Shown: one piece after another, positions 1 to 53,207 of the stretch
Position numbering within the stretch: position 1 is the stretch's first letter
Layout of the letters: the number at the start of each line of letters is the position of its first letter
Assembly (NCBI GenBank): GCA_028688935.1
Contig: JAQTXE010000001.1
Location: forward strand, 1 to 53,207
Length of the DNA: 53,207 nt
Source: Syntrophales bacterium
GTDB taxonomy: Bacteria; Desulfobacterota; Desulfobaccia; Desulfobaccales; 0-14-0-80-60-11
Direction: 5' to 3'
Made by a program: the position numbers and the translations under genes
Notes under the pieces: generated by a model
The model's input: the letters and a program-made list of their open reading frames with translations, nothing else
The model's database searches: none
Told to the model about the DNA's origin: nothing

Positions 1-2
1 AG

Positions 3-206
3 AAATACCAGGCGATTCTGGACCGGCTGGAACCGAAAAAGGTATACGAGGCCCTGGGGCAGGATGCAGTGCTCCTGTGTTGGGAGCAACCCGGAGAATT
101 CTGCCACCGGCGCCTGGTGGCCGCCTGGCTGGAGGAGGCCCTGGGCGTGACGGTGCCGGAGTTACCCTTTAATTATAACCCCAATCAAAAAGACCTTTTT
201 GAATGA
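3..206 (+). CDS. DUF488-family protein, C-terminal fragment (5' end outside the window)
   Basis: Frame 3 is open from the window edge to TGA 204-206. The translation ...DAVLLCWEQPGEFCHRRLVAAWLEEALG... carries the LLC-x-E...CHR C-terminal signature I associate with DUF488. Confidence 0.5.
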   Translation, partial: KYQAILDRLEPKKVYEALGQDAVLLCWEQPGEFCHRRLVAAWLEEALGVTVPELPFNYNPNQKDLFE

Positions 207-216
207 GGAGGTGTTT

Positions 217-1350
217 ATGGCTAAAAAACCCACAGGCGATTGCGCCACCTGCTCCTACTGGCGCAGGAGAAACAACCCCATTAAGGGGAAGGCCATTCCC
301 GGAGGGACGGGGAAATGCACCCGGAAAGAGGGGCTATGCGACAACCCCAAACCCAAAGACCCCCATCCCGGGCGGAAGAGGGAAAACGAAAAAGAAAGGG
401 GCCTGCGCCAACAGGCCCCCGAAACCATCCCTCAGTGTTTTCCACAGGGGAGCAATGAGGTTCCGCTAAACCTTATATACCCCAATCCGGATCAGCCGCG
501 CAAGGTTTTTCCTAAGGAAGCCATGGAAGAACTGGCCCTGTCCATCAAGGAGCAGGGTTTGATCGAACCCCTGGTGGTGGTGCCCAAGGGCGAGAAGTTC
601 ATGCTTATCGCCGGGGAGCGGCGCTGGCGAGCATGCCAGATGGCCGGGATCGCCACCGCCCCGGTACGCATCCTGGAGGCAGACGACCGGCAGATCGCCG
701 AAATGGCCTTGGTCGAGAACATTCAGCGTCAAGACTTGACCCCTCTGGAGGAGGCCCGGGCCTTCAAGGAGATGCTGGACAAGAACGGCTACACCAAGGA
801 GGAACTGGCCCAGAAGCTGGGGTTTAAGCAGGTATGGCGTGTGGATGAAAGGCTCTCCCTACTGAACCTGGCTCTGAAGTTCCAGGACGCCCTGGCCTTC
901 GGGATTATCACCCCTTCCCAGGGCTTTGAGATCAGCCGCCTGTCGGATGCCGAAGACCAGGAGGTGGTGTTCCGCAAGATCAAGGCCGGGGAACTCCCCA
1001 CGTATAACCATTTACGGCGTTTCGTAACCGCCATGGTGGACTCGAAAAAGGACAAGGTCCTATTCGCGATGCCCAAAAAGCAGGACCTGGAGATCGTCAA
1101 CCGCTGGGAGAAGACTTTGGATGCGGTCACCGGTTTGATCGTGAAGTCCTTTTCGCCCGAAGACTGCAAGGTGCTGGCCCGGGTCTGCCAGGGGAACGCC
1201 CAGGTGAACCTGATCAAAATCGATATGATCATCAAGCACCTGAACCAGGTGAAGAAGGCCATGCTGGAAAACGCCAGCCGCCAGGAGGTCTACGGCATCA
1301 TCAATGGTGGGGCGAACCTGGTCCCGGTGGCGAACGTGAATCCGGCATAG
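217..1350 (+). CDS. ParB/Spo0J-like nuclease-domain protein with a Cys-rich N-terminal extension
   Basis: ATG 217 is preceded by GAGGAGG (205-211); the ORF track's TTG 199 is less likely. Motifs: PNPDQPRK, LALSIKEQGLIEPLVV, IAGERRWRA, ALVENIQRQDL, plus an HTH-like region (YTKEELAQKLGF). N-terminus: CATCSYW...GKCTRKEGLC. Confidence 0.85.
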   Translation: MAKKPTGDCATCSYWRRRNNPIKGKAIPGGTGKCTRKEGLCDNPKPKDPHPGRKRENEKERGLRQQAPETIPQCFPQGSNEVPLNLIYPNPDQPRKVFPKEAMEELALSIKEQGLIEPLVVVPKGEKFMLIAGERRWRACQMAGIATAPVRILEADDRQIAEMALVENIQRQDLTPLEEARAFKEMLDKNGYTKEELAQKLGFKQVWRVDERLSLLNLALKFQDALAFGIITPSQGFEISRLSDAEDQEVVFRKIKAGELPTYNHLRRFVTAMVDSKKDKVLFAMPKKQDLEIVNRWEKTLDAVTGLIVKSFSPEDCKVLARVCQGNAQVNLIKIDMIIKHLNQVKKAMLENASRQEVYGIINGGANLVPVANVNPA

Positions 1351-1432
1351 AACGAAACCCCAAGGCTTGATGAACAGGGCGAGTGATCACGGATCCCCCG
1401 CCTTTGTTGTTTCTGGATGACATTAATCTATC

Positions 1433-1454
1433 GGCCTCCTTTGGGGGCCATTTT
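1433..1454 (+). terminator. Possible weak intrinsic terminator after the ParB-like gene
   Basis: 7-bp stem ggcctcc/ggggcc(c) (1433-1439 pairs with 1443-1449, one G-U pair), 3-nt loop, followed by ATTTT. Confidence 0.3.
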
Positions 1455-1477
1455 CAATTCATAAGGAGGAAACAAAG

Positions 1478-2608
1478 ATGCAGGTCAATATCGAGCGTGA
1501 AACTTTGTTAAAGGGAATCGGCCACGCCCTGGGTGTGGTGGATAAGCGGGGGAGCCTCCCCATCTTGAGCCACTGCCTGCTTCAGACCAACGGCAACGGG
1601 GTCTTCATTTCGGCCACCGACCTGGAGATCAGTTTCCGGGGTTTTTATCCCGCGGAAGTGGCGGAGCCCGGGGCGCTGACGGTGCAAGCGGGCTTCTTCA
1701 ACAATCTCATCAAGGACCTGCCCAAGGGCCCCCTGGCCCTGGTGGGCACGGACAAGGCCGCCATGGAGATCCGGACGGGTGACTCTCATTACCAACTTTA
1801 TGGCCTGGCCGCGGCGGAGTTTCCGAGCATCCCGGAAGTGGGTGAAGAAAACCTGGTGGAGGTGGAAAGCCGCTTGCTGAAGGAGATGATCCACAAAACC
1901 ATCTTTTCGGTATCCGGCGAAGACCTGCAATTCAACCTCTCCGGCATCTTCTGGGAAAAACTGGAGACCGATGAAGGCACATTTCTCCGCCTGGTCTCCA
2001 CCGACGGCCACCGCCTCACCTTGGTGGACCGGGTTCTCCCGGAGAGTGAGAAGATGGACCTGGGTGAAGGCATCCTGGTGCCTTTCAAGGCCATGCGGGA
2101 AATCGGCCGTTTCCTGGACGGCCAGGAGCAGGTGATTTTAGGCCTGAGCAAGAAAACCCTGGCCCTGCAGGCGGCCGATAAGCATCTCTTTATCCGGCTC
2201 CTGGACCGCAAGTTCCCCGAGTACCGGCGCATCATCCCGGAAAGCTTTGCCTACCGCTTCTCGGTCAACCGCAAGGAGCTTACCGACACCCTGAAGCGCA
2301 TCGCCCAGCTTTCCTCAGACCGTTTCAAAGGAGTGATCTTCAACCTGGCCGCGGACTCCGCCGAAGTCACCTTCGCCAACCCGGACGTGGGGGAAGGCCG
2401 GGAACTTCTTCCGGTGTCCCTGGAAGCAGGCGATGCTGACCAGCTTCCCCTGGAAGTGGGTTTCAATGCCCGGTATCTCCTGGAGCCGCTTCAGGCCATG
2501 GCCAGCGACACCGTCTTCCTGGAGATCAATGACCGGGATCACCCTTGTCGGCTCATGGACCAGGGAGATTCGCACTACTTCAGCATGGTCATGCCTATGA
2601 GCCTTTAG
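1478..2608 (+). CDS. dnaN: DNA polymerase III beta subunit (sliding clamp), phage-encoded
   Basis: 376 aa. AAGGAGGA RBS 8 nt upstream. N-terminus MQVNIERETLLKGIGHALGVVDKRGSLPILSHCLLQ..., then ISATDLEIS, LVSTDGHRL, RKFPEYRRIIP and C-terminal FSMVMPM, all typical DnaN signatures. Confidence 0.9.
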   Translation: MQVNIERETLLKGIGHALGVVDKRGSLPILSHCLLQTNGNGVFISATDLEISFRGFYPAEVAEPGALTVQAGFFNNLIKDLPKGPLALVGTDKAAMEIRTGDSHYQLYGLAAAEFPSIPEVGEENLVEVESRLLKEMIHKTIFSVSGEDLQFNLSGIFWEKLETDEGTFLRLVSTDGHRLTLVDRVLPESEKMDLGEGILVPFKAMREIGRFLDGQEQVILGLSKKTLALQAADKHLFIRLLDRKFPEYRRIIPESFAYRFSVNRKELTDTLKRIAQLSSDRFKGVIFNLAADSAEVTFANPDVGEGRELLPVSLEAGDADQLPLEVGFNARYLLEPLQAMASDTVFLEINDRDHPCRLMDQGDSHYFSMVMPMSL

Positions 2609-2631
2609 GGTAAAAACCAATCTTATCAACC

Positions 2632-2668
2632 GGGGGAGGTGATGAAGGTTGCCTCCCCCATTCTTTTT
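2632..2668 (+). terminator. Intrinsic terminator/attenuator after dnaN
   Basis: Perfect 8-bp G/C-rich stem gggggagg (2632-2639) / cctccccc (2652-2659), 12-nt loop, followed by ATTCTTTTT (2660-2668). The RBS AGGAGGA of the next gene follows directly. Confidence 0.6.
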
Positions 2669-2679
2669 AGGAGGAATCA

Positions 2680-3801
2680 ATGGCTATCAAAAATCTGGTG
2701 CCCCGGCTGGCAGAGCGGGGAAAAATCAAAATCGGAGAGAAGGGCGAGATCAAGACCTCCCAACAGGGAAAGCAATTCGCCCAGCCCAAGAAATTGGACC
2801 ATTTCCTGGTCACCACCATGCAACGGGATGCGGCCGGACGGATGCTCCCGGACCTGGAGTTGATGCGCAAACTGGCCCCCCAGGGCGGCAAGCTGAAGGA
2901 GTTGCCGGTGATGTTGCTCTATAACGACCCGGACATCAATTTTCAGACCCGGTATGCCTGCTATACCGGCAATCGCCTATGGTGCTGCGGGGATGGGGAA
3001 GGGGCCCAGAGGCTGGGGGAGGATGGCAAGTATCAGACCGTCCCCTGCCCCTGCCTGCGCCTGGAGTCTAACTATGCCGGCAAAGACAAATGCAAGCCCA
3101 ATGGCACCTTGCAAGTGCTCTTACAGGGGGTTGACCGTACAGGCGGGGTCTGGAAGTTCCGGACCACCTCCTGGAACAGCGTCCATTCCATCATGTCTTC
3201 CTTGAAGCTGATCCAGGCCATCACCGGTGGTGTCCTGGCGGGTATTCCCCTGAAACTGGTCCTCAGTCCCAAAACGGTCACCATCCCCGGGACCGGCCAG
3301 AACATGATCGTCTATGTCGTCAGTCTGGAGTTCCCCGGCACCGAGCAGGAACTGGCCAAGATCGGCTACGACATCGCCAAGAGGCGGGCCGATCACCGGG
3401 CCAAGATGGATCAGATCGAGGCCGAGGCCCGGAAGGCCCTGGAACATCTGGAAGAGACCCCTGAAGAAATGCGGGAGGTGCAGGAAGAGTTCTACCCAGA
3501 AGGGGTGACCATCGAGGTGAAGCCCGAAGCGGGGCAGGCGTCTGAACCGGCACCGGGAGAAGAGGGTCCCGAAGCAAGCCCTCCTGGGCCGAATGAGAAG
3601 ACAGAAGTACCAGGAGAAATTTCTTCTTCGCCCGAGTTGGAACCGGGAGAGGAGCCGGTGCCGCTATCCTGGGATTCTCCTCCTGTGCCACCCCAGCCCT
3701 CTGCGAATCCAAAAACCAACAAGGGCAAAAAAGGTTCGTCCACTCCCCCGCCATCGCCGCCAGGCGAAATGGTGGAAGAAGGCAAAACTACCCTCTTTTA
3801 A
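2680..3801 (+). CDS. Replication-module protein: Cys-cluster N-terminal domain plus ~110-aa acidic/Pro-rich disordered tail ending in TTLF (possibly phiC31 gp3-like family; function unknown)
   Basis: 373 aa with a strong RBS. N-terminus LVPRLAERGKIKIGEKGE...KLDHFLVTT. Cys cluster: CCGDGEG...VPCPCLRLE...KCKPNG. The tail from about aa 265 is E/P/S/G-rich. The family call is from memory only. Confidence 0.35.
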   Translation: MAIKNLVPRLAERGKIKIGEKGEIKTSQQGKQFAQPKKLDHFLVTTMQRDAAGRMLPDLELMRKLAPQGGKLKELPVMLLYNDPDINFQTRYACYTGNRLWCCGDGEGAQRLGEDGKYQTVPCPCLRLESNYAGKDKCKPNGTLQVLLQGVDRTGGVWKFRTTSWNSVHSIMSSLKLIQAITGGVLAGIPLKLVLSPKTVTIPGTGQNMIVYVVSLEFPGTEQELAKIGYDIAKRRADHRAKMDQIEAEARKALEHLEETPEEMREVQEEFYPEGVTIEVKPEAGQASEPAPGEEGPEASPPGPNEKTEVPGEISSSPELEPGEEPVPLSWDSPPVPPQPSANPKTNKGKKGSSTPPPSPPGEMVEEGKTTLF

Positions 3802-3970
3802 TCCTGAAATGATGATGCTAAAAGCGAGCCCCGGGGCGATTGGGGGTTTCCTCATAAACCCCTTTTCACCCTGGGGCAGAGCCTCAGTCAAAATTTGCGA
3901 GAATTTAAACCACCATCCCTCAGGTTTCTAATAGGCCCCAGGGATGAATCCTAATGAAGGAGCATGAATC

Positions 3971-5110
3971 ATGCCGGCCAAAAAAATAACCCAATATTCT
4001 TTCTCTCGCCTCGACCTTTACGAGAAGTGCCCTTGGGCGTATAAAAAAGTCATCCTGGAAGGAGTCCCCCGGGTTTCCAACGAGGCCATGGTCACCGGGA
4101 AGACGGTTCATGCCCTGATCGCCGATTACTTGCTACGGCTCATCAACCAGAAGCAGCAAACCGACTGGGAATGGGCGGAAGGGGCAGCCCCCAAAGATGC
4201 CTCGTCTGATGTCCTACAAATCTGGGAAAGATTTTATAACTCCTTTGTCCTGCCCCCCGCCCTGGAGGTCTATGGGGTGGAGCACAAGCTTGCCTTCGAT
4301 CGCGCCTGGTACCCCTGCGAATTCTCTTCCGCAGACGCTTACTTTCGGATGATAGTAGATTTTCATTTCCGCCAGGGAGAATTGGCGGTAGTGCTTGACT
4401 GGAAGAGCAACCGGGTGGTCCCCGAGATGGTAGAGAAGAACCTGCAACTGCGCACATACGGGTGGGGATTGAAACAAGTGGCCTATCCCGACGCCGAGGA
4501 GATTCTCTTGCGTTTGCACTTCCTCCGCTATGGCAAAGAGCGGGAAGTGCTCCTGGAACCCCAAGACCTCGAAGGCGTCCCGGAAATCCTAACAGACAAA
4601 ATCCGAGCCATTGAGCAAGATCAAGAATACACCCCCACCCCCGGCTCCTTTTGTGGTCTTTGTGGAGTCACTGCCCACTGTCCCGCCATGGCTCAAGCAT
4701 TGATGCCGGTGGAGGTTCTGGCTCCAGCAACCCTGGAGCAGGCGGAAAAGGCCGCTTCCCTTCTTCTAACCTTGCAGAAAATGGAGAAGGAACTGACTTC
4801 TCGGCTCAAGAATTGGGTCCGGGAAAACGGTCACATCAAGGTTGGCGATCTGGTCTACGGCCCAAGCCGAACGATCTCTTACGACTTTGACCCTCAACTT
4901 GTCGCCACTACTCTGTTAGAGGCTGGCCTCAACAGGGAAGAGGTTTGGTCGCTACTCTCAATCACCAAAACCAATTTGGAGAAAGGGCTGCGGAAGTTTA
5001 AGCGAAGGGACCTTCTTGAGATGGTACTATCTACCGCTGCCAGCAAGGGTTCGGAAAAGATAGATTTTCGGAAGGCGGAAGAGGCCATGAGTTCTACTCG
5101 CTGCAAATAA
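3971..5110 (+). CDS. PD-(D/E)XK nuclease, Cas4/RecB-like, with probable 4-Cys Fe-S cluster
   Basis: 379 aa. N-terminal SFSRLDLYEKCPWAY, core IVDFHF...VVLDWKSN (D...D-x-K), Y-rich motif, and C-terminal CGLCGVTAHCP. One N-terminal Cys plus three C-terminal Cys is the Cas4/AddB pattern. Confidence 0.75.
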   Translation: MPAKKITQYSFSRLDLYEKCPWAYKKVILEGVPRVSNEAMVTGKTVHALIADYLLRLINQKQQTDWEWAEGAAPKDASSDVLQIWERFYNSFVLPPALEVYGVEHKLAFDRAWYPCEFSSADAYFRMIVDFHFRQGELAVVLDWKSNRVVPEMVEKNLQLRTYGWGLKQVAYPDAEEILLRLHFLRYGKEREVLLEPQDLEGVPEILTDKIRAIEQDQEYTPTPGSFCGLCGVTAHCPAMAQALMPVEVLAPATLEQAEKAASLLLTLQKMEKELTSRLKNWVRENGHIKVGDLVYGPSRTISYDFDPQLVATTLLEAGLNREEVWSLLSITKTNLEKGLRKFKRRDLLEMVLSTAASKGSEKIDFRKAEEAMSSTRCK

Positions 5111-8100
5111 CGTGAAGAGGCACATTCGCTACTTCACGCAGATAGACTTCAGTCGAACCAAGTAAATCGAGCTGCTGTTCGCTAACCGCTTCTTTAGAGA
5201 TCCCCGGTTGAGCGATGATCATCCTAAAGTCGGGCTTCAGCATTCGCGCTCTCTCCGCAAGGCGATAAAGAGTGTTCCCGTTGCCGACGATAAACCCGCT
5301 TCTTCCATATAATCTGATACGGTTCTTCTCGCGATCAATCAGCTTATGAAATAAGATCTCGCTATTCCTGCGCCATCGGACGGATTTCTGAGTTTGACCG
5401 CACACCTCATAAAGATCGGCCACTCGACCACCAGGAACTTGTTCAGATGAGTATTTACAGTGAATTAACTTAACCACTAAACGATCTTCGTCGATACGCG
5501 CAGCAACAATGTCGGCGATCTCGCCAGGCCCGTCATCATCGATCATAATCTCCCAATCTGCAATTCCCTTCAAGTATTCGACGGCGCGCGCTTGGACCGT
5601 GTTTTCATCACGGTTCTGGCCCCATGACTCTTTTCGTAAATCTACACCAGACCAATCAAAGACTATGAGCTTGTCGAGATCGAAAGGCGGAAGAGCACGA
5701 TTTGGCTTTAGCAGCATTCCTGGCGGAACCACCGTCGCGTCTTGCTCGAACAGAATGCACAAACCATGCTGGGCGAGGTATTCGCTGAATGGTACGCGGG
5801 ATCGGCGAGTAACAACCTCAATATCTGCGACCTTTGCCCGATACTTCATTCCACCATCTGCGAACAGAATTTCATATCCAGCCTTCCATCTGGGTGTCGT
5901 CACGTCAAATCGGATCGGACCACTGTTCGAGAATTCAGTGATCTTAAGGTCAGCATCTATGAATGTCCAGCTATCGCCTCTGTGCTCAACCTGTGTTTCT
6001 TCGGAGATATTAAGGAATACTTCCCATGGCCATTCTAAACCCAGAGCGACATACGGGGGACGCGTCTCAACCACCTCTGGGCGAATGAAACCGCGCATTA
6101 CCTCGTCTACATTGATTCCTGGATCGTTCACCTTACTTCCAATATGATCACACCAGTCTTTCCAGTGTTTAATTGTCGGTGCGACACGATAGCTCCAGAT
6201 TCGACCTTTGAGTGAGGCTCCGATGCTCATCCGAACCCCATTCTCATAACCGTAAGCGAAGATGTTAGTTTTCGTCTTGGTCTGGGCCTCTGCAATCGGG
6301 AAACCTTCGATTACATCAGCACCAACGTGCATAGAGAAACGGCGACTCCGATTTCGGATGTCCAGCACGCCGACATTCGTAGGTACGAGGCGTTTGACGT
6401 TAGCCATTACCCGATAGACAGCCTCGCCAGAGAAACGCTCTACATCATCCCCGCACACCGCTTTTGCTAACCCCTCATGAAGAAGGTCGGTATTCGAACT
6501 GTTGACATAGAGGAGATGTCTGACCTCATCCCAGTAAAGGACATACAGATCATACCCAACCTCAACTAAGGTTTCGAGTTCACCCCACCGCACCGGTGAA
6601 CGTGACTCGGTGACAAACCAGGCGACATGGTCCTGTTGGTTAATTGCGATCGGATCTGTGAGGAGCGTCTCCTCTTTGTAAATCTCATAAATCCCATGAG
6701 GTCGCCAAGTCTCGCAGTGCGTGCGATACACAACGGTGCTCATCTTTGGCTCTATGTTCCTCAATGAGACTTCTTCGGGAAGTGCTCCAAAGGCTGCCTC
6801 GAATTCGCTTACTTCGTATTCCTCACCTACGGCTGCCTCGGAGAGATCTCTAATGATAAGGTTCCAATCGGGCTCTTCCGCATAAAGTTTGTGAAGGCTT
6901 TCGTCATACCGGCCTTCTGGCCGTCCGGTCACCACGCTCGCCTCCCCGATTTCTGCGCCAGCCACTCTAGCGAACCTCCCGACGAATTGAAGCGTTACGC
7001 CCAAGCTTTTATGCAGATCGTGAATCGCAGCAACCTTGAGTGATGGCAGGTCAAAGCCCTCACCGAGCATGTCTACACAGACAATTATCCTACTTTTTCG
7101 AGTTCGGAGGCTATCGAGAGCTGACTGGCGGATGTTCACTGGTAACGAGCTGTGCAATACGACTGGCTCTAGATCTGGTGCCAGTTCCATATAAAGCTTT
7201 TGTATCTCATTGGCGCGCCCTATTCGTTTGACGCGTGCCATCAAGAGATGGTCAAGGCCTGCCTTAAGGTCCCCCCGTAATCGCTCAATGGCGCGGGTGG
7301 CAATGGCTTTATCAGGATTTTCGAAGTCGACGACAGAGATATAGTTGATTTGCGAGAAGTAGCCATGCCTCTGAGCCTGCCGCAACGGAAATGAATAAAC
7401 GATTCGCCCGGCGATCCGACGCCCGTCTTCTCGAAATGGAGTCGCAGTAAACTGGAGGACGGGCTTGTCTTCGAATTCGTCTCGAATTCTACGCCAAGTC
7501 GCGGCTTCCACATGATGTGCTTCATCAACAAACAGATGAGAACAAGTACCGAGTAATGCCTGCATGACATTCGGCGAGGACGCAAACAATGCCTGAGGTG
7601 TTGTAACGATTACATTACAGCGCTCGGCAAATTCACTTCCCGCATTGGAACTAGAGAATGCATGCCGCAACTGGCCTACAACTGGACGAATGGCTTTTGC
7701 ACTAATAACATCGGATTCTTGCAGCACCCCAAATGATACAAATTTTGCCGCAAGCTGCGTGCGGAGCACTTCGGATGGAACCACTACGAGCAACCGCTGT
7801 GGGCGCGCGGTGACCAGCAGCGCGATCATCGTCTCGGTCTTGCCAGTCCCTGTTGGCATCACTACGCTAGCTGGCTGTGTTGATCCTGTGGTCCAGTAGC
7901 CAAGCACCCCATGTACGGCACCTAGTTGTGGTAATCGAAGCCCAGGACGATCATTTTCTTCTAAAACAAAGCTGAAGGAGTAGGCCCATGACTGCCTGGC
8001 TTCGGCCGGCGTAGTTGGTGACAAATCTCCTACCCAGCTAATGCGGTTGGGTTTCATAAAGGCTGCTTTCAAATTCTTCAGTCCTTCACGCCCCACCCGC

Positions 8101-8348
8101 AAGGCCCGTTTTCCAGGAGATAGGCTTGTCGCACCAGCTAAGAGTTGGATGACCGAACCATCCATCGAGACTAGGTGGGGTGGGAGGACTGATATTTCGA
8201 CCCGAGCATGCCCCGGTGCCAAGAGCATCTGCCTTGCACGATTGCGGTCAACCTTGATTTCACTTGAGAAGCATGGGGGTACCGCAACTTCAATCACGTC
8301 TTCACTAAATAGAGATTTTTGTGCTTTGCCTAACCTCTCACTCATCAC
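5094..8348 (-). CDS. SF2 (ResIII/DEAH-type) helicase fused to a large beta-rich middle region and a C-terminal restriction-endonuclease-like domain; single-gene defence candidate (Hna-like architecture)
   Basis: 1084 aa. Motif I VVMPTGTGKTET, motif II LFVDEAHHV, motif III LQFTATPFR, helicase-C VDMLGEGFDLP...QFVGRFAR. The C-terminal GEIADIVAARIDEDRLVVKLIHCKYS resembles a D...(D/E)xK nuclease core. Only minus-strand gene in the window. Confidence 0.7.
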   Translation of the reverse strand: MMSERLGKAQKSLFSEDVIEVAVPPCFSSEIKVDRNRARQMLLAPGHARVEISVLPPHLVSMDGSVIQLLAGATSLSPGKRALRVGREGLKNLKAAFMKPNRISWVGDLSPTTPAEARQSWAYSFSFVLEENDRPGLRLPQLGAVHGVLGYWTTGSTQPASVVMPTGTGKTETMIALLVTARPQRLLVVVPSEVLRTQLAAKFVSFGVLQESDVISAKAIRPVVGQLRHAFSSSNAGSEFAERCNVIVTTPQALFASSPNVMQALLGTCSHLFVDEAHHVEAATWRRIRDEFEDKPVLQFTATPFREDGRRIAGRIVYSFPLRQAQRHGYFSQINYISVVDFENPDKAIATRAIERLRGDLKAGLDHLLMARVKRIGRANEIQKLYMELAPDLEPVVLHSSLPVNIRQSALDSLRTRKSRIIVCVDMLGEGFDLPSLKVAAIHDLHKSLGVTLQFVGRFARVAGAEIGEASVVTGRPEGRYDESLHKLYAEEPDWNLIIRDLSEAAVGEEYEVSEFEAAFGALPEEVSLRNIEPKMSTVVYRTHCETWRPHGIYEIYKEETLLTDPIAINQQDHVAWFVTESRSPVRWGELETLVEVGYDLYVLYWDEVRHLLYVNSSNTDLLHEGLAKAVCGDDVERFSGEAVYRVMANVKRLVPTNVGVLDIRNRSRRFSMHVGADVIEGFPIAEAQTKTKTNIFAYGYENGVRMSIGASLKGRIWSYRVAPTIKHWKDWCDHIGSKVNDPGINVDEVMRGFIRPEVVETRPPYVALGLEWPWEVFLNISEETQVEHRGDSWTFIDADLKITEFSNSGPIRFDVTTPRWKAGYEILFADGGMKYRAKVADIEVVTRRSRVPFSEYLAQHGLCILFEQDATVVPPGMLLKPNRALPPFDLDKLIVFDWSGVDLRKESWGQNRDENTVQARAVEYLKGIADWEIMIDDDGPGEIADIVAARIDEDRLVVKLIHCKYSSEQVPGGRVADLYEVCGQTQKSVRWRRNSEILFHKLIDREKNRIRLYGRSGFIVGNGNTLYRLAERARMLKPDFRMIIAQPGISKEAVSEQQLDLLGSTEVYLREVANVPLHVICSE

Positions 8349-8661
8349 ATCTCCCTTCTATGTTCAATTGACCTCTTCAGACATTGTAGGTTCTATCTTT
8401 TTGTGCAATTTTCATATGATAGGCATGATAGCACAATTCCCGCCGTGAAAGTAATTTTCCCAAAAAATTGATATTGGACTTCCATAAAGCTTGCCTAAGC
8501 CCTGTTTAATCCGGATCATGTCTGGAATCTTCCGATATTTGGTGATAAGTTATGATTCTGACAGGTGGTTTGGACCGATAGCCTTCTCTATCTTAATCTT
8601 GATGGCCTTTGAGAAAAGAGACCAAGACCCATATGAGTCTCAATTAATAAGGAGGTCCGCT

Positions 8662-9660
8662 ATGGGAGCAATAAAAATCATGAGTCTAAATGGGCAAGAT
8701 ATGATTGATTTGATTCCCAAGAATCTCCAAATCCCGACGAGCGAGAGCATTAACTTTTGGAGAGCAAAACTTCTTGCTGCCATGATATTCGAAGTCGACC
8801 CTGATGTTGTCGGTCTTGTAGAAGCTCCTCCTGATGAAGACCGAACTCGAGCATTCGTAGATGGTTTTCTTGATGGAATATTCAATGTGCATCAAGCAGA
8901 AAAAAGAGGGGCATTAGGATTAGCCTTCTTAGTCCGAAAGACTGCAAATATTAGAGTTAACGTGCGGAGCAAGGATCAGAGTCTTAAGGATTTCAAGTTG
9001 GATGAGTTCGATTCCGACGGCGACGGGATTAGAGAGAAGTACACTTGGTGGAATCGTGTGCCTTTGGAAGCTGATTTTTCGGATGGCGGCCTCAAGGCAA
9101 AGACAACCTTCATCATAATTCACTCCAAGTCGAAGGGAGCGTTCATTCCAGGGGACCTATTTGCTTACGAACGGCTCTCGAAGGCAAACAGGATGAAGCT
9201 TCGTGCACAAGCGAATTCTGTCCGTAAAAGATTAAATCAACTGGTAGATGAAAATGGGAAGGGAAGAGTCGTTGTTATGGGGGATATGAATGACGGACCT
9301 GAGTTTGATATCCACGCAGCGCTTTTGGGTGGGTGTTTTTTAGAGCCTTTGATGGGAAGCATTTGGGACCCTGTGCGCATCTTCCACAACACGCATACAT
9401 CTTTTCCTACTAAAGACCGTTGGACCATTGATTTCCTTGATCGAGTGGTAAATCCACTTGGCTCTTCAAAATACGGCCAACCTTCAGAACTCAGGTCTTG
9501 GATTGACCATATCCTGGTGTCCCCCGAGCTAAAAAGCTCAGTGGTTCCGAATACCGCAGGAATCCTTCATAAGCAACCGAGTATTCTAGGGCTTCCCGGG
9601 AAGTTTAAAGGGGTAAGGGGCACAGACCATCATCCACCTTTTGTGGCTCTTGACCTGTGA
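8662..9660 (+). CDS. Endonuclease/exonuclease/phosphatase (EEP) family protein
   Basis: ATG 8662 is preceded by AAGGAGG (8649-8655); the track's 8491 start adds an unsupported extension. EEP motifs in order: IMSLNG, VGLVEAP, IIIHSKSKG, VVMGDMNDGPE, SWIDHILVS, GTDHHPPFVAL. Confidence 0.8.
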   Translation: MGAIKIMSLNGQDMIDLIPKNLQIPTSESINFWRAKLLAAMIFEVDPDVVGLVEAPPDEDRTRAFVDGFLDGIFNVHQAEKRGALGLAFLVRKTANIRVNVRSKDQSLKDFKLDEFDSDGDGIREKYTWWNRVPLEADFSDGGLKAKTTFIIIHSKSKGAFIPGDLFAYERLSKANRMKLRAQANSVRKRLNQLVDENGKGRVVVMGDMNDGPEFDIHAALLGGCFLEPLMGSIWDPVRIFHNTHTSFPTKDRWTIDFLDRVVNPLGSSKYGQPSELRSWIDHILVSPELKSSVVPNTAGILHKQPSILGLPGKFKGVRGTDHHPPFVALDL

Positions 9661-11531
9661 AAAAAGAACTTTTTGATTTGCAACGCTTTTATAAGGAGAT
9701 AAAGCAGATGCTGCTTTTGCAGGAACGGAAAGAACTAATTCGAATTCAAGATCAGCTTTCATCTCTTTCAAAAAGCCCTACTAAGATAACTGTTGAAGAT
9801 AACCGCAAATACTTTGACACACTGCGTGATGCATTTCGTCTTTTTGAAGATATCGTTTCCCGAGTAAATAAATCGGGGAGTGACCTTGATGGTGATGACA
9901 AGGAAAGCCTGTTTGGGACCATCGGCAATGCCATTATGGGGCTAGGTGGTGTTGCAGAGCCCTGCCCATATTCACTTAAGGATTATGACCATCTTGTTTT
10001 CGGGCCCTTCCTGGGTGTGAGTGATGAGGGAGGCGCAGTTCACGACATTCGGCGTGCAGCCATTAACTCTCCTAAGGTCCGTGCGCTCGGCACGGTCTCC
10101 CCAATTCAGGTCGGAGTTGCCCATGATGCGGAAAGGCTTGCGGCAGTTGGAGAGGTAGCTGTTGGGCCGGAGGAATATAGGGATATCATCCTGGGAAGTC
10201 AGGGCAGTATTCTTACCTCTACGAATGTTGGAACTAGGTTGAATCTACGCTACTACAAGATGCGGCCGATCCTTGGAATACCCGGAGGTTCTTTCGATGA
10301 TGCGATTAAAAATGCCACAAAAAAGCTCGGTGAACTTTTTTTGCCATTTTTGCAAACTCCGGACGGTAGGCCTAGACCTGTAACGGTGCTTGCTCGTTTT
10401 CCTATCAGGACACGATTCGCAAGGAGACTCCAAATCCTCAAGGCGCTAAATGCATCCATTGCCGGCAGTAGGTTCTGTGACCAGAGATGCCATAATTTGG
10501 GGCTTCTGGTTGATGTTTCAAGTGGGCAGAGGGGGTTGAATTTTGTAAAAGCCTCCATCGATCTGGCAAAGGAAGCAGGGATCACGGAGGTCGCAATACA
10601 AGGGCAAATCAGGTGGGAAGCTGAAAACAAGATCTCCATGCCTGGACTTCTAAATTACTTCCGGCCCGAACATGTCTCCGAGCTGATAGAATATGCCCAG
10701 AAAATAGGTGTGAGCTTGACCGCCAAAAATCTGGTAGATCCGGATACTGTGGCCCGAAATGTTTGGAGTAGCCTCCAGGCTGCGCGCAACATGGGCCTGC
10801 ACTTAGGCAAATACGGCTTGTTCCCGCTCACTTTCGAAGAATGTGATAAAGTTATGGGGCTTGTGCAGCGCTGGTTCTCTCATTGGTCGGCAGCTCCAGT
10901 CTTTTATCTGGATTTTCCACATATGAGCGAGAGCCATGTCTCCGCTGAAAAAGAAATTGATAAGGGTGCAAAAAGGTGGCTAGATATCGTTGCCAGGCAC
11001 GATATTCTAGTGGTTCTCCTCGACACCGCTGACAAAGATAAGGGGCGGAAATTGATCAAGAAAAGCCATGGAGACCGGGTCGGCATCTTAACCCTGGAGC
11101 AGCTTTCTGATATTGATCATTATGCGAATGAGCGGGGGATACGATGTCTGTGGGCCGGCGGCATAACGCTTCTGCAAGCCTTCGAACTTGGGAAGCTCAA
11201 GGTTTTTGGCATCTATGTGACCACTTCCACCGCAGAAATTCGACCCATCTCGGAACAATATGCCTCTGACCTCATGCTGACTGCCGAGAGAAAGCCGACT
11301 TTCCAGGGCGTTTATCGGGCCAAGGTTCTGCTGGAAGCTGGATTTCTGGTTACCCGCCTTAAGGAATTGAACCTACCTGCTGAGGCCGGGGCCCTCGATG
11401 AAGAGGCAACCAGACTGATCAGGATCATCGACAAAGCGGCCTCCGATGAACAAATAAACCCCATTGTGGAGCAAGTGGCTGGCCTTGCTCAAACTGCTTG
11501 GGCAAAGCATTTCAAAAGCCAGGTTGCCTAG
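9657..11531 (+). CDS. Uncharacterised 624-aa protein; C-terminal half TIM-barrel-like, with MfnB/DUF556-like motifs (tentative)
   Basis: GTG start overlaps the EEP stop (GTGA). Alternating beta/alpha pattern LGLLVDVSS / ITEVAIQG / VSLTAKNLVDPDTV...LHLGKYGL / PVFYLDF / ILVVLLDTADKDKG / IRCLWAGGI / VFGIYVTTS. The resemblance to DUF556 is from memory only. The N-terminal ~280 aa match nothing I recognise. Confidence 0.3.
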   Translation: MKKELFDLQRFYKEIKQMLLLQERKELIRIQDQLSSLSKSPTKITVEDNRKYFDTLRDAFRLFEDIVSRVNKSGSDLDGDDKESLFGTIGNAIMGLGGVAEPCPYSLKDYDHLVFGPFLGVSDEGGAVHDIRRAAINSPKVRALGTVSPIQVGVAHDAERLAAVGEVAVGPEEYRDIILGSQGSILTSTNVGTRLNLRYYKMRPILGIPGGSFDDAIKNATKKLGELFLPFLQTPDGRPRPVTVLARFPIRTRFARRLQILKALNASIAGSRFCDQRCHNLGLLVDVSSGQRGLNFVKASIDLAKEAGITEVAIQGQIRWEAENKISMPGLLNYFRPEHVSELIEYAQKIGVSLTAKNLVDPDTVARNVWSSLQAARNMGLHLGKYGLFPLTFEECDKVMGLVQRWFSHWSAAPVFYLDFPHMSESHVSAEKEIDKGAKRWLDIVARHDILVVLLDTADKDKGRKLIKKSHGDRVGILTLEQLSDIDHYANERGIRCLWAGGITLLQAFELGKLKVFGIYVTTSTAEIRPISEQYASDLMLTAERKPTFQGVYRAKVLLEAGFLVTRLKELNLPAEAGALDEEATRLIRIIDKAASDEQINPIVEQVAGLAQTAWAKHFKSQVA

Positions 11532-11574
11532 TTTTTCTTGATCGGGCCGGCCTCGACCCACCGAGGAGCAATGC

Positions 11575-12405
11575 ATGACAAGAAAAGGGAAGAATCACCT
11601 AAAGGGTGCGCGGGTCTATCTCTCCGGCCCGATGGATTTTGTCGCCTCAAGGGCCAAGGAGAAGAAATTTGGCTGGCGCAACCGCATCGGTCAGTTCCTA
11701 AAGTCATATGGAGTTACCGTTTTTGATCCCTGGAATAAGCCGGCAATCAGAGGGCTTCTTGAATACGGCAAAGAAGATGAAAAGAGCGCGGAAGCCAGGA
11801 AAAAATGGACTTTCGACCCCGGAGAGAAGGGCATCCAGGCGAGAGGCGAATGTGCCTCGAATTTTTGGGAAACACTCCACATAGATCTAAGGATGGTGGA
11901 CATCAGCGATTTTGTCATCGCCTATTGCCCAACCAATATCTACAGCGTCGGCACGGTTCACGAAATCGTGGTAGCCAGGCAAGAGAGAAAACCTGTGCTT
12001 TTTGTCAGCCCCCCAGTCTCTTTTCCCACCTTGAAGGAGCTTGAAAAGGAGTTAGAGGGGCATCGCCAGGCCTTGAATCTGTTGAAAAAGCTCAAAGACG
12101 AACTTCCTGTAAAAGAGAACGAGCGTGGCATCCCCAGTTTATGGTATATGCCTCTGGTAAGCACTGAGGGCTTTTTCGATGGCTTCGGCTTCAATGACAA
12201 GAAGCACGCCAATAAGTTCAAATGGCAGATGGGATCGGAGCTTGACGAAAGGGAACTGAAATGCCCTCCCAGACGTCCATTGCTCCCATATTTAGAATCC
12301 ATCGCCTCTGGCGATTTCCCCAAAAAATGGGATCATCGGTCTAACAAGTTGATACTGAACGATGACTGGCTACTTATGGAGCAGGCATTGCAAATTGGGC
12401 CTTAA
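11575..12405 (+). CDS. Nucleoside 2-deoxyribosyltransferase-like superfamily protein (NDT/Rcl/DUF4406 clan) with ~120-aa C-terminal extension
   Basis: 276 aa. GARVYLSGPMDF...GWRNRIGQFLKSYGVTVFDPW, then DISDFVIAYCPTNIYSVGTVHEIVVARQERKPVLFV. This gives the glycine-rich first strand and the GT-x-x-E catalytic-Glu region typical of the clan. Confidence 0.55.
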   Translation: MTRKGKNHLKGARVYLSGPMDFVASRAKEKKFGWRNRIGQFLKSYGVTVFDPWNKPAIRGLLEYGKEDEKSAEARKKWTFDPGEKGIQARGECASNFWETLHIDLRMVDISDFVIAYCPTNIYSVGTVHEIVVARQERKPVLFVSPPVSFPTLKELEKELEGHRQALNLLKKLKDELPVKENERGIPSLWYMPLVSTEGFFDGFGFNDKKHANKFKWQMGSELDERELKCPPRRPLLPYLESIASGDFPKKWDHRSNKLILNDDWLLMEQALQIGP

Positions 12406-12539
12406 AAGCATTTTTTCCATAAGAGAGTTAACCTTCTTTATATTTGTATTATATTTAGATAAGGATTTTAATTATCAGTGGTTGATTGTACTGCATTTAT
12501 TTAGATATTTCTATGCATATCAGCAAGAGAGGAATTAGC

Positions 12540-13829
12540 ATGTACATCTTTGAAGTTAAAATTAGCAATATTATGAGTTTCGATGACATCACTTTATCAA
12601 TTGAAAATAGTAAAAGTCCTTGTTTCTGGAATGTTATCCTTGGAGATAATTCCACGGGCAAAAGCTCAGTCCTTAGGTGCATAGCCATAGGACTTTCTGA
12701 TCAAAATACTGCCGCCACGTTAATAAAATCTTGGGGTGCCGACCTCCTGAGAGATAATAATAAGCCTGGGAAGATTATTGTCACGCTTGGTAAAGAAGGT
12801 TCTGGTCCTTTATTTACAATAACAACAAGAATTATTCCAAAGTATTCTATGGAACTGGTGCAACCTAAAATAATACGTCCCAAGGAGTATGAAGCTTATT
12901 TTTGGAATGAGCTTTTCATCTGTGGTTATGGGATTCAAAGATCAGGTGGTGGCTCTGAAATTTCTCATAAATATTCACCTTTAGAAGCAGTTATGACTTT
13001 GTTTGATTATTACTATCCCATTCAAAATATAGAATTAATATTACATAGAATATCGAGGGAGAGACCAGACCGGGAAAATAAAATATTAACATTAATAAAA
13101 GAAGTACTCATGCTGGACGAAGATCAATCCATTATATTAACTCCAAAAGGCCTAAAGTTCATATTCGATGGTAGAGAAGTATTCCTTGATTATATAGGTG
13201 ATGGCTATTCTGGCACGGCAACCTGGCTTATCGATTTTTTGGGGTGGCAACTTTATGCTGATCGTATGAGTAAAGACCAACAACTATCGGATCTAGTAGG
13301 GATAATACTCTTAGATGAGCTCGAGTTAGCATTACATCCTAAGTTACAAAGAAATATTGTAAGGAATCTTAAGGAGCATTTTCCGAAAGTCCAGTTTATT
13401 GTGACAACTCATTCTCCCATAATCGCTGCTGGTGCGGCTGATTTTCAAGATGCACGACTTTTTCCTTTTAGACTTGACAAGGATAAGACAATATTAATCG
13501 AAGATATCCCTTCTTTAAGAGGCCGAAGTGTGGATCAAGTGCTTTCATCCATGGTATTCGGTATGTACATAACTCTAAGCCCTGGGAGCGTTAGTGACAT
13601 TGATCGATTCTCAGAACTGATGAGTAAGTCCCGAGACCAGAATGAAGAGACTGAATTTCAAAAATTAAGAAAAATTCTTGAAGACGCTATGCCAATTGGT
13701 ACTACTGAGGCTGAGAGGCTTGTAGAGAAAGCAATCCTTGATGCTTTGGAAAAACTGCTGAATGAGAAGCCTAGTAAAGACTTAGAGTTGATTATGAAGG
13801 ATAAACTAAATAAATTGGATAAATATTAG
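12540..13829 (+). CDS. ptuA: Septu-type AAA/ABC-like ATPase (PtuA-like)
   Basis: ATG 12540 with an AGAGAGGA RBS. Walker A ILGDNSTGKSSVL, Walker B/D-loop IILLDELELALHP, and IVTTHSPII. It is followed 10 nt later by an HNH gene, which is the Septu gene pair. Confidence 0.7.
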   Translation: MYIFEVKISNIMSFDDITLSIENSKSPCFWNVILGDNSTGKSSVLRCIAIGLSDQNTAATLIKSWGADLLRDNNKPGKIIVTLGKEGSGPLFTITTRIIPKYSMELVQPKIIRPKEYEAYFWNELFICGYGIQRSGGGSEISHKYSPLEAVMTLFDYYYPIQNIELILHRISRERPDRENKILTLIKEVLMLDEDQSIILTPKGLKFIFDGREVFLDYIGDGYSGTATWLIDFLGWQLYADRMSKDQQLSDLVGIILLDELELALHPKLQRNIVRNLKEHFPKVQFIVTTHSPIIAAGAADFQDARLFPFRLDKDKTILIEDIPSLRGRSVDQVLSSMVFGMYITLSPGSVSDIDRFSELMSKSRDQNEETEFQKLRKILEDAMPIGTTEAERLVEKAILDALEKLLNEKPSKDLELIMKDKLNKLDKY

Positions 13830-13839
13830 AAGGCCAGCG

Positions 13840-14685
13840 ATGGTTAAGATTGAGTTTAAAGAGCCAGATACGCCTGTGTGGAAAAGGTGGCGAAGGGATT
13901 GCGCTACTGCTACAACTAAAGTTGTTTCAGCTGTACGTGAGGGTGAAAAGCCTGACATTAGAAATATTTATAAAAGAGCGAATATCAAGCAATCATTTTA
14001 TATGTCGATTGATGGGCCTTTTCATGGTAAGTGCGCTTATTGCGAGACACTTATTGTTGCGGATCAGTATGGGGATATTGAGCATTTCAGACCAGCACGA
14101 GCAGTTACAGATGAACTTGGCAAGCCGATAACATTCACTAAGGGGCATGGTGAAGTTCTAGAACATCCTGGCTACTACTGGCTTGCATACGATATCAGCA
14201 ACCTGCTCCCTTCATGCGAATTGTGTAATAGGCCAAACCCTAAGGGAATTGAAGAGAATGTAGTTGGGAAGCATAATAAATTTCCTCTTAAACAAGGTTC
14301 ACATGCCACATCTCCTGGAAATGAAGCTAATGAGGAACCTCTGTTAATCAATCCAATCCATGAGAATCCAGAGAATCATCTGAAGGTGGATTTCAAAACG
14401 TTTATGTTTGGAGGGGATGATCGAGGTCAGTGTTGCATACGAATATTCGGTTTAAATATTCGACCTGGCTTAGCGGCAAACCGTCGGACTGCCTACCAAG
14501 CCACCCTATCATGTTTGAACAAGTACATAAACAGTGTAGACGAGAAAGAAACGAAAGAATGTTTAGACGAACTTTGTGACATCGTAGCGGGCAAGAAGCC
14601 CTATTCTTTTATTGGTAGGGCTATTATTAAGAGCAAATTTCCATCTTTTTTTGGAGATTTGGAAGGAATGGTCTCTTCTATATAA
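13840..14685 (+). CDS. ptuB: Septu-type HNH endonuclease (PtuB-like)
   Basis: 281 aa. HGKCAYCETLI...GDIEHFRPARAV...YYWLAYDISNLLPSCELCNR gives the CxxC...H...CxxC-N HNH core in the arrangement seen in PtuB / TIGR02646-type proteins. Confidence 0.7.
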   Translation: MVKIEFKEPDTPVWKRWRRDCATATTKVVSAVREGEKPDIRNIYKRANIKQSFYMSIDGPFHGKCAYCETLIVADQYGDIEHFRPARAVTDELGKPITFTKGHGEVLEHPGYYWLAYDISNLLPSCELCNRPNPKGIEENVVGKHNKFPLKQGSHATSPGNEANEEPLLINPIHENPENHLKVDFKTFMFGGDDRGQCCIRIFGLNIRPGLAANRRTAYQATLSCLNKYINSVDEKETKECLDELCDIVAGKKPYSFIGRAIIKSKFPSFFGDLEGMVSSI

Positions 14686-14703
14686 TTTAGTGTGTGAATT
14701 AAA

Positions 14704-15870
14704 ATGTCATTTTTAATTGATACTTATATAAGCAATGTTAAAAGTCCTGCATTCGTATATAATGAAAATGAGATTTTATCAAAAATAAATATAATAAAAA
14801 ATATAAGTAAATTAGCGTCATGCAAAATTTATTTCCCTTTGAAAGCGTTTTCCTTTCCCGATGCATTAAAATTCATGGGAGAATACATTGATGGTTTTTC
14901 AGCAAGTTCGTTGTTTGAGGCAAGATTAGCGTTTGAAATGATAAATGCTAAAGAGAAGTCGATTCATATTACATCTCCTTTTATAGTTGATGAGGAACTA
15001 TCTTCTGTCATTACATATTGTAATTCTATTTCATTTAACTCTTTGGGGCAATGGCAGAGACTTCGTGGAATGGCTAAAGATAAGATTAGTTGCGGTCTCA
15101 GGATAAATCCAGGAAGTTTGTTTGTTAAAGACGTTAGGTATGATCCGTGCAGAAGACATTCCAAGTTAGGTATTCCGATAAAAATACTATCATCAAATTT
15201 CAATAAACATTCTGATTGGATGGAAGGTGTTAGTGGATTACATTTTCATACTAACTGTGAGTCAACAAATTTTGGAGAATTATTGGCAACTGTTAATTTA
15301 ATATGCAAGCACCTTCCACAGGTTCTTGACAGAATTGACTGGATTAACATTGGAGGAGGTTATCTTTTTGAGTCTGAACAAGATTTTGAGCATTTTATAG
15401 AGGCTGTCCTATTCTTAAAAAAGAAATTCGATATCCAAGTTATTTTTGAACCTGGGAAAGGAATAATTGGACAAGCTGGCTCAATTGTTTCAACAGTTGT
15501 AGACATTTTTTTAAATGACGGGCATAACATAGCAATCCTTGACACAACCACAAACCACATGCCTGAGGTTTTTGAATATCAATTCAAGCCTGATGTTGCT
15601 CAGGAGTCCGATGAAGGAAAGTACTCTTATATATTGGCCGGATCTACCTGCCTGGCTGGGGATATATTCGGCGAGTACCGTTTTGACAAGCCACTGAAAA
15701 TAGGTTCACGGATAGTCTTTGAAAACATGGGCGCATACACGCTGGTCAAAGCCAATATGTTTAATGGCATCAATCTTCCGACGATTTATGCATACACCCA
15801 GGATGGGAAGCTCGAAATGAAAAGGCAATTTACCTACGACGATTTCCTGTCGCGATGCGGGGGCAGATAG
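14704..15870 (+). CDS. nspC: Carboxynorspermidine/carboxyspermidine decarboxylase-like PLP enzyme (NspC family)
   Basis: 388 aa. SPAFVYNE, YFPLKAFSF, SASSLFEARLA, GLRINPG, HSKLGI, GLHFHTNCES, INIGGGY, FEPGKGI, AGSTCLAGDIFGEY, FENMGAYT, FNGINLPTIY. This is the full motif series of the fold-type III CANSDC family. Confidence 0.8.
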   Translation: MSFLIDTYISNVKSPAFVYNENEILSKINIIKNISKLASCKIYFPLKAFSFPDALKFMGEYIDGFSASSLFEARLAFEMINAKEKSIHITSPFIVDEELSSVITYCNSISFNSLGQWQRLRGMAKDKISCGLRINPGSLFVKDVRYDPCRRHSKLGIPIKILSSNFNKHSDWMEGVSGLHFHTNCESTNFGELLATVNLICKHLPQVLDRIDWINIGGGYLFESEQDFEHFIEAVLFLKKKFDIQVIFEPGKGIIGQAGSIVSTVVDIFLNDGHNIAILDTTTNHMPEVFEYQFKPDVAQESDEGKYSYILAGSTCLAGDIFGEYRFDKPLKIGSRIVFENMGAYTLVKANMFNGINLPTIYAYTQDGKLEMKRQFTYDDFLSRCGGR

Positions 15871-15872
15871 CG

Positions 15873-17291
15873 ATGATTCTTTATGAAAAGGAAATTACGG
15901 TTCCGTTAGTCGGACACCATGAAAGGTTATTGGACCACCTATCGGAAGTAATTCTGGAGAGACTGCCCAGATCCGAGATACCCGTTCGAGTCGCGGTTAC
16001 GCTAACCGACGAGAAAGGCTACCATTGTGAGCTGGGCATCCTTTCTGGCGCTGACCATTTTTTCGATGAAATGAGAGGCGCTATTTTTCAGTTCCAGAGG
16101 AGGGGTTTCGAGAATACCGGGCAATTCAATGCAGTATTGATCGTTCCTACGGGGGTCGGGGCCGAAATAGGAGGACATTCAGGGGATGCGGGGTCTGTTG
16201 CCAGGCTTCTGGCTTCTGCTTGTGACAACCTGATCACCCATCCCAATGTGGTCAATGCGTCAGATATCAATGAGCTTCCTGAAAATGGGCTTTATGTTGA
16301 AGGAAGCGTGCTGGCCCGATTTCTAATGGGAACGGTCAGCCTCCAGAAGGTTAGAGCAAATAGAGTCCTTTTGGTCATAGACAAACATGCAGATAAGTTC
16401 TTCTATGAATCTGCCGTGAACTCGGCCTCGGCCGCCAGGTCCTCACTGGGCTTGGATTGTCCGGGGGTGGTAATGCTCGAAGATAAAATGCTGATGCGGT
16501 CGTTATATTCCAGTTCTGGAAGGGCGGTTGGCAAGATCGACTATTTCGAGCGCGTATATGATGTGTTGACGAAGTACCGTCCCCAGTATGACGCCGTTGC
16601 CCTGTCTTCCGTGATCAAAGTACCGGAGAATTTCCACACTGACTATTATCTCAAAGACATGATCAATCCCTGGGGAGGCGTGGAGGCCATGCTGACCCAC
16701 GCCATCTCTTTGATGTTTAATATTCCCTCGGCTCATTCTCCCATGTTGGAGACACGGCAAATACTGGACCTTGAGTTGGGAGTGATCGACCCCAGAAAGG
16801 CTGCGGAGATTGTCTCTGTGACCTTCCTGCATTCCATCCTTAAAGGTTTGCAAAAGAGTCCGAAGATATTGAATGGCATGGCGCCTCTCGGTTGTCCCGG
16901 GGTATTAACGGCAGCCGATGTCTCTTGTGTAATCATCCCGGACGGTTGCATGGGTCTGCCCATTCTTGCAGCCCTGGAACAAGGGATACCGGTCATCGCC
17001 GTGAGAGAAAACAAAAATAGAATGCGGAACAATCTCGAAGAGTTTCCTTTCGACACAGGGCGGCTTTTCTTGGTAGATAATTATCTTGAAGCGGTCGGGG
17101 TGATGAGCGCCCTCAAGGCAGGAGTCTCTGTGGAGTCGGTAAGACGACCGCTAAAATACACAAATGTCTATGAAGAAACGGCCTCCTGCGCCGCGAGAGA
17201 AACCAGCAAGAAGCCATTGAAGTTTGCGAAAGGAATTGATGATGTTGAAGAGGATTTACTCCGAAAGGAAGGAAGTAAGGCGGTCAGGTGA
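15873..17291 (+). CDS. DUF3326-like protein
   Basis: ATG 15873 lies 2 nt after the nspC stop. The motifs LIVPTGVGAEIGGHSGDAG and INPWGGVEA match my recollection of the DUF3326 signature. No known function. Confidence 0.5.
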   Translation: MILYEKEITVPLVGHHERLLDHLSEVILERLPRSEIPVRVAVTLTDEKGYHCELGILSGADHFFDEMRGAIFQFQRRGFENTGQFNAVLIVPTGVGAEIGGHSGDAGSVARLLASACDNLITHPNVVNASDINELPENGLYVEGSVLARFLMGTVSLQKVRANRVLLVIDKHADKFFYESAVNSASAARSSLGLDCPGVVMLEDKMLMRSLYSSSGRAVGKIDYFERVYDVLTKYRPQYDAVALSSVIKVPENFHTDYYLKDMINPWGGVEAMLTHAISLMFNIPSAHSPMLETRQILDLELGVIDPRKAAEIVSVTFLHSILKGLQKSPKILNGMAPLGCPGVLTAADVSCVIIPDGCMGLPILAALEQGIPVIAVRENKNRMRNNLEEFPFDTGRLFLVDNYLEAVGVMSALKAGVSVESVRRPLKYTNVYEETASCAARETSKKPLKFAKGIDDVEEDLLRKEGSKAVR

Positions 17292-18649
17292 CCATAGAGC
17301 GCGTTCTGATTGTTTCCTCGCCCACTTGCGAGAAGGATAAGACTCAAGCCGGCGTCGTATATCTTGCAACAGTATTGAAGGATCTGGGGCTGGAATTTGA
17401 CCTGCTCGATTTGAGTGGCACGATTGATTATTTTGACCCTCCAGAAGAATTTTTTTCACCATGTGATTCTGAGTTCTGGCGGTCCAGTCGTATTTTCAGC
17501 GATTTCACCTGGCTGGATCAACACCTGCCGACGACCTACGCTGAATATGACGCAGTTTTTTATTCGTCTCTTTTTTCCCCGGACATCCTCATCCAAGGTC
17601 GACACGCCCTAAATCAGAAACATCATTTCCCAAACAGCCTGTGCATTGTGGGGGGCAGCGCCCTATCGTGTCTTGATGATCAGCAACTATCTGTTGTCAC
17701 TTCAATATTTGACTTTGTCTGTACTGGATACGATATCCGGGAAATGATTTCTGCAATTCTTCAAGAGAAACCAAGACTTCCCAAAAGCGGGGTTGGAAAA
17801 CATATAAGAACCAATGGCAATGTGTTTGTTCAGCCTGATTACCGACTAGTTGATGTCCGGCGATTTGTTACTTCTTATTCCGGCCATGGCTGTGAATGGG
17901 GAAAGTGCAGATTCTGCAATAGTTCCTTAAACTGCGGAATCTTCTGCAGACCAATTCCTGAACTCATTGATGAGATTGAGCAACTTGCCGGTCTGAACGG
18001 AATGGTCAAAGACGTGATGCTCTCCTCTGACTCCTTCACCGAAGACTACCTGACCTCGCTCGCCTCCTCGCTATCCGACAGAAAGTCCAAGGTGCCATAC
18101 AACGTAATGCTTCGGGGAGAGAGGTGGGTTTCTAACGGACTCGGGGATAAACTGAGAAAATCCGGCTGCTCGGACGTCTTTATTGGTGCCGAGGCGTTGT
18201 GTGATGAAATACTGAGTGTCATGAACAAAGGTTTGAATACGTCCAGCATCCTTAACGCGATCAAGGCCCTATCTTCTCATGTGCAGGTCATTTTGGGACT
18301 AATACTGTTCGTGCCTGGTGTAACAGAAAAGCAACTGAATGAACAACTGCAAAATATCGAAAAAATACTTCCACATGTTAGCGCCATCGAACCAGAAATT
18401 TTAACGGTTATACAGAGAACGGAATTCGCTAAAGAACCAGGGAGATACGGCATACAACTTTGGGCGAAAGAGAAAGCGGTTAATGATAGTTGGTGTTACG
18501 GTTTGAGCCCAGACATACCATGGACGTTCACATCAGATAGAGATGCACGAACTTGGTTCAGATACTATGAAAAGCTCAGGAGACTTACACAAGGTTTCGT
18601 CGAACCTCACTATTGGGATTCCATCGATGAAGTTCAATCACGCTTTTAA
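17288..18649 (+). CDS. B12-binding-domain-like / radical-SAM-like protein with non-canonical CX4CX2C motif
   Basis: GTG start overlaps the upstream stop (GTGA). The N-terminal Rossmann-like RVLIVSSP...VVYLATVLKDLG resembles a class-B rSAM cobalamin domain. The Cys triad GHGCEWGKCRFC has codons at 17891, 17906 and 17915. Downstream are SSDSF and FIGAEALCDEIL. Confidence 0.55.
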   Translation: MTIERVLIVSSPTCEKDKTQAGVVYLATVLKDLGLEFDLLDLSGTIDYFDPPEEFFSPCDSEFWRSSRIFSDFTWLDQHLPTTYAEYDAVFYSSLFSPDILIQGRHALNQKHHFPNSLCIVGGSALSCLDDQQLSVVTSIFDFVCTGYDIREMISAILQEKPRLPKSGVGKHIRTNGNVFVQPDYRLVDVRRFVTSYSGHGCEWGKCRFCNSSLNCGIFCRPIPELIDEIEQLAGLNGMVKDVMLSSDSFTEDYLTSLASSLSDRKSKVPYNVMLRGERWVSNGLGDKLRKSGCSDVFIGAEALCDEILSVMNKGLNTSSILNAIKALSSHVQVILGLILFVPGVTEKQLNEQLQNIEKILPHVSAIEPEILTVIQRTEFAKEPGRYGIQLWAKEKAVNDSWCYGLSPDIPWTFTSDRDARTWFRYYEKLRRLTQGFVEPHYWDSIDEVQSRF

Positions 18650-18844
18650 TTCCCATGGATCAAACACCTTACCACAATACAGTTTGCTCTGAATTAAATT
18701 TGACTTAACAATCTCCTCGTTTTGGTTCCGATGACTGCTCGTGGGTGCCTATTCCGCGCGTCCAAGATAAGGTGAAAAATGGAGTATTTTGTGCTATCGT
18801 GCTCTTCATCAAGGTAAAACCTACGAAAAAATGCGAGTAACCAT

Positions 18845-21800
18845 ATGAAAACCGTTCGTGACGCCTGCCAAATACAGCCAAATGCATTATCCATCAGGCT
18901 CAGCGACCAGATAGAGCGGCTCGATGAGCTGATCGAGGTTGAGGGCGGTGGCTCCGTCTTTTTCGAGAAGACCCACATCACCCAAGGGATGCAGGACCTG
19001 ATCAGTGAGGGCATCGCACGCTTGGGGGGATTTTCGTCACAGGCAGTCTTCCACCTCAAACAGGCTATGGGTGGCGGTAAGACCCACTTGCTAATTGGCT
19101 TTGGGTTACTCGCCCGGCATCCGGAATTGCGCAAGAAATACTGTGGCGGGATGCTTCACGCGTCTGCCTTCCAGAGTGCAAAAATCGCTGCTTTTAATGG
19201 ACGGAACAGCCCACATCATTTCTTCTGGGGCGAAATCGCCAGCCAGCTTGGGAAGGCCGATCTATTCCAGGAGTTTTGGGCTTCCGGGCCGAAGGCACCG
19301 GACGAACAGGCGTGGATCAAACTTTTTGATGGCACTGATCCTGTGCTGATCCTATTGGATGAAATGCCGCCTTACCTTGAGGATTTGGCCACCCGACCAA
19401 TAGGCGCTGGCACTGTTGCAGACATAGCTACTCGGGCCTTTGCAAACCTGCTCACCGCCGCAGGCAAGAAATCAAATGTGTGTATAGTGATTTCTGACCT
19501 ATGGGCCGCATATCAATCGGGTGGAGCCTTAATCAATCGAGCCCTTGACAATGCTCGCCAGGAACTCGGTCGCCAGGAACGCAATATCACTCCGGTAGAC
19601 CTCGCTGCCAATGAAATCTACGACATCTTGCGTAAGCGTCTCTTCAAATCGCTCCCCGACAAGGCGAAGATCGCTGACATCTCCGCAGCCTTCGGCCGAA
19701 AGTTAGAAGAGGCAGCTAAGTCCAAGACCGCCAGTCGCGGCGCTGAGGCAATCGCTGATGAGATTGCCGCCACTTATCCATTTCATCCGCAGCTTAAACA
19801 CGTCATTGCCCTGTTCAAGGAGAACGAGCAGTTTAAGCAGACCCGCGGCCTCATTGAATTGGTTTCCCGTTTACTCAAATCTGTTTGGGAGCGGGCAGCC
19901 AACGATGTCTTCTTGATCGGTCCGCAGCATTTTGATCTTTCAATCCCCGAGGTCCGCGACAAGCTCACTGAAATCTCCGGGATGCGCGATGTCATAGCCA
20001 AAGATCTATGGGACGCACAGCAATCCGCACATGCCCAGGTCATCGACCTGCAGACCGGTAGGGAAGCCGCCACCCAGACTGGTGCCCTGCTCTTCACGGC
20101 CAGCCTCTCGACCGCTGTCAATGCAGTAAAGGGCCTGACGCGTGAAGAGATGGTCGAGTGCCTAGTCTCGCCACTACGCGAGCCTTCTGATTTTCTTGCT
20201 GCCTTCGAAGAGCTGGAGAAAGTGGCTTGGTACCTGCACCATACTCCAGAAGGCCGCTACTACTTCGATCGGCAGGAGAACCTCACAAAGCTCTTGCAGA
20301 GTCTGGCGCATGATGCACCGGAGAATCAGGTTGACGACCTCATTCGACACCGCCTGCGCGAGATGTTCAAACCGGTTCGCAAGACAGGGTATGAAGAGGT
20401 TTTGCCTTTGCCCAAGCTGGAGGATGTGGTTGACCGGGTGCGCAAGGGGCGCGTACTCCTCGTAGTGAGTCCCGATTCAAAAATCCCGCCGGAGGAAGTC
20501 AAGAAGTTCTTTGAAGGCCTCAGCCAGAAAAATAACCTGTGTGTGCTTACTGGCGAAAAAACGGCCATGGGCAGTGTGGAAAAGGCCGCTCGACACCTCT
20601 TTGCCGCGCAGAAGGCAGATGGGCGGATTCCTAAAGGCCATCCACAACGGGACGACCTCGAACGCAAGCAGCAGGGCTATGAACAGGATTTCAATTCCAC
20701 AATTCTTAATCTCTTCGACAAGGTTCTCTTCCCGATCCATCGTGCCGGTCGGGAACCCCAACTTGCTCCCAAAGCACTGGATATGACACGCGATGCCACT
20801 AAACCCTTTAACGGTGAGGAGCAGGTTGAGAAAACCTTAATTTCCAATCCCCTGAAGCTCTACCTTGATGTCGAGAAGGAGTTTGATGCTATCCGTGACA
20901 AGGCAGAGGATCTGTTGTGGCCTGAGAACCAAGAAGAAGCGCGTTGGTCTGATGTAGCAGACCGTTATGCAGAACAAGCCGGCATGGTATGGCTACCTCC
21001 CAAAGGCCTCGAAGCTCTCAAGGCCATCGCTTGCAACCGTGGGCTATGGGAGGACCTTGGCACTGGTTACGTCACGAAGAGTCCGAAGAAGAAGCGCACC
21101 TCTGTCCAAGTCATCACTGAGTCCGGGCCTGACGACGAAGGCAAGGTGCGCCTGCGCGTCAACCCGCAGAATGCCGGTCCTGCACCCAGGATTTATTATG
21201 CTGAAGATGTATCAGTTTCTGAAGAAAGTCCGCAGCTGACGGACCAAATTTACACTACGTCGGCGCTGCGCATGAACTTCATGGTCGTCGATCCTTCGGG
21301 TCAGTATGAGACGGGCGATCCGGTGACTTGGTCCAACAAGCTCGTCCTACGCAACCGGCTTTCGGAGCACGACGGGAAGCGCAGCGTTGAACTCTTCGTC
21401 GCTCCCCGGGGATTGATCCGGTATACGCTCGACGGCAGCGAGCCGCGCGACGGCACTTCCTACGAAGGCCCGATCGCCATTGGCGACGCCGAGGTCCTCC
21501 TGCGTGCCTTTGGCGAGGCGGAAGGGCTTGAGACCAAGGCCGAGTTCCGTTTCCAGGCCAAGGGCAAGAAGGGCGTTGAGATTGACGATGTGAAGCCCGC
21601 ACATCTCGTCTCACGCACCGGCCGCAAGCTCGACTCTCGGGGCAAGACCTTCGAGGGCCTCAAACAAGCCGCTGAGAAGAGCGCCACCTTCGAGGGCATC
21701 GTTCTCAATGTCGGTCAGGGCAACCAGATGATCGCCGTCAATGTGGGAGAAATTGCTGTGGAAGGAACCTTCATTGAGGCGCTACTCGTCAAGGTGCTGG

Positions 21801-21928
21801 AGAAATTCACCCCGGATACTCCGATCACCATGACCTTCCGCAAGGCCCACTTCTCCTCGGGTCATGACCTCAAGGATTTCGCCGGAAAGCTCGGCATCGA
21901 CTTGCAGCAAGGGGATGTCGAGCAGTGA
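18845..21928 (+). CDS. DUF499-family ATPase (anti-phage-associated)
   Basis: 1027 aa. FFEKTHITQGMQDLI...HLKQAMGGGKTHLLIG (Walker A) and VLILLDEMPPYLE (Walker B). Overall layout is typical of DUF499 proteins found with DUF1156 methylases. Confidence 0.7.
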   Translation: MKTVRDACQIQPNALSIRLSDQIERLDELIEVEGGGSVFFEKTHITQGMQDLISEGIARLGGFSSQAVFHLKQAMGGGKTHLLIGFGLLARHPELRKKYCGGMLHASAFQSAKIAAFNGRNSPHHFFWGEIASQLGKADLFQEFWASGPKAPDEQAWIKLFDGTDPVLILLDEMPPYLEDLATRPIGAGTVADIATRAFANLLTAAGKKSNVCIVISDLWAAYQSGGALINRALDNARQELGRQERNITPVDLAANEIYDILRKRLFKSLPDKAKIADISAAFGRKLEEAAKSKTASRGAEAIADEIAATYPFHPQLKHVIALFKENEQFKQTRGLIELVSRLLKSVWERAANDVFLIGPQHFDLSIPEVRDKLTEISGMRDVIAKDLWDAQQSAHAQVIDLQTGREAATQTGALLFTASLSTAVNAVKGLTREEMVECLVSPLREPSDFLAAFEELEKVAWYLHHTPEGRYYFDRQENLTKLLQSLAHDAPENQVDDLIRHRLREMFKPVRKTGYEEVLPLPKLEDVVDRVRKGRVLLVVSPDSKIPPEEVKKFFEGLSQKNNLCVLTGEKTAMGSVEKAARHLFAAQKADGRIPKGHPQRDDLERKQQGYEQDFNSTILNLFDKVLFPIHRAGREPQLAPKALDMTRDATKPFNGEEQVEKTLISNPLKLYLDVEKEFDAIRDKAEDLLWPENQEEARWSDVADRYAEQAGMVWLPPKGLEALKAIACNRGLWEDLGTGYVTKSPKKKRTSVQVITESGPDDEGKVRLRVNPQNAGPAPRIYYAEDVSVSEESPQLTDQIYTTSALRMNFMVVDPSGQYETGDPVTWSNKLVLRNRLSEHDGKRSVELFVAPRGLIRYTLDGSEPRDGTSYEGPIAIGDAEVLLRAFGEAEGLETKAEFRFQAKGKKGVEIDDVKPAHLVSRTGRKLDSRGKTFEGLKQAAEKSATFEGIVLNVGQGNQMIAVNVGEIAVEGTFIEALLVKVLEKFTPDTPITMTFRKAHFSSGHDLKDFAGKLGIDLQQGDVEQ

Positions 21929-22503
21929 GTGAGCAGAAGCCCGCAACCGTGGACTTCGGCGCGCCCGACAAATTCGGGGCGCATCTCTTCCGGGTGGAGA
22001 TTCCGGCCTCACGCCAGGAACCGGTGGTCATCATTGAGGACTACGGTTACCGCGGCCAGGAGGGCGGGATACCCCGGGAGGAAGCCCGCGTCGTCCTGCA
22101 ACGTCCCGTGTGGTCTGCCATAGCCGATATTGCCCGCCGTGAGTTTAACGATCGACTTAAGGCCGCCAAGGTCCTCACCGGGCGCTGGCACACTGGGACG
22201 AACCTGGTGGACCGCCTCCTGGGAAAAGAGCTATGCGTGCTCGCCTGGGCTGCGGAAACGGCCAGCTCGGAGCAACTTCCCATCATTTGTAGCAAGTGGG
22301 CGGCCCTGCGTCCGGAGGAGCGCTGGTGGCTCTTCTCCATGACGGTGGCCGAGGCCGGTCTGCCGGAGGACACCCAGCGCGGCTGGCGCCGGGCTCTGTT
22401 CCTGGCGCTCTCCGACGGTGAAAAGGCCGCCTCCCGGAAACGCCGGCCGCGCCCCGTGGATGAGTATCTGTTCAAATTGCCGCTGTTTGAGGACTCCCAA
22501 TGA
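21925..22503 (+). CDS. Small cassette protein, DUF3780-like
   Basis: 192 aa. GTGA overlap with the DUF499 gene and ATGA overlap with the methyltransferase gene. The position between DUF499 and DUF1156 genes matches the conserved cassette. The sequence-level call is weak. Confidence 0.45.
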   Translation: MSEQKPATVDFGAPDKFGAHLFRVEIPASRQEPVVIIEDYGYRGQEGGIPREEARVVLQRPVWSAIADIARREFNDRLKAAKVLTGRWHTGTNLVDRLLGKELCVLAWAAETASSEQLPIICSKWAALRPEERWWLFSMTVAEAGLPEDTQRGWRRALFLALSDGEKAASRKRRPRPVDEYLFKLPLFEDSQ

Positions 22504-25500
22504 GCGAAACCGTCATCCCGTTTTCACTCAAAGATGCGCCTGCGCTCATCGAACGGCTGCTGCCAGTCCAAAAGCTCTCAGCGGAGGCATATAAAGAACA
22601 GATGGCTGTGCAGAGCAAGACTCTTACTACGCTTGGTAGTTATTGGAAGGGACGTAAGCCGCTAATCCTTGCTAAGGCATGTATTCTTGGCTGCCTACTG
22701 CCAGCCACTACCGACCCAACCCGTGACCTAGAAATCTTCGAAAAGCTCATGGCGATGGACGATGAATCTTTTGCAGTCCGCTGGAAACGTCGCCCAAAGC
22801 CGAAAGAGATTCTCGCAACGCTATCCATCGCTCGCATTGCTGACTACTTTGTTATTGAGCCCGAAGGTATACTGCCGGCGTCGGCACCGGTGGATTCGTC
22901 CGATCCCGATTATGCCAAATTGAAGATTGCATGGCGCGAAGACCTTCTTGAGTTGGAACGCCGCCGTTTGGAAGCACAACTGCTGCCAAAAGTGCCTTAC
23001 CGGGAGCGCGTAGATCAGGCTAAACGAGCAGAAGAGGTCGCACCTAACGTCCATGACCATGTCTGGGATACGGCTAATACTCATTTAGGTACAAATGCGA
23101 ATTCGTTACCGGACTTGGTAGAGCAACTTGGCATCATGCGCTTTGGCCACCGGCCGCGCCTTGCCGACACCTTTTGCGGTTCCGGTCAGATTCCTTTTGA
23201 GGCGGCCAGGCTCGGTTGTGACGTTTATGCCTCCGAACTCAACCCGATAGCCTGCATGCTCACATGGGGTGCATTCAATATCGTCGGCGGATCTGAAGAG
23301 AGCCGAGAGAAGCTCGTAAAGGACCAGCAGGAACTTGTGCACAGTGTCCAAGCAGAGATCGACAAGCTTGGTGTCGAGACTGACGGTAATGGCTGGCGAG
23401 CCAAAGTGTTCCTCTACTGTATTGAGGTCCGTTGCCCCCAAACCGGATGGCGTGTGCCATTGCTGCCGAATTTCGTGATAAGCAAGAGCCGGATGGCGAT
23501 TGCTGAACTGGTGCCTGATCCCGAGACCAAACGATACGACATTGCGATTCGAACCGGGGTCAGCGAAGCAGAAATGAAGGCAGCAGAGCTAGGTACTATC
23601 GGCCGCGAAGGCAAGTATGGTGAAGCGTATCTAATACATCAAGTAAATGGAGTAAATTTTAAAACCAAGATTTCTACCTTGCGCGGTGATTACCAGAAGC
23701 CCGATGGAACAATAGGTAATCGCTTGCGGTTGTGGGAAAAACATGATTTTATGCCACGCCCCGAAGATCTATTGCAAGAGCGTCTTTATTGTATTCAATG
23801 GATGCGTCCCAAAAAGAAAGGTAAGGGGTTTGAGTATGAGTTTCGCTCCATTAATGAAGGCGATCTTCGACGAGATCGTATAGTTCAGGAATATATTGCC
23901 GAGCATTTGGGAGCCTGGCAGGCCAATGGGATTGTGCCGGACATGCGTATTGAAGTGGGTGGGCCACCACGGTACCAGGGCCTTGATTTAATCAGAGCAC
24001 GCGGTTGGACGCATTGGCATCATCTCTTCACCCCTCGTCAACTTTTGTATTTAGGTCTTGCCAAGAGCTATATCAACGAAAAAGCCAGATCAAAAGCTGC
24101 CTTGATAGTTTTCTTCGCTCGCTTGCTTGATTGGTCTTCCAAATTATGCCATTACGGAACAGGAGCTGCAAGAGAATCAATTGCTCATACTTTTTATAAT
24201 CAAGCCCTTAACACATTGTACAATTATGGAGTCCGACCGTTTTCCTTTGCGCAAAGTTATTTGCTAGAGAGACCTGCGCTACACTCATTGGCAACAAACA
24301 CAGAAGTTGCTACTATCCCGGCTGCCAATATTGATGATAGGTTCGATCTCTTCGTTACAGACCCACCTTACGGTGACGCAGTGAAGTACGAGGAGATTTT
24401 AGACTTCTTTATAGCCTGGCTACGCAAACACCCACCTACAGAATTTGCTGACTGGGTTTGGGACAGCCGTCGATCAATGGCCATCCAGGGGGAAGGAGAA
24501 GATTTCCGGCGTGGCATGGTGGCCGCCTACAAACGAATGACTGAGTGTATGCCGGCTAATGGTATCCAGGTCATCATGTTCACCCACCAGTCTGGCGCAA
24601 TCTGGGCCGATATGGCGAACATAGTCTGGGCCTCAGGTCTGCAAGTCACAGCTGCTTGGTATGTGGTCACGGAAACAGACAGCCCGTTACGCGAGGGCAG
24701 TCACGTCAAGGGCACCGTGCTGCTGGTCCTGCGCAAGCGCCAGGGAGCGCACAAAATCAACCGTGATGACTTGGCCTGGGAGATTCAAGAAGAAGTCGAG
24801 AACCAAGTCCAGGCGCTCACCGGGTTGAATCAGGAAGCCAAGGGATTATACCGCGACGAGAATGTTTTCGAGGATGCCGACATCCAGATGGCAGGCTACG
24901 CCGCCGCCTTGCGAGTGCTGACCCGCTATGCCATCATCGATGGCCGGGACATGACTGTCGAGGCACTGCGCCCCCGGGTGAAGGGGGAGACTACTTTCGT
25001 TGACGGACTTATCGCCTTTGCCGTGGACACCGCCAACCAAAGTCTGGTGCCCCAGGGCATCGCCGATGGACACTGGAAGAAGCTCAATGGCGCAGAGCGT
25101 TTTTATCTGAAGATGCTCGAAATGGAAGTCCGCGGTGCCAAGACGCTGGACAACTACCAGAATTTTGCCAAGGCATTTAAGGTGCGAGACTTCCGTGCAT
25201 TCCTTGGTGATCAGCGGGCCAACCATGCCCGGCTCAAGAGCGCCGTCGAATTTGCCCGCGCCGAAATGAGTGAGGGCTCGGAGTTCTATCAGTCCGTGCT
25301 GCGCGCCGTGCTCTATGCCGTGATGGAACTGCAAAATAATGTAGACGGAGAAGTGGTGCTGGCCCACCTGACCCTCAACATTCCCAACTACTATGCCGAC
25401 CTTACCCGGCGTGAGCTGGCCATCGAGTTGGCCGATTACCTGGCCAAGCGACTCGAAACCTTGCGGCCTGATGAAGCCAGCGCGGCGCGGGTGCTCTGCG

Positions 25501-25529
25501 AGTTAGTGAAAAACCAGCGGCTAGGATAA
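22500..25529 (+). CDS. DUF1156-type DNA methyltransferase (N6-A/N4-C class)
   Basis: 1009 aa. N-terminal LIERLLPVQKLSAEAYKE (DUF1156-like), SAM motif I DTFCGSGQIPFEAARLG, and motif IV LFVTDPPYGD (DPPY at 24360-24371). Confidence 0.8.
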   Translation: MSETVIPFSLKDAPALIERLLPVQKLSAEAYKEQMAVQSKTLTTLGSYWKGRKPLILAKACILGCLLPATTDPTRDLEIFEKLMAMDDESFAVRWKRRPKPKEILATLSIARIADYFVIEPEGILPASAPVDSSDPDYAKLKIAWREDLLELERRRLEAQLLPKVPYRERVDQAKRAEEVAPNVHDHVWDTANTHLGTNANSLPDLVEQLGIMRFGHRPRLADTFCGSGQIPFEAARLGCDVYASELNPIACMLTWGAFNIVGGSEESREKLVKDQQELVHSVQAEIDKLGVETDGNGWRAKVFLYCIEVRCPQTGWRVPLLPNFVISKSRMAIAELVPDPETKRYDIAIRTGVSEAEMKAAELGTIGREGKYGEAYLIHQVNGVNFKTKISTLRGDYQKPDGTIGNRLRLWEKHDFMPRPEDLLQERLYCIQWMRPKKKGKGFEYEFRSINEGDLRRDRIVQEYIAEHLGAWQANGIVPDMRIEVGGPPRYQGLDLIRARGWTHWHHLFTPRQLLYLGLAKSYINEKARSKAALIVFFARLLDWSSKLCHYGTGAARESIAHTFYNQALNTLYNYGVRPFSFAQSYLLERPALHSLATNTEVATIPAANIDDRFDLFVTDPPYGDAVKYEEILDFFIAWLRKHPPTEFADWVWDSRRSMAIQGEGEDFRRGMVAAYKRMTECMPANGIQVIMFTHQSGAIWADMANIVWASGLQVTAAWYVVTETDSPLREGSHVKGTVLLVLRKRQGAHKINRDDLAWEIQEEVENQVQALTGLNQEAKGLYRDENVFEDADIQMAGYAAALRVLTRYAIIDGRDMTVEALRPRVKGETTFVDGLIAFAVDTANQSLVPQGIADGHWKKLNGAERFYLKMLEMEVRGAKTLDNYQNFAKAFKVRDFRAFLGDQRANHARLKSAVEFARAEMSEGSEFYQSVLRAVLYAVMELQNNVDGEVVLAHLTLNIPNYYADLTRRELAIELADYLAKRLETLRPDEASAARVLCELVKNQRLG

Positions 25530-25597
25530 GAAAAGCTGGCCCTGAGGAAATGGCTCAAATGGGTCAGCCGTCCGGATAGAACCAGAGGGAAGCCGAT

Positions 25598-28309
25598 ATG
25601 GAAGTGACTAGTATAAAACGTTTCTCTTCCCGCCGCCAGCGTCTGGACCATGCCTTCCTCAGCGCCAAGCTAAAGAATGCGAAATCATACAAGCGCATCG
25701 CCGGCTACTTCCGCAGTTCCATCTTCGAGCTGGTTGGCGAAGAGATCGCCGCCATCCCCACGGTGCAAATCGTTTGCAATAGCGAGCTGGACGCGGCCGA
25801 CGTGGCTATTTCAAAGCATGTCCGGGAGACTGCGCTCAAGGAGCGTTGGAACGAAGCCTCCCCCGAGGTGGAGGCGCTGCTTCATCGGGATCGGTATCGC
25901 AAGCTATACGAACTGCTCAGCAGCGGCCGGGTAGAAATCCGGGTCGTTCCCAAGGATCGCGTCTTCATCCATGGAAAGGCCGGAGTAATTGAAGGCGCCG
26001 ATGGTTCGAAGACTTGCTTTCTCGGCTCAATCAATGAGACGAAAAGCGCTTTCTCAGAAAATTACGAGATCGTCTGGGAGGACCCATCACCTGAAGGTGT
26101 CGCCTGGGTCGAAGAAGAGTTCGAGGCCCTCTGGAAAGATGCCTATCCGCTACCCGAGGCCATTGTCGAAGAAATTAAGCGCATCGCCGACCGCATTCAG
26201 ATTCGCTTCGAAGATACAAAGGTCGATGACCTGCCAGCTGCGGCTCTGGCCGAGAGCCCGATCTATCGCGGCGGCGAACGGCTTCAGCCATGGCAACGAT
26301 CTTTCGTGACGATGTTCCTGAAACACCGGGAAAACTATGGTATGGCGCGTCTGCTGCTTGCTGACGAAGTGGGCCTCGGCAAGACATTGTCTCTTGCAGC
26401 CAGCGCCATCATATCGGTATTGCTTGATGACGGTCCGGTCCTCATTCTTTGCCCGTCGACATTGACGTTTCAGTGGCAGGTGGAACTCACAGACAAGCTC
26501 GGAATCCCGAGCGCAGTCTGGTTGTCTACTAAGAAAGTTTGGATTGATTCCAAAAGCCACATCATCAAAACACGGGGACCGGAAGACATCGCTCGCTGCC
26601 CATTTCGTATCGCCATTGTCTCTACCGGACTGATCTTTCACGAATCGGATGAACGCCAACTCCTGCTTGAACGCAAGTATGGCACTGTCGTCCTCGACGA
26701 GGCGCATAAGGCTCGTCGACGTGGTGGGCTTGGTGAGAAGAAACAGGAGCCTAACAACCTCCTCGACTTCATGCTCCGGATAGGGCCACGCACCAGAAAC
26801 CTGCTACTTGGGACGGCGACGCCCATTCAAACCGAGGTCTACGAACTTTGGGACTTGCTGCGCATCCTGAATGCAGGTGCGGACTTCGTGGTTGGTCGTG
26901 AGCTTTACGCACGCTGGCCTGATTGGGAAAAGGCGCTTCCCGTGGTAAAGGGCGACGAGATCCCACCAGACGAGAAAGACGCCTGGGAGTGGTTGAAGAA
27001 TCCTCTGCCGCCTGGGAGCGAAAACTCCCTATTCGCAACCCTGCGCCTCCAACTGGGACTCCCCGACCTATCCTTTTTCACAGATCGTGGGTTCGGGTCT
27101 TTGGGATTCCTTGAGCAGCAGGCGGTCGGCCAGGCCCTCTCACCAGGTTTTTTGCGCGAACACAACCCTATCGTGCGCCACACCGTGCTGCGCCGTCGGC
27201 AGACTCTGGAAGAAGCTGGTCTCCTTGAAAAGGTCGGCGTAAGTGTTCATCCCGATCCTGATACCCCTCCCACCTCGTATACGGGGGTTGGGTTTAGTGG
27301 CCTCGGCCTGATGACGAATCATCCCTTTGATCTCGCTTATCAGGCAGCCGAGGCGTTCACGGCAGCCTTGAAGAAGCGAACAAAAGCTGCCGGGTTCATG
27401 AGAACTTTGTTGTTACAACGTATTTGCTCGAGTTTTGCTTCTGGACGAGTCACTGCGGAGAAGATGCTGCAAAGAGAAATGCTTGAAGACGAGGAACAGG
27501 CGAAGATAATAGAAGAAGCCCTAAGTGCCCTTACGCCCGACGAGGCTGCACATCTGCACACTATTGTCGCAGAATTGTCCCGGCCGGAGGCACGCGATCC
27601 CAAGCTGGGCGCAGTCCGGTACTTCCTTACTGAGCATCGCACCAAAGGGAAGACCTGGCTTGAGCACGGCTGCATCATCTTTAGCCAGTATTACGACACG
27701 GCATATTTCGTTGGTTCAGAACTCGCAAAGTTGCTGCCGGGTGAACCCGTGGGCGTCTATGCGGGAACTGGTAAGAGTGGTCTATTTCGCGGTGATGACT
27801 TTGCTTCCGTCGAGCGTGAAGACATCAAGGCGGCCGTCAAGAAGCGTGAAATCCGCCTTCTTGTGGCCACGGATGCTGCATGCGAGGGCTTGAATCTGCA
27901 AACTCTTGGTACGCTGATCAATGTCGACCTACCTTGGAATCCTTCGCGACTCGAACAGCGGCTGGGCCGGATTAAGAGGTTCGGTCAAGCACGCCGAACG
28001 GTGGATATGCTCAATCTAGTCTATCACGAGACCCAGGATGAGAAGGTCTACCAGGTCCTATCACGCCGGATGAAGGACCGCTACGATATCTTTGGCGGGC
28101 TGCCAGATACCATTGAGGACGATTGGATCGAGACTGTAGAAAAGCTCGAAGAAATGATGGATGAGTATATCCATCTCCGGGGGCAAGCACGCGACGTCTT
28201 CGAGATGCGATATCAGACCACTATTGATCCCGACAAGGATCGTTGGGAACTATGTTCGAGGGTGCTGGCCCGGAGGGATATTATTGATCGTCTTTCGATA
28301 CCATGGTAG
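25598..28309 (+). CDS. PLD(HKD)-like nuclease domain fused to an SNF2-family helicase
   Basis: 903 aa. N-terminal IAGYFRSS...FIHGKAGVIEG...FLGSINET (HKD-like). SNF2 motifs LLADEVGLGKTL, VVLDEAHKARR, LLLGTATPIQ, LLVATDAACEGLNLQ, NVDLPWNPSRLEQRLGRIKRFGQ. Confidence 0.8.
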   Translation: MEVTSIKRFSSRRQRLDHAFLSAKLKNAKSYKRIAGYFRSSIFELVGEEIAAIPTVQIVCNSELDAADVAISKHVRETALKERWNEASPEVEALLHRDRYRKLYELLSSGRVEIRVVPKDRVFIHGKAGVIEGADGSKTCFLGSINETKSAFSENYEIVWEDPSPEGVAWVEEEFEALWKDAYPLPEAIVEEIKRIADRIQIRFEDTKVDDLPAAALAESPIYRGGERLQPWQRSFVTMFLKHRENYGMARLLLADEVGLGKTLSLAASAIISVLLDDGPVLILCPSTLTFQWQVELTDKLGIPSAVWLSTKKVWIDSKSHIIKTRGPEDIARCPFRIAIVSTGLIFHESDERQLLLERKYGTVVLDEAHKARRRGGLGEKKQEPNNLLDFMLRIGPRTRNLLLGTATPIQTEVYELWDLLRILNAGADFVVGRELYARWPDWEKALPVVKGDEIPPDEKDAWEWLKNPLPPGSENSLFATLRLQLGLPDLSFFTDRGFGSLGFLEQQAVGQALSPGFLREHNPIVRHTVLRRRQTLEEAGLLEKVGVSVHPDPDTPPTSYTGVGFSGLGLMTNHPFDLAYQAAEAFTAALKKRTKAAGFMRTLLLQRICSSFASGRVTAEKMLQREMLEDEEQAKIIEEALSALTPDEAAHLHTIVAELSRPEARDPKLGAVRYFLTEHRTKGKTWLEHGCIIFSQYYDTAYFVGSELAKLLPGEPVGVYAGTGKSGLFRGDDFASVEREDIKAAVKKREIRLLVATDAACEGLNLQTLGTLINVDLPWNPSRLEQRLGRIKRFGQARRTVDMLNLVYHETQDEKVYQVLSRRMKDRYDIFGGLPDTIEDDWIETVEKLEEMMDEYIHLRGQARDVFEMRYQTTIDPDKDRWELCSRVLARRDIIDRLSIPW

Positions 28310-28403
28310 TGCTTCGTTAGATATATGATGTGTTGCCTCACCCCCCGGAACTTCAACTCTTAAAGACATAGCAAAAGTATACCAAATGTAGAATTGCCGA
28401 AAT

Positions 28404-28453
28404 CCCTTCCCCCTATATGATGTGAGTAGGTTCGCATCATACAGGGGGAAGGG
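28404..28453 (+). promoter_or_regulatory. 19-bp imperfect inverted repeat (stem-loop) covering the purine-rich SD region just upstream of the portal GTG start
   Basis: Left arm cccttccccctatatgatg (28404-28422), 12-nt loop, right arm catcatacagggggaaggg (28435-28453). 18 of 19 positions are complementary. GTG at 28456. Confidence 0.5.
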
Positions 28454-28455
28454 TA

Positions 28456-30564
28456 GTGCAAGCGCTCATCAGCCGGGGAATCACCCGCCTCATCAGGACC
28501 GGCAGCAACCTGATCTACAGGGAAGCTCCGGCCCTGCCCACCTTTCCCGAGACGGACCGTCTCTTTTTTCTTTCCCCCCACCTACTCATGGCCCATTTGC
28601 GGCAGGGCGGCCTGACGCATCCTTACAAGGATCACGTCTGGGTCTATTCCTGCGTCAATGCCATCGCCCAGAACCTCATGGGCATCCCCATGCTCTTTTT
28701 CACCGGCAGCCGCAAGGACAAGAAGCTGGTGGAAGCAGGTCCCCTGGTGCAGCTCTTCGAGACGCCTAACCCGATGATGTCCGGGGCCCAGCTCATCGAG
28801 GCCACCTTCATCTACCTGGGGCTGTGCGGCGAGGCTTTCTATATTGCCGAGCGAAAGAACCCCAGAGAGGTTCCCAAGGAACTCTGGACCTTCCATCCCA
28901 ACCGTTTCAAGGAAGTGGTGGACAAAGATACCGGCCTGATCGCCGGCTGGACTTACGAGAAGGGCGGCAAGAAGATTCCTTTCGAGGCCCACGAGATCAT
29001 CTTCTTCCGCTACTTCAACCCCTACCATGACTACCGGGGGTTGGCGCCCTTGCAGGCGGCCCAGGCGGGGATCGACCAAGACTTCTGGGCCAGCCGTTAT
29101 AACGCCGCGTTCTTTAAGAACAATGCCCAGCCGGGCGGGATCCTGGAGACCTCGGCCAACCTGGGGGACGAGGAATTCAAGCGCCTGTTGGCCCAGTGGA
29201 ACGACCGCCACCAGGGGGCGAGCAAGGCCCACGCCATTGCGCTGCTTGAAGGCGGGGTCACTTACAAGCAGACGGGGCTCTCCCAGAAGGACATGGACTT
29301 CCTGGAGCAGCGCAAGTTCAACCGGGAAGAGATCATGGCTGCGTTCAAGGTGCCCAAGAGCGAACTTGGCATCTACGAGGATCTGAACTTCGCCACCGCC
29401 AAGACCCAGGACCGGGTCTTCTGGACCAAGACGCTCCTTCCCAAGATGGCGCTCTTCGAGTTCGTCGTCTGGCACCAACTCTGCGCTAAACTCTCCGGCC
29501 CGGAGACCTGGGCCGAGTTCGACCGCACCGCGGTGGACGCCCTCAAAGAAGACTTGAAAGAGATGTTGGAGGCAGGCCAGAAGGTCTGGCAGATGGGCGT
29601 CCCTTTTAACGTGGTGAACGAGACCCTGAACCTGGGTTTCCCCAAGGTGGAAGGCGGCGATGTGGGGTATCTGCCGTTCAATATGATGCCGGTGGGCAGC
29701 CAGGGTCTTCCCGATTCCTCTCCTTCCGCAGCCGTTCCCCCCTCGCAACCGGAGAAGGCGGCCGGTTTACCCCCCTTGCCGGCCGCCTCTCTCCATCTTC
29801 CCGGGCCTCAAGTCATCGTTCGCCGGAGCTCGGACCCCAGGGTTTCCTGGGAGCAGTACCACCACCTGTGGGCCGCCTTGATGGAGAAATTCAGGGAGAA
29901 GATGGTGCGATTTTTCTCCTGGCAGGAGGAACTCCAGATCAAGCTGCTGGCAGAGAAACTGGCCAAGGCCCGGCTCCGGGAATACATGGCGGAAGACCTG
30001 CTTTTTGACTTAGAAGAAGCCAACGAAATTTTAAAGAAGCTGGCCTGGCCCCTGTATCTCACCATCGGCACCGAGGCCGGAAAGGCACTGTTTGTGGAAC
30101 TGGGGGCCGCCCCTGCCAACTTCGTCCTGGCGGACACCGCGGCCATTCAGGTCTTGAAGGACAAGCTCATCAAGGTCACCAGGATCAACGACTACACCCG
30201 GGAAAAACTCCGAGAGACGCTGCTGGAAGGACTGGCCAAGACAGAAACGGTGGGCGAGCTGCAGCAGCGAGTGAAAAAACTATTCAAAAGCTCTGAAGCC
30301 CGGAGCCTCAAGATCGCCCGCTCGGAGACCGGCCAGGCCGCGGCCCCGGCCCGGGATGCGGCCATGACGGAACTGGGAATCGAGAAGATCCAGTGGTGGA
30401 CGGCCGGGGACACTGAGGTGCGGGAGACCCATCAGTTCCTGGAAGGCATGGTGGTGCCCCGGGGGATGCCCTTTCCCAACGGTTGCCTTTATCCCTGCGA
30501 CCCCGGTGGGCCGGCGGAGCAGATCATCAACTGCCGCTGTGTGGCCGTGCCCGTCATCGACTAG
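28456..30564 (+). CDS. Phage portal protein (HK97 family) fused to a C-terminal MuF/SPP1-gp7-like head-morphogenesis domain
   Basis: 702 aa. Portal-like VWVYSCVNAIAQNLMGIPMLFF, LCGEAFYIAER, GGILE...QWNDRHQG, FKVPKSELG. C-terminal IQWWTAGDTEVRETHQFLEGMVV...PCDPGGPAEQIINCRCV is the MuF-domain signature. The start (GTG 28456) is uncertain. Confidence 0.8.
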   Translation: MQALISRGITRLIRTGSNLIYREAPALPTFPETDRLFFLSPHLLMAHLRQGGLTHPYKDHVWVYSCVNAIAQNLMGIPMLFFTGSRKDKKLVEAGPLVQLFETPNPMMSGAQLIEATFIYLGLCGEAFYIAERKNPREVPKELWTFHPNRFKEVVDKDTGLIAGWTYEKGGKKIPFEAHEIIFFRYFNPYHDYRGLAPLQAAQAGIDQDFWASRYNAAFFKNNAQPGGILETSANLGDEEFKRLLAQWNDRHQGASKAHAIALLEGGVTYKQTGLSQKDMDFLEQRKFNREEIMAAFKVPKSELGIYEDLNFATAKTQDRVFWTKTLLPKMALFEFVVWHQLCAKLSGPETWAEFDRTAVDALKEDLKEMLEAGQKVWQMGVPFNVVNETLNLGFPKVEGGDVGYLPFNMMPVGSQGLPDSSPSAAVPPSQPEKAAGLPPLPAASLHLPGPQVIVRRSSDPRVSWEQYHHLWAALMEKFREKMVRFFSWQEELQIKLLAEKLAKARLREYMAEDLLFDLEEANEILKKLAWPLYLTIGTEAGKALFVELGAAPANFVLADTAAIQVLKDKLIKVTRINDYTREKLRETLLEGLAKTETVGELQQRVKKLFKSSEARSLKIARSETGQAAAPARDAAMTELGIEKIQWWTAGDTEVRETHQFLEGMVVPRGMPFPNGCLYPCDPGGPAEQIINCRCVAVPVID

Positions 30565-30574
30565 GAGGAAGAAT

Positions 30575-31699
30575 ATGGCTGAAGCCGCCATTAATCGGGA
30601 AAAGAATCCAACTTTCCATAAGGCTCTCGACATCCAGGTCCGCCAAGTGGGGGACCCCGCCGAGCGGGTCCTGGAGTTCATCGCTTCCACCGCCCAGGTG
30701 GACCGCTACGGCGACATCATCGAGGTGGAAGGCTGGGAGCTGGACAACTGGCTGAAGGTGCCGGTGATCCTCTACGGCCATGATTACGGCGGGTTTCCCA
30801 TCGGCCAGGGAGTGAGCGCCATCAAAGACCCACTCCGGGGCCTGGTGATTCAGGCCAAATTCGCCACCGCCCAGGAAAACCCGGAGGCCGACATTGCCTA
30901 CCGTCTGGCCTTGGGCGGCTATATCCGGGCGGTCTCGGTGGGGTTCATGGACCTGGAGAGGGAGCCCATCTTGGATAATGAGGGGAACCGTACAGGCTGG
31001 CGCTTCAAGCGGGCGGAGTTGCTGGAGGTGTCGCTGGTGGCCGTGCCCGCTAACCCCGGGGCGCTCATCGTGCCGGTGCAAAAGGGCCTCCTGACCCAGG
31101 AAGAAGCCGAGGCCTTCCAGGCCAAGATGCAGGAGGCAGCTGAGGAAAGCCAAGAGCAACAAGGCGACGATGCTCCCGAAAATAAGAAGCATGACGACCT
31201 GAACCAGCGCCTCATTGCTCTGGGCCTGCCGCCTACAGAGGGGAACGGGGACTGCTCCGGGACACTCTTAGCCCTGTGCGACCTGGCGGAGGACCAGCGC
31301 CGGGAAATCGAGGAACTTCGGTCCAAGGCCACCCTCAAGGTCGACCTATCGCTGTCGGAGGAACAACTGACGGAGATCAGGGAGCAATGGGAGGCTTTGC
31401 TCCGGGGGTTTAAAGCTGACATCCCGCTTCTGATGGTCAAGGCCGGGGCGGTTTTGAGCGCCAAGAACAAGGCGGCACTGGCAGAAGCCCGGGACCGTAT
31501 CCAGGCGGTGCTGGATGCCGCCGAAGGTTCGGGCCAGGAAGAGGGCAAAACCAAAATCACCGATTACTACTCCCTGGCCATGGACCCGGAGAGCGAAGTT
31601 CCCGGAAACTCGACCGGGGATGACCCGGATCTGAACAAAATCTTCGAGCTGACCCAAGAAGTGGCCAAAATCTTCAAGCTGCCCGCCGCTGCGGGCTAA
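30575..31699 (+). CDS. HK97-family prohead protease with C-terminal coiled-coil (scaffold-like) region
   Basis: ATG 30575 after AGGAGGAAG. LEFIASTAQVDRYGDII, VPVILYGHD, VSVGF, ELLEVSLVAVPANPGA. The C-terminal half is charged and helical. Confidence 0.8.
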   Translation: MAEAAINREKNPTFHKALDIQVRQVGDPAERVLEFIASTAQVDRYGDIIEVEGWELDNWLKVPVILYGHDYGGFPIGQGVSAIKDPLRGLVIQAKFATAQENPEADIAYRLALGGYIRAVSVGFMDLEREPILDNEGNRTGWRFKRAELLEVSLVAVPANPGALIVPVQKGLLTQEEAEAFQAKMQEAAEESQEQQGDDAPENKKHDDLNQRLIALGLPPTEGNGDCSGTLLALCDLAEDQRREIEELRSKATLKVDLSLSEEQLTEIREQWEALLRGFKADIPLLMVKAGAVLSAKNKAALAEARDRIQAVLDAAEGSGQEEGKTKITDYYSLAMDPESEVPGNSTGDDPDLNKIFELTQEVAKIFKLPAAAG

Positions 31700-31711
31700 A
31701 GGAGGACGGAC

Positions 31712-32944
31712 ATGGGCGAGCCTGCCATCAACGTGCAGATCAAAGAGTTGCTGGAGGACATCAACAAAAACCTCAAGACCACGGACGGCGAGGGCCGGGT
31801 GATCACCATCGCCGAGGCTTTCAAGACCATCCAGGGGCTCTCCGAGAAATACGCCGACCTGGAAAAGAGGTTTGCGGAGCTGGATGAAAAGTACCGTTCC
31901 CGCAAATGGGCCAACCTCCCCGGCCTGGAAGACGAACAAAAGAAGTTCTCCTTGTTCAAGGCGGTCAACGCCATCATGAACAAGAACTGGAAGGGCGCGG
32001 AGCTGGAGGAGGAGGTCTTCCGGCAGACCCGGGCCATGTCCGCAGGGGATGACGCCGCGGGCGGCTACCTGGTGCCGGCCCAGGCCGTGCCGGAGCTCAT
32101 CGAGTTACTCAGGGCCGAGGCGGTGTGCATCCGCATGGGGGCCCGGGTGATTGACAACCTGATGGGCTCGCCGGTGGAATTCCCCAAGCAGACGGGCGGG
32201 GCCGTGGCCTACTGGGTGGGGGAAAACGCGGCCATTCCTCCCAGCCAGGCCACTCTCGGCCAGTTGCAGATGACCCCCAAGTCGGTGACCGCCCTGGTGC
32301 AGCTCTCGAACCGCCTGATCCGCATGTCCAACCCCTCGGCGGAACAGATGGTCAGGCAGGACGTGGCCATCGCCCTGGGGCTGGCCATCGACATGGCGGC
32401 TCTCCGGGGGACCGGCACCGACGACCAGCCCTTGGGCATCGCCAACACCCCGGGCATCAACAACGTCATCCTGGGGCCGAACGGGGGTCTCGCCGACTTC
32501 GATACCTTCACGGACATGGAATACGAACTTAGCGTGGACAATGCGCTCCGGGGCAAGCTGGGGTTCGTGTTCCACCCGGCTATCCGCAGGCGGCTCAAGA
32601 AGCTCAAGATCGCCCAGTTCAGCGGCGACCTCTCCGGCGAATACATCCTGGCGCCCTTCAGCGACGCCCAGCTGGAAGCGTATCTCGGTTACCGCTTCGG
32701 CATGACCACCCAGGTACCGGTAAACCTAGTGAAGGGCACTTCCAACAATTGCACCGAGCTCTTCTTCGCCAACTGGGCGGAGCTCTTGATCGGCCAATGG
32801 GCGGGGTTTCAGATCCTGGCCTCGGACCAGGCGGGCACCGCGTTCGCGGCCAACCAGACCTGGATCCGGATCATCGCCGACGTGGACATCGGCCTCCGGC
32901 ACACCGAGAGTTTTTGCCTGTGCAGCGACGCCAAGATCGCCTAA
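31712..32944 (+). CDS. Major capsid protein, HK97 fold, with N-terminal delta-like coiled-coil
   Basis: 410 aa with an AAGGAGG RBS. GGYLVPAQAVPELIELLR, QLQMTPKSVTALVQLSNRL, LGLAIDMAALRGTG. Positioned directly after the protease. Confidence 0.85.
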   Translation: MGEPAINVQIKELLEDINKNLKTTDGEGRVITIAEAFKTIQGLSEKYADLEKRFAELDEKYRSRKWANLPGLEDEQKKFSLFKAVNAIMNKNWKGAELEEEVFRQTRAMSAGDDAAGGYLVPAQAVPELIELLRAEAVCIRMGARVIDNLMGSPVEFPKQTGGAVAYWVGENAAIPPSQATLGQLQMTPKSVTALVQLSNRLIRMSNPSAEQMVRQDVAIALGLAIDMAALRGTGTDDQPLGIANTPGINNVILGPNGGLADFDTFTDMEYELSVDNALRGKLGFVFHPAIRRRLKKLKIAQFSGDLSGEYILAPFSDAQLEAYLGYRFGMTTQVPVNLVKGTSNNCTELFFANWAELLIGQWAGFQILASDQAGTAFAANQTWIRIIADVDIGLRHTESFCLCSDAKIA

Positions 32945-32950
32945 TTGCCG

Positions 32951-32976
32951 GGGAGCCGGTAATTCCGGCTCCCTTT
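32951..32976 (+). terminator. Intrinsic terminator/attenuator after the major capsid gene
   Basis: Perfect 9-bp stem gggagccgg (32951-32959) / ccggctccc (32965-32973), 5-nt loop taatt, then TTT. Confidence 0.5.
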
Positions 32977-32995
32977 CACATATGAGGAGTCGACC

Positions 32996-33244
32996 ATGCA
33001 ATACCGGGTTAGAGACGCATACGTGGTGCACCTGGGGAAGGGGAACGTCTTGAAGGCAGGCGAAGTGTTCGAACCCACCCCCAAGGTCCTTCAGGAGCAG
33101 GGCTGGAAGATTGAGCCGGTCAATGGGGAGCCGCAACCGGGCAAAAACGATAAGCCTGATCCCGCCGCCAAGCCCGAAACCAAGGAGGTGCCGGAGCCCC
33201 CGAAGGACCGGGCCATGAAGAAGGACGAAGCCCAGACCAAGTAG
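32996..33244 (+). CDS. Small hypothetical head-module protein with Pro/Lys/Glu-rich tail
   Basis: 82 aa with a GAGGAG RBS, in an intergenic slot between capsid and connector genes. No recognisable motif. Confidence 0.5.
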   Translation: MQYRVRDAYVVHLGKGNVLKAGEVFEPTPKVLQEQGWKIEPVNGEPQPGKNDKPDPAAKPETKEVPEPPKDRAMKKDEAQTK

Positions 33245-33251
33245 ACACCTT

Positions 33252-33854
33252 ATGTACCTGACTACCCTGGAGAAGGTCAAAACCCTGCTGCAAGGCGATA
33301 CGCCTTTGGGACCCGAGGCAGATGATCTGCTTTCCTGGCTGATCACCGCGGTTTCCAAGAGGGTCGAGGCCTTTTGCAACCGAGAGTTCGAGAAAAAGGA
33401 GAGAGCGGAGTTCCATGACGGCGGCGGCCGGTACATCTATCTCCGGGCCCTGCCGGTGGCGGAAATCGCCTCCATCATCTGCTCCGACACCTGGGACTGG
33501 GATGCCGCTTCTCCCTTGAGTGGTACCAGCTACGCCTTTGATGGGGCCACGGGCATGATGCTCTACCGGGGCGGGGAGTGGCCTTACGGAGAAGGGGCCG
33601 TCCGGGTGACTTATACCGGGGGCTTTGATCCCTTCTTGGAGGAAGGAGCCGAACCTCCTGAAGGATACACCCCCATTCCAGAGGATTTGCAACAGGCGGT
33701 CTGCACCCAGGTGGCCTACGAGTATCGCCGCCGGAACGACCCTGGGCTCCAGGCCGTGTCCTTCCCGGACGGCTCCATCCAGAAGATGGACGTGGGGGAG
33801 TTTTTATCGATGGTGAAAACCACCTTGCTCCGTTACCGCAGGAGGCCCGGCTGA
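33252..33854 (+). CDS. Head-tail connector / DNA-packaging protein (gp6-like)
   Basis: 200 aa. The N-terminal LTTLEKVKTLLQGDT...DDLLSWLITAVSKRVEAFCNREF is the typical gp6-like head-tail connector opening. The position also fits. Confidence 0.55.
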   Translation: MYLTTLEKVKTLLQGDTPLGPEADDLLSWLITAVSKRVEAFCNREFEKKERAEFHDGGGRYIYLRALPVAEIASIICSDTWDWDAASPLSGTSYAFDGATGMMLYRGGEWPYGEGAVRVTYTGGFDPFLEEGAEPPEGYTPIPEDLQQAVCTQVAYEYRRRNDPGLQAVSFPDGSIQKMDVGEFLSMVKTTLLRYRRRPG

Positions 33855-34489
33855 TGGCCAAGGACCCCATTGCCTCTTTGGAAGCCTTGGAGAAGAACCT
33901 GGTGAAACAGGTAGCAGGCGTGCTGAACAAGACCCTGGCGAGCGTGGTGAGAAAGCTCCAGACCCAGCACCTGACCGGGGGCACCACGGACAACGCCCTG
34001 GGCAAGCGCTCCGGAACCTTAAGCCGGGAGATCATCCCCACCCCGGCCCATGCGGACGCGGCCACGCCGAATTTGATCACCGCGGCGTTACACGCTGGCG
34101 TGAAGTATGCCGGGGTGCATTTCGGACCCCGGGGCACGTCCGTGACGATTACGCCTAAGAACAAGCAGTTTCTGGCCATCCCCACGGACTTCGCCAAGAC
34201 CCCGGCGGGGGTGGCCAAAGGCGGGCCGCTCGACCCCATCTGGGGTCCGACCTTCATCAATAAGGGCGTGATCTTCGGCTACCACGGGGGACAGCGCGGG
34301 ACCACCGAAGGCGTGCGGCAGCGGGCCGCGGCGGGGCAGGCGGTGAAGAAGGGCGAGATCATTCCCCTTTTCATCTTGAAGAAATCGGTGGTGGTGAAGC
34401 GCCGCATCGACCCGCACATCGACTTGATCCTCTGGGCGAAACCGAAGTTTCTGGCGGATCTGAAGAAAGAGGCTTTGAAGGTTGGGTAA
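33854..34489 (+). CDS. Phage neck/head-closure protein (HK97 gp10-like, tentative)
   Basis: 211 aa with a TGATG overlap. LGKRSGTLSREI...VKYAGVHFG resembles the gp10-family RtG-L-rS / YA-x-HE pattern. Synteny fits. Confidence 0.35.
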   Translation: MAKDPIASLEALEKNLVKQVAGVLNKTLASVVRKLQTQHLTGGTTDNALGKRSGTLSREIIPTPAHADAATPNLITAALHAGVKYAGVHFGPRGTSVTITPKNKQFLAIPTDFAKTPAGVAKGGPLDPIWGPTFINKGVIFGYHGGQRGTTEGVRQRAAAGQAVKKGEIIPLFILKKSVVVKRRIDPHIDLILWAKPKFLADLKKEALKVG

Positions 34490-34938
34490 TGGCGGACACC
34501 ATCAAGACCCAGGTCCTAAAGACTCTGGAAGCCATGCTGCAATCGGTCCCGGAGCTGGGCTCGGTGCACCGCCGCCCGCCCTTGAACGTGGACCTGGACA
34601 AGGTTAAGACCCCGGCGCTTTTCTTCTGGGACGAAGAGGAGAGAAAACCCCGGAACCGACTGATGCTGGGGGTGATGCGTCTAACCTTGGCGGTATTCAT
34701 CAGGCTCACTCCCGGAAGCGACCACGGTTTCACCGCCTTCTCGGACCTGGCGGACACCATTGCCGGGAGAATTCATGGCATCCTGGCCCATCCCGCAGCC
34801 CTGGCAGGCAAAGCAGTGAATATCCAGGAACTGACCACCCGAAAGGCCCTGGCCAACGAGCTCTTCGGGGAGTTGGTTCTGATCTACCAGGTAACCTACG
34901 CGCATTCCTCCGGGAATGCCTTTAGCACCAGTTATTAA
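34489..34938 (+). CDS. Phage neck/tail-completion protein (putative)
   Basis: 149 aa with a TAATG overlap. Its position between the connector genes and the major tail gene is the only evidence. Confidence 0.35.
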   Translation: MADTIKTQVLKTLEAMLQSVPELGSVHRRPPLNVDLDKVKTPALFFWDEEERKPRNRLMLGVMRLTLAVFIRLTPGSDHGFTAFSDLADTIAGRIHGILAHPAALAGKAVNIQELTTRKALANELFGELVLIYQVTYAHSSGNAFSTSY

Positions 34939-34950
34939 GGAGATGACAAA

Positions 34951-36108
34951 ATGCTGCCTCCCAGCACCGAAAACCTCACCATCCCCGGGGGCATCAAGCT
35001 CTTTTTCGATGCCGGCGCCGGCGAGCGGGATCTGGGGAACATCGTGGACCTGGATCTCGACCCCAAGACCGAGGAGTTGAAGCACTACACTAACCGTTCG
35101 GGCAAACGCCGGGTGGACAAGGTCTTCCCCATTGAGGAAGAGCTGACCATGAAGTTCAAGCTGGACGAGCCGGTGGCGGAGAACCTGGCGGCCTACTTCA
35201 AGGGTGGTCCCGCAGAACTGGTGGGGGCCGGGAGCGCCCAGGTGACCGACCAGAAGGTGACCCTTAACGGCTTGATCCTTTCTTCTTTGGGCAAGTACGG
35301 CCTCTCGGCCATGACCGTCCGCCAGTTCCTGGATAAGTGCTTCCGTTATGATGGCGCCGCGTTTGTGGATCACTCGGAGGAGGGGGACACCGAGGCCGGG
35401 ACACCCTTCGACGCTCTCCAGGATGCGGACGATGTCCTTTACCTGGGCAAGAACACTCTCTTTAAGGAAGTCTATGCGGACCTGGCGGTGAACGGGGCCT
35501 ACACCGGTATTGCCTGGGAGTACTGGGACGGGAGCGCCTGGCAGGCCCTGGCGGTCTCCGGCGCGGGAGCTAATCTCGATGCCGACGGCCCCATCACCTT
35601 CATGCCGCCTGGGGACTGGGCCAAGACCACGGTGAACGGCTATACCGGCTATTTCATCCGGGCCAAGGCCACCGCGGTTACCACCGCGGCCACGGTGAAC
35701 TGCTTTAGGCAAAACCTGGTTCAAAACGCCGACTACATCCTGGACCCGGGGCGGGCCGGCGTTGACGGCCGCCTGGTGGGCCGTGCCGGCCGGCTGGCCA
35801 GCGGCAAGATCGCCGATGGGGAAGAGGTGATGGCGAGCTTCACTTACACCACCTGGACTGCTCTGCGCTTCCCCATTGCGGCCGGGAACTTTGTGGAAGG
35901 CGCGGCCCGGCTGGAGTGCCATCCGGCAGAAGGCCGGGGCCTGCGCTTCGATATCGAAATTCCCCGCTGCCAACTCAAGCCCAACGGGGCCCTGACCCTG
36001 GACGACAAAAAGACCCTGGAGGTCCCCATGACCCTGGAGGTCCTGGACAACTATAGCGCCACCCCGGACTACCCCTACGGCCGGGTGGTGATGCTGAACG
36101 AAGTTTAA
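34951..36108 (+). CDS. Major tail (tube) protein, putative
   Basis: 385 aa with an AAGGAG RBS. It lies immediately upstream of the chaperone pair and the tape measure gene. Beta-rich sequence. Confidence 0.5.
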   Translation: MLPPSTENLTIPGGIKLFFDAGAGERDLGNIVDLDLDPKTEELKHYTNRSGKRRVDKVFPIEEELTMKFKLDEPVAENLAAYFKGGPAELVGAGSAQVTDQKVTLNGLILSSLGKYGLSAMTVRQFLDKCFRYDGAAFVDHSEEGDTEAGTPFDALQDADDVLYLGKNTLFKEVYADLAVNGAYTGIAWEYWDGSAWQALAVSGAGANLDADGPITFMPPGDWAKTTVNGYTGYFIRAKATAVTTAATVNCFRQNLVQNADYILDPGRAGVDGRLVGRAGRLASGKIADGEEVMASFTYTTWTALRFPIAAGNFVEGAARLECHPAEGRGLRFDIEIPRCQLKPNGALTLDDKKTLEVPMTLEVLDNYSATPDYPYGRVVMLNEV

Positions 36109-36126
36109 TTCTTGAGGAGGTCTTAT

Positions 36127-36549
36127 ATGGGCGGAAATGACCAGGAAACTAAGATGCCCATCGTTAAGGAAAACGAGGTGGCCGCGCTCTTTGCCGAAGA
36201 CAAGATCGGTGATTACACCATCAAGCCCTGGACCCTGAAGCAGTTCCAGGCAGTCTATCCGGCGCTTAAAATCATCGTCGCCAAACTCCTGGAGCAGGGT
36301 CTGACCGTGGAGAACCTGGACACCTTCTTTCTGGAGCGGGGCCTAGAGGCCATGGAAGCGGTGCTCCCGGAGCTGCCCCAGTTGATCGCCGCCACCTTAA
36401 GGCTTGACCTCAAAGAAGCGGAAGAGATGGACTGGGGCCTGGCCGCGGTGGTGGGCATGAAAATTCTGCTCCAGAACACTGGTCCCTTAAAAAACTTATC
36501 GAGCCTGGCGGCGGGGAGGATGCCCGGCGCCGGGACCGCCACCCTTTAA
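36127..36549 (+). CDS. Tail assembly chaperone (lambda gpG analogue)
   Basis: ATG 36127 after GAGGAGG (36114-36120). 140 aa and acidic. It lies directly before the tape measure gene and contains the slippery heptamer near its 3' end. Confidence 0.7.
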   Translation: MGGNDQETKMPIVKENEVAALFAEDKIGDYTIKPWTLKQFQAVYPALKIIVAKLLEQGLTVENLDTFFLERGLEAMEAVLPELPQLIAATLRLDLKEAEEMDWGLAAVVGMKILLQNTGPLKNLSSLAAGRMPGAGTATL

Positions 36550-36887
36550 GCTTAACCCTAGCCCTGGAGGAGTTGATCAGCCGGGGCCATTCCTTAAACG
36601 ATCTTCTGGACGGCTACCCGGTGGAGCTGCTGAAAAACCTCCACCGGGCAGCCAGGGAGAACAGGCGGAGAACCCTGGTTGAAGCCACCCTGGGGTTCTC
36701 TATAGCCGTGGTCAATGCCCTGGACTTGGCCCTGGCGAGTGGCAGGGGCCGGGTCCTGGAGACTTGGCTTAGGAGCATGGAAGAAGGAGAAAAGAGTGAA
36801 TCTTCCCGGTCCGGGAAACGCCTCATGACACCCCGGGCCCTCCAATGGTTCCAAAACTTGCCGGTGAGTAAAAGAGACCAACCTTAA
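36127..36887 (+). CDS. Tail assembly chaperone frameshift product (gpGT analogue; joins 36127-36495 to 36495-36887 by a -1 shift)
   Basis: The ORF-track entry 36573-36887 is in the -1 frame relative to 36112/36127 and has no ATG/RBS of its own. Its stop overlaps the tape measure ATG (TAATG at 36885-36889). Confidence 0.6.
36489..36495 (+). promoter_or_regulatory. Programmed -1 ribosomal frameshift slippery heptamer A_AAA_AAC
   Basis: In the chaperone frame the codons are tta aaa aac (36487-36495), giving X_XXY_YYZ = A_AAA_AAC. The -1 frame is open from 36495 to the stop at 36885-36887. Confidence 0.65.
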
Positions 36888-39586
36888 TGAACGAAGAACT
36901 GGGAGTCCTGGTCGCCAAGCTGCAGGCGGACGTCACCGACCTCAAAAAGGGGCTTATTGACGGCCGCAACGACCTCAAGTCCTTTAAGGGCATGGCCCAG
37001 GAGGTGGGGGCCCAGGTGAAGCGCGCCCTCACCTTTACGGGTGTGGCCGTGGGGCTCTATGAGATTTTGGGGCGGCTGAAGGAATTCTCCCGGGAAGCGG
37101 CCATGATTGGGGCCCGGACGGAATCTTTGTCGGTGGCCATGTACCAGGTGGGGAAAAACGCCGGGGTATCGGCCCAGACTCTCGATTTCTACGTGGACCA
37201 GCTGAAAAAGGCCGGGATCACCACCCAGGAGGCCATGCTGGGGGCCACCAAGTTCATGTCGGCAGGGCTCGATTTATCGAAGCTGGCCGAGCTGGCCACC
37301 CGGGCCCGGGATATCGCCGTAGTCGCCAACGTCAATACTTCAGAGGCCTTTAGCCGCGTCATTCAGGGGGTGATCAGCGGCGAGCAGGAGACGCTGAAAC
37401 GGCTCCTGATCAACGTCGGCAACATCGATGACCTGATGAAAAAGTGGTCTGAGACCATGGGGGTCAACAAAGACCAGATCGGCGCGGTAACCAAGGCCAA
37501 TTTGCTCTTAAACGAGGTCCTGGAAAAAACCACCAGGTTCGCCGGAGCTGCCGCGGCCGCTGATGAAACGGTGGGCAAGAAGTTGGCCAGCCTGGCCCGG
37601 TATGCGGAAGAAGCTAAAAATGCGCTCTGGCCCATCTTCCAGCCGGCTTTCCTGGCCTGGGTCCAGGAAATGACCAGGGGCTACAAAGACCTCGAAAGCT
37701 GGGCCAAAGCCAACAAGGACCGGCTGGCGGAGTGGGGCCGGACCGGGGCCGAATGGGTGAGGTGGCTGGCCACCGGAATCCGGGATATCGGCAGCTTCAT
37801 TGCCGAAAACAAGGAGCTGCTGAAAAGGCTGGCGGAGCTCTATATCGCTTCCAAAGCGGCCGGCTGGTTCATGGAGCTTGGGGGGTCGCTCAAGAAAACC
37901 GCGGCCGAAGTAGGGATTGTGGCGGCTCTGTTGGGGAGGCTGAAAACCCTGGTGGGTGGCCCCTGGCGGCTGGCCATCACCATTACCTTGCTCGGCTTTT
38001 ATGAAGCCTGGAAAAAGATTCAGGAACTGCGCAGGCAGGCTCCGGATTGGCGGGCGGACAAAGGGCTCGCCCAAAATATCCAAGACAGCCGGGCCAGGGA
38101 CCGGGACCGGATGTCCGGGGAGATGGATACGGCCAATCTGAACCTGGCAGACGATGCCCGTCGCCGGGGCCTGACGGTGGAGAAGTACCAGGAACTGCTC
38201 AAAGAGGACCAGAAATGGGCCATTGAAGGCCGGTACCGAAAATTCACCGCGCCTTCCCGGATGCCCCCGGTACTCCCCGAGTACGAGACACCGGAGGAAC
38301 GGGCGGCCCGGGAGGCCAAAGAGGCCAGGGAAAAGGCGGAAAAAGAGCAATACATCGGCAAGCCCAAGGACAAGGGCGGGAAGAGTGCTCAAGAAGAAGA
38401 CCTCTTCGGCGCTTACTTGAAGGTCCTGGATCAAGAGCGCCAGGCGGAGGTCCAGGCGGCCCAGGATTCCCTGGAGCTCTTGAAATCCACGAACGAGAAG
38501 AAAAAGGCTGAACTGGAAAAGCAACTGGCCGAGGGCCTCATTGACGGCCAGACCTATTACGCCAGGCTCCAGGAGCTGCAAAAAGAAGAGACCGATGCGG
38601 CCTTGGGGCTGATCGAAAAGAAGAAAGCCGCTCAAATCCAGGCCCACCGGGACGCCCTGGCGGACATCGACCGCCAGGAGATCAGCCCGGAAATGGCCGG
38701 ATATTTACGCCAGCAGGAAGAGGCCAAGCACCGCATGGTGATGGCGCAGTTGGCGGCGGAAGCGGCCCGGGTGAAACTCGAAGGCGAAAAGAAGGTTACT
38801 GAAGAGCTCAAAAGGCAGCTGGAGGTCCAACAACAATACAAGCGCCAGGCTGAGGACTTGGGTATTGAAACCGGGGTGCTCTTGGGGGCCATTTCCCAGC
38901 AAGAGGCGGCCCTCCAAAAACTTTACCTGGACTGGCAACGAACCAAGCAGGAAGCCCTTAAAGCTGGAGCTTCCCCGGAATTTTTTCAGGCTCTGGAAGC
39001 GAATTATCAGGCAAAAAAAGCGGATACTCAATTCGGTGGTTATGCCTCCGCCATTACCCAGGGGGTCAGCTCCCTGGTGGACGCCCTGATGGAGGGTGGC
39101 CAGAACCTGAAGCAGGCGGCCCACAACATTTTTAAGAGCATCTTCACCGAAGCTATGAAACCGGGCCTGGAGCAACTTAAAGGCTTACTGGTTTCGGGTT
39201 TCAAGAATCTTTTCGGCGAGGTGGGAACGGCCGTCAGCAGCGCCATCATGGGGGTGATCGGCTTGATTGGGATGCTCCTCACCAGCGGCGGGGGTAGCTC
39301 TTCCTGGTCTCCTTCCGGGGTGACTTCCGGAGTCACGGCTCATGAGGCGGTGCGGGGGATTATTGCGGGCCCCACCTCCATCCCCATCGCCGAGATCGGG
39401 GAGAGCCTCCAGGACGCCCTGGTGCCCACCAATGGGATCTTGAGCCAGATTGAAGAAAACACCCGGGGCATCAAGGGGCTGTCTCTCCAACTCACCATTC
39501 CGGGGTTGGAAGAGGCCCTGGAAAAGGCCTTTTCCGGGTATCTGGAAAGGTATTTTGAGAACCTCCTGCAAACAGGAGGGGTTTAA
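36887..39586 (+). CDS. Tail tape measure protein
   Basis: 899 aa. TP901-type core (GARTESLSVAMYQVGKNAGVS...LGATKFMSAGLDL...ARDIAVVANVNTSEAFSRVIQGVISG), long coiled-coil middle, Gly/hydrophobic C-terminal segment. Confidence 0.85.
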   Translation: MNEELGVLVAKLQADVTDLKKGLIDGRNDLKSFKGMAQEVGAQVKRALTFTGVAVGLYEILGRLKEFSREAAMIGARTESLSVAMYQVGKNAGVSAQTLDFYVDQLKKAGITTQEAMLGATKFMSAGLDLSKLAELATRARDIAVVANVNTSEAFSRVIQGVISGEQETLKRLLINVGNIDDLMKKWSETMGVNKDQIGAVTKANLLLNEVLEKTTRFAGAAAAADETVGKKLASLARYAEEAKNALWPIFQPAFLAWVQEMTRGYKDLESWAKANKDRLAEWGRTGAEWVRWLATGIRDIGSFIAENKELLKRLAELYIASKAAGWFMELGGSLKKTAAEVGIVAALLGRLKTLVGGPWRLAITITLLGFYEAWKKIQELRRQAPDWRADKGLAQNIQDSRARDRDRMSGEMDTANLNLADDARRRGLTVEKYQELLKEDQKWAIEGRYRKFTAPSRMPPVLPEYETPEERAAREAKEAREKAEKEQYIGKPKDKGGKSAQEEDLFGAYLKVLDQERQAEVQAAQDSLELLKSTNEKKKAELEKQLAEGLIDGQTYYARLQELQKEETDAALGLIEKKKAAQIQAHRDALADIDRQEISPEMAGYLRQQEEAKHRMVMAQLAAEAARVKLEGEKKVTEELKRQLEVQQQYKRQAEDLGIETGVLLGAISQQEAALQKLYLDWQRTKQEALKAGASPEFFQALEANYQAKKADTQFGGYASAITQGVSSLVDALMEGGQNLKQAAHNIFKSIFTEAMKPGLEQLKGLLVSGFKNLFGEVGTAVSSAIMGVIGLIGMLLTSGGGSSSWSPSGVTSGVTAHEAVRGIIAGPTSIPIAEIGESLQDALVPTNGILSQIEENTRGIKGLSLQLTIPGLEEALEKAFSGYLERYFENLLQTGGV

Positions 39587-39843
39587 TGCAAATCCTGGCC
39601 CCTTTCTCTCCCCATATCAAGGGTGGCGGGGTGATCACCGTGATCGCCGATAGCCCGGAGCAGGCCCTTTTTTGGGACTTGGTTTCTTACGACCCGGCCA
39701 CCGGGGAAGGCCCGCCCCTGGGGTCCCTGCGCTGGCCGGTCACCAGGGCCGATAAAGCGGGGTTGTCGGTCAATATCTACCTGGCCCCGATTGATCCCGG
39801 TTTGGCCGGGAAGATTGACCGGGTAAAGGTGAGGGGGGCCTGA
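39586..39843 (+). CDS. Small tail-module protein, hypothetical
   Basis: 85 aa. TAATG overlap with the tape measure gene and TGATG overlap with the next gene. Confidence 0.5.
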   Translation: MQILAPFSPHIKGGGVITVIADSPEQALFWDLVSYDPATGEGPPLGSLRWPVTRADKAGLSVNIYLAPIDPGLAGKIDRVKVRGA

Positions 39844-40772
39844 TGCTGGAGCAGATTTACACCAGCACGAAGGTGGTGAACTTCGTCTCCGGGGTGCAGC
39901 CTGGCGGCTTTTGTTATCTCGCCTCCTGGGACGCCTTTTTTCTGCTCAATTTCACCAGGGTGGACAAGGTCTTTAGGGACGGAACCCAGGTAAACATCGG
40001 CAACCCCGTTTCCTACTGGTCCCTGGGCAACCGCCAAGGAGGACGGCATTTCTGGTTTCCTTATACCACCTCTCCCCTTGATTGTTATGCCGCGGATGAG
40101 ATTACCGGCCAACCCAGCTTGGCGGAGGTCCTCAATCCGGCCTGGAAGATCCCTTTCGGGACCTGGCGGGCCGGGGATTACCTGGACGAAGTGGCCGGGC
40201 TTTTTCTCCACAACGCTTACAACGGGCTAATCAAAATCTTTCGGCTCGCTGACGGCGTGCAGACCGGGCAGATCCAGGTGCCTTCCGGCCCCTCTAATGA
40301 TTCCCTGGCTTATGTCAGCCCGGGGAAGGCCATGGCTTTCCATAAGGCAAGCGGCAAGGTGGCCCTGCTGGACTACCTTATCCCGGCCTTGGTCTGGGAG
40401 AGCAAGGTGGCGCCTTTTACCGCCGTGGCCTTCGATTGCCGCCACAACCTGGTGGCGGCCCTGGGTGCGGATGGGAAACTTAGGATTTACCTGCTTACTC
40501 CGGTCCCGGCTTCCTTGTCTTCCCCGGCCTTCAGCCCGGCTGGCGATCCCTACCGGCTTGGCGGCAAGAAAGTGACCACCCAGCTTACCGGCGATATGGG
40601 CGAGCCCTGCCCGGATTACTGGGTTCATTGGCAGTTGTTGGGAACTCCGCCCCAGGGGAGCCTTTGGAAAGACAAGAGCAAGACCGACGTTCAGGGCGTG
40701 GCGGAAAATTTCTATTTCGGCCCGGCTGACACCACCGGGGAAGAAACTATCAAGGTGCGGGTGATCGTCTGA
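39843..40772 (+). CDS. Tail/baseplate structural protein, hypothetical
   Basis: 309 aa, translationally coupled on both sides. No motif recognised. Confidence 0.5.
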   Translation: MLEQIYTSTKVVNFVSGVQPGGFCYLASWDAFFLLNFTRVDKVFRDGTQVNIGNPVSYWSLGNRQGGRHFWFPYTTSPLDCYAADEITGQPSLAEVLNPAWKIPFGTWRAGDYLDEVAGLFLHNAYNGLIKIFRLADGVQTGQIQVPSGPSNDSLAYVSPGKAMAFHKASGKVALLDYLIPALVWESKVAPFTAVAFDCRHNLVAALGADGKLRIYLLTPVPASLSSPAFSPAGDPYRLGGKKVTTQLTGDMGEPCPDYWVHWQLLGTPPQGSLWKDKSKTDVQGVAENFYFGPADTTGEETIKVRVIV

Positions 40773-41857
40773 TGGCGCTTTATCCCATATCCGTGAAAGC
40801 CCCTTGCCTAACCTATCACCTTTGGGATGGGGTGACGCCCTTTATCCATTACAACGATTACCTGGTGACGCCTCCCCGGATTTACGACGAATCCCTTAGT
40901 TCCATGGGCCATTTCTTTTACGATCCGGGGACCGACAAACTGGTAGGCTTCGCCACTTTCAGCATCTACCATTGGCCCGGCTGGGCCGTCTGGCGCTATG
41001 AATGGGACCCGGTCACCGGGGCCTTCCTGGGGCGGTCTTCGGCCAGTATCTTCGCCATGGCCTGGGCCAATCATGCCGGGCCCGGCAGTTACGGCGCCAT
41101 CTATACCACCTGGCGGACCGGCTACGCCATTTCGGAGGTCAAATCGAGCACCCTTAGCCATTCCTTAGGCATGTGGGAGATCAACCCCTGGGCCTGGGAC
41201 CCCCAGAGGATCTTCAATTTTGCGGTGATAAACCGGGAAAATAAGATCATCGCCGGGGTGGGCTCCTGGTATCTGGAGACCTGGGATATCTCGGGCACGC
41301 CGTTTATGAAGGGCCAGTTGCGGCTGCCGCAACCCCTGGGGTATCTGGCTTATGAAGACCGCAAGCACTGCTGGGCCATTACCAAAAACGGCCTGATCGC
41401 CAAGGCCAATTATCAAATCCCCCGCTGGGAGATGCTCTCTGCCGTCCAGGATCCGTCACCCGATGCCGTTAATTACCTGTGCGCCTTTGACACCAAAAGG
41501 AAGCGCCTGGCGGTCTTCAGGCAGCGGCCGGACGCGGCAGACGGCGCCTGTCAATGCCAGCTGGAGTTCTACTACCCCCTCTACCGGGTAGCCGGGCTTA
41601 CCGAACCGGTGCCGGTCTCGCGCCTCAAGGCCGGGGACCTGGTCAGGTTCGTGGCCCATTTGTACGGGGACACCGGGGAAGGGGTGGCCAGCTACTTGCT
41701 CCAAGGGGAACTCCTTTCGCCGGCCACCGGGCAACTTCTCACCCCCATGTCCGGCGCGGAATTATGCGGCGGGGCCACCTTCCGGTACCGGGCTCCGGGA
41801 CCCGGCGCCGACACCTTGAGAATTTCCGCCACCATCACCGATGGGGAGGGGGCGTAA
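40772..41857 (+). CDS. Tail/baseplate structural protein, hypothetical (W/Y-rich beta protein)
   Basis: 361 aa, coupled to its neighbours. No motif recognised. Confidence 0.5.
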   Translation: MALYPISVKAPCLTYHLWDGVTPFIHYNDYLVTPPRIYDESLSSMGHFFYDPGTDKLVGFATFSIYHWPGWAVWRYEWDPVTGAFLGRSSASIFAMAWANHAGPGSYGAIYTTWRTGYAISEVKSSTLSHSLGMWEINPWAWDPQRIFNFAVINRENKIIAGVGSWYLETWDISGTPFMKGQLRLPQPLGYLAYEDRKHCWAITKNGLIAKANYQIPRWEMLSAVQDPSPDAVNYLCAFDTKRKRLAVFRQRPDAADGACQCQLEFYYPLYRVAGLTEPVPVSRLKAGDLVRFVAHLYGDTGEGVASYLLQGELLSPATGQLLTPMSGAELCGGATFRYRAPGPGADTLRISATITDGEGA

Positions 41858-42409
41858 ATGGCAGAGCTCACGGCCCAGACGACCTTTACTATCCAGGAGC
41901 CGCCTGAAATCTACCAGGAAACGGTGGATTTGGTCCTGCTCCCGGAAAACGCCGGGTCCCTGGCCTTGCGAGAGCTGCGGTATCCCGGGGACACCCTCCC
42001 CCCTTTGATCTACGGACAGAACCCGGACAAGTGGGAAAACTTCGATACCGCGCCTTTAACGGCCCGGCCTTTTCTGAAGGGCGAGATGACCCTGGCCGAT
42101 TACAGCCTGGCCCGCTGGCCGGGGTATCTCAAGGACCGGCCCGTCCGGGAAATCTGGTCGGGCTCGGATAAAGAAAGCCGCATGGAGGCTTATTTCTTTA
42201 GGCGCCTGTGGGAATACTTCGCCAACCCACCGGTGGCCGGCTTCATCACCTGGAACCCCAAGGACCGGATCGACAAAGCCTATAACATCGAGATCGAAAG
42301 CCTCATCGCAGGCGGCCAGGACACGGTCACCCTGGATTACCTGGCCATCCGGGAGGGGTTGATCACCGGCGAAGTGGTCTTCACTTTTCGGATCATCGGG
42401 GAGGCCTGA
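41858..42409 (+). CDS. Tail/baseplate structural protein, hypothetical
   Basis: 183 aa. The start is 1 nt after the upstream stop. Confidence 0.5.
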   Translation: MAELTAQTTFTIQEPPEIYQETVDLVLLPENAGSLALRELRYPGDTLPPLIYGQNPDKWENFDTAPLTARPFLKGEMTLADYSLARWPGYLKDRPVREIWSGSDKESRMEAYFFRRLWEYFANPPVAGFITWNPKDRIDKAYNIEIESLIAGGQDTVTLDYLAIREGLITGEVVFTFRIIGEA

Positions 42410-42411
42410 GT

Positions 42412-44007
42412 TTGCGTCCGCTCACTGAGACCCTGGAAGCGGCCCTGAACAGCGGCAAAAGGCGGCCCGCTTACAAAATCTACGCCTTCGATCCGGCCCT
42501 GGACTCACTGGGGGAGATCGTCCGGGGGGAGTATGCCCAGGTGCCTTATGATCTTACCCCCTTTTGCGAGAACATTTCCTGGTCCCCGGCCAAGCTCTCT
42601 TTCACCCTGGGGGACCCGGAAGGGCTGTTTCATCCCGACAGCGGCACGGCCCGGGGCTATCTCCAAGACGGCGCCATCATCCGGCTGAAGGAAGGGGATG
42701 CGCGGGTCTCAGAAGACCTCTGGCCCTGGACCTTCACCGGGTTGATTAGGGGGCAGATCGGCTGGCAGAAAACTCGAAAGTCCCAAAGCCTGGCGGCCAA
42801 GGTGACGGCCTACAGCCGGGAGAATTCCCAGAGCTTGAAGCGCCGCAAGATCACCAGCAAGGAATACACGGTGGGGACGGAATTGGGAGTCTTTTTGTAC
42901 GACATCGCTAAAGATTTCATGGGGCTTAACCCCGAAGAAATCCGCATCCCCCCGGTCCTGGGCTTGCAGCTCCGCCACAAGGTCAACCAGATCGCCCAGA
43001 TGTCTCCCTGGGACGCCATCTCCACCATCCTGGAGACGGTGGGGAAGGTCCCCTACTTCGACGGCGACGGCCGGCTGACCTGCATCGATAAGAATATGCA
43101 CCGGCTCCCCGATCGGGTGCTGCCGGATTACATCCGCATCCACGACTACCAGATCCCGGAAAGGAGCCAGGACACCATCAACAAGATCAAGGTGGTCTTT
43201 CTGGATGCGGCCTTAGAAAGGGTAGATGGTCCCTACCAGAAGCTGGGTCAGGCCCAGGTGACCACCGGGTTTTTCTCCATGCATGAAAAGCTGGAGTGCT
43301 GGTGGAGTGAAGACCGGAAGCAACGGGCCTCGGGCACCTCCATGAAGGTGCTCAAATCGGTCAACTCCGGGATTCTGCCCGTGGGCACGGAACGCTATGA
43401 AGAAAAGGACGAATTCCACGGCGAGATCCACGTGGACATCGCCGTCTGGGTGCCGATTTTGGCCACGGTGATGCTCCTGGAATATCTGGCCGCGGCCGCC
43501 ATTCCCGACCAGACCAGCGGCGGCCAGCCGGTACAGGTGGCTCCCATGAGCGGGACCGGCATTACTCTCCCCTTCGGGTTCACCATCTCCTGGGGCCGGT
43601 TGCTCCAGGCCCAGGCCATGGGCGCCATCATGCTCATCATGATGTCTTTGGGCAGCGCACAGTATGAAATCTGGGGGACCCCCTATGACTACGCCTACCT
43701 GGAGAAGGAGAGCGTGGCCATCGAAGAGGGGCTGGAATACTGGGAGGAAAACGAAAGAGTCATCAAGAACGACTTTCTGGGGAGCTACGAGCAGGCGGAC
43801 AGCCTGGCCATCCTGGAGCATATCTGGGAAAAGTCCAACGCCTACCCTCGGAAACTCCTCATTGACGACGACCTGGCGCTGGAGATCGGAGACATCCTGG
43901 TTTTGCCGGACGGCCGGAAATTCATGATCTCGGGCATGAGCAAGGCCGTGCGCCGGGGGGAAGTGCCGATTCTGGCCCTGGAGGGCTTCAAGGTGATGAC
44001 CCCGTGA
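42412..44007 (+). CDS. Large tail-tip/baseplate protein, hypothetical
   Basis: 531 aa, TTG start. Contains one hydrophobic segment (IAVWVPILATVMLLEYLAAAAI). Synteny only. Confidence 0.45.
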   Translation: MRPLTETLEAALNSGKRRPAYKIYAFDPALDSLGEIVRGEYAQVPYDLTPFCENISWSPAKLSFTLGDPEGLFHPDSGTARGYLQDGAIIRLKEGDARVSEDLWPWTFTGLIRGQIGWQKTRKSQSLAAKVTAYSRENSQSLKRRKITSKEYTVGTELGVFLYDIAKDFMGLNPEEIRIPPVLGLQLRHKVNQIAQMSPWDAISTILETVGKVPYFDGDGRLTCIDKNMHRLPDRVLPDYIRIHDYQIPERSQDTINKIKVVFLDAALERVDGPYQKLGQAQVTTGFFSMHEKLECWWSEDRKQRASGTSMKVLKSVNSGILPVGTERYEEKDEFHGEIHVDIAVWVPILATVMLLEYLAAAAIPDQTSGGQPVQVAPMSGTGITLPFGFTISWGRLLQAQAMGAIMLIMMSLGSAQYEIWGTPYDYAYLEKESVAIEEGLEYWEENERVIKNDFLGSYEQADSLAILEHIWEKSNAYPRKLLIDDDLALEIGDILVLPDGRKFMISGMSKAVRRGEVPILALEGFKVMTP

Positions 44008-44480
44008 GCATTAGAAAAATCATCGATTGGGCCATCCTCCAGGCGGAAGGGGAGAAGGTGGGGATGATCGCCAGCCCCTTTTACCAGTTCTATGCGGATG
44101 GTGAGTCCTGGATGTGGGCCTGCGACGTGGACATCGGCGAGCCGGAGGTTTTGCGCAACGTCCCGGTGGCCTGCAACAACCGGGAAATCATCTATGCCGA
44201 GCAGGGTAAGGCCGTGGCCCTCAGGCGCATGAACCACGGCCGCTGGTGTATCGCCGGGTTAGCCAAGACCAGCCGGGGCCTGGGGCACGTGATTTATCTC
44301 AGCTACACCGAAGACATGGTCCGAGTGGTGGGCGAAGACTGGACCGGCAAGATCGTCCGGCCTTTCACCTACGGGGAACTGGGGAGCCTGGGGCCCGGGA
44401 CCGGTTACGGCGCCCTGCCTTATGGGGTCCAGGGCCGGTTCACCCCGGGCGGGGCCTTATTAGAGATCCTGGAGAACTGA
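44004..44480 (+). CDS. Tail-module protein, hypothetical
   Basis: 158 aa. The GTG start overlaps the upstream stop (GTGA). Confidence 0.45.
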   Translation: MSIRKIIDWAILQAEGEKVGMIASPFYQFYADGESWMWACDVDIGEPEVLRNVPVACNNREIIYAEQGKAVALRRMNHGRWCIAGLAKTSRGLGHVIYLSYTEDMVRVVGEDWTGKIVRPFTYGELGSLGPGTGYGALPYGVQGRFTPGGALLEILEN

Positions 44481-44482
44481 AG

Positions 44483-46312
44483 ATGGCCAATCAGGTCAGC
44501 CTTTTTCTGGAATGGGTCTTTGGCATGACGGATTATATCGAACGTCATAAGGCCAATTACGCCCTCATCGAGACCACCCTAAACCAGATTTTGGGCCAGC
44601 TCACCGGGCAATCAGGGAGCCTGGCCGTGCCCTACGGCCTCCAGGAAATCTTTGACCGCCGGGGGCTGATTGGCCGGGACGCCTATGATTTTGCCGAAGG
44701 GCAGCTCACCGGGCCGGACTACAACTTTTCAGTGGGAGCGGGGGCCTTTTGGAGTGATGGCACCTTTTACCGCAAAACCGCGGCCTCCACCCTTTCCATG
44801 GCGGGCAAAGACACCGGCACCTACTATCTCAACCTCGATTCCGCCGGCAATCCCCTGGTCTCTTCCGCGGCGGATGCCACCACCACCCGGCAACTCCATT
44901 GGGATGCCGCCACCCATGCCATTTCCGCCAAGGCCCTTTATGCCGGGGTGAATATCCTCTTTAACGGCGATGATTATGCCGACCTGCTCACCTCTGCGGC
45001 CAAGGGGAAAAACTACACCCGGGTGGCCGACCGCCTGGAGGAACTGGAGCAGGGTCAGGATATCTTCGGCGGCTACTATGCCCAGGACCTCCCCCATAGC
45101 GGCCTGAACTTTAAGTTCAAGGTGGGCCAGGTAAGGAATGACTCCGTTATCACTGATACCCCGGCAGGGCAGGTGGCCCTGGCGGCTTCCCAAACCAATT
45201 ATGTGGAAGTCGACCCGGCCACCGGCTCGGTAAGCGCCAACCAGTCGGGCTTTACTTCCGGGCGCATTCCCCTGTACCAGGTCACCACCGATGGGGCCGG
45301 GATTACCGGGGTTACTGATAAGCGCACCCCGGCCATCGCCGGGATTGGGGGTGGAGGCGGCGGCCATACACAGGGTACCGATACCGGGACCACGGCCCCC
45401 ACCTTTACCATTGACTCCGATGCCGCAGGCAACCCCACCGGCCTGGCCGGGCTGGAAGTGGAGAATGGGGACAACCCCAATGCCGCCCTCAAGTTCAACC
45501 GGGATACCGGCAAATGGGAGTACACCGAAGACGGCGGGGTCTCCTGGAGGGAACTGGGGGACGTTAATCTCGATCTGGGAGCCCAGGAACTAACCAAATA
45601 TGTCCCTTTTGAAGACCCGCCTTTGGTCCTGGAAAGCCTGGGGCGAGGGCCATCCGTCGATTACGAAGACCTGGATTTATCCCCCTGGATCACCGCCCCC
45701 CTGGGCGTCGCCGCGGCGATCTTGCGGGTCCAGTATTGGGATACCGGGGCGGGAGATGGGGTCCTTTTCAAGAAAAAGGGCAGCCCGGCCTCTCCGGCCC
45801 TGGCCTTTACCGTGGCCGAGGGCCAATATAGGTTCCTCAATATCGTCCTGCCTCTGGATGAAAACCATGCATGCCAGTATTTCCTCAACGCGTCTGGCGC
45901 AGATACCGCCTATATCCGGGTCTTTCTCATCGGTTTCCTGGAAAAGGTCACCGGCGCCGGGACCCAGGAGAAGACCTTCTCCCAGGCCGGTATCCTCTGC
46001 CCGGCCAATAGCCAGGCGGACCTGATGTTTGACAACTTCGTGAACCGGGGCCTGGTGCACTACTTCAAGATCGAGGAGACCTCGGGGCTCCCGGCCAACG
46101 TCTTTGATGTGCACCTGTACGCCGATGCCGCCTTTTCTACCCTGCTCTACAAGGTGGAAAGCGTGATCCCCGGTGAACCCTTCGAGGATTGGCTCCCTTT
46201 CTGGGTTCATGACGCCGGGGCTGAGGGAAAGCTGCGGGTGCGCCTGGTAAACCATGACGCGTCCCAGGCCGGGACTTTTGCGATCACTGTCACCGCTGAG
46301 CAGTTTGCTTAG
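44483..46312 (+). CDS. Tail fibre / receptor-binding protein, putative
   Basis: ATG 44483 lies 2 nt after the upstream stop; the track start 44246 overlaps the previous gene. 609 aa with a Gly run (GIGGGGGGHTQGTDTGT) and beta-rich repeats. Sits at the fibre position. Confidence 0.5.
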   Translation: MANQVSLFLEWVFGMTDYIERHKANYALIETTLNQILGQLTGQSGSLAVPYGLQEIFDRRGLIGRDAYDFAEGQLTGPDYNFSVGAGAFWSDGTFYRKTAASTLSMAGKDTGTYYLNLDSAGNPLVSSAADATTTRQLHWDAATHAISAKALYAGVNILFNGDDYADLLTSAAKGKNYTRVADRLEELEQGQDIFGGYYAQDLPHSGLNFKFKVGQVRNDSVITDTPAGQVALAASQTNYVEVDPATGSVSANQSGFTSGRIPLYQVTTDGAGITGVTDKRTPAIAGIGGGGGGHTQGTDTGTTAPTFTIDSDAAGNPTGLAGLEVENGDNPNAALKFNRDTGKWEYTEDGGVSWRELGDVNLDLGAQELTKYVPFEDPPLVLESLGRGPSVDYEDLDLSPWITAPLGVAAAILRVQYWDTGAGDGVLFKKKGSPASPALAFTVAEGQYRFLNIVLPLDENHACQYFLNASGADTAYIRVFLIGFLEKVTGAGTQEKTFSQAGILCPANSQADLMFDNFVNRGLVHYFKIEETSGLPANVFDVHLYADAAFSTLLYKVESVIPGEPFEDWLPFWVHDAGAEGKLRVRLVNHDASQAGTFAITVTAEQFA

Positions 46313-46323
46313 GAGAAAGATAG

Positions 46324-47304
46324 ATGTCCATCGTCGATCTGATCAGCATGGAATGGGGCAACATGGCGGAGATAACCGCCCACTCTGCCACGGCCAGCAC
46401 CACCAAAGCACGGTCGGGTAACTATGCTTTGAGAATTGTCTACATGGGGTGGGCCCAAAAGACCATTCCCGCCAGGTCTGAGGTATATCTACAGTTCGGT
46501 TATCATGCGGATGCCTCCCACACGGCCGTGTTTTTTAGCCTGCGAAAAGGCAGCACCTCCTTGATTTCCATCCAAAGAAATGCTTCCGGATACCTGGAAC
46601 TCAGGTCGGGTTGGGGCGGGACCCTGCTGGGAACCGGCGTGACTCCGACAACCCATGGGCAGTGGTACCTGATCGAGTTGCATTTCAGGCTTGCTGACGT
46701 TGATGGAGTTGCCGAATTAAGGCTGGACGGAAATACGGAGTGTATCTTTGCCGGAGACACCAAGCCGGATGCCAACACGGAGTTTGACAACCTCTATTTT
46801 AACCAGATCGGGGCGTCAGGAGCTGTCTATTATGATGACGTGGTGGTGAACGATACCAATGGCCTGGTCAACAATAGCTGGCCGGGAGGACTGAAACTCG
46901 TTTTGTTGAAGCCCGCTGCCGAAGGCCCGATCCAGGAATGGACCCCGACGCCTGGCCCCGAGCATTATACCGCGGTGGACGAGGTCCCTCCTTCCGGGAC
47001 GGACTATGTCAGGGCCAATGCGAACGACCTAACCGAACTTTTCGGGCTGGAGGACCTGCCTGCCGAGGCCCAATCCGTGAAGGCCGTGGCCCTAGATTTT
47101 CATGGTTTGAAGGGGAGCACCATCGCTCCCACCAGAATCGCCCAGATAACTCGGGTTGACGGGGTGGACTATGTGCAGGCGGACCAGGATCTGCCCCTGG
47201 CGGAGGGAATCGTCAGAAAGATATTGGACCAGAACCCGGCTGGCGGCAATTGGACGGTGGCCGCAGTTAACGCCCTGATCTCCGGGATCAAGACGAGGCC
47301 CTAA
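46324..47304 (+). CDS. ConA/LamG-like beta-sandwich tail protein, putative
   Basis: 326 aa with an AGGAGA RBS. HGQWYLIELHFRLADVDGVAELRLDG...AVYYDDVVVND resembles the lectin/glucanase-like jelly-roll pattern. Confidence 0.35.
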   Translation: MSIVDLISMEWGNMAEITAHSATASTTKARSGNYALRIVYMGWAQKTIPARSEVYLQFGYHADASHTAVFFSLRKGSTSLISIQRNASGYLELRSGWGGTLLGTGVTPTTHGQWYLIELHFRLADVDGVAELRLDGNTECIFAGDTKPDANTEFDNLYFNQIGASGAVYYDDVVVNDTNGLVNNSWPGGLKLVLLKPAAEGPIQEWTPTPGPEHYTAVDEVPPSGTDYVRANANDLTELFGLEDLPAEAQSVKAVALDFHGLKGSTIAPTRIAQITRVDGVDYVQADQDLPLAEGIVRKILDQNPAGGNWTVAAVNALISGIKTRP

Positions 47305-47308
47305 AATT

Positions 47309-48292
47309 ATGGCAAACGACTTCTCCCAGGACCCAAGATGCAAGGCCCTGTGGCGCTTTGAATCGGGGGCGCTGACTGTGGATTCCCAGGGGACCAACAC
47401 GCTCTCGCAAGACGGCTCTCCCGCCATAGACACCGTTGATTATAAGGAAGGGTCTGCTTGCGTTGACCTGGAGAAGGACAGTTCCCAGGGTTTTTATATT
47501 CCGGACGTCGGTCTGGATGCCGGTTTCCCCCTGAAAAACGGGGACGGCACCAAGAAAATCTCGGTCTGCTGCTGGTTCAAGCCGGAATCGATCCCGGGTT
47601 ACAACGTTTACCATACCGTCTGGGCCAAGCAATATTGGGCCGGGTCCAAAGTTTCGGTCCTGTTCCAGCTGACCAACAACAGAATGCGTTTCATGTGGGG
47701 TTATGGCTCAGGCACCCAAAACAATTATTACGATTTCTATACCCCGGTTGCCGGTCACTGGTATTTCGTGGCCATTGTTATCGACGGCCTCGCCAGGACC
47801 CTGCGGATAGAGGTCTGGGACGACACGGCCGGCACTCATAACAGCTTCAGCTATACGCCTGCCGGCGAACTGCGGGTCCATGATGCGGCCTGGACCATAG
47901 GCACCGAAGACAACGGCGCGTCCCGCACCAGTTACTTTGACGGCAAGATCGACGAAGTGGCGGTCTTTAACGACCTCCTGGGAATTATGGAGATTGAGGC
48001 CATTCATGCTGGCGTTTACTCCTTTCCCATATCCGAGGTCCGGGGGCATGCCTTAGGTGTCATTTCAGCCTATGGGCTGGCCACAGGTGTCCAGGCCCAG
48101 GCTTTAGGAGCCTTAGTAGTTTATTCCCTGGTGCCGGACGTAGGGTGGGTTGACGCATATGCATCAGGGGTTTTGGTCGCATATAAGGACCGGTTGCCGT
48201 CCCAGCGGGTCTTCCCGGTGCCGCACCCAAAGGTGCGGTGGCAGAGCCAAGCCGGGAAAAGGAGGTTCCCGGTAGTAGTCGGATCAAGTTAG
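47309..48292 (+). CDS. LamG (laminin-G_3 / concanavalin-A-like) domain protein
   Basis: 327 aa. VCCWFKPES...VWAKQYW...VLFQL...HWYFVAIVIDG...LRIEVWDD...SYFDGKIDEVAVFNDLL is the classic LamG_3 signature. Confidence 0.65.
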   Translation: MANDFSQDPRCKALWRFESGALTVDSQGTNTLSQDGSPAIDTVDYKEGSACVDLEKDSSQGFYIPDVGLDAGFPLKNGDGTKKISVCCWFKPESIPGYNVYHTVWAKQYWAGSKVSVLFQLTNNRMRFMWGYGSGTQNNYYDFYTPVAGHWYFVAIVIDGLARTLRIEVWDDTAGTHNSFSYTPAGELRVHDAAWTIGTEDNGASRTSYFDGKIDEVAVFNDLLGIMEIEAIHAGVYSFPISEVRGHALGVISAYGLATGVQAQALGALVVYSLVPDVGWVDAYASGVLVAYKDRLPSQRVFPVPHPKVRWQSQAGKRRFPVVVGSS

Positions 48293-48322
48293 GGAGCGAA
48301 ATAAAAGGGGAGGAGGGAGCGT

Positions 48323-48709
48323 ATGGTGCTACTGGAAAAGCTGATATCCGGCCCGTACTTCCAGGTAACCCTGGCCGCAGTGGTGGGGATCGGCGTGGTG
48401 GCCCTGGGTCTGGCCGTGGCGGTCTATAAATTCTTTTTGCCTCGCCTGGGCAAGGCCCTCCTGTCGCCTGCTCCCGCTGAAGCCGCAGGGGAAGCCCGGG
48501 CCATCTCCCCGATGCTCATTAATCCCGAATACTGCACGGCCTGCAAGGCGGAACACGAGAGGTCCATCCAGAACCAGGAAAATATCGGCAGGCTGTTTAA
48601 TAAGTTTGATGACCTGAAAGACAGGTTCGACGAGGGCTTTGGGAAGATTTCCCAGGAAATCGGCGATACCAAAACCGAAATCATCAAGGCCCTGGCGGCC
48701 AAAACTTAA
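48323..48709 (+). CDS. Single-pass membrane protein at the head of the lysis cassette (holin/antiholin candidate)
   Basis: 128 aa with a GGAGGAGGGAG RBS. One TM segment (VTLAAVVGIGVVALGLAVAVYKFF), then a charged helical C-terminus. Confidence 0.35.
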   Translation: MVLLEKLISGPYFQVTLAAVVGIGVVALGLAVAVYKFFLPRLGKALLSPAPAEAAGEARAISPMLINPEYCTACKAEHERSIQNQENIGRLFNKFDDLKDRFDEGFGKISQEIGDTKTEIIKALAAKT

Positions 48710-48719
48710 GGAGGGCGCT

Positions 48720-49994
48720 ATGCCTGACAAAAATTACCGGGTGACTGCCAAAGGGGGCCTCAACATCCGCTTGGGGCCCGGGGTTAACCATAAGGACGTG
48801 GGCAACCTGGCCTATGGGGAATTGGTCAGGTCTCCGGAGATGGAGGGACCTGTTCCGGACGGCTGGCTGCCCATCCTCCTTTATGTCTCCCGGGAGCATT
48901 TGGAGGGAGTGGGGGAAGAGCCCGAAGAAGTCCGGGAGGAATCATCTCCCCAGGTTCCTCCCCCCACCCCCGGGAAAATGCGGACCTCACGCCGGGGCCT
49001 GGAGTTTATCAAAAACGAAGAAGGCTGCGTCTTGCACGTTTATAGAGACCCGGCAGGCTACCCCACCATCGGGGTGGGCCACCTGATTAAACCGGGAGAA
49101 GCCTTCGACACGATCACCGAGGAAGAAGCCTTGCAACTCCTGGCCCGGGACCTGGCGGTCGCTGAAAACGCAGTCAACCAGATGGTGCGGGTTCCCCTTA
49201 CCCAAAACCAGTTTGAGGCCCTGGTGTCCTTTGTTTTCAACGTAGGCAGTGGCAATTTTCAAAAGAGCACTCTCTTGAAATTGCTGAACCAGGGCCGATA
49301 TGACGCGGTCCCCGGCGAACTGGCCAAATGGCGCAAAGCTGGGGGCCAGGTTCTGCCGGGCCTGGTAGCACGGCGCCGGCGCGAGGCGGAATTGTGGGGC
49401 GAGGGCCAGGGAACATCTCAAGCGCCGCCGGCAGAAGGGATGGTGGGGCAGACCCGGGCGGGAAAATGGAAGGGGATTGTGGGCCTGGCCTTTACTCCCG
49501 AATCCTTCCGGGAATATGTCCAGGGCCTCACCTGGGATGACTGGGTCCCGGAGTTCATCGTGCTCCATAACACCGAAGACCCGAATTTGGCAATGCGGCC
49601 TAACGGCTTCGCTCTTCAGCACATTCTCGACCTCCAGGCTTACTACCGGGACGACTGCGGCTGGTCTGCCGGGCCCCACCTGTTTGTGGATGATAAGCAA
49701 ATCTGGATTTTTACGCCCCTGACTATCCCCGGGGTCCATGCCAATTCCTGGAACTCCCGCACCTTGGGGGTGGAAATGTTGGGGGACTATAGGATGGAGC
49801 CTTTTGACGAGGGCCGGGGCTCCAAAGTCAAGGCAAATGCGGTGGCCGCGGTGGCCATCCTGAGCGAAGCCCTGGGCCTGGACCCGGAAACCGTCATGTT
49901 GCACCGGGAAAACGGGGAAACAGAGCATTATTGCCCGGGGGATCACGTGGACAAGCAAGAATTTATCCGGCTGGTTCAGGAGTACGGGGTATGA
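48720..49994 (+). CDS. Three-domain endolysin: SH3-like, GH24 (T4-type) lysozyme and amidase_2 (PGRP-type N-acetylmuramoyl-L-alanine amidase)
   Basis: ATG 48720 after AAGGAGGG. YRVTAKGGLNIRLGPG (SH3b-like). FIKNEEGCVLHVYRDPAGYPTIGVGH gives E-x8-D-x5-T. QNQFEALVSFVFNVGSGNF. Then FIVLHNTEDP...GVHANSWNSRTLGVEMLG...EHYCPGD (Zn-amidase). Confidence 0.8.
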   Translation: MPDKNYRVTAKGGLNIRLGPGVNHKDVGNLAYGELVRSPEMEGPVPDGWLPILLYVSREHLEGVGEEPEEVREESSPQVPPPTPGKMRTSRRGLEFIKNEEGCVLHVYRDPAGYPTIGVGHLIKPGEAFDTITEEEALQLLARDLAVAENAVNQMVRVPLTQNQFEALVSFVFNVGSGNFQKSTLLKLLNQGRYDAVPGELAKWRKAGGQVLPGLVARRRREAELWGEGQGTSQAPPAEGMVGQTRAGKWKGIVGLAFTPESFREYVQGLTWDDWVPEFIVLHNTEDPNLAMRPNGFALQHILDLQAYYRDDCGWSAGPHLFVDDKQIWIFTPLTIPGVHANSWNSRTLGVEMLGDYRMEPFDEGRGSKVKANAVAAVAILSEALGLDPETVMLHRENGETEHYCPGDHVDKQEFIRLVQEYGV

Positions 49995-50287
49995 ACTGGC
50001 GCCAGAAGTTGATTTCGGCCGACAATTCGGAAGTCGATATCAAGGCGGTGATTTCTGCCCTGGCGCTGTTCATCGCCGTGGCCATTTACACCGCCTACGC
50101 CATCAAAGGCCTGGTTGTCAAATGGGACATGCCCGCTTCCATCCGGGACATCACCGCGGCCCTCATCATCGGTGGGGTCCTCGGGGCGGGAAGCACCTTG
50201 CTCAATCAACGCTTAGGGGTGCGTCCAGCACCCGTCTGCAAGCAGGAGGAAAATGAGACTCCACCGGCAGAGGGGCCGGTGGGGTAA
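49991..50287 (+). CDS. Two-TM holin-like membrane protein
   Basis: ATG 49991 overlaps the endolysin stop (ATGA). 98 aa. TM1 VISALALFIAVAIYTAYAI, TM2 ITAALIIGGVLGAGSTLL. Confidence 0.45.
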   Translation: MNWRQKLISADNSEVDIKAVISALALFIAVAIYTAYAIKGLVVKWDMPASIRDITAALIIGGVLGAGSTLLNQRLGVRPAPVCKQEENETPPAEGPVG

Positions 50288-50297
50288 GGAGCGATCT

Positions 50298-50588
50298 ATG
50301 GGAGCTATCGTCGCTTGGCTTTTTAAAACCGCCTTGGGCCGGATCATCGGTGGCGCCGTGGCCGCGTCCCTGCTTTCCGGCCTCTTGTATGCCGGCTGCC
50401 AGGTCCGAAGCTGCTTACGGGCCAAAGAAGAACTCCGGGGATACCACCGGGCCGATGAAATCAGAAAGGAGGATCCCAAAGTTGAAAAACGCACCGCAGA
50501 GCACAAACAGCAAGTGGAGGAATTTTCTACTCCTGACGATCTTAAGCGCGGCTTTCACGAGCTGCGGCACTACCGGGCCGACGACTAA
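50298..50588 (+). CDS. i-spanin (Rz-like)
   Basis: ATG 50298 after TAAGGAG. 96 aa. N-terminal TM (AIVAWLFKTALGRIIGGAVAASLLSGLLYAG) followed by a charged helical periplasmic part. An overlapping lipoprotein ORF lies in the +1 frame. Confidence 0.6.
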   Translation: MGAIVAWLFKTALGRIIGGAVAASLLSGLLYAGCQVRSCLRAKEELRGYHRADEIRKEDPKVEKRTAEHKQQVEEFSTPDDLKRGFHELRHYRADD

Positions 50589-50739
50589 GATCGAGAAACC
50601 ACCGCGTCCCCGGATTTCCCAGTCTTATGAAAACCTGCTGCTGCAGGCACCCCCGGCCCTCCAGAAAGAGGCCCAGAAACACGAATGGGATTGGCACGGG
50701 TATGCGGACAAGATGGAGATGCGGGCTGGGTATAGATAG
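50482..50739 (+). CDS. o-spanin (Rz1-like lipoprotein), overlapping the 3' end of the i-spanin gene
   Basis: TTG 50482 lies 9 nt after AGGAGG (50467-50472); the alternative ATG is at 50455. Signal/lipobox-like FLLLTILSAAFTSC, then a Pro-rich mature part (GTTGPTTKIEKPPRPR...). The -3 Phe in the lipobox is atypical. Confidence 0.5.
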   Translation: MKNAPQSTNSKWRNFLLLTILSAAFTSCGTTGPTTKIEKPPRPRISQSYENLLLQAPPALQKEAQKHEWDWHGYADKMEMRAGYR

Positions 50740-50959
50740 CATACGAATAGCGAAACAATCTTTAGGGCCTTGAGGTGAGTCGATAGGGAGCAGTTATTTG
50801 GCCTATCGGCCATGAGTAACTCAGTCGGCAGCCTTTGCAAACCCTTGCCCTTGCCATGTAGCTTTATTTTCATTGGAAATTTAAATTTTAAGGTGATATT
50901 TTAGGAATTGGATATTTTTCAAATTAGATTTTCTCAATATTTCTTGTGAGATGTGATCA

Positions 50960-52156
50960 ATGACTAATCAATTTTCAGCCAAGGCCCAAGCTCTTGGTTA
51001 TTTGCATCAAGTGCGTTTTTCACTTTTTCTCATTTTAGAACGTGAGGAATCAAAAATATCCATTGAAAGCCTGGACGATCTCGTTTTCGAAAATAGTGGT
51101 ACTTCTCTAGAATTACTGCAATTGAAGCATCATGCAACTCAAGCCACTCTAACGGACTCAAGCCCGGATCTCTGGAAGACCCTGCGGGTTTGGTGTACCC
51201 ACGCAATAAATGGCAATGTGACTCTACCCGGTACAATTCTTAGCTTAATAACGACGAACTTAGCCCCAGATGGTTCGGTAGCAAGTTATCTTAGACCAGG
51301 CCCGTCTCGTAATCCTCAACATGCATATCAAAGGTTGCTTGAGGTTGCAGAGAAATTACGTAATGTTCAGTTATCTTCTTCTATTAAGGCATTTTTTGAT
51401 TTGCCAGCCGCCACAAGAGAATTGATAGTTCATGCGATTTACGTCCTCGATAATTCTCCCGATATTTTGCGTTCGAGGGAACTCATTAATAAGTCCCTTA
51501 GATCGGCAGTAAGACGTGAGCATAGGGAAAACCTCTTAGAACGCCTTGAAGGATGGTGGTTTGATAAGGTTGTTACTAACATTCGCGGCTTGGTTTCTTC
51601 AATTACTGGCTTTGAGGTTTATGACAAGATTCGAGAAATTGCGGAGCAGTTTAATCCTGATGCATTGCCAATTGATTATTTCCAAGCTGTTCCTCCTGAA
51701 GGTGTTGATCCGGAAAGGGATAGAAGACTGTTTGTAGAACAGCTACGTGCAATCTCGGTCGGAAACAGACGAATAGAGAAGGCTATACTTGATTATTATC
51801 GTGCTTTTGAACAACGATCACGCTGGGTACGAGAGGAGTTGCTTGTTGGTGACGAAATTGCTGATTATGAATATAGATTAATTGACGAGCTGGAGCGTAT
51901 CAGATTGGATTTTGAAGATGAGCATAATATTAATATTTTACCAGAGGAAAAGTTACAAGAAATTGGACGCAATCTACTCCGTTGGATTGAACAGGTAGCT
52001 GATCTTCGCATCCGTCCAAATGTAAGCGAGCCCTATATTATGAGAGGCAGTTATCACATACTTGCTGATAATCATATACCGCGTGTTTGGTGGCATCCAA
52101 AGTTCATGGAGCGATTGGCTCTCCTTATTTCAAAGGCAAGGGGAATCGATGCTTAA
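50960..52156 (+). CDS. Cap4/DUF4297-like nuclease-domain effector of an ABC-three-component-type system
   Basis: 398 aa. The N-terminal ALGYLHQVRFSLFLILE...ISIESLDDLVFE...ELLQLKHH gives the G-Y-x-Q, E-x-x-D-D and Q-x-K pattern of the DUF4297 restriction-endonuclease-like domain. Long helical C-terminal domain. Confidence 0.6.
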   Translation: MTNQFSAKAQALGYLHQVRFSLFLILEREESKISIESLDDLVFENSGTSLELLQLKHHATQATLTDSSPDLWKTLRVWCTHAINGNVTLPGTILSLITTNLAPDGSVASYLRPGPSRNPQHAYQRLLEVAEKLRNVQLSSSIKAFFDLPAATRELIVHAIYVLDNSPDILRSRELINKSLRSAVRREHRENLLERLEGWWFDKVVTNIRGLVSSITGFEVYDKIREIAEQFNPDALPIDYFQAVPPEGVDPERDRRLFVEQLRAISVGNRRIEKAILDYYRAFEQRSRWVREELLVGDEIADYEYRLIDELERIRLDFEDEHNINILPEEKLQEIGRNLLRWIEQVADLRIRPNVSEPYIMRGSYHILADNHIPRVWWHPKFMERLALLISKARGIDA

Positions 52157-52637
52157 GTGGGACCTGAGACCGAAAGAAGTCGCAAATCTTCTGAACCCAG
52201 CTTTTTGCGCAATCCTTTTGCGAGAGTCAGTAGTTGGTTACCAAAAGGAAACTTCCCGAGGTATGCCATATCCTCTATCATTTTTGGTCCTGCCCATAAT
52301 TCTCCATGCCCCAAGTCGGAAAGCTTTACCCAAAACTATTGCTAAAAAACTTCATGCATGGATAGAGGAAAATCAATTGTCTAGAGTTAGGTTCGTTGAA
52401 CGAGTCAGGTCACTAGTCAATCATACCAAAGAGTCAATAATTTTCGCCTGCAATAGCAACATCTTAGACTTTTCTGATAGCGGAATGCTTATTCATATTG
52501 GCCGAACCCCCAAATTGCCCTGGGGACACAATTCAGAAAGTTATTTTTGCTACAGAAAGGCGCTCTTTTTAGGACGCTGGTTTGGGCATTCTGGAGATTT
52601 AGCTACTATTTTTGCTATTTGGGGAATAAAACCATGA
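52149..52637 (+). CDS. ABC-three-component middle component (small helical protein), tentative
   Basis: ATG 52149 overlaps the effector stop by 8 nt. 162 aa. ATGA overlap with the downstream ATPase gene. The call rests mainly on its position between effector and ATPase. Confidence 0.4.
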   Translation: MLKWDLRPKEVANLLNPAFCAILLRESVVGYQKETSRGMPYPLSFLVLPIILHAPSRKALPKTIAKKLHAWIEENQLSRVRFVERVRSLVNHTKESIIFACNSNILDFSDSGMLIHIGRTPKLPWGHNSESYFCYRKALFLGRWFGHSGDLATIFAIWGIKP

Positions 52638-53207
52638 GCTTACAAGTAAAGTCTATTGTTCTTTACAGTCATAGCGGTGTCAAAAGAACGTTGCCTTTTC
52701 AGCAGGGGCGCGTAAACATCATTACGGGGAAATCTGGCAGAGGAAAATCAGCAATTATTCCGATTATCGATTATTGTCTTGGACGTTCCGCTTTTCAAAT
52801 TCCAGAAGGAGTTATTAAAGATAATGTTGCATGGTATGGCCTTATCCTTATGATTGGTGATGACACAGAGATTATGATAGCGAAGCCTACACCAGAGCCT
52901 GGGGCTTTTACTCAAAGCAAAGCCTATTATGCAGTCTCATCACAGATAAAATGTCCCAATATTTCCGATTTAATTCTTAACGCCAATGATTCATCCATTG
53001 TTGAATCTCTTTCTAAATTAATAGGAATATCACCAAATATCAACATTCCAAATTCTGGCGAGACGAGGCATCCATTGGAAGCCACGATCCGCCATACAAC
53101 TCCATACCTGTTCCAAGATCAAAATTTGGTTGCCAATAAGGATATCCTCTTCTATCGTCAGCTTGAACCATATAAGCCCCAGTCAATGGTTGATACCCTC
53201 CCATACT
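52634..53207 (+). CDS. DUF3732-like ABC/SMC-type ATPase, N-terminal fragment (3' end outside the window; not in the ORF track)
   Basis: My own translation from ATG 52634: [52 protein letters not shown]... This gives Walker A GKSGRGKS and the IIDYCLG motif that I associate with DUF3732. The frame is open to the window end. Confidence 0.6.
   Translation, partial: [191 protein letters not shown]

Follow-up and report, generated by a model that had tools for sequence, protein, structure and literature searches.

NDT-like retron effectors and ATP-nucleosidase effectors are active in defence. Both TIR- and NDT-type folds can exchange bases, and NDT (nucleoside 2-deoxyribosyltransferase) chemistry does so via a covalent glycosyl-enzyme intermediate. 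The stand-alone Septu pair PtuAB nicks DNA less as ATP rises, and PtuAB is also co-opted by retrons (PMC12819146); the acquisition of accessory genes by Septu is known (PMC8565338). Here we analysed three genes (G1 to G3) directly upstream of ptuAB in a 53,207-nucleotide stretch of a Syntrophales bacterium genome (contig JAQTXE010000001.1), hereafter the window, which an initial annotation had singled out as a candidate nucleotide-directed defence operon matching no named system. Consistent with that last point, PADLOC returned no match for the three products, and we found no paper describing this gene set.

Gene layout and genomic setting

The three genes are real. Their ORFs all lie on the + strand at the positions first assigned to them, the flanking gaps have the lengths given, and the translations contain the motifs that had been read from the sequence, namely VYLSGPM, SVGTVHEI and KPVLFV as well as VSLTAKNLVDPDTV..LHLGKYGL, VVLLDTADKDKG and IRCLWAGGI..VFGIYV. 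G2 has at least 419 homologue clusters and G3 at least 2367, and the G3 relatives among the matches listed align over the full length at about 59–82% identity. Strong Shine-Dalgarno sequences precede G1 (AAGGAGG) and G3 (GAGGAG). For G2, the ORF opens at a GTG (9657–11531, 624 aa), and the GTGA overlap with G1 at 9657–9660 is present as letters; the real start, however, is most likely ATG 9708, because AAGGAG stands at 9693–9698, homologue alignments begin at about residue 18 of the GTG-started product and gene calls made independently return a 607-aa product. This start leaves a 47-nt gap behind G1. A single transcription unit ending at 12405 stays a proposal: a search for a terminator-like site 3′ of G3 found none, and ptuA and ptuB follow in the same orientation, both in this locus and in its relatives. 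A scan of 8349–8661 yielded no promoter-like match exceeding shuffled expectation.

Table 1 Features of the locus and its flanks, in window coordinates.
Feature	Position	Strand	Basis and remarks
ResIII/DEAD helicase, 1084 aa	5094–8348	-	Pfam ResIII 5e-21; weak PADLOC PbeA/DpdF matches; large C-terminal region; divergently transcribed; possible recurrent neighbour
Presumed promoter region	8349–8661		Divergent intergenic region between helicase gene and G1; 313 nt, GC 0.39
G1, EEP-fold (endonuclease/exonuclease/phosphatase) metal-dependent phosphoesterase, 332 aa	8662–9660	+	Pfam Exo_endo_phos, conserved residues
G2, MfnB-like barrel protein, 607 aa (624 aa if GTG 9657)	9708–11531	+	AF2 model, Foldseek, hhalign
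G3, NDT-superfamily (Rcl-like) protein, 276 aa	11575–12405	+	Pfam, hhalign; conserved ~130-aa C-terminal extension; predicted nucleotide N-glycosidase/transferase
PtuA, Septu ABC/SMC-type ATPase	12540–13829	+	PADLOC PtuA 5e-57; probable functional partner
PtuB, Septu HNH nuclease	13840–14685	+	PADLOC PtuB 1e-43; co-occurs with PtuA beside G2/G3
Carboxynorspermidine-decarboxylase-like PLP enzyme	14704–15870	+	NCBIfam nspC 4e-101, under cut-off
DUF3326 protein	15855–17291	+	Pfam DUF3326 7e-91
Radical SAM protein	17288–18649	+	Pfam Radical_SAM

With the helicase upstream, Septu downstream and a portal gene at 28456, the locus is flanked by defence loci and lies within a phage-like element, as had been proposed, and the module occupies a phage accessory island. 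Searches of 50,697 phage genomes and of IMG/VR recovered no copy of G2 or G3, which weighs against the reading favoured below.

An intact phosphoesterase, an MfnB-like barrel and an NDT-superfamily protein

G1 exceeded the cut-off for Pfam Exo_endo_phos (1.4e-9; 38.5 bits against 24.5), and across 13 homologues N10, H154, D208, N210, D282, H283, D322 and H323 were invariant and E54 nearly so. Its closest PDB relative is ExoIII (1ako), with the GDMN and DH segments aligning; the assignment as an EEP enzyme with a full catalytic set thus holds.

The AF2 model of G2 (pLDDT 90.6) comprises N-terminal helices, a family-specific alpha/beta domain (aa ~95–278), an MfnB-like phosphate-binding (beta/alpha)8 barrel (aa ~279–545) and a C-terminal helical bundle. 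The suspected kinship with MfnB/DUF556 was borne out, MJ1099 (4rc1/4u9p) giving the top Foldseek matches in the PDB (E 5e-7, TM 0.54–0.58) and Pfam 4HFCP_synth matching at 3e-3. In hhalign, D456/K460 of G2 paired with D151/K155 of MfnB and K385 with K85; K385, D456, K460 and the AGG/G-x-Y-V-T phosphate-loop region are invariant, and an alignment of 35 sequences contained 60 invariant columns. The Schiff-base lysine of MfnB is missing from G2, however, and the N-domain is specific to the family; the suggested class-I-aldolase chemistry is doubtful because the equivalents of MfnB Lys27/Asp25 are not conserved. Searching the N-domain against 1.84 billion representatives gave only 115 matches. All of these appear to be G2-like proteins or pieces of them, some carrying further fused domains. 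On this modelling, G2 is predicted to be a novel barrel protein with a private N-domain.

G3 itself matched Pfam Nuc_deoxyrib_tr below the cut-off (3.5e-5); among its homologues, 26 of 31 matched this family (best 7e-8) and 19 of 31 matched Nuc_deoxyri_tr2. Against a manually entered NDT reference sequence, hhalign placed E130 on the nucleophile E98 and D104 on D72. The NDT-clan call is thereby upheld, with an extension of ~130 aa. The AF2 model of G3 was poor (pLDDT 66.6).

G2 and G3 form a conserved pair with changing partners

Our comparison took in 59 G2 loci, which span more than 15 phyla and include one archaeon. An NDT-like partner was present in 51 (G3 in 43, the alternative family c7 in 8), and the G2 and G3 genes often abut or overlap. 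The three genes had been presented as one set; what is syntenic elsewhere is G2 with G3, whereas EEP accompanies G2 in only 13 of 59 loci and is replaced elsewhere by PLD (17), PtuA(B) (14) or other nucleases, including trypsin with S1/P1-like (6) or with Endonuclease_NS (4) domains. Cas4-like/DUF2779 and S1/P1-like nucleases and SIR2 also occur, and by hand count about 45 of the 59 loci hold at least one partner of these nuclease or SIR2 types. Such swapping is typical of effector slots, and by this comparison G1 is a putative variable component of a "nuclease slot". Partners can also be joined physically: G2 is fused to Cas4-like and DUF2779 domains in P0111 and to a GMC oxidoreductase in P0273, and a SIR2-PtuA-like fusion lies 12 nt behind G2 in the eight-gene array of L148. 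Defence-type neighbours of G2 loci include Gabija-like OLD/UvrD genes, NACHT, TIR, NERD, Mrr, HsdM and DUF6119 (5 loci).

Metabolism-like partners of G2 were seen as well, comprising GMC oxidoreductases, a histidine phosphatase (His_Phos_1) and the terpene-cyclase-like c9, and some neighbours are of secreted type.

G3 also occurs without G2: alone, with PtuAB, or in salvage-like or unrelated contexts. Relatives at 59–65% identity had no detected conserved partner in 12 of 23 well-flanked loci, about half, and one solitary copy lies next to genes for cytidine deaminase, M20 peptidase and cytosine/purine permease, a setting that resembles salvage or catabolism more than immunity. The module might accordingly be read as a salvage or catabolic pathway, in which a nuclease (EEP, PLD, EndoNS or S1/P1) would release mononucleotides, G3 would remove the base as Rcl/DNPH1, MilB and BlsM do, and G2 with phosphatases and oxidoreductases would metabolise the (deoxy)ribose phosphate, Septu and the like being mere island neighbours. 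The conservation of G3, unusually high for a defence gene, fits this reading, as do the His_Phos_1 and GMC partners, the secreted-type neighbours and the sugar-phosphate enzyme as nearest fold of the G2 barrel. We nonetheless consider it unlikely: the pair is rare and patchy over phyla (at least 52 loci by a pattern-based count in 185,579 species genomes), G2 loci share no recurrent transporter or regulator, and the Cas4-like fusion, the operonic SIR2-PtuA, the protease-nuclease fusions, the TIR, NACHT, Gabija-like and restriction-modification neighbours, the same-strand PtuAB and the phage accessory island all argue against it.

Association with Septu and with polyamine-type genes

Same-strand adjacent PtuAB accompanied G2 in 14 of its 59 loci and G3 in 7 of the 23 well-flanked loci centred on it, far above chance expectation, and G3-PtuAB arrays without G2 also exist. 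The order EEP-G2-G3-PtuA-PtuB is repeated in L057. It reads G2-EEP-G3-PtuA-PtuB in L004 and a distant EEP (27% identity) followed by G3-G2-PtuA-PtuB in L026, both in different phyla, and L148 packs EEP, c7, G2 and SIR2-PtuA into one tight array. EEP homologues at 56–78% identity also accompany G2. These recurrences make it highly improbable that chance alone juxtaposed EEP, G2-G3 and Septu as island cargoes without a functional tie, even though defence islands gather unrelated systems, EEP is absent from L055 and L059, the 134-nt gap 5′ of ptuA is AT-rich (GC 0.27) with promoter-like hexamers, and GC differs between G1-G3 and PtuAB (0.49 for G2-G3 vs 0.37–0.41 for PtuAB, in 3 of 4 loci). As PtuA next to G2/G3 in other loci shares only 24–34% identity with that of the window, the Septu link could reflect repeated island co-location rather than co-evolution.

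The window and its closest relatives (L026, L055, L057 and L059) share the array (EEP)-G2-G3-PtuA-PtuB-decarboxylase-DUF3326-(radical SAM), and the polyamine-type block, with AdoMet_dc in L059, is also found in L072, L074 and L106. In the pavettamine pathway, DUF3326 and a decarboxylase yield a polyamine. Although this block (14704–18649) is conserved 3′ of PtuAB in the window's clade, its membership in the system is uncertain.

Co-conserved biosynthetic-type genes (radical SAM and the polyamine-forming pair) would suit a Dpd-like modification-restriction system, in which G3 swaps a DNA base or builds a modified deoxynucleotide with a compound from G2, c2 and the decarboxylase/DUF3326/radical SAM enzymes, while helicase, EEP, PLD and PtuAB restrict unmodified DNA. 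Base exchange is NDT chemistry, DNA hypermodification is known in phages and the window is phage-like, Nmad3 genes lie near one locus, and homologues of the upstream helicase, with its weak DpdF/PbeA matches, recur near G2-G3 (L014, 37% identity over 999 aa; L057). We regard this as very unlikely, since we know of no NDT-fold enzyme acting on polymeric DNA, domain searches of G2 and G3 showed nothing that binds DNA, G3 is also found alone, the "restriction" partner varies far more between loci than it does in known modification systems, and the polyamine genes are missing from most G2-G3 loci (of the 52 genome loci, only L026 has them).

A signalling system would have G3, with G2, c2 and, in the window's clade, the polyamine genes, turn a nucleotide into a messenger or toxin (a ribosyl or ADP-ribosyl conjugate, for instance) that activates the nuclease partners or poisons phage replication. 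A conserved core with interchangeable effectors characterises CBASS, Thoeris and type III CRISPR families and likewise G2-G3 loci. The base exchange of TIR/NDT-type folds and the tie to polyamine-forming genes point the same way, as do the many invariant polar residues in both G2 domains, which suggest catalysis. It is still quite unlikely, because no recognisable ligand-sensor domain (SAVED, CARF, SLOG or Macro) was found in the EEP or PLD partners, a cyclase or TIR is lacking and G3 occurs in effector-free contexts.

A candidate conflict module

The trio makes up the leading part of a larger gene array that has no name and is probably anti-phage. Since the nuclease slot here comprises EEP and the immediately downstream PtuAB, the functional unit probably spans 8662–14685 rather than 8662–12405, and may reach as far as 18649, taking in the polyamine-type genes. 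What we observe are the genes and their folds, catalytic residues that are conserved, synteny, and partners that are swapped or fused; we infer a substrate, a direction of control and a defence phenotype. G3 would be an NDT-fold enzyme cleaving or exchanging the N-glycosidic bond of a nucleotide, with NAD+, ATP or a (modified) dNMP as candidate substrates; G2 would bind or further convert the phosphosugar side of this reaction; and the pair would act with a nuclease/phosphodiesterase slot whose occupant differs between genomes. Upon infection, G3/G2 chemistry may lower a nucleotide pool or yield a nucleotide-derived product, which would license nucleic-acid cleavage by EEP and by PtuAB, the latter nicking DNA more when ATP drops. 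The "stepwise destruction" and defence function of the initial annotation thus stay proposals built on family calls that stood. Collectively, we place about even confidence in the idea that G2 and G3 are a conserved pair defining an uncharacterised, horizontally mobile conflict module, most likely anti-phage, that would work with interchangeable nucleases.

Gene order and boundaries of the operon

The initial annotation placed an EEP gene (G1), a gene for a barrel protein (G2) and a gene for a nucleoside 2-deoxyribosyltransferase (NDT)-like protein (G3) in one candidate defence operon. The three co-directional open reading frames were present, every peptide motif it had quoted was found in the translations, and the flanking gaps were as described, with 313 nt (GC 0.39) upstream of the operon and 134 nt (GC 0.27) between G3 and the first gene of a Septu pair (PtuA, ATPase; PtuB, HNH). 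The GTG at 9657, which overlaps the G1 stop and had been read as the G2 start, does exist; nevertheless, ATG 9708 is favoured as the start and the overlap as incidental, because AAGGAG lies upstream of this ATG at the proper distance, G2 homologues are alignable only from about residue 18 of the 9657-start product, and independent gene calls on an identical contig give a product of 607 aa. AAGGAGG precedes G1 and GAGGAG precedes G3. The proposed end of the unit at 12405 could not be established, since no terminator-like site follows G3 and scans for promoters and terminators returned counts equal to the shuffled expectation and were hence uninformative. The G3-PtuA spacer measures 127-271 nt across relatives and is not conserved in sequence; a search for a conserved RNA or regulatory element in this gap found none, and the window contains no Rfam family or tRNA.

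Positions of the operon and its surroundings in the window
Feature	Position	Strand	Remarks
Phage-type genes	1-5110		ParB, DnaN clamp, Gp3-like recombination directionality factor, DUF2800 PD-(D/E)XK nuclease
ResIII/DEAD helicase, 1084 aa	5094-8348	-	divergent from G1
G1, EEP	8662-9660	+	ORF
G2, barrel protein	9657-11531	+	ORF; start taken as ATG 9708; co-directional with G1 and G3
G3, NDT-like	11575-12405	+	ORF; co-directional with G1 and G2
PtuA, 429 aa	start 12540; pair spans 12540-14685	same as G3	PADLOC 5e-57
PtuB, 281 aa	within 12540-14685	same as G3	PADLOC 1e-43
Carboxynorspermidine-decarboxylase-like PLP enzyme, DUF3326, radical SAM	14704-18649		after PtuAB
DUF499 ATPase-like (1027 aa), DUF3780, DUF1156 methyltransferase (1009 aa), PLD+SNF2 helicase fusion (903 aa)	18845-28309		looks like a second defence-type set
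Portal-MuF fusion and further large ORFs	from 28456		best phage relatives of the portal 29-33% identical

The stretches 1-5110 and 28456-50000 look like the backbone of a phage or prophage. Between these stretches lies a lower-GC cargo region with the helicase, the three operon genes, PtuAB, polyamine-type genes and the DUF499 set. The term phage-borne defence island is a fair one. Backbone GC is 0.57-0.60 against 0.36-0.55 in most island genes (DUF3780, 0.65), and in the last 3 kb of the window (50-53 kb) it drops to 0.45. The DUF499 set resembles R-M, BREX or DISARM systems. The divergent helicase carries a C-terminal region of about 600 aa to which no family is assigned and gives weak matches to PbeA, DpdF and type IV restriction proteins; its homologues adjoin G2-G3 in two other loci (L057, and L014, where 37% of residues are identical over 999 aa), and helicases of this type may be a further recurrent partner.

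Predicted functions of the three products

G1 scored above threshold against Pfam Exo_endo_phos (38.5 bits, cut-off 24.5, E 1.4e-9), and a profile search of the PDB led to E. coli exonuclease III (1ako), to which G1 aligns at its Glu, GDMN and DH segments. Across 13 homologues no substitution occurs at N10, H154, D208, N210, D282, H283, D322 or H323, and E54 is nearly invariant. With this catalytic and metal-binding set kept, the EEP assignment held, and G1 is an intact EEP phosphoesterase, whose substrate may be DNA, RNA or a small phosphodiester.

Although the G3 protein of the window falls below the cut-off of Nuc_deoxyrib_tr (PF05014; 24.4 bits, E 3.5e-5, cut-off 28.8), this family matched 26 of 31 homologues (best 7e-8) and PF15891 (Nuc_deoxyri_tr2) matched 19 of the 31. 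G3 carries the beta1 motif YLSGPM and an S-x-G-x-x-x-E motif; in hhalign (E 0.005) its E130 stood opposite the catalytic E98, and D104 opposite D72, of a Lactobacillus NDT reference sequence that we take to be correct. Both residues are invariant in 31 sequences. The family is conserved over its whole length (mean column identity 54%; the homologues sampled share 58-82% identity with the window protein), including an invariant C-terminal extension of about 130 aa that sets it apart from nucleoside 2-deoxyribosyltransferase, Rcl/DNPH1, MilB/BlsM and the Retron-Eco1 type II-A effector. Searches of the PDB with the single sequence and with a profile gave nothing usable. With a pLDDT of 66.6, and below 50 in the core, the AF2 model was poor, and the search made with it for the three-layer flavodoxin-like (Rossmannoid) fold of the superfamily was therefore not informative (best 7m5h, E 2.7e-3; the others generic flavodoxin-like proteins). 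Judged by its sequence, G3 is accurately described as an NDT-superfamily-like protein; given the chemistry of that family and the conserved Glu, it would hydrolyse or exchange the N-glycosidic bond of a nucleotide.

G2 gave a confident AF2 model (pLDDT 90.6), which comprises N-terminal helices, an alpha/beta domain (about 95-278), a (beta/alpha)8 barrel (about 279-545) and a C-terminal helical bundle. An MfnB/DUF556-like barrel, as previously suggested for this protein, was recovered by Foldseek against the PDB, where ranks 1-6 were all chains of MJ1099, the MfnB or 4-HFC-P synthase (UPF0264/DUF556), at E 5e-7 to 6e-6 and TM(target) 0.54-0.58, followed by the phosphate-binding barrels IMPDH, PRAI, PdxJ and TIM. 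A fold search of BFVD returned generic barrels only, and sequence searches of the PDB, single or profile, nothing usable. Support for this kinship in the sequence is weak but consistent: 4HFCP_synth (PF04476) matched below threshold (17.8 bits, E 3e-3, cut-off 22.4) and reached E<=0.01 in just 4 of 35 G2 homologues, while hhalign paired VVLLDTADKDKG and CLWAGGI of G2 with VAMLDTAIKDG and CALAGSI of MfnB. The LDTAxKDxG and AGGI segments align.

Class-I aldolase chemistry is doubtful for G2. In a permissive hhalign alignment the invariant K385, D456 and K460 of G2 fell on MfnB K85, D151 and K155, while A313 and Q315 stood opposite D25 and K27, in a segment of low alignment confidence; strand 2 of G2 ends in an invariant G316 and has no invariant Lys there. 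The catalytic residues of MfnB on this strand, the Schiff-base Lys27 and Asp25, thus have no conserved equivalents, and G2 as an MfnB orthologue or a class-I aldolase was rejected. G2 further differs from MfnB in its length, 607 aa with three extra regions, and in a genomic context unrelated to methanofuran synthesis. It is a new family with an MfnB-like barrel. When 1.84 billion representatives were searched exhaustively, the G2 N-domain turned up in only 115 proteins; by length and matched position these are apparently G2-like proteins or fragments, some of which carry additional fused domains, and the N-domain appears private to the G2 family.

A G2-NDT core with an interchangeable nuclease slot

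Scanning one genome per species with an alignment-based G2 query yielded 52 loci, nearly all in metagenome-assembled genomes; the same scan with a single G2 sequence gave no match. The loci found include Acidobacteriota, Verrucomicrobiota, Desulfobacterota, Aminicenantes, WOR-3, Planctomycetota, Actinomycetota, Chloroflexota, Gemmatimonadota, Bacteroidota and Pseudomonadota, and one belongs to a Bathyarchaeota archaeon. Seven contigs from an exact-protein look-up brought the total to 59 loci, at which each neighbour family was scored by tblastn, every one of its members serving as a query (c2, c7, c8 and c9 are numbered families).

Partner genes at the 59 G2 loci
Partner	Loci	Remarks
G3	43/59	
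c2 (299 aa)	27/59	no Pfam, PADLOC or PDB match
PLD	17/59	
PtuA	14/59	
PtuB	13/59	
EEP	13/59	
c7 (~400 aa)	8/59	only where G3 is absent, bar one two-system locus
Trypsin-like + S1/P1-like (c8)	6/59	
DUF6119	5/59	
His_Phos_1	5/59	
c9	5/59	
Trypsin + Endonuclease_NS	4/59	
Helicase of the window's type	3/59	
Cas4-like PD-(D/E)XK + RNase-H/DUF2779	2-3/59	

By hand count, at least one nuclease-type partner is present in about 45 of the 59 loci, and many of the others are short contigs; SIR2 neighbours occur at two. Fusions join G2 to Cas4-like and DUF2779 domains (P0111), to a GMC oxidoreductase and a domain of about 210 aa of no named family (P0273), or to the latter domain alone (P0281, P0289, P0295). 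On the strength of these counts and fusions, the conserved unit is G2 with an NDT-like protein, often accompanied by c2, and different genes, EEP among them, can take the nuclease or phosphodiesterase slot. The trio first proposed as a unit and its boundaries need revision: the core is G2-G3, EEP, found at 13 of 59 loci, is exchangeable, and the system in the window probably includes PtuAB.

The c2 protein is an unrecognised family, with 56 invariant columns that include GPG..GDFD..WH..CHL and GRR..HP.QL, and a sequence search of the PDB gave nothing usable for it. It occurs in 26 of the 52 genome loci (L005-L049, e.g. L022:6204-7103), usually directly upstream of G3-G2; the window lacks it. 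That c7 is a divergent G3 can at most be conjectured from motifs: hhalign paired LSTGMMDELG with YSVGTVHEI and DLRW with DLRM, at non-significant values (E 0.23; E 0.06 with a single sequence). No relation to G3 was seen for c2 or for a further neighbour family, c19.

Several loci show additional gene combinations. An Aminicenantales locus (L011:7899-17483) has c2-G3-G2-c8 on one strand and c9-His_Phos_1-EEP-c7 with a G2 fragment on the other. DUF6119 proteins (about 555 aa) lie a few kb from G2 in L036, L054, L061, L062 and L008. In L060:1-3564, beside TIR and NERD-helicase genes and a few kb from c7-G2-c8, lie two genes that may be nucleotide-modifying cargo, one adenylosuccinate-synthetase-like and one for an ADSL-like lyase.

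A pattern scan of IMG/VR found no G2 relatives and 50,697 GenBank phages held neither G2 nor G3, so carriage of the module by phages is the exception. The plasmid collection had no G3 and one G2 match, on a 1.18-Mb Microvirga replicon, with no recognised partners or annotation. The observed distribution is patchy and HGT-like, among defence-type neighbours. If the module is a defence system, its near-absence from phage and plasmid collections dominated by cultured hosts would explain why screens missed it.

Septu and polyamine-type genes follow the core

The pair directly downstream of G3 is bona fide Septu, and PtuAB recurs beside G2 and G3, in the same orientation, in many phyla. Between 8662 and 18649 the window has the same long-array order as its closest relatives, which read G2-G3-PtuA-PtuB-decarboxylase-DUF3326-radical SAM without EEP (L055, G2 66% identical); EEP-G2-G3-PtuA-PtuB(HNH)-decarboxylase-DUF3326 and then a ResIII helicase of 1094 aa (L057, 65%); and, in a Desulfobulbaceae genome, G2-G3-PtuA-PtuB-AdoMet_dc-DUF3326 adjoining NACHT and Gabija-like genes (L059, 57%). 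A Verrucomicrobiota locus (L026, G2 43%) has a distant EEP (27% identical)-G3-G2-PtuA-PtuB-decarboxylase-DUF3326. The tight array of L148 runs 640 aa-c9-His_Phos_1-EEP-c7-G2, then, 12 nt from G2, a fusion of SIR2 with a PtuA-like ATPase, then 300 aa. Pure chance juxtaposition is unlikely, since gene order recurs across phyla.

The polyamine-type block recurs 3' of PtuAB across phyla (L026, L055, L057, L059, L072, L074, L106), at times without G2 and at times with AdoMet_dc replacing the PLP decarboxylase. A recent preprint showed that a DUF3326 protein, working with a decarboxylase domain, makes a polyamine (bioRxiv 10.64898/2026.06.12.731819). Septu does not seem to have been linked to polyamine-forming genes before. 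Because these genes are co-conserved with G3-PtuAB, they suggest a further small-molecule branch, which could provide a co-substrate, modify DNA or be separate cargo.

An upstream accessory module that controls Septu has precedent, in that Septu gains accessory genes (PMC8565338), retrons took over PtuAB as effector, and PtuAB standing alone nicks DNA less as ATP rises (PMC12819146). Where Septu type II / type I-A retrons such as Ec78/Eco7 have a reverse transcriptase and an ncRNA, the accessory genes here are EEP, the MfnB-like barrel and the NDT-like protein; no RT domain was found among the genes of 5094-18649, nor an Rfam family in the window. Most G2-G3 loci, moreover, have PLD or other nucleases in place of PtuAB.

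G3 extends beyond the defence-type loci

A metagenome scan with a G3 profile confirmed at least 586 stretches. Among the matches listed, 23 loci had at least 2.5 kb on each side; they contained G2 in 6, PtuAB in 7, PLD in 5 and c2 in 5, and 12 of the 23 had none of these four and no other conserved neighbour. Septu-type pairs are thus the commonest G3 partner among the matches listed. Some arrays lack G2, such as G3-PtuA-PtuB-(AdoMet_dc-sized or nspC-like gene)-DUF3326 and c2-PLD-PtuA-PtuB-G3. Since G3 occurs both alone and in such arrays, it is the hub: it can stand alone, and G2 nearly always needs G3 or c7.

On two long contigs a G3 about 60% identical to that of the window lies amid ordinary metabolic genes, and one of the two adjoins a cytidine deaminase, an M20 peptidase and a cytosine/purine permease. 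Such salvage-like settings of standalone G3, together with its high conservation and the phosphatase and oxidoreductase partners, make a catabolic or salvage pathway the main alternative to defence; the links to Septu, SIR2, Cas4 and protease-nuclease genes and the rare, patchy occurrence of the module argue against it.

Relation to known defence systems

At E<=0.1, PADLOC-DB v2.0.0 (2023) had no match for G1 or G3 and only a chance-level Cas11b match for G2 (0.015); the partner families c2, c7 and c9 were likewise unmatched. The literature searched held no description of this gene set. In agreement with the initial annotation, which had known of no such system, the gene set is unnamed and is missed by current detection tools. 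NDT-like proteins already have roles in phage defence, for example as the type II-A retron effector (Retron-Eco1); the G3 locus has no retron.

In G1-G3 and in the EEP and PLD partners, Pfam recognised no cyclase, TIR synthase or ligand sensor of CBASS, Thoeris or Pycsar type, a negative that covers all but remote homologues. The module may also be read as a system for signalling or toxin synthesis. Nucleotide-depleting effectors (CBASS/Detocs ATP nucleosidases, dCTP deaminase, dGTPase, SIR2/TIR NADases) cleave a nucleotide and so cause phage starvation or abortive infection. They offer a functional analogy only: some G2 arrays do carry SIR2 domains, but the folds and families are unlike G3 and G2, and the comparison draws on established knowledge.

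A modification-restriction system like Dpd is also possible. The architecture is analogous to that of the 7-deazaguanine system, with biosynthesis genes including radical SAM, an exchanger of glycosyl bonds, and helicase and PLD-type restriction genes, and the window's upstream helicase gives weak DpdF matches. The match is, however, far under the family cut-off (23.8 vs 550 bits), and the locus has no TGT-family DpdA, DpdB/C or preQ0 genes.

A candidate nucleotide-processing front end for Septu

We read the module as a probable system of defence islands in which nucleotide chemistry is coupled to nucleases, and as a candidate new accessory front end for Septu. In such a system G3 would break or swap a nucleotide N-glycosidic bond, the phosphate-binding barrel of G2 would take the phosphosugar side of this reaction, and the nuclease partners would carry out the outcome. 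A nucleotide-cleaving front end could gate PtuAB, because PtuAB nicking is ATP-sensitive, retrons co-opt the pair and Septu gains accessory genes. Our confidence in any specific mechanism is low.

A broader proposal, to which we give a small chance, is that G3 is the mark of a large and so far unrecognised class of immune modules, mostly in uncultured phyla, that carries out a new nucleotide chemistry with G2, a product or depletion of which releases PtuAB and the swappable nucleases. Examples would be cleavage of ATP, NAD+ or a phage-specific dNMP, or conjugation of a ribosyl-phosphate with the polyamine made by the decarboxylase, DUF3326 and radical-SAM genes. If this were true, Septu would have a second kind of upstream controller besides the retron, and bacterial immunity would gain a new messenger or modification.

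Should the defence inference hold, the loci would represent an unnamed, multi-subtype defence family overlooked by current detectors. Septu, whose activation is poorly understood, would be tied to a dedicated nucleotide-processing front end; the family of the G2 N-domain and MfnB-like barrel and the 299-aa c2 would gain their first biological context, and a reproducible association of Septu-type nucleases with polyamine-forming genes would be indicated. Even if the pathway is catabolic, the highly conserved G3 family, which has thousands of members but no solved structure or assigned activity, would amount to a new nucleotide N-glycosidase.

Follow-up and report, generated by a model that had tools for sequence, protein, structure and literature searches.

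Canonical Septu (the Doron 2018 type, septu in PADLOC) is a self-sufficient two-gene system, in which the gene of an ABC-type ATPase, PtuA, is followed by that of an HNH nuclease, PtuB. Within a larger system the pair can be the effector, as in Retron-Eco7 (Ec78), where the msDNA restrains PtuAB until infection (PMC12819146, PMC12673091, PMC12640716). Moreover, Septu is often co-localised with Hma or embedded in it, only 0.7% of Septu being found inside Hma (Payne et al., bioRxiv 10.1101/2024.01.29.577857). On the side of polyamine formation, a fold-III PLP decarboxylase domain and a DUF3326 protein are both needed in pavABC for the triamine N-(5-aminopentyl)pentane-1,5-diamine, for which PavB, the DUF3326 member, is necessary (bioRxiv 10.64898/2026.06.12.731819). 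Homologues of SpeD act as ornithine/arginine decarboxylases and are encoded in clusters with homospermidine synthases (PMC10407285), and the gene of homospermidine synthase (HSS) is found clustered with that of glutathionylspermidine synthetase in bacteria as well as in phages (PMC9992855).

The window analysed here, the whole 53,207-nucleotide stretch of a Syntrophales contig (JAQTXE010000001.1), carries a Septu-like pair that runs directly into small-molecule enzyme genes. Five co-oriented ORFs lie on the + strand: ptuA (12540..13829), ptuB (13840..14685), an nspC-like gene (14704..15870), a DUF3326 gene (15873..17291) and a radical-SAM gene (17288..18649). The original prediction described them as one tightly spaced operon, and re-reading of the sequence agrees with this: the junction gaps are, in order, 10, 18, 2 and -4 nt, the last being a GTGA overlap of the DUF3326 stop with the radical-SAM GTG start, and the block is flanked by gaps of 134 nt (26.9% GC) and 195 nt. 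As also predicted, a consensus scan gave no terminator-like site at any internal junction. Promoter- and terminator-like sites in the block were not enriched in comparison to shuffles; the single promoter-like match at the ptuB/nspC junction (TTGGAA-16-TATAAT, 14659-14686) is at chance level for AT-rich DNA. No Rfam family, retron RNA included, was found in the window. The predicted gene identities are borne out by PADLOC and Pfam matches, and the spacing of the five genes is operon-like.

PtuA matched the PADLOC PtuA model (5.3e-57) and the Pfam families AAA_15 and AAA_21, and in the clade alignment (A2) the residues of Walker A, Walker B and the H-loop do not vary. Its gene begins with an ATG preceded by AGAGAGGA; an alternative, longer ORF would use a TTG start at 12486. 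PtuB, whose gene starts 10 nt past ptuA, matched the PADLOC PtuB model (1e-43), and its CxxC...CxxC and HNH residues are kept across 19 clade members. The pair thus shares with Septu the order and close spacing of ATPase and nuclease, the strong model matches, the intact catalytic motifs and a setting in the defence island of a mobile element. The NCBIfam retron-type cut-offs were missed by both proteins (PtuA 98 vs 500 bits, PtuB 31 vs 150 bits). Retron-Eco7 is a precedent for PtuAB acting as effector within a larger system, and the architecture proposed below is analogous, although there the partner is a reverse transcriptase with an ncRNA and here it is a set of small-molecule enzymes.

The block is part of a prophage-like element and immediately precedes a DUF499/DUF3780/DUF1156/PLD-helicase (Hma-like) system. 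It resembles Hma-embedded systems in this, and related loci adjoin homologous helicases and methylases: their neighbours are SNF2/PLD helicases, methyltransferases, type III R-M genes, integrases and relaxases, as well as Hma-like and SIR2 genes and a transposase. The candidate set of Payne et al. differs, however, in being without the combination of Septu, decarboxylase and DUF3326, as far as it is searchable; DUF3326, Orn_DAP_Arg_deC, AdoMet_dc and 4HFCP_synth are unmentioned in the searchable text and supplementary tables. None of the extra proteins, the decarboxylase, the DUF3326 and the MfnB-like protein among them, is in PADLOC v2.0.

The nspC-like gene encodes a PLP-dependent decarboxylase of the NspC/CANSDC family (Pfam Orn_DAP_Arg_deC and Orn_Arg_deC_N). 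It aligns over its full length with solved carboxynorspermidine decarboxylases, with the motifs LKAFS, HFHT-CE, GGG, EPG and CLAGD intact; in the PDB it matched four CANSDC structures best (195-273 bits), whereas DapDC or ODC gave at most 52 bits. Being a full-length relative of CANSDC/CASDC enzymes, it could use a substrate made by a second enzyme paired with it, as in the CANSDH/CASDH pathway. However, its score against TIGR01047 (nspC), 338 bits, is below the equivalog cut-off of 409, the block and its immediate neighbourhood have no CANSDH/CASDH gene of the saccharopine-dehydrogenase type, and DUF3326 is unrelated to those enzymes in sequence and fold. In other loci the decarboxylase slot is taken by a small pyruvoyl AdoMetDC-like protein, with the pyruvoyl Ser, the His and the Cys invariant; both types are found with PtuAB, the AdoMetDC-like one in most related loci. 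The AdoMetDC-like pairs (F1s with DUF3326) are like the SpeD-homologue clusters in their two-gene logic of small decarboxylase plus triamine synthase, in horizontal spread, in presence in phages and in an occasional linkage to glutathionylspermidine synthetase (in L038, L051 and L066 a GSP_synth gene adjoins the cassette, and DUF350 genes are also met). In those clusters, however, the synthase is NAD-dependent HSS or SpeY of known fold, and they are not described beside defence nucleases.

The DUF3326 protein matched Pfam PF11805 at 6.4e-91 (the NCBI call is 472 aa; with a start at the in-frame ATG at 15855 the gene would overlap nspC). A search for solved structural relatives gave none, and the AlphaFold model (pLDDT 74.5) had no informative structural neighbour. 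The constant partner of DUF3326 is a decarboxylase, adjacent to it in at least 65 of the 80 genomes and on 27-29 of 31 viral contigs. By analogy with PavB, the family member of a single preprint, it is predicted to be a C-N bond-forming polyamine synthase. The likeness to pavABC lies in the adjacency of a fold-III (alanine-racemase-fold) decarboxylase to DUF3326, compared at the level of protein families. In contrast, PavA has an extra Rieske domain, the pav cluster includes a JmjC hydroxylase and has no PtuAB, MfnB-like or radical-SAM gene, and it is a toxin/secondary-metabolite cluster, found only in Burkholderia s.l.

The combination recurs. Among 80 species-representative genomes with this DUF3326 subfamily, 21 have PtuA(+PtuB) immediately upstream of the module on the same strand; they belong to Nitrospirota, Zixibacteria, Planctomycetota, Marinimicrobia, Bacteroidota, Ignavibacteria, Binatia, Acidobacteriota and delta-proteobacterial MAGs. 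Altogether, PtuAB with decarboxylase and DUF3326 was found in about 30 loci of about nine phyla. In the PtuA-seeded sample 8 of 10 clade members had the module, compared with 0 of 16 loci of ordinary Septu (Fisher p = 2.9e-5). In the PtuA-seeded scan of metagenomes it was present in every close relative whose contig was long enough (L081-L083, L085) and in no ordinary Septu locus, and look-ups of PtuA homologues added L170, L171, L173 and L176. The linked PtuAs form one clade apart from ordinary Septu PtuA, both in trees (neighbour-joining, without support values) and by an HMM, which gave 375-499 bits for clade members and at most 214 bits for ordinary Septu. The juxtaposition is therefore far beyond chance; the trio is not confined to Septu-free loci, nor Septu to loci without the trio. 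This PtuA clade, unlike canonical Septu, is almost always followed by decarboxylase and DUF3326, often with an MfnB-like gene before it.

The prediction is supported, but the extent of its five-gene unit needs refining. Judging from the loci compared, the conserved core is the four genes for PtuA, PtuB, decarboxylase (NspC-like or AdoMetDC-like) and DUF3326, while the radical-SAM gene is missing from most PtuAB-linked loci. Its product (Pfam Radical_SAM, 5.7e-10; weak class-B, B12, matches) belongs to a small family of 104 matches with an invariant Cx4Cx2C triad (C202, C207, C210). The gene adjoins DUF3326 in L134, L135, L167, L168, L169 and L147; it accompanies DUF3326 as an accessory and probably encodes a tailoring enzyme of the module.

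On the other side, comparison of loci suggests that the unit probably extends upstream to two further + strand genes, since these are kept in L134 and L135 and about two thirds of loci have MfnB-like genes beside PtuA, in many cases as stand-alone genes. The first (9657..11531) encodes a 624-aa protein with a weak Pfam 4HFCP_synth match and a C-terminal MfnB-like (4-HFC-P synthase-like) TIM-barrel domain, which hhalign aligned with the stand-alone MfnB-like family f5 (probability 85.5%, E 5.7e-6). It is syntenic in L134 and L135 (83-84% identity) and is fused in L134 to the product of the second, an NDT-like protein (11575..12405; Pfam Nuc_deoxyrib_tr 3.5e-5, under the cut-off). The latter shows 92-93% identity in L134, where it is fused, and L135; a 60% homologue lies 5 nt past DUF3326 in L037, and a 61% homologue lies beside a homologue of the 624-aa protein in L111.

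We thus propose, with a probability of roughly 0.55, that the block is an undescribed Septu variant on a phage-like element, in which a polyamine-like metabolite and the nuclease are coupled; a literature search found no paper describing the system. If true, this would add a metabolite-linked form to a bacterial immune system already known. That the genes form a functional unit is likely. With somewhat less confidence, drawn from homology and one preprint, we expect the cassette to make a polyamine-like amine. A dedicated clade of PtuA ATPase and PtuB HNH nuclease would be genetically hard-wired to the decarboxylase and DUF3326, whose product would most likely be a polyamine-type amine, probably a triamine. 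The decarboxylase may supply or finish the amine and DUF3326 form the C-N bond, as in pavAB, or the two may work like CANSDH/CANSDC; the window version would add the radical-SAM tailoring enzyme and probably the upstream MfnB-like/NDT-like pair.

In the version we prefer, the steadily made metabolite would silence PtuAB, and its drop upon infection would free the nuclease and lead to abortive infection. The drop could come from host shut-off, from loss of precursor or from polyamine capture by replicating and packaged phage DNA. Such an off-signal is a tentative idea, less likely than not, put forward by analogy with ATP and retron msDNA, which restrain other PtuAB complexes.

The alternative that survives best, though we regard it as unlikely, is that an autonomous Septu pair was inserted into a self-contained operon, so that the promoter is common and the mechanism is not. 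The host operon would be the decarboxylase, DUF3326 and radical-SAM genes with the MfnB-like and NDT-like ones, either biosynthetic or a separate defence. Septu is indeed documented inside other systems, for example between genes of Hma; embedded systems, however, are usually common outside the host system, as is Septu with its 0.7% inside Hma. One argument for insertion is the comparison with L135, which has another pair in place of PtuAB (PtuA 29%, PtuB 28% protein identity) between flanks 85-89% identical at the nucleotide level. The breakpoints, near 12389 and 15439, coincide with a break in GC (0.27-0.41 in 12390..15438 vs 0.44-0.50 in the flanks), and by these criteria this low-GC mosaic segment, which spans ptuA, ptuB and two thirds of nspC from its 5' end, behaves like a cassette that can be exchanged. 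However, the 3' breakpoint falls inside nspC, so the 5' part of the decarboxylase gene moves with PtuAB. Two clade PtuAB pairs, L172 and L175, had no module within 7 kb, and the slot upstream of the cassette is held elsewhere by other effector-like genes (f8, f10, f33, HDOD), a membrane protein and an HD-like protein among them. Yet the PtuA clade occurs with the cassette in 8 of 10 independent and 21 of 21 DUF3326-seeded cases, ordinary Septu never; PtuAB lies in most loci at the 5' edge of the cassette, not between conserved genes; and ptuB/decarboxylase stop/start overlaps recur in several phyla. The module is also known without PtuAB, in housekeeping-like settings (L168, L169), with another partner (L167) and on 31 viral contigs. 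This autonomy fits an insertion and makes the dependence one-sided. Comparative genomics favours a new variant, and the hitch-hiking reading of the original prediction is weakened but keeps some probability.

It is improbable that the enzymes are instead the effector arm, turning an essential amine, amino acid or SAM upon infection into a polyamine analogue that is useless or toxic, so that the phage lacks polyamines of the spermidine type; PtuAB would then be the sensor or else a second effector that works independently. Spermidine is needed by viruses, many of which encode polyamine enzymes (PMC9992855), phage replication in Pseudomonas is affected by intracellular polyamine levels (PMC9992862), an AdoMetDC-like+DUF3326 pair is encoded on viral contigs themselves, and a DUF3326 enzyme takes part in making the toxin pavettamine. 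However, characterised PtuAB is itself the effector, a nuclease cleaving tRNA-Tyr, the membrane and HD-like proteins that replace it look effector-like rather than sensor-like, and the housekeeping-like contexts of the cassette speak against a toxic product.

Less probable still is self-marking, in which an amine-bearing modification of host DNA or RNA would shield it from PtuAB, as the Dnd/Dpd modification modules do against their restriction modules. The NDT-like (base/nucleoside-handling) and radical-SAM genes of the window would suit this, and hypermodification of phage DNA with amines relies on PLP and radical-SAM enzymes. But these two genes are missing from most PtuAB-linked loci, no amine-to-nucleic-acid transferase was recognised in the core, and the cassette also occurs with membrane/HD-like proteins, alone in phages and in housekeeping contexts.

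The weakest reading, a polyamine operon with a housekeeping or regulatory ABC-ATPase/HNH pair and an incidental defence-island setting, could appeal to cassettes beside glnA/PII/amt, ribosomal protein, GSP-synthetase and DUF350 genes, but is very unlikely given the Septu model matches of both proteins and the location of PtuAB-linked loci on prophage and near R-M, Hma-like, SIR2, integrase, relaxase and transposase genes. It is also disfavoured by signs of horizontal transfer, namely the 55-91% identity of DUF3326 proteins across phyla and their patchy distribution.

The block consists of five plus-strand genes. The first, ptuA (12540-13829), was matched by the PADLOC PtuA model (5.3e-57) and by the Pfam domains AAA_15 (3.7e-17) and AAA_21 (8.8e-17), and ptuB (13840-14685; PADLOC PtuB, 1e-43) starts 10 nt after it. 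They are followed by an nspC-like gene (14704-15870) with Pfam fold-III decarboxylase domains and a TIGR01047 score of 338.1 bits, a DUF3326 gene (15873-17291; PF11805, 6e-91) and a radical-SAM gene (17288-18649; Pfam Radical_SAM, 6e-10). The tight spacing that the original prediction ascribed to these genes was borne out when the junction sequences were read: successive genes are 10, 18 and 2 nt apart, and the last two share a GTGA overlap. The block is flanked, as described, by AT-rich stretches of 134 nt (27% GC) on one side and 195 nt on the other. The consensus scan also agreed with the absence of an internal terminator, since no terminator-like hairpin was found at any internal junction, and promoter-like sites were not in excess; one promoter-like match, at chance level, ends at 14686. 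The description of the block can therefore be kept as written with respect to ORFs, spacing and family assignments. The window gave no Rfam match and no tRNA, and the idea of a riboswitch or another RNA element in the gaps around the block was therefore rejected.

The window contains both an ABC-type ATPase PtuA and an HNH nuclease PtuB directly 3' of it, as Septu does. The nucleotide-binding motifs of PtuA are intact (Walker A G35-K41, Walker B D259/E260 and H291 vary little or not at all in the alignment of the PtuA clade, A2), and the Cys pairs and HNH residues of PtuB are kept across 19 clade members; a Pfam search with the window PtuB gave no match. The pair is well under the NCBIfam cut-offs for the retron type (98 bits vs 500 for PtuA NF041760 and 31 bits vs 150 for PtuB NF041761), there is no retron RT gene among the neighbours of the block, and the number of Rfam ncRNA matches in the window is 0.

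In order to assess recurrence from the side of the enzymes, DUF3326 homologues were aligned (alignment A1), one genome per species was scanned, and the best 80 loci were used. A PtuA homologue, usually with PtuB, lies directly 5' on the same strand in 21 of these 80 best loci, which come from Nitrospirota/Thermodesulfovibrionia, Zixibacteria, Planctomycetota, Marinimicrobia, Bacteroidota, Ignavibacteria, Binatia, Acidobacteriota and delta-proteobacterial MAGs. In the reciprocal test, metagenomes were scanned with the PtuA alignment and PtuA homologues were looked up in the protein database. All close PtuA relatives of the metagenome scan with long enough contigs (L081-L083, L085) carry the decarboxylase and DUF3326, two relatives whose contigs end early (L086, L094) still have an MfnB-like neighbour, and none of the ordinary Septu loci of that scan has the module. 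Among the database look-ups, the module is present in four loci (L170, L171, L173, L176) and absent from two (L172, L175). Thus the decarboxylase and DUF3326 follow PtuB in 21/21 linked DUF3326-seeded loci and, in PtuA-seeded samples that are small and lie partly on incomplete contigs, in 8 of 10 evaluable clade members vs none of the 16 ordinary Septu loci (p = 2.9e-5). With an HMM derived from the linked PtuAs, clade members scored 375-499 bits and other PtuAs at most 214; in a neighbour-joining tree, which carries no support values, the linked PtuAs form a single clade, with the two module-less loci nested as one sub-lineage.

Chance juxtaposition, with the trio occurring elsewhere only without Septu and Septu only without the trio, is rejected by these recurrence statistics: PtuAB homologues do recur with the decarboxylase and DUF3326. 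The association is conserved, ancient and asymmetric, and this PtuA clade departs from Septu understood as two genes with no other conserved partner. As a separate observation, the clade PtuAB of the two module-less loci (L172, 7001-9119; L175, 7001-9186) has neither a decarboxylase gene nor DUF3326 within 7 kb, and in L172 Mur-ligase-like and D-Ala-D-Ala-ligase/RimK-like genes lie upstream of it and ORC/Cdc6-like and PRTase-CE genes downstream.

The radical-SAM protein scores 40.1 bits against PF04055 (cut-off 29.5). Its invariant cluster cysteines, C202, C207 and C210, form a Cx4Cx2C motif (residues 201-210, window 17888-17917), the usual radical-SAM motif being Cx3Cx2C. Matches to B12-rSAM NCBIfam families are sub-threshold (at most 49 bits, with cut-offs of at least 360), and the B12-binding domain PF02310 is precomputed for just two distant homologues. 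The family is small (104 database matches), and its gene adjoins DUF3326 in the two closest relatives of the window (L134, L135), in L167-L169 and in one viral contig (L147). A place in the core was rejected, since the gene is missing in most PtuAB-linked loci; it is an accessory.

Upstream of ptuA, a gene for a 624-aa protein (9657-11531, +) and a nucleoside 2-deoxyribosyltransferase-like (NDT-like) gene (11575-12405, +) are found. Both proteins are also encoded 5' of PtuA in the two closest relatives, whose DUF3326 is 91% identical, and in L134 they are fused into a single 891-aa protein. The 624-aa protein reaches 17.8 bits against PF04476 (MfnB, 4-HFC-P synthase), under the gathering score of 22.4, and direct BLAST and HMM links to the MfnB-like family failed; its C-terminal part resembles the stand-alone MfnB-like family moderately, in profile-profile comparison only (probability 85.5%, E 5.7e-6). 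That family itself matches PF04476 at 5.6e-38, and roughly two thirds of loci have its gene next to PtuA, often divergently and paired with a 394-aa protein without an assigned family. An NDT-like homologue lies 3' of DUF3326 in one locus (L037). A relationship of the NDT-like protein to the f17 family was not supported (hhalign probability 0.4%), the common local motif being visible by eye only. The two upstream genes probably belong to the unit. The five genes of the predicted operon therefore stand, but the unit is better described as a four-gene core, PtuA-PtuB-decarboxylase-DUF3326, with one accessory downstream and, probably, two further members upstream. The gene of an EEP-family nuclease/phosphatase (8491-9660) shares 4 nt with the start of the 624-aa gene, and the EEP, 624-aa and NDT-like proteins are kept together in L134. 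In another locus (L111) the 624-aa/NDT-like pair lies beside a SIR2-PtuA fusion (1278 aa) and PtuB without DUF3326; therefore, the pair could be a separate two-gene defence module.

The nspC-like protein stays under the TIGR01047 equivalog cut-off (338.1 vs 409.05 bits), and it matches solved structures over its full length (9eaf, 273 bits; 36gy, 231; 3n29, 224; 3mt1, 195), with DapDC at 52 bits or less. The KAFS, HFHT-CE, GGG, EPG and CLAGD motifs of CANSDC/CASDC, including the PLP-lysine, align in it. Its sequence relates the enzyme over the whole length to carboxy(nor)spermidine decarboxylases of solved structure, and the catalytic motifs are intact. No saccharopine-dehydrogenase-type carboxy(nor)spermidine dehydrogenase was found among the genes from 8491 to 28309, and in place of that enzyme the constant neighbour of the decarboxylase is DUF3326. 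The window DUF3326 covers positions 1-336 of the 337 of PF11805 (305.3 bits, cut-off 25) and has an additional N-terminal domain of about 85 aa. ORF clustering in the 80 best DUF3326 loci places the decarboxylase nearly always immediately 5' of DUF3326 (3' in Dehalococcoidia), as an NspC-like enzyme in 27 loci and an AdoMet_dc-like one in 38. The latter has about 125 aa (AdoMet_dc, 5.6e-13) and keeps the pyruvoyl-precursor Ser, His and Cys; the two types are mutually exclusive by locus, and each was seen with PtuAB.

The AdoMetDC-like gene also adjoins DUF3326 in 27-29 of 31 metagenomic viral contigs (IMG/VR, L136-L166), and PtuA is absent from these 27-29. The viral DUF3326 is short (about 330 aa), some of the contigs measure 100-180 kb, and in L147 a radical-SAM homologue is present upstream too. 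Cultured-phage GenBank records and PLSDB plasmids gave 0 matches to DUF3326, the viral copies coming from IMG/VR metagenomic contigs only. The pair looks like an unrecognised viral polyamine module, and it emerges as a widespread two-gene module of uncultivated phages and defence islands.

DUF3326 is a large family whose thousands of members include proteins of cyanobacteria and plants. An AlphaFold2 model (pLDDT 74.5) gave just weak partial flavodoxin-like or lumazine-synthase-like matches in PDB and BFVD, and the profile gave 0 matches to PDB sequences; deducing the mechanism from the fold was rejected as a route, there being no informative solved relative by structure or sequence. The one functional clue is a 2026 preprint on pavABC, in which the triamine N-(5-aminopentyl)pentane-1,5-diamine requires a DUF3326 protein as well as a decarboxylase domain of fold III (bioRxiv 10.64898/2026.06.12.731819). 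Ornithine/arginine decarboxylase activity has been proven for AdoMetDC homologues, whose genes cluster with those of homospermidine synthases and are also found in phages (PMC10407285). Homospermidine synthase clusters with glutathionylspermidine synthetase (PMC9992855), and the cassette likewise adjoins a glutathionylspermidine-synthetase homologue in three alphaproteobacterial loci. Because of the pavABC triamine, the AdoMetDC homologues, the homospermidine synthase clustering and the viral pairs, we infer that the decarboxylase and DUF3326 would form a compact triamine-type polyamine route in which DUF3326 makes the C-N bond. It may work like homospermidine synthase or like carboxyspermidine dehydrogenase.

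The block is a mosaic. GC content is 0.37 in ptuA, 0.41 in ptuB and 0.32 in the 5' part of nspC, and rises to 0.44-0.50 in the 3' end of nspC, DUF3326 and the radical-SAM gene, the two upstream genes having 0.49. The flanks of L135 share 85-89% nucleotide identity with the window; its PtuA and PtuB are just 29% and 28% identical as proteins, yet belong to the clade, and the breakpoints lie near 12389 and 15439. The DUF3326 tree (neighbour-joining, no support values) interleaves loci with different upstream partners, namely PtuAB, the protein clusters f8, f10 and f33, an HDOD protein and the glutathionylspermidine-synthetase homologue; therefore, the cassette is a mobile module recombining with varied partners. 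The genes that take the place of PtuAB just 5' of the pair encode f8 (multi-pass membrane proteins of about 300-400 aa, by predicted segments; L004, L021, L022, L039, L040, L064, L067, L075), f10 (510-670 aa, with an HD-like CHDLGY motif and 0 Pfam/PADLOC matches; L003, L008-L010, L014, L036, L044), f33 (class III cyclase-TPR proteins; L041, L052, L076, L167) and HDOD/HD proteins (L025, L026), all of them candidate effectors that the module may use instead of PtuAB. A non-Septu NspC-like/DUF3326 neighbourhood recurs in Dehalococcoidia and some Planctomycetota (L011, L018, L019, L042, L043, L056, L058, L068, L069, L074), with DUF350, YjfM-like, a 475-aa protein without assignment and an about 1000-aa protein (SecA/DEAD-like by eye); it is possibly tied to envelope stress or polyamine conjugation.

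Septu is among the commonest defence systems, and the restraint and triggering of its nuclease are understood only in part. PtuAB acts as an effector nuclease; the target cleaved by Septu and retron-Eco7 is tRNA-Tyr, and the retron msDNA is a second module that co-opts and restrains PtuAB (PMC12819146, PMC12673091, PMC12640716). In the loci compared here the dependence is one-sided, as the cassette exists without PtuAB and the PtuAB clade rarely without the cassette, which suggests that the nuclease uses or senses the cassette product. In the model that we prefer, an amine steadily made by the cassette would hold PtuAB or other effectors off, infection would lower it and so release the effector, and the phage-borne copies would serve as counter-defence. 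In a bolder reading, with a probability of roughly one in five, the cassette would be the constant signal-making half of a modular immunity, a polyamine-type metabolite gating swappable effectors (PtuAB, f8, f10, f33, HDOD) and phage copies supplying the keep-off metabolite as counter-defence. If this is true, a polyamine would be an immune messenger or a small-molecule antitoxin; to our knowledge, no polyamine-type signal of this sort has been described in prokaryotic immunity.

The strongest rival, itself doubtful, is that Septu became embedded independently in a biosynthetic operon; the breakpoints around PtuAB are to be set on its side, and the rarity of the clade without the cassette on the other. 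That the enzymes are a polyamine-depleting or poisoning effector is unlikely. Self-marking of nucleic acid by the enzymes seems more improbable still.

We found no paper linking PtuA/Septu with polyamine enzymes, DUF3326 or MfnB, and the literature on Septu/PtuA with decarboxylase/NspC, on MfnB with phage defence and on DUF3326 yielded no description of the system. PADLOC v2.0 has no models for the decarboxylases, DUF3326, radical-SAM, MfnB-like, f17, f8, f10, f33 or HDOD proteins, and the cassette families are not listed in the supplements of the Hma-embedding study (bioRxiv 10.1101/2024.01.29.577857). There is a minority chance that the system is of a categorically new kind, namely metabolite-gated modular immunity. 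A PtuAB clade with recruited amine-biosynthesis enzymes would be the second natural plug-in-effector case after retron-Eco7, and the first PtuAB tied to a small metabolite and not to nucleic acid; the linkage also gives a handle on the function of the DUF3326 family. Should the product regulate the effectors, metabolite-gated immunity would become a new class and phage counter-defence would gain a new arena; should it not, there would still be a polyamine route that is compact and new, and a hot spot of recombination where defence genes embed.

The window takes in an entire Syntrophales MAG contig (1-53207), which looks like a temperate phage or phage-plasmid-like element. It encodes ParB (199-1350), a DNA polymerase III beta subunit (1478-2608), a Gp3-like RDF (2680-3801), a DUF2800/PD-(D/E)XK protein (3971-5110), a ResIII/DEAD helicase (5094-8348, minus strand), a portal with Mu-F domain (28456-30564), a prohead protease (30506-31699), a major capsid protein (31712-32944) and a lysozyme/amidase (48639-49994), and the defence genes occupy the cargo region, with the replication module on one side and the packaging module on the other. 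Directly 3' of the block lies a complete four-gene system (18845-28309) of DUF499 (HmaC-like ATPase), DUF3780, DUF1156 methyltransferase and PLD-SNF2 helicase with near-full-length PADLOC matches, and homologous helicases or methylases adjoin DUF3326 cassettes in six loci (L009, L013, L016, L060, L075, L173). Septu reportedly tends to lie within or next to Hma systems (bioRxiv 10.1101/2024.01.29.577857), and the position of the block fits this. Neighbours in the related loci comprise helicases, methylases, type III R-M genes, SIR2, integrases, a relaxase and a transposase. The block, whose role in phage defence is putative, thus has a defence-island and prophage context, and a non-immune operon is very improbable. 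Near the contig end, in a second low-GC (0.42) patch, a 398-aa protein with the CTD7 domain of ABC-three-component (ABC-3C) conflict systems is encoded at 50960-52156.

Follow-up and report, generated by a model that had tools for sequence, protein, structure and literature searches.

Gene arrangement of the locus

The window analysed is 53,207 nt long and carries the genes ptuA, ptuB, an NspC-like decarboxylase gene, a DUF3326 gene, and a radical-SAM (rSAM) gene in this order, all on the forward strand and spaced by 10, 18, −16, and −4 nt, respectively. The decarboxylase, a PLP enzyme of fold III (14,704–15,870; Orn_DAP_Arg_deC), is 388 aa long. The DUF3326 gene (15,855–17,291; PF11805, E 6.7e-91) encodes 478 aa as called; its true start is likely at 15,873, which gives 472 aa as in P0001 and leaves 2 nt between the decarboxylase stop and DUF3326. 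The rSAM protein (17,288–18,649; Radical_SAM PF04055, E 5.7e-10) has 453 aa, and its start overlaps the DUF3326 stop in GTGA. All three ORFs are genuine and undamaged, lie close together, and make up the 3' end of the five-gene operon.

The first gene of this operon codes for PtuA, the ABC-type ATPase of Septu (12,486–13,829; PADLOC PtuA, E 2e-57; AAA_15/AAA_21), and the second for PtuB, the Septu HNH nuclease (13,840–14,685; PADLOC PtuB, E 1e-43). The alignment consensus of PtuA starts with MYI, and on this basis the true start is likely at 12,540. The AT-rich intergenic stretch 5' of ptuA (12,406–12,539, forward strand) is by its position the likely promoter region of the operon; a consensus promoter scan of the stretch gave no signal beyond chance. 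No PADLOC match was obtained for the decarboxylase, the DUF3326 protein, or the rSAM protein. This PtuAB context, directly upstream of the trio and on the same strand, was missed by the initial annotation.

The operon belongs to a mobile cassette of 10 kb (8,639–18,669, forward strand), which is 82–87% identical in blastn to L005, an unrelated metagenome contig, the similarity stopping 20 nt past the rSAM stop codon. The cassette codes for an Exo_endo_phos nuclease/phosphatase, a GH97-like protein, a nucleoside 2-deoxyribosyltransferase (NDT)-like protein, PtuA, PtuB, decarboxylase, DUF3326, and rSAM protein. Its G+C content is 0.36–0.50 vs. 0.55–0.61 in the flanks, and its host in the window is a novel tailed-phage-like element. 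The NDT-like gene (11,575–12,405, forward strand; weak Pfam Nuc_deoxyrib_tr match) is a recurrent but optional neighbour of the PtuAB-decarboxylase-DUF3326 system, with homologues adjoining it in L005, L042, L176, and L182.

Decarboxylase and its DUF3326 partner

The decarboxylase scores 338 bits with the NCBIfam model nspC (TIGR01047), for which the cut-off is 409. Among solved structures, it is closest to carboxynorspermidine decarboxylases (CANSDC; 195–273 bits), compared with about 50 bits for DAP decarboxylases. Residues K47, H182, G217–219, E249, C316, and D320 are invariant, and with the PLP lysine and the catalytic Cys and Asp kept, the enzyme looks active as judged from its sequence. 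In a neighbour-joining tree, the DUF3326-linked NspC-like enzymes are monophyletic and are placed by sequence as a separate clade, sister to the characterised CANSDCs. They are 33–39% identical to four solved CANSDCs and have their own substitutions at about 12 conserved positions.

In the initial annotation the decarboxylase was called an orphan, and this was right in one respect: no match to the saccharopine-dehydrogenase/CANSDH family was found in the scanned window ORFs of at least 150 aa (all but a few antisense ORFs over called genes), and the canonical dehydrogenase partner is absent from the window on that scale. The decarboxylase has, however, a fixed partner in DUF3326 and in this sense is not an orphan. 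A decarboxylase gene almost always adjoins DUF3326 in the 160 loci surveyed, which come from bacterial, archaeal, and phage sequences. The same order of decarboxylase and DUF3326, with or without rSAM, was found again in many unrelated loci, which shows that the grouping is not due to chance and agrees with the earlier view of the trio as a real functional unit.

The partners of DUF3326 belong to three unrelated folds. In a set of 83 loci (80 from genomes, five from metagenome contexts, and the window, minus three without a DUF3326 ORF), a gene of about 125 aa from the AdoMet_dc family is directly upstream of DUF3326 in 40, and an NspC-like gene is beside it in 29 (at position −1 in 24 and at +1 in five). 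The fold-I Orn/Lys/Arg type (OKR_DC_1) is the partner in a single locus. On viral contigs, the AdoMetDC-like gene is upstream of DUF3326 in about 58 out of 73. The Ser, His, and Cys residues known from pyruvoyl enzymes are kept in the AdoMetDC-like partners, which likewise look active. Their scores are 24–30 bits vs. the AdoMetDC equivalog cut-off of 75.65. Since both decarboxylase types stay under their equivalog cut-offs, the substrate may differ from the classical polyamine intermediates. The types are intermingled among DUF3326 proteins 62–72% identical to the window copy, which argues for a single DUF3326 reaction fed by interchangeable decarboxylases.

That the enzyme is a plain CANSDC with its dehydrogenase elsewhere in the host, and with DUF3326 and rSAM as unrelated neighbours, is very improbable. 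Its closest solved and curated relatives and its intact catalytic residues would fit such an enzyme. However, the sub-cut-off nspC score and the separate clade with its own substitutions speak against it, as do the carriage of the gene by a mobile cassette within a phage-like element and the adjacency to DUF3326, which is kept in about 30 loci, while unrelated decarboxylases substitute in about 100 others.

DUF3326 has more than 6,700 homologues, and the best matches of the window protein are 57–91% identical and spread across phyla. Its AF2 model has pLDDT 79.5 and pTM 0.82, with low modelling confidence in a glycine-rich loop. Foldseek searches against PDB and BFVD revealed no solved relative and only weak, partial flavodoxin-like matches, and a profile search against PDB gave no match. 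No recognisable cofactor site was seen in the predicted structure, and neither a methyltransferase-like fold nor any other that is known to bind SAM emerged from the fold comparison. Other genes found beside DUF3326 are glutathionylspermidine-synthase-like genes, PspA/DUF2170/DUF350 operons, and a GNAT, and these neighbours point to polyamines. In some loci the order is DUF2170, PspA, glutathionylspermidine-synthase-like, AdoMetDC-like, and DUF3326, with DUF350 and K+ channel genes near. These loci match the PspA/YjfC operon types of PMC11237479; the membrane-stress genes of such operons are not present in the window. For PspA/YjfC-type operons with AdoMetDC, PMC11237479 cites Li et al. 2019 on a 'polyamine-independent role for AdoMetDC'. 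DUF3326 was not found by name in the PspA/YjfC-operon literature searched.

Radical-SAM protein and putative pathway

The rSAM protein has weak matches to models of cobalamin-class radical-SAM enzymes, 17–49 bits vs. subfamily cut-offs of 251–600 bits. Its AF2 model (pLDDT 88.9) resembles the full-length cobalamin-type enzymes MgmA, TsrM, OxsB, AprD4, CysS, and TokK with TM 0.6–0.68, and the modelled protein has the cobalamin-dependent (class B) radical-SAM architecture, AprD4 being a cobalamin-independent look-alike within the same structural group. As in TsrM, OxsB, MgmA, CysS, and TokK, an N-terminal Rossmann-like domain is combined with the radical-SAM barrel. The cluster motif is CX4CX2C, whereas it is CX3CX2C in the cobalamin-dependent enzymes. 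Among 30 sequences of the family, with identity down to 36%, C202-x4-C207-x2-C210 and a GAE motif show no variation, and by this measure the rSAM enzymes look active. The family counts 104 proteins and is beside DUF3326 and a decarboxylase in the window, in L005, and in 7/7 further contexts checked; it is a dedicated accessory of the pair. The survey of DUF3326 neighbourhoods thus linked DUF3326 strongly to decarboxylases and the rSAM family to DUF3326, and on this point it did not refute the initial proposal. The rSAM gene is present at only eight of the 160 DUF3326 loci and therefore cannot be the essential enzyme making the decarboxylase substrate, a role tentatively given to a SAM-dependent enzyme in the initial annotation.

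The only genetics found for a DUF3326-decarboxylase pair is a 2026 preprint on PavA and PavB (bioRxiv 10.64898/2026.06.12.731819). PavA (Rieske and NspC-like decarboxylase domains) and PavB (DUF3326) are both needed for the triamine N-(5-aminopentyl)pentane-1,5-diamine, and in E. coli the initial part of the pathway was reconstituted with the pav genes of B. pseudomallei. The pavABC pavettamine cluster, found only in Burkholderia s.l., combines an NspC-like decarboxylase domain, DUF3326, and tailoring enzyme(s), as the window does. The decarboxylase of the window stands alone, unlike its pavABC counterpart with the Rieske fusion; a JmjC hydroxylase does the tailoring there, as a cobalamin-type radical-SAM protein would here, and pavABC has no link to PtuAB. 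Transfer of function from PavB to the window DUF3326 would span a distant relationship; a tblastn search for PavB in PLSDB gave no match at E 1e-5. The CANSDH/CANSDC pathway (NspC TIGR01047) and its carboxyaminopropylagmatine variant (PMC10599626) use the same decarboxylase fold and catalytic residues. There, an N-alkylated diamino acid is made and then decarboxylated, and the logic in the window is likely the same. The window differs in its missing dehydrogenase, sub-cut-off score, and sister-clade position, and its DUF3326 has a fold unrelated to the dehydrogenase.

The analysis establishes which genes are present, how well they are conserved, how often they pair, and which folds and intact catalytic motifs they have; the DUF3326 chemistry, step order, rSAM reaction, and any PtuAB coupling are inferred. 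The preferred reading, held with about even confidence, is a polyamine-type DUF3326-decarboxylase synthase with rSAM tailoring, whose product likely regulates or acts beside PtuAB. Decarboxylase and DUF3326 would together be an obligate pair of enzymes for a synthesis of the polyamine type. DUF3326, in place of the absent carboxynorspermidine-dehydrogenase-type partner, would form a C–N bond between an amine and a unit derived from an amino acid, and the decarboxylase would strip the alpha-carboxylate from the DUF3326 product or from the precursor of that product. The rSAM protein would be a tailoring enzyme, in the simplest case for radical C-methylation or a related skeleton modification, in parallel to the triamine-decorating oxygenases of the pavABC pathway. 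The small molecule at the end of the pathway would resemble a polyamine and carry a modification.

A carboxyaminopropyl group derived from SAM, as initially proposed, is possible but rather unlikely. With the roles reassigned, DUF3326 would take 3-amino-3-carboxypropyl from SAM and attach it to an acceptor (an amine, a nucleotide, a nucleobase, or a nucleic acid), the NspC-like enzyme would decarboxylate this group to aminopropyl, and rSAM would modify the product further; in AdoMetDC-like loci, DUF3326 would move aminopropyl from decarboxylated SAM. Both the AdoMetDC and NspC families act on 3-amino-3-carboxypropyl groups, and their alternation beside a nearly unchanged DUF3326 would be explained if transfer came before decarboxylation in one case and after it in the other. 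A precedent is the maturation of microcin C, in which MccD transfers carboxyaminopropyl from SAM and the PLP decarboxylase domain of MccE acts next. Recurrent NDT-like nucleotide-processing genes beside the system, and large phage contigs in which the cassette lies amid genes of nucleotide metabolism (RNR, ThyA, dCMP deaminase, and dUTPase), also fit this chemistry. The low AdoMetDC scores, the fold-I partner, the C5 rather than C3 units of the PavA/PavB product, and the DUF3326 fold argue against it, and phage class-1b homologues assayed by others are ornithine/arginine decarboxylases, not AdoMetDCs (PMC9992855). Nothing in the analysis specifically indicates DNA hypermodification, one of the uses suggested earlier for the trio.

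Link to Septu

The most unusual aspect is that the trio shares an operon with a Septu-type PtuAB. PtuAB-linked loci make up 25 of the 160 DUF3326 loci and include both decarboxylase types. Among the 80 nearest PtuA relatives, the module is 3' of PtuB in 14/23 informative loci of the close PtuA clade and in 0/about 42 of generic Septu, a contrast somewhat inflated by the clade HMM having been trained on linked loci. The link is tight and specific to one PtuA clade.

An ordinary, self-sufficient Septu, with the trio as a separate auxiliary metabolic module supplying polyamine for phage replication or packaging and only sharing the cassette, is doubtful. PtuAB is absent from about 70% of cellular DUF3326 loci and from all 73 viral contigs with the DUF3326-decarboxylase pair, and the divergence of PtuA shows hardly any correlation with that of DUF3326 (Pearson 0.27, Spearman 0.08). 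The two modules are shuffled, and the pair clearly works without the nuclease. Polyamine enzymes encoded by phages are well documented (PMC9992855), and defence genes are known to be nested inside other systems (bioRxiv 10.1101/2024.01.29.577857). Against such independence are the restriction to one PtuA clade and the fixed gene order on the same strand, where ptuB and the decarboxylase gene overlap by, or are separated by, no more than 50 nt at all linked loci, which span many phyla and both decarboxylase types. MfnB-like and NDT-like genes also occur with the same PtuA clade.

In the preferred reading, the biosynthetic module would be co-transcribed with the PtuA ATPase and PtuB HNH nuclease in the window and in this specific Septu clade, and the small molecule would most likely regulate the nuclease, e.g., by keeping PtuAB off until infection, or act beside it. 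A probable polyamine-building pair with an rSAM protein behind a Septu-type anti-phage nuclease is a combination for which no description was found in the sources searched; no Septu variant with small-molecule enzymes was found in PADLOC v2 or in the literature searched. Septu systems, including Retron-Eco7/Ec78, have the same effector pair of ATPase and HNH nuclease as the window (PMC12819146, PMC12640716, PMC13376987). In both retron Ec78 and the window, PtuAB is in one operon with an extra module that could restrain the nuclease, represented by a reverse transcriptase with msDNA in the retron and by small-molecule enzymes in the window.

The operon and its phage-like surroundings

The three ORFs described in the initial annotation were all recovered (3/3) on the plus strand: an NspC-like decarboxylase at 14704-15870 (388 aa, both domains of the Orn/DAP/Arg decarboxylase fold matched), a DUF3326 protein at 15855-17291 (478 aa as an ORF, with a full-length family match), and a radical-SAM (rSAM) protein at 17288-18649 (453 aa, weakly similar to cobalamin-class models). 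The start of the DUF3326 gene is most likely at 15873, as the database copy of the protein (P0001) has 472 aa and its homologues open with MxLxEKEI; from this start the gene lies 2 nt past the decarboxylase stop. The rSAM start and the DUF3326 stop share 4 nt (GTGA). Directly 5' of the decarboxylase, on the same strand, PADLOC identified PtuA (E 2e-57) and PtuB (E 1e-43), the tandem ABC-type ATPase and HNH nuclease of Septu. Septu has a self-contained two-gene layout, whereas the window carries a five-gene operon with gaps of 10 nt (PtuA-PtuB), 18 nt (PtuB-decarboxylase), -16 or +2 nt (decarboxylase-DUF3326), and -4 nt (DUF3326-rSAM). An AT-rich spacer of 134 nt precedes ptuA, and the spacer after the rSAM gene has 195 nt. 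A promoter and terminator scan was uninformative, giving the same counts as shuffled sequence.

Window positions 8639-18669 are 82-87% identical at the DNA level to an unrelated metagenome contig (L005), and this match stops 20 nt beyond the rSAM stop. The trio is therefore part of one mobile cassette of 10 kb, which encodes, in order, an Exo_endo_phos protein, GH97-like and NDT-like proteins, PtuA, PtuB, the decarboxylase, DUF3326, and rSAM. The G+C content of the cassette is 0.36-0.50, against 0.55-0.61 in the flanks. Within the operon, ptuA, ptuB, and the decarboxylase gene have 0.36-0.41 and the DUF3326 and rSAM genes 0.46-0.50, with the phage backbone at about 0.6; from this uneven composition, the cassette may itself be a mosaic. 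The GH97-like (624 aa) and NDT-like (276 aa) ORFs are separate in the window (9657-12405) and form one gene of 891 aa in L005 (1864-4539), so either the gene is split or frameshifted in the window or it is fused in L005.

The window is a novel, tailed-phage-like element. Before the cassette it encodes ParB, a DnaN-like clamp, a recombination directionality factor, a PD-(D/E)XK nuclease, and a helicase. The cassette is followed by a defence-type system and then by portal, prohead protease, major capsid, and connector genes; the 3' part holds more ORFs without family match, a lysozyme-amidase, and an ABC-three-component (ABC-3C) system. Among phages of the INPHARED genome set searched, none has a portal more than 33% identical to that of the window. 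The system directly 3' of the cassette (18845-28309) consists of a DUF499 ATPase (HmaC-like), DUF3780, a DUF1156 methyltransferase, and a PLD-SNF2 helicase, with full-length PADLOC matches for 4/4 genes. A Septu-type cassette abutting an Hma-like system recalls the published embedding of Septu in Hma-type systems (bioRxiv 10.1101/2024.01.29.577857). The ABC-3C pair near the window end (50960-52637; CTD7 and Middle Component 3) is a third defence-type locus of the element.

DUF3326 and its decarboxylase partners

The best curated model for the decarboxylase is nspC TIGR01047, with 338.1 bits, under the equivalog cut-off of 409.05. Its nearest solved relatives are four carboxynorspermidine decarboxylases (CANSDCs; 195-273 bits, 33-39% identity), and DAP decarboxylases reach only about 50 bits. 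The PLP lysine, glycine loop, EPG motif, and CxxGD motif of fold-III PLP enzymes are present, and K47, H182, GGG217-219, E249-P250-G251, C316, and D320 are kept as in the four solved CANSDCs. Phylogenetic placement nevertheless sets the DUF3326-linked decarboxylases apart from these four as a monophyletic clade, deviating at about a dozen otherwise conserved positions (e.g., D143, R145, Y220, and E288). The canonical dehydrogenase partner is absent from the window, in line with the initial annotation: no saccharopine-dehydrogenase or carboxynorspermidine-dehydrogenase match was obtained among the scanned window ORFs of at least 150 aa.

The DUF3326 protein matches PF11805 over profile positions 1-336 of 337 (E 6.7e-91). 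More than 6,700 homologues were found at E <1e-10; the 120 top-ranking ones share 57-91% identity with the window protein and represent an archaeon as well as many bacterial phyla, and according to Pfam and the literature the family extends to cyanobacteria and plants. At least 496 DUF3326 genes are present in GTDB genomes. By tblastn, nothing was found in PLSDB plasmids or INPHARED phage genomes, i.e., no cultured phage of the latter set carries a DUF3326 gene. The AF2 prediction has good overall confidence (pLDDT 79.5, pTM 0.82), with a small N-terminal alpha/beta domain and two further alpha/beta domains; confidence is low at PTGIGAEIGGHSGD, the glycine-rich loop with the highest conservation. 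Foldseek against PDB and BFVD gave just weak partial flavodoxin-like or periplasmic-binding-protein-like matches, and a profile search of PDB sequences had zero matches. With no genuine structural relative, the chemistry is therefore not readable from homology. Arginase-like and PdxA-like motifs were weighed from motif resemblance and dropped because no fold match supported them. DUF3326 is a large, highly conserved family without assigned chemistry or solved relative.

Its neighbourhoods, whose survey the initial annotation had suggested, were compared in 80 genome loci, 5 metagenome-context loci, and 73 IMG/VR viral contigs, with ORFs called and neighbours clustered. The constant companion of DUF3326 is a decarboxylase. 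Among the 83 genome, metagenome-context, and window loci, an AdoMetDC-like gene lies directly upstream in 40 and an NspC-like gene adjoins DUF3326 in 29 (24 upstream, 5 downstream); most other cellular loci without a partner call are interrupted by contig ends. In viral contigs, the AdoMetDC-like gene is upstream in about 58/73 and an NspC-like gene is beside DUF3326 in 0/73; viral DUF3326 is usually a short form without the first ~85 residues. The AdoMetDC-like partners (about 125 aa, Pfam AdoMet_dc) retain the Ser, His, and Cys residues characteristic of pyruvoyl enzymes and reach 24-30 bits against the AdoMetDC equivalog (cut-off 75.65). Published phage homologues this small are weak ornithine or arginine decarboxylases, not AdoMetDCs (PMC9992855; PMC10407285). 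A third partner fold, a fold-I Orn/Lys/Arg-type decarboxylase (OKR_DC_1), occurs in one locus (L245). An order like that of homospermidine synthase, with a diamine supplied by the decarboxylase and condensed by DUF3326, may apply; it fits both this OKR_DC_1 partner and the published ornithine/arginine activity of small AdoMetDC homologues.

When 160 DUF3326 proteins were placed in a distance tree, partner type, Septu link, and rSAM were all interspersed in the cellular clade, and the two partner types alternate even among the nearest relatives of the window protein (62-72% identity). Non-homologous decarboxylases have thus been repeatedly exchanged beside a near-unchanged DUF3326. This is strong evidence that DUF3326 and the decarboxylase are a two-enzyme functional unit in which DUF3326 has one reaction. 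The constant pairing with three unrelated decarboxylase folds gives DUF3326 a concrete testable role as the bond-forming step of a polyamine-type pathway. The alternation of AdoMetDC-like and NspC-like partners also fits an order based on the transfer chemistry proposed initially, in which a SAM-derived group may be moved by DUF3326. Other neighbours point to polyamines as well: one operon type is DUF2170-PspA-glutathionylspermidine-synthase-like-AdoMetDC-like-DUF3326, and DUF350 proteins and RCK-gated K+ channels are other such neighbours. Operons of these types are discussed in PMC11237479.

The closest described counterpart is the pavABC cluster of Burkholderia sensu lato. Its products are PavA, a Rieske domain fused to an NspC-like decarboxylase, PavB, a DUF3326 protein, and PavC, a JmjC hydroxylase, which together yield the hydroxylated polyamine pavettamine (bioRxiv 10.64898/2026.06.12.731819). 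The triamine N-(5-aminopentyl)pentane-1,5-diamine was detected only with both PavA and PavB, although all strains contained cadaverine, and in E. coli the first steps could be reconstituted with the B. pseudomallei genes (bioRxiv 10.64898/2026.06.12.731819). In the window, too, an NspC-like decarboxylase and DUF3326 stand side by side, and the logic of a core pair with tailoring enzymes is that of the trio, PavB being likened by its description. Neither the Rieske nor the JmjC domain was found in the window trio, which has a radical-SAM protein instead of these oxygenases. C-N bond formation is not known for decarboxylases or Rieske domains, from which we infer that PavB is the likely bond-forming enzyme. 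An order like that of carboxynorspermidine dehydrogenase (CANSDH), in which DUF3326 makes an N-alkylated diamino acid and decarboxylation comes after, may apply and agrees with the PavAB genetics as well as with the NspC family. The fold searches neither back nor contradict the 'Rossmann NAD(P)' label given to PavB.

The radical-SAM protein

The rSAM family is small, with 104 proteins at E <1e-5. All 30 members compared, with identities as low as 36%, have C202-x4-C207-x2-C210 and a GAE motif; the cysteine spacing is CX4CX2C versus the canonical CX3CX2C. The AF2 model (pLDDT 88.9) has full-length Foldseek matches to MgmA, TsrM, OxsB, AprD4, CysS, and TokK (TM 0.6-0.68; for MgmA, TsrM, OxsB, CysS, and TokK, E 1e-12 to 1e-15), and in this model an N-terminal Rossmann-like domain of the cobalamin-binding type appears fused to the radical-SAM barrel. 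PF02310 is matched by two family members. Since these fold matches to cobalamin-type enzymes are full-length, the label 'B12/rSAM-like' was correct as architecture. Cobalamin use is not deducible from the layout because AprD4, among the top matches, shares it and is described as a diol dehydratase.

In all contexts examined, i.e., the window, L005, and seven more distant members, the rSAM gene adjoins DUF3326 and a decarboxylase. The distant contexts include an archaeal-looking contig, a BREX-adjacent locus, and contigs (177 and 325 kb) carrying genes of phage-type replication and nucleotide metabolism. At least eight further rSAM/DUF3326 pairs are putatively co-located, as judged from contigs of equal size in the two homologue lists. 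The rSAM gene is present in only 8/160 DUF3326 loci; it is therefore a dedicated accessory and not an enzyme feeding the decarboxylase, the role given to it in the initial annotation. The initial interpretation is partly supported, with its roles reassigned: the constant partner is DUF3326 instead of rSAM. Having 104 proteins and a single kind of genomic neighbourhood, the rSAM family lends itself well to enzymological work.

Four large phage contigs, L089 (325 kb), L243 (177 kb), L244, and L108, carry rSAM, AdoMetDC-like, and short-form DUF3326 genes amid nucleotide-metabolism genes. The AdoMetDC-like gene and DUF3326 of L089 are separated by an inserted HNH homing-endonuclease-like gene. In the DUF3326-rSAM cassette of L245, a GNAT acetyltransferase precedes the decarboxylase, and BrxA and BrxB of BREX adjoin.

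Association with Septu

PtuA and PtuB lie directly upstream in 25/160 DUF3326 loci, both decarboxylase types included, and PtuB is at most 50 nt from the decarboxylase in these Septu-linked loci. For specificity, metagenomes were searched with a PtuA alignment and the 80 closest relatives of the window PtuA were kept; a locus was counted as linked when a decarboxylase followed PtuB, plus DUF3326 where the contig allowed. A decarboxylase followed PtuB in 14 of the 23 close-clade loci with enough downstream DNA (clade-HMM score at least 247) and in 0 of about 42 such generic Septu loci (score at most 207), a contrast favoured by building the clade HMM from linked loci, with retrieval and ranking independent of this HMM. 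Pairwise divergence of PtuA hardly correlates with that of DUF3326, so the modules recombine, and strict co-inheritance of the two as one unit was rejected on this weak co-divergence. In most genomes and in phages, the pair is clearly functional without PtuAB.

By comparative genomics, on which all readings here are based, the trio is best interpreted as a putative polyamine-type biosynthetic module co-transcribed with a dedicated clade of Septu nucleases. DUF3326 would catalyse the bond-forming step, the decarboxylase would remove the carboxylate, and the radical-SAM enzyme would tailor the product. If the link to this clade is functional, it would be a case of an anti-phage nuclease coupled to small-molecule biosynthesis, and phage-borne copies of the module would suggest an arms race over the metabolite. 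Speculatively, the product could be an inhibitor of PtuAB decaying upon infection, a co-effector, or without relation to PtuAB. Retron Ec78 is reported to co-opt Septu, and an extra module there to restrain PtuAB (PMC12819146, PMC12640716, PMC13376987). We regard it as rather unlikely that the operon represents an undescribed Septu subtype, in which PtuAB would be controlled by, or act with, a dedicated modified polyamine from decarboxylase-DUF3326(-rSAM). If it did, the phage-borne copies of the pair would be the source of the module or a counter-measure keeping the nuclease silent, and DUF3326 would represent a polyamine synthase with a new fold, which could explain AdoMetDC homologues without a known aminopropyltransferase partner. 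PADLOC v2 has no model for the decarboxylase, DUF3326, or rSAM, and literature searches on Septu with a decarboxylase or polyamine yielded no account of the five-gene arrangement. Most interesting are this Septu-linked operon, which is unreported, and the copies of the pair in phages.

Upstream of PtuA, roughly half of the Septu-linked loci have an MfnB-like aldolase (4HFCP_synth), which is divergent (126 bits against an equivalog cut-off of 341). It was recorded in loci L003, L006, L011, L012, L018, L032, L037, L042, L050, L059, and L084, and further in L169, L173, L177, L179, L181, L182, L192, and L193. An uncharacterised protein of 394 aa (c11) often accompanies it; both are absent from the window. 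NDT-like genes recur near Septu-linked loci, and homology of the NDT-like protein to c11 was rejected (BLASTP E 0.15, not significant). PADLOC gave no matches for the other upstream partners (TM protein, HD-like, HDOD, cyclase-TPR, c11, and MfnB-like), so the view that every context is a known defence system finds no support. Metagenome contig L171 has the order PtuA-PtuB-DUF3326-AdoMetDC-like-DUF3326, with seemingly two full-scoring DUF3326 genes, which could be due to duplication or mis-assembly.

Follow-up and report, generated by a model that had tools for sequence, protein, structure and literature searches.

Organization of the operon and its surroundings

At positions 18845-28309 of the window, the whole 53,207-nucleotide stretch of contig JAQTXE010000001.1 that was analysed, four co-directional ORFs on the + strand form the operon mtsA-mtsB-mtsC-mtsD. 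They encode an AAA+ ATPase, a DUF3780 protein, an N6-adenine methyltransferase (MTase) and an HKD-helicase, a gene order that is the same in more than 60 related loci. As read from the sequence, a GTGA overlap (21925-21928) joins mtsA to mtsB, an ATGA overlap (22500-22503) joins mtsB to mtsC, and a 68-nt spacer (25530-25597, + strand) with a Shine-Dalgarno-like run, GAGGGAAG, ahead of the mtsD ATG separates mtsC from mtsD. Together with Pfam and NCBIfam, this confirms the four families, the two overlaps and the gap of the original prediction. The mtsA-mtsB junction is tight in 83 of 85 related loci; the mtsC-mtsD junction is a site of cargo insertion in relatives, with more than 600 nt there in 35 of 60 related cassettes.

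The first gene, mtsA (18845-21928, + strand), starts with ATG and encodes a 1027-aa DUF499 AAA+ ATPase of the ORC/Cdc6-like type with a C-terminal Fn3-like and RRM region, for which Pfam reports CHB_HEX_C_1/Fn3_assoc at aa 845-894 in addition to DUF499. MtsA scores 1496.8 against NF042962 (cut-off 1200) and 1625 bits against PADLOC PDLC02192. Its Walker A motif, GGGKT with K79, is identical in 58 of 58 homologues, and its Walker B motif LILLDE ends on E173. MtsB (mtsB, 21925-22503, + strand; 192 aa, with a GTG start overlapping the mtsA stop) is a stand-alone DUF3780 protein, scoring 241.6 against NF042961 (cut-off 200) and matching the Pfam family with an E-value of 2.7e-72. Its conservation is high: copies from many bacterial phyla are 74-90% identical, a truncated archaeal copy is 81% identical, and 65 columns are invariant among 28 sequences. 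An AlphaFold2 model of MtsB, built on an alignment of 29 sequences at least 83% identical, reached a pLDDT of 41.5; at this low value, agreement with the published description is limited to the order of secondary structure elements, four strands and then five helices.

The third gene, mtsC (22500-25529, + strand; 1009 aa), has an ATG overlapping the mtsB stop and encodes a DUF1156 N6-adenine DNA methyltransferase that scores 1295.5 against NF042963 (cut-off 1000), with Pfam matches to DUF1156 at aa 21-82 and to a UPF0020 MTase domain. Motif I, FCGSG, lies at residue 225, and the DPPY motif at 621-624 is identical in 55 of 55 homologues. Between these motifs lies a hypervariable central target-recognition domain (TRD; 23817-24329, + strand, about aa 440-610). 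Median identity to the 55 homologues is 42% in the TRD, as against 69% over aa 1-439 and 81% over aa 611-1009, and falls to 21% in the lowest 40-aa bin. DNA similarity to a related cassette, L057, is lost across 23398-24357. A hypervariable TRD in an operon whose MtsA, MtsB and MtsD are about 80% conserved fits specificity directed by the MTase. Borrowing a recognition motif from the characterised systems was ruled out, as the best TRD match (L065) is only 67% identical.

MtsD, the product of mtsD (25598-28309, + strand; 903 aa, ATG start), combines an N-terminal single-HKD (PLD) nuclease domain with an SNF2-type SF2 motor. It scores 1235.8 against NF042964 (cut-off 1100) and 1497 bits against PADLOC PLD_Helicase. 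Pfam finds PLDc_2 at aa 23-179, SNF2-rel_dom and Helicase_C, and no match to NOV_C. The protein carries a single HGK (H125) followed by GSIN, then GLGKT (K262), DEAH at 367 and motif VI, QRLGRIKR, at 787. A sequence search of the PDB matched MtsD to generic SNF2 motors only (ISWI/RapA/INO80) and gave zero matches for MtsA, MtsB and MtsC.

The 195 nt upstream of mtsA (18650-18844, + strand), the presumed promoter or leader, contain no ORF of more than 14 codons on the + strand, and DNA similarity to other cassettes begins only at 18817-18845. A scan for consensus sigma-70 elements found no promoter 5' of mtsA, a promoter and terminator scan of 17-29 kb gave counts not above those of shuffled sequence, and tblastn with the E. 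coli CopG-type regulator MtsR found no homologue in the window. The lack of both MtsR and a recognised promoter means that regulation may differ from that of the reference system. Downstream, in the gap from the mtsD stop to the portal start and outside the conserved cassette, lies a strong hairpin (28404-28453, + strand) with 22-nt arms that are 91% complementary. As RNA it folds at -40.8 kcal/mol (z = -6.1; none of 200 shuffles was equally stable). It has no U-tract, and its 3' arm includes a G-rich run just 5' of the portal GTG.

The operon is the last part of an accessory island of about 23 kb (5094-28455, unstranded) located between the genes for a PD-(D/E)xK recombination exonuclease and a phage portal. 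The island is a mosaic in GC content (38-59%) and also contains Septu PtuA/PtuB (12486-14685) and two further modules. One comprises a helicase, a translationally coupled EEP nuclease, a protein of 624 aa and, after these, one of 276 aa; the other consists of an nspC-like decarboxylase, a DUF3326 protein and a B12-radical-SAM enzyme. Upstream of the island are genes for ParB, DnaN, a Gp3-like protein and the exonuclease, syntenic with IMG/VR relatives, and downstream are those for portal, protease, capsid (MCP), adaptor, tail, tape-measure protein (TMP) and endolysin. No gene in the window was identified as a terminase.

Identity and proposed mechanism

All four proteins exceed their NCBIfam equivalog cut-offs, and PADLOC's dedicated models DUF499, DUF3780, DUF1156_MTase and PLD_Helicase, which its library names by domain only, give 272-1625 bits. 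With full-length HMM matches at E-values of 0, the family assignments are far beyond chance. The locus holds what defines Type-2 BR, namely a DUF499 protein with Fn3-like modules, a stand-alone DUF3780 protein, an N6-MTase and an HKD-helicase. Judged by sequence, the four genes are thus a complete operon of MANTIS (mtsA-B-C-D), the Type-2 BREX-related, DUF499-centred system formerly called Gao_RL. The absence of MtsR does not exclude membership, because this Arc/CopG repressor is found upstream of only some operons according to the preprint of September 2026 that equated Type-2 BR with Gao_RL and renamed it MANTIS (bioRxiv 10.64898/2026.09.23.753747). Our preferred reading, to which we give a probability of roughly 80%, is that a temperate, siphovirus-like Syntrophales prophage carries 18845-28309 as cargo and that this segment is an intact MANTIS operon, with a mechanism assigned by homology to Pseudomonas aeruginosa.

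The original prediction had taken the mechanism, the self/non-self rule and the role of the DUF3780 protein to be uncharacterised; the preprint now describes a type of modified motif, a rule of site orientation and a role for the DUF3780 protein (bioRxiv 10.64898/2026.09.23.753747). There, MtsC hemimethylates an asymmetric 6-bp site in a manner dependent on MtsA and MtsB, which constitutes the self/non-self rule; MtsB is an activator of methylation; MtsD is a genetically required effector and putative nuclease; and restriction favours inverted unmodified sites. A switch in MtsC specificity was mapped to aa 444-527. Earlier assays of Gao_RL, as cited in the same preprint, had addressed restriction of some DNA phages. 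Mutations of MtsA K80/E174, MtsC D621/Y624 and MtsD H122/K260 in the P. aeruginosa system abolished methylation or restriction. By published residue positions, these correspond to K79/E173, D621/Y624 and H125/K262 in the Syntrophales proteins, and each catalytic motif that the preprint tested by mutation is intact in the operon. The single HKD of MtsD is likewise consistent with the MtsD dimer reported in the preprint.

How, then, might the Syntrophales operon act? Each biochemical step, as well as expression in the lysogen, we infer by homology to P. aeruginosa. The AAA+ ATPase MtsA would load MtsC onto a short asymmetric recognition site, which would be set by the central TRD of MtsC. A dimer of MtsB would then stimulate transfer of the methyl group to a single adenine of one strand, resulting in hemimethylation, and ATP hydrolysis by MtsA would permit turnover. 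On unmodified sites, MtsABC would license the putatively dimeric PLD-SF2 enzyme MtsD, which in the preprint's working model translocates and cuts. In a lysogen, the chromosome and the resident prophage should both be methylated; the operon would therefore exclude superinfecting phages and plasmids. The remark in the original prediction that the phage's own DNA must be protected therefore poses no paradox, as the prophage would be methylated along with the chromosome. Progeny virions should exit bearing the methylation mark.

Alternatively, the phage could be the chief beneficiary: pre-methylated progeny could pass through hosts with a MANTIS system of the same specificity, or, in a naive cell, MtsD could attack either rival phages or the chromosome, which is unmethylated there. 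In the preprint, phages escaping MANTIS replated at an EOP of about 1, which its authors credit to probable methylation, and an MtsC that targets without methylating was toxic, but not when the MtsD nuclease was mutated as well (bioRxiv 10.64898/2026.09.23.753747). The late structural genes moreover follow the cassette directly, in the same orientation. However, with its integrase and S24 repressor the element is temperate; its three stacked defence systems follow the usual pattern of morons that protect the lysogen, and an attack on the chromosome of a new host would defeat lysogeny. We therefore regard a benefit chiefly to the phage as distinctly unlikely compared with protection of the lysogen by a prophage-borne MANTIS operon.

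Three more far-reaching ideas may be mentioned, although we consider them, taken jointly, unlikely. Defence cargo may gather at the exonuclease-portal junction of this family of temperate siphoviruses, a hot-spot not described before; the helicase/EEP module or the nspC-like/DUF3326/B12-radical-SAM module could represent a new system of defence or DNA modification; and a pre-methylated phage carrying the whole of MANTIS might turn MtsD on the unmethylated chromosome or on rival phages in a newly infected cell. If true, the latter would constitute an offensive role for a methylation-based system.

Phage carriage and distribution

Carriage of the cassette by a phage, as put forward in the original prediction, is supported by the structural genes downstream, the syntenic genes upstream and a MAG contig with an integrase, among other evidence. 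Syntenic phage genes flank both sides of the island, which places it inside the phage element. Synteny extends to four related viral contigs (L001, L005, L007 and L009), and in three of them (L001, L005 and L007) the exonuclease gene is directly followed by the portal gene. At this junction, two others (L006 and L008) contain different cargo of about 4.9 kb. The MAG contig JAQUNJ010000003.1 has the same mtsD-portal junction, with portal, protease and capsid at 100% identity, and continues into genes for LmuB, an S24 repressor and an integrase and into MobA/MerR genes that bear the label Syntrophales. Lamassu (LmuB) lies at the prophage end, and the element stacks three defence systems.

Could the cassette nevertheless belong to a defence island or nested integrative element that only appears phage-borne, through an assembly chimera or a position outside the prophage borders? 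The closest cassettes, with MtsB 91-93% identical, reside on islands with integrase, toxin-antitoxin (TA) and transposase genes, not on phages. The mosaic GC content of the island and the breaks of Logan unitigs at both of its edges (4549 and 28483) point in the same direction. However, both breaks fall at strain-level SNVs of the shared backbone and not at repeats. A 20.7-kb Logan unitig is unbroken over 7793-28483, including about 28 nt of the portal ORF, and, like the MAG contig, it agrees with the window over mtsD and the intergenic region; the unitig at 4549-7683 includes 560 nt of the exonuclease gene. The joins of the island to the backbone depend on the window assembly, the MAG contig and these two stretches of exonuclease gene and portal ORF. 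No recombinase was found among the island genes scanned, and a search for att-like direct repeats flanking the cassette or the island gave only short matches at chance level. Given syntenic phage genes on both flanks, we consider a location of the cassette outside a phage very unlikely and retain the reading of the operon as prophage cargo.

Only about 11 of 2.9 million IMG/VR contigs have full or end-truncated cassettes. In the source sample, the island is absent, at detectable similarity, from related phage strains. Among 50,697 GenBank phage records there is no complete cassette and just one 1.1-kb fragment, and megablast of three pieces of the window against GenBank phages gave no match. 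Some relatives are broken: mtsA and mtsD are split in L056, L097 and L137 are fragmented, and the fragment just mentioned is what Proteus phage Pm34 retains. These cases raise the question of whether the Syntrophales cassette is itself decaying, non-functional cargo. This is highly improbable, since its four ORFs are full-length and colinear with their homologues and every catalytic motif is intact, in agreement with the consensus of 45-58 homologues. For the Pm34 genes gp5/gp4, a role as an anti-MANTIS decoy was considered and downgraded: they form one contiguous piece of 1,126 bp with 92% DNA identity to the 3' end of E. coli mtsA and the 5' end of mtsB, and are thus most simply a captured or left-over fragment.

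MANTIS and its mechanism are already published, and only the phage carriage is mildly unusual. The Syntrophales cassette accordingly opens no new mechanistic question, the self/non-self rule and a role for DUF3780 having just been described, and with an uncultured host, a Syntrophales MAG from a landfill metagenome, it is not the convenient natural test case that had been proposed. What it adds is a MANTIS operon that is both intact and divergent, from an anaerobic lineage not in culture, as well as an example of a methylation-based system that travels as phage cargo, illustrating how temperate phages shuttle multi-system defence islands.

Comparison with known systems

The original prediction rightly noted a logic similar to that of BREX and DISARM and the label 'anti-phage-associated' given to the families by NCBI, but the cassette is not Hma, the name under which it believed PADLOC to list it. 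Hma (Type-1 BR, with the helicase-nuclease HmaA, the methylase HmaB and the ATPase HmaC) is extremely improbable, being refuted by domain architecture: its models do match these homologous families (HmaC 172.5, HmaB 75-76 and HmaA 121 bits), yet for each of the three proteins the dedicated models give scores 9-19 times as high (1455-1625 versus 75-172 bits), and HmaA ends in a C-terminal NOV_C nickase where MtsD has an N-terminal HKD domain and no NOV_C. HmaABC of Halomonas meridiana shares a homologous DUF499 ATPase, DUF1156 methylase and SNF2 motor with the Syntrophales operon, HmaB and HmaC being annotated as DUF1156 and DUF499 (PMC11232893). Hma was first flagged by its co-occurrence with Septu (PMC11232893), and here Septu lies 4 kb upstream of the cassette. 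The nuclease of Hma is of the NOV_C/PD-(D/E)xK type, unlike the PLD domain of the Syntrophales operon; HmaA has an N-terminal TUDOR domain (NAR paper), and Type-1 BR is defined as a three-gene core without the DUF3780 gene that is present here. HmaA alone protected against T4 (PMC11232893), whereas MANTIS requires all four proteins (bioRxiv 10.64898/2026.09.23.753747).

DISARM has an SNF2 helicase, a PLD nuclease and a methylase in common with the cassette, which gives DrmD-like matches of 145-178 bits. The scores for the two DrmD equivalogs, 177.6 and 135.1 bits, fall far below their cut-offs of 610 and 950, and neither DrmA nor DrmB (DUF1998) was found with Pfam, PADLOC or NCBIfam. Unlike in DISARM, the PLD domain is fused to the helicase. 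BREX, especially type 3 (BrxC, PglXI, BrxHII), has a homologous AAA+ ATPase, N6-MTase and helicase and shares with MANTIS the hemimethylation of 6-bp asymmetric sites and specificity directed by the MTase. What sets MANTIS apart from BREX is an explicit nuclease effector, together with a preference in the orientation of sites. In the cassette, similarities to BREX are weak (PglX 45 bits, BrxH 84-98 bits), and PglZ, BrxA, BrxB and BrxL were not detected in it or among ten neighbours scanned with PADLOC.

Type III and Type ISP restriction-modification systems resemble MANTIS in their hemimethylated asymmetric sites, ATP-driven communication between sites and preference for inverted sites. In MANTIS, however, the dependence on orientation is graded, and methylation requires an AAA+ loader and MtsB. 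MtsD is structurally similar to SauUSI, a dimeric PLD-helicase (bioRxiv 10.64898/2026.09.23.753747), but SauUSI targets modified DNA, unlike MANTIS.

Among operons of the MANTIS type, that of E. coli UMNK88 (NC_017641.1), of a type found in 17 of 5426 complete E. coli genomes, encodes colinear MtsA, MtsB, MtsC and MtsD proteins with 36, 48, 44 and 49% identity, MtsA being colinear over its full length, and the same RefSeq family names. It differs in a 366-aa MtsB with an extra C-terminal domain, as compared with 192 aa here, and in a CopG gene upstream and a restriction endonuclease gene downstream, and it lies in an IS-rich chromosomal island adjoining McrBC. The published description of Type-2 BR, with Fn3-like modules ahead of a C-terminal RRM in DUF499 and an N-terminal HKD in place of TUDOR on the helicase, agrees with the Syntrophales cassette without any architectural difference; the Type-2 BR paper does not discuss carriage by phages or prophages. 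MANTIS of P. aeruginosa AZPAE15024 (Gao_RL/Gao_29) has the same four proteins in the same order and likewise a variable central TRD in MtsC, the Syntrophales TRD being unlike any compared. The P. aeruginosa system is located on a Pseudomonas chromosome, whereas the Syntrophales copy is carried, without MtsR, by a prophage of a Thermodesulfobacteriota host.

Architecture and naming of the cassette

Four long, co-directional ORFs on the plus strand make up the cassette: mtsA (18845-21928, 1027 aa; Pfam DUF499 with Fn3-like CHB_HEX_C_1/Fn3_assoc matches at aa 845-894), mtsB (21925-22503, 192 aa, GTG start; DUF3780), mtsC (22500-25529, 1009 aa; DUF1156 with a UPF0020 methylase match) and mtsD (25598-28309, 903 aa; PLDc_2, SNF2-rel_dom and Helicase_C). 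Direct reading of the sequence places a GTGA overlap between mtsA and mtsB (21925-21928) and an ATGA overlap between mtsB and mtsC (22500-22503); the mtsC-mtsD spacer measures 68 nt, with GAGGGAAG as a ribosome-binding-like run ahead of the mtsD ATG. The original prediction of four genes joined by these overlaps and one 68-nt gap is borne out in full, and its family assignments agree with the Pfam and NCBIfam matches: all four proteins pass the curated cut-offs of the NCBIfam equivalogs NF042962, NF042961, NF042963 and NF042964, each carrying the 'anti-phage-associated' label that had been anticipated.

The name Hma, proposed for the cassette, did not survive a PADLOC run. The Hma models score weakly (HmaC 172, HmaB 75-76, HmaA 121 bits) against full-length scores of 1625, 272, 1455 and 1497 bits for the dedicated DUF499, DUF3780, DUF1156_MTase and PLD_Helicase models. 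In literature naming, Hma is Type-1 BREX-related (BR). The three defining features of Type-2 BR, namely a DUF3780 gene standing alone, Fn3-like ATPase modules and a helicase with an HKD nuclease at its N-terminus, are all present in the window cassette. Type-2 BR is the system formerly called Gao_RL/Gao_29 and now named MANTIS in a bioRxiv preprint dated 24 September 2026, with MtsA as AAA+ protein, MtsB, MtsC as N6-adenine methyltransferase and MtsD as PLD + SF2 protein (10.64898/2026.09.23.753747). The MtsB family is printed there as 'DUF3870', which we read as a slip for DUF3780 because the preprint cites the NAR paper on Type-2 BR for the reader-module idea; the MANTIS-type operon of E. 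coli is likewise annotated DUF3780. The cassette is a new, divergent member of the known MANTIS system.

A prophage and its accessory island

As predicted, the cassette is phage-borne, more exactly prophage-borne, as seen from flanking phage genes, synteny with IMG/VR contigs, and a MAG contig with repressor and integrase. The portal gene (28456-30564) lies immediately 3' of the cassette, followed by prohead protease/scaffold, major capsid, head-tail adaptor, major tail, tape-measure and endolysin genes; upstream are genes for ParB, a DnaN clamp, a Gp3-like protein and a PD-(D/E)xK/DUF2800 exonuclease. This backbone is common to IMG/VR contigs with portals 44-61% identical. On the NCBI MAG contig JAQUNJ010000003.1, the identical order mtsA'-mtsB-mtsC-mtsD-portal-protease-capsid continues past the right end of the window to LmuB, an S24 CI-like repressor and a tyrosine integrase; further on come MobA and MerR genes that carry the label 'Syntrophales bacterium'. 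Nothing in the window (1-53207) was recognised as a terminase gene; since the portal follows the recombination module directly in relatives too, the packaging genes must sit elsewhere. No tRNA genes were found in the window.

In three related contigs (L001, L005, L007) the portal gene comes directly after the exonuclease gene, and in two others (L006, L008) the two genes are separated by about 4.9 kb of different cargo that includes an SbcC-like ATPase; this junction is thus variable, and the 23 kb at 5.1-28.4 kb form an accessory island there. Landfill-metagenome runs match the window, and in two of them (X1, X2) the island stretch 7793-28483 forms one clean, single-variant Logan unitig at an even depth of 6.8 and 8.9-9.8, respectively, with no other island variant detected at >=90% identity in these assemblies. 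The flanking backbone, including 3000-4578 and 28460-39000, is in contrast fragmented, SNV-rich and up to several-fold deeper, so several related phage strains co-occur in the same landfill samples. A chimeric assembly is argued against by two unitig links: unitig 4549-7683 joins the last 560 nt of the exonuclease gene to the island helicase, and the 20.7-kb unitig extends 28 nt into the portal ORF.

For temperate-phage morons, a prophage context and an island with several systems are usual, and their interest here is modest; what novelty remains lies in the unexplored island neighbours and the rarity of phage-borne MANTIS. In the left part (5094-12405), the minus strand encodes a 1084-aa SF2 helicase; next come an EEP-family nuclease, a 624-aa protein with which it is translationally coupled, and a 276-aa protein. 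Pfam, NCBIfam and PADLOC gave no match for the 624-aa and 276-aa proteins, and this part may be another defence module. A Septu pair follows at 12486-14685 (PADLOC models, PtuA 193 and PtuB 148 bits), its 38% GC standing within a phage of around 60% overall; Hma was first flagged through co-occurrence with Septu. Immediately 5' of mtsA, three genes with overlapping junctions (14704-18649) encode an nspC-like, carboxynorspermidine-decarboxylase-like PLP enzyme (TIGR01047 338 bits, under the cut-off of 409), a DUF3326 protein and a B12-binding radical SAM enzyme. PHROG gave no match for any of the three, and the operon could belong to polyamine metabolism, DNA modification or another accessory pathway. 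At the prophage end, adjoining the S24 repressor and integrase, lies a Lamassu/ABC-3C-type system of 42% GC with LmuA (CTD7), MC3 and LmuB, which spans 50960-52637 and runs on to 13642 of contig L063, LmuB falling outside the window. Between cassette and late genes, a highly stable hairpin at 28404-28453 (22-nt arms, -40.8 kcal/mol, z = -6.1) stops 2 nt short of the portal GTG, and the G-rich run that precedes this start codon is sequestered in it. The hairpin lacks a U-tract; its possible functions are insulation, processing and translational control.

Origin and distribution

At the DNA level, resemblance to other cassettes starts at 18817-18845 and stops at 28307-28314, so the transferred unit is the four genes alone. 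The closest cassettes come from metagenomic contigs and Desulfobaccales MAGs (MtsB 90-93%, MtsA and MtsD about 89%), and those with examined flanks sit on islands with integrase, toxin-antitoxin and transposase genes. Of 85 related loci, 83 keep a tight mtsA-mtsB junction. An mtsB-mtsC insert occurs in 16/80 relatives, and in 35/60 loci mtsC and mtsD are separated by an additional 0.7-2.3 kb (L056, L065, L067, L070 and about 30 other genome loci; 1.5-1.9 kb in most close relatives), which in L056 encodes a 495-aa DUF4062 + HATPase_c_4 protein. The window cassette is the compact four-gene form.

MtsB homologues are found on 21 PLSDB plasmids and 14 IMG/VR contigs, nine of the latter with all four genes and two more with cassettes cut by the contig end. 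The nine full cassettes are flanked by integrases, recombinases, lysozyme, holin and CI-type repressors, with no capsid genes within 10 kb, and a full MtsA is encoded in 0/50,697 GenBank phage records. Neither the NAR paper nor the MANTIS preprint (10.64898/2026.09.23.753747) discusses phage carriage.

The sole GenBank phage match is a contiguous 1,126-bp piece of Proteus phage vB_PvuS_Pm34 (L158, KY420199.1; 5343-6468), 92% identical in DNA to the mtsA-3'/mtsB-5' region of E. coli UMNK88 and annotated as two intact ORFs. Its gp5 (5389-5916) matches the C-terminal Fn3+RRM region of MtsA (93% aa) and gp4 (5962-6477) the DUF3780 domain of MtsB (98% aa); mtsC and mtsD are absent from this phage. 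The simplest reading of gp5/gp4 is a fragment that was captured or left behind, although a dominant-negative anti-MANTIS role is conceivable. Orphan ORFs resembling MtsB (DUF3780), about 150-160 aa long, also occur on the IMG/VR contigs L150 (9992-10447), L156 (9998-10477) and L157 (5212-5643), with mtsA, mtsC and mtsD undetectable nearby.

Predicted mechanism and relation to known MANTIS systems

The original interpretation holds in part: besides mislabelling the system, it treated as open a mechanism since published for P. aeruginosa MANTIS. There, the asymmetric 6-bp site CAACAC is hemimethylated, which requires MtsC, MtsB and ATP binding and hydrolysis by MtsA; restriction requires all four Mts proteins and both ATPases, and swapping MtsC residues 445-527, the target-recognition domain (TRD), switches both methylation and restriction specificity (10.64898/2026.09.23.753747). 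Methylation is activated by MtsB, a dimer; MtsD, likewise a dimer, resembles the dimeric PLD-helicase SauUSI in structure and is the putative nuclease (10.64898/2026.09.23.753747).

Every residue mutated in that work has a window counterpart at nearly the same position: MtsA Walker A K80 (window K79, GGGKT) and Walker B E174 (E173, LILLDE), MtsC motif IV D621/Y624 (D621-P-P-Y624), MtsD PLD H122 (H125, in one HGK...GSIN motif) and MtsD Walker A K260 (K262, GLGKT). The catalytic motifs are invariant, or vary at an x position alone, in 45-58 homologues.

By homology, the operon would mark lysogen DNA, prophage included, with MtsA loading MtsC and MtsB stimulating it; hemimethylation would result at a site set by the window MtsC TRD, and MtsD would be aimed at incoming DNA with unmodified sites, preferably in inverted pairs. 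Induced progeny should leave pre-methylated, and self-protection of the phage genome, marked along with the lysogen DNA, would be ordinary. These biochemical steps are inferred; what the sequence itself shows is the gene layout, the intact motifs, the variable TRD and the genomic setting. A promoter scan of 17-29 kb recognised none for the operon.

MtsA, MtsB and MtsD average about 78-81% identity to the window proteins over their entire length (45-84 homologues from genome contigs). MtsB stands out for its conservation, with 74-90% identity across Thermodesulfobacteriota, Proteobacteria, Verrucomicrobiota, Planctomycetota, Cyanobacteria and Chloroflexota; a truncated copy from a methanogen MAG is 81% identical. 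In MtsC homologues from genome contigs, identity falls to 21-50% at residues ~440-600 (median 42% for 440-610 versus 69% and 81% on the two sides), a stretch that corresponds to the TRD and fits methyltransferase-directed specificity. The best TRD identity among homologues is 67%, and its recognition sequence therefore cannot be deduced from them. The chromosomal operon of E. coli UMNK88 (CopG-DUF499-DUF3780-DUF1156-PLD) includes an optional CopG/MtsR gene that was not found in the window; its MtsA-D are colinear with the window proteins at 36, 48, 44 and 49% identity.
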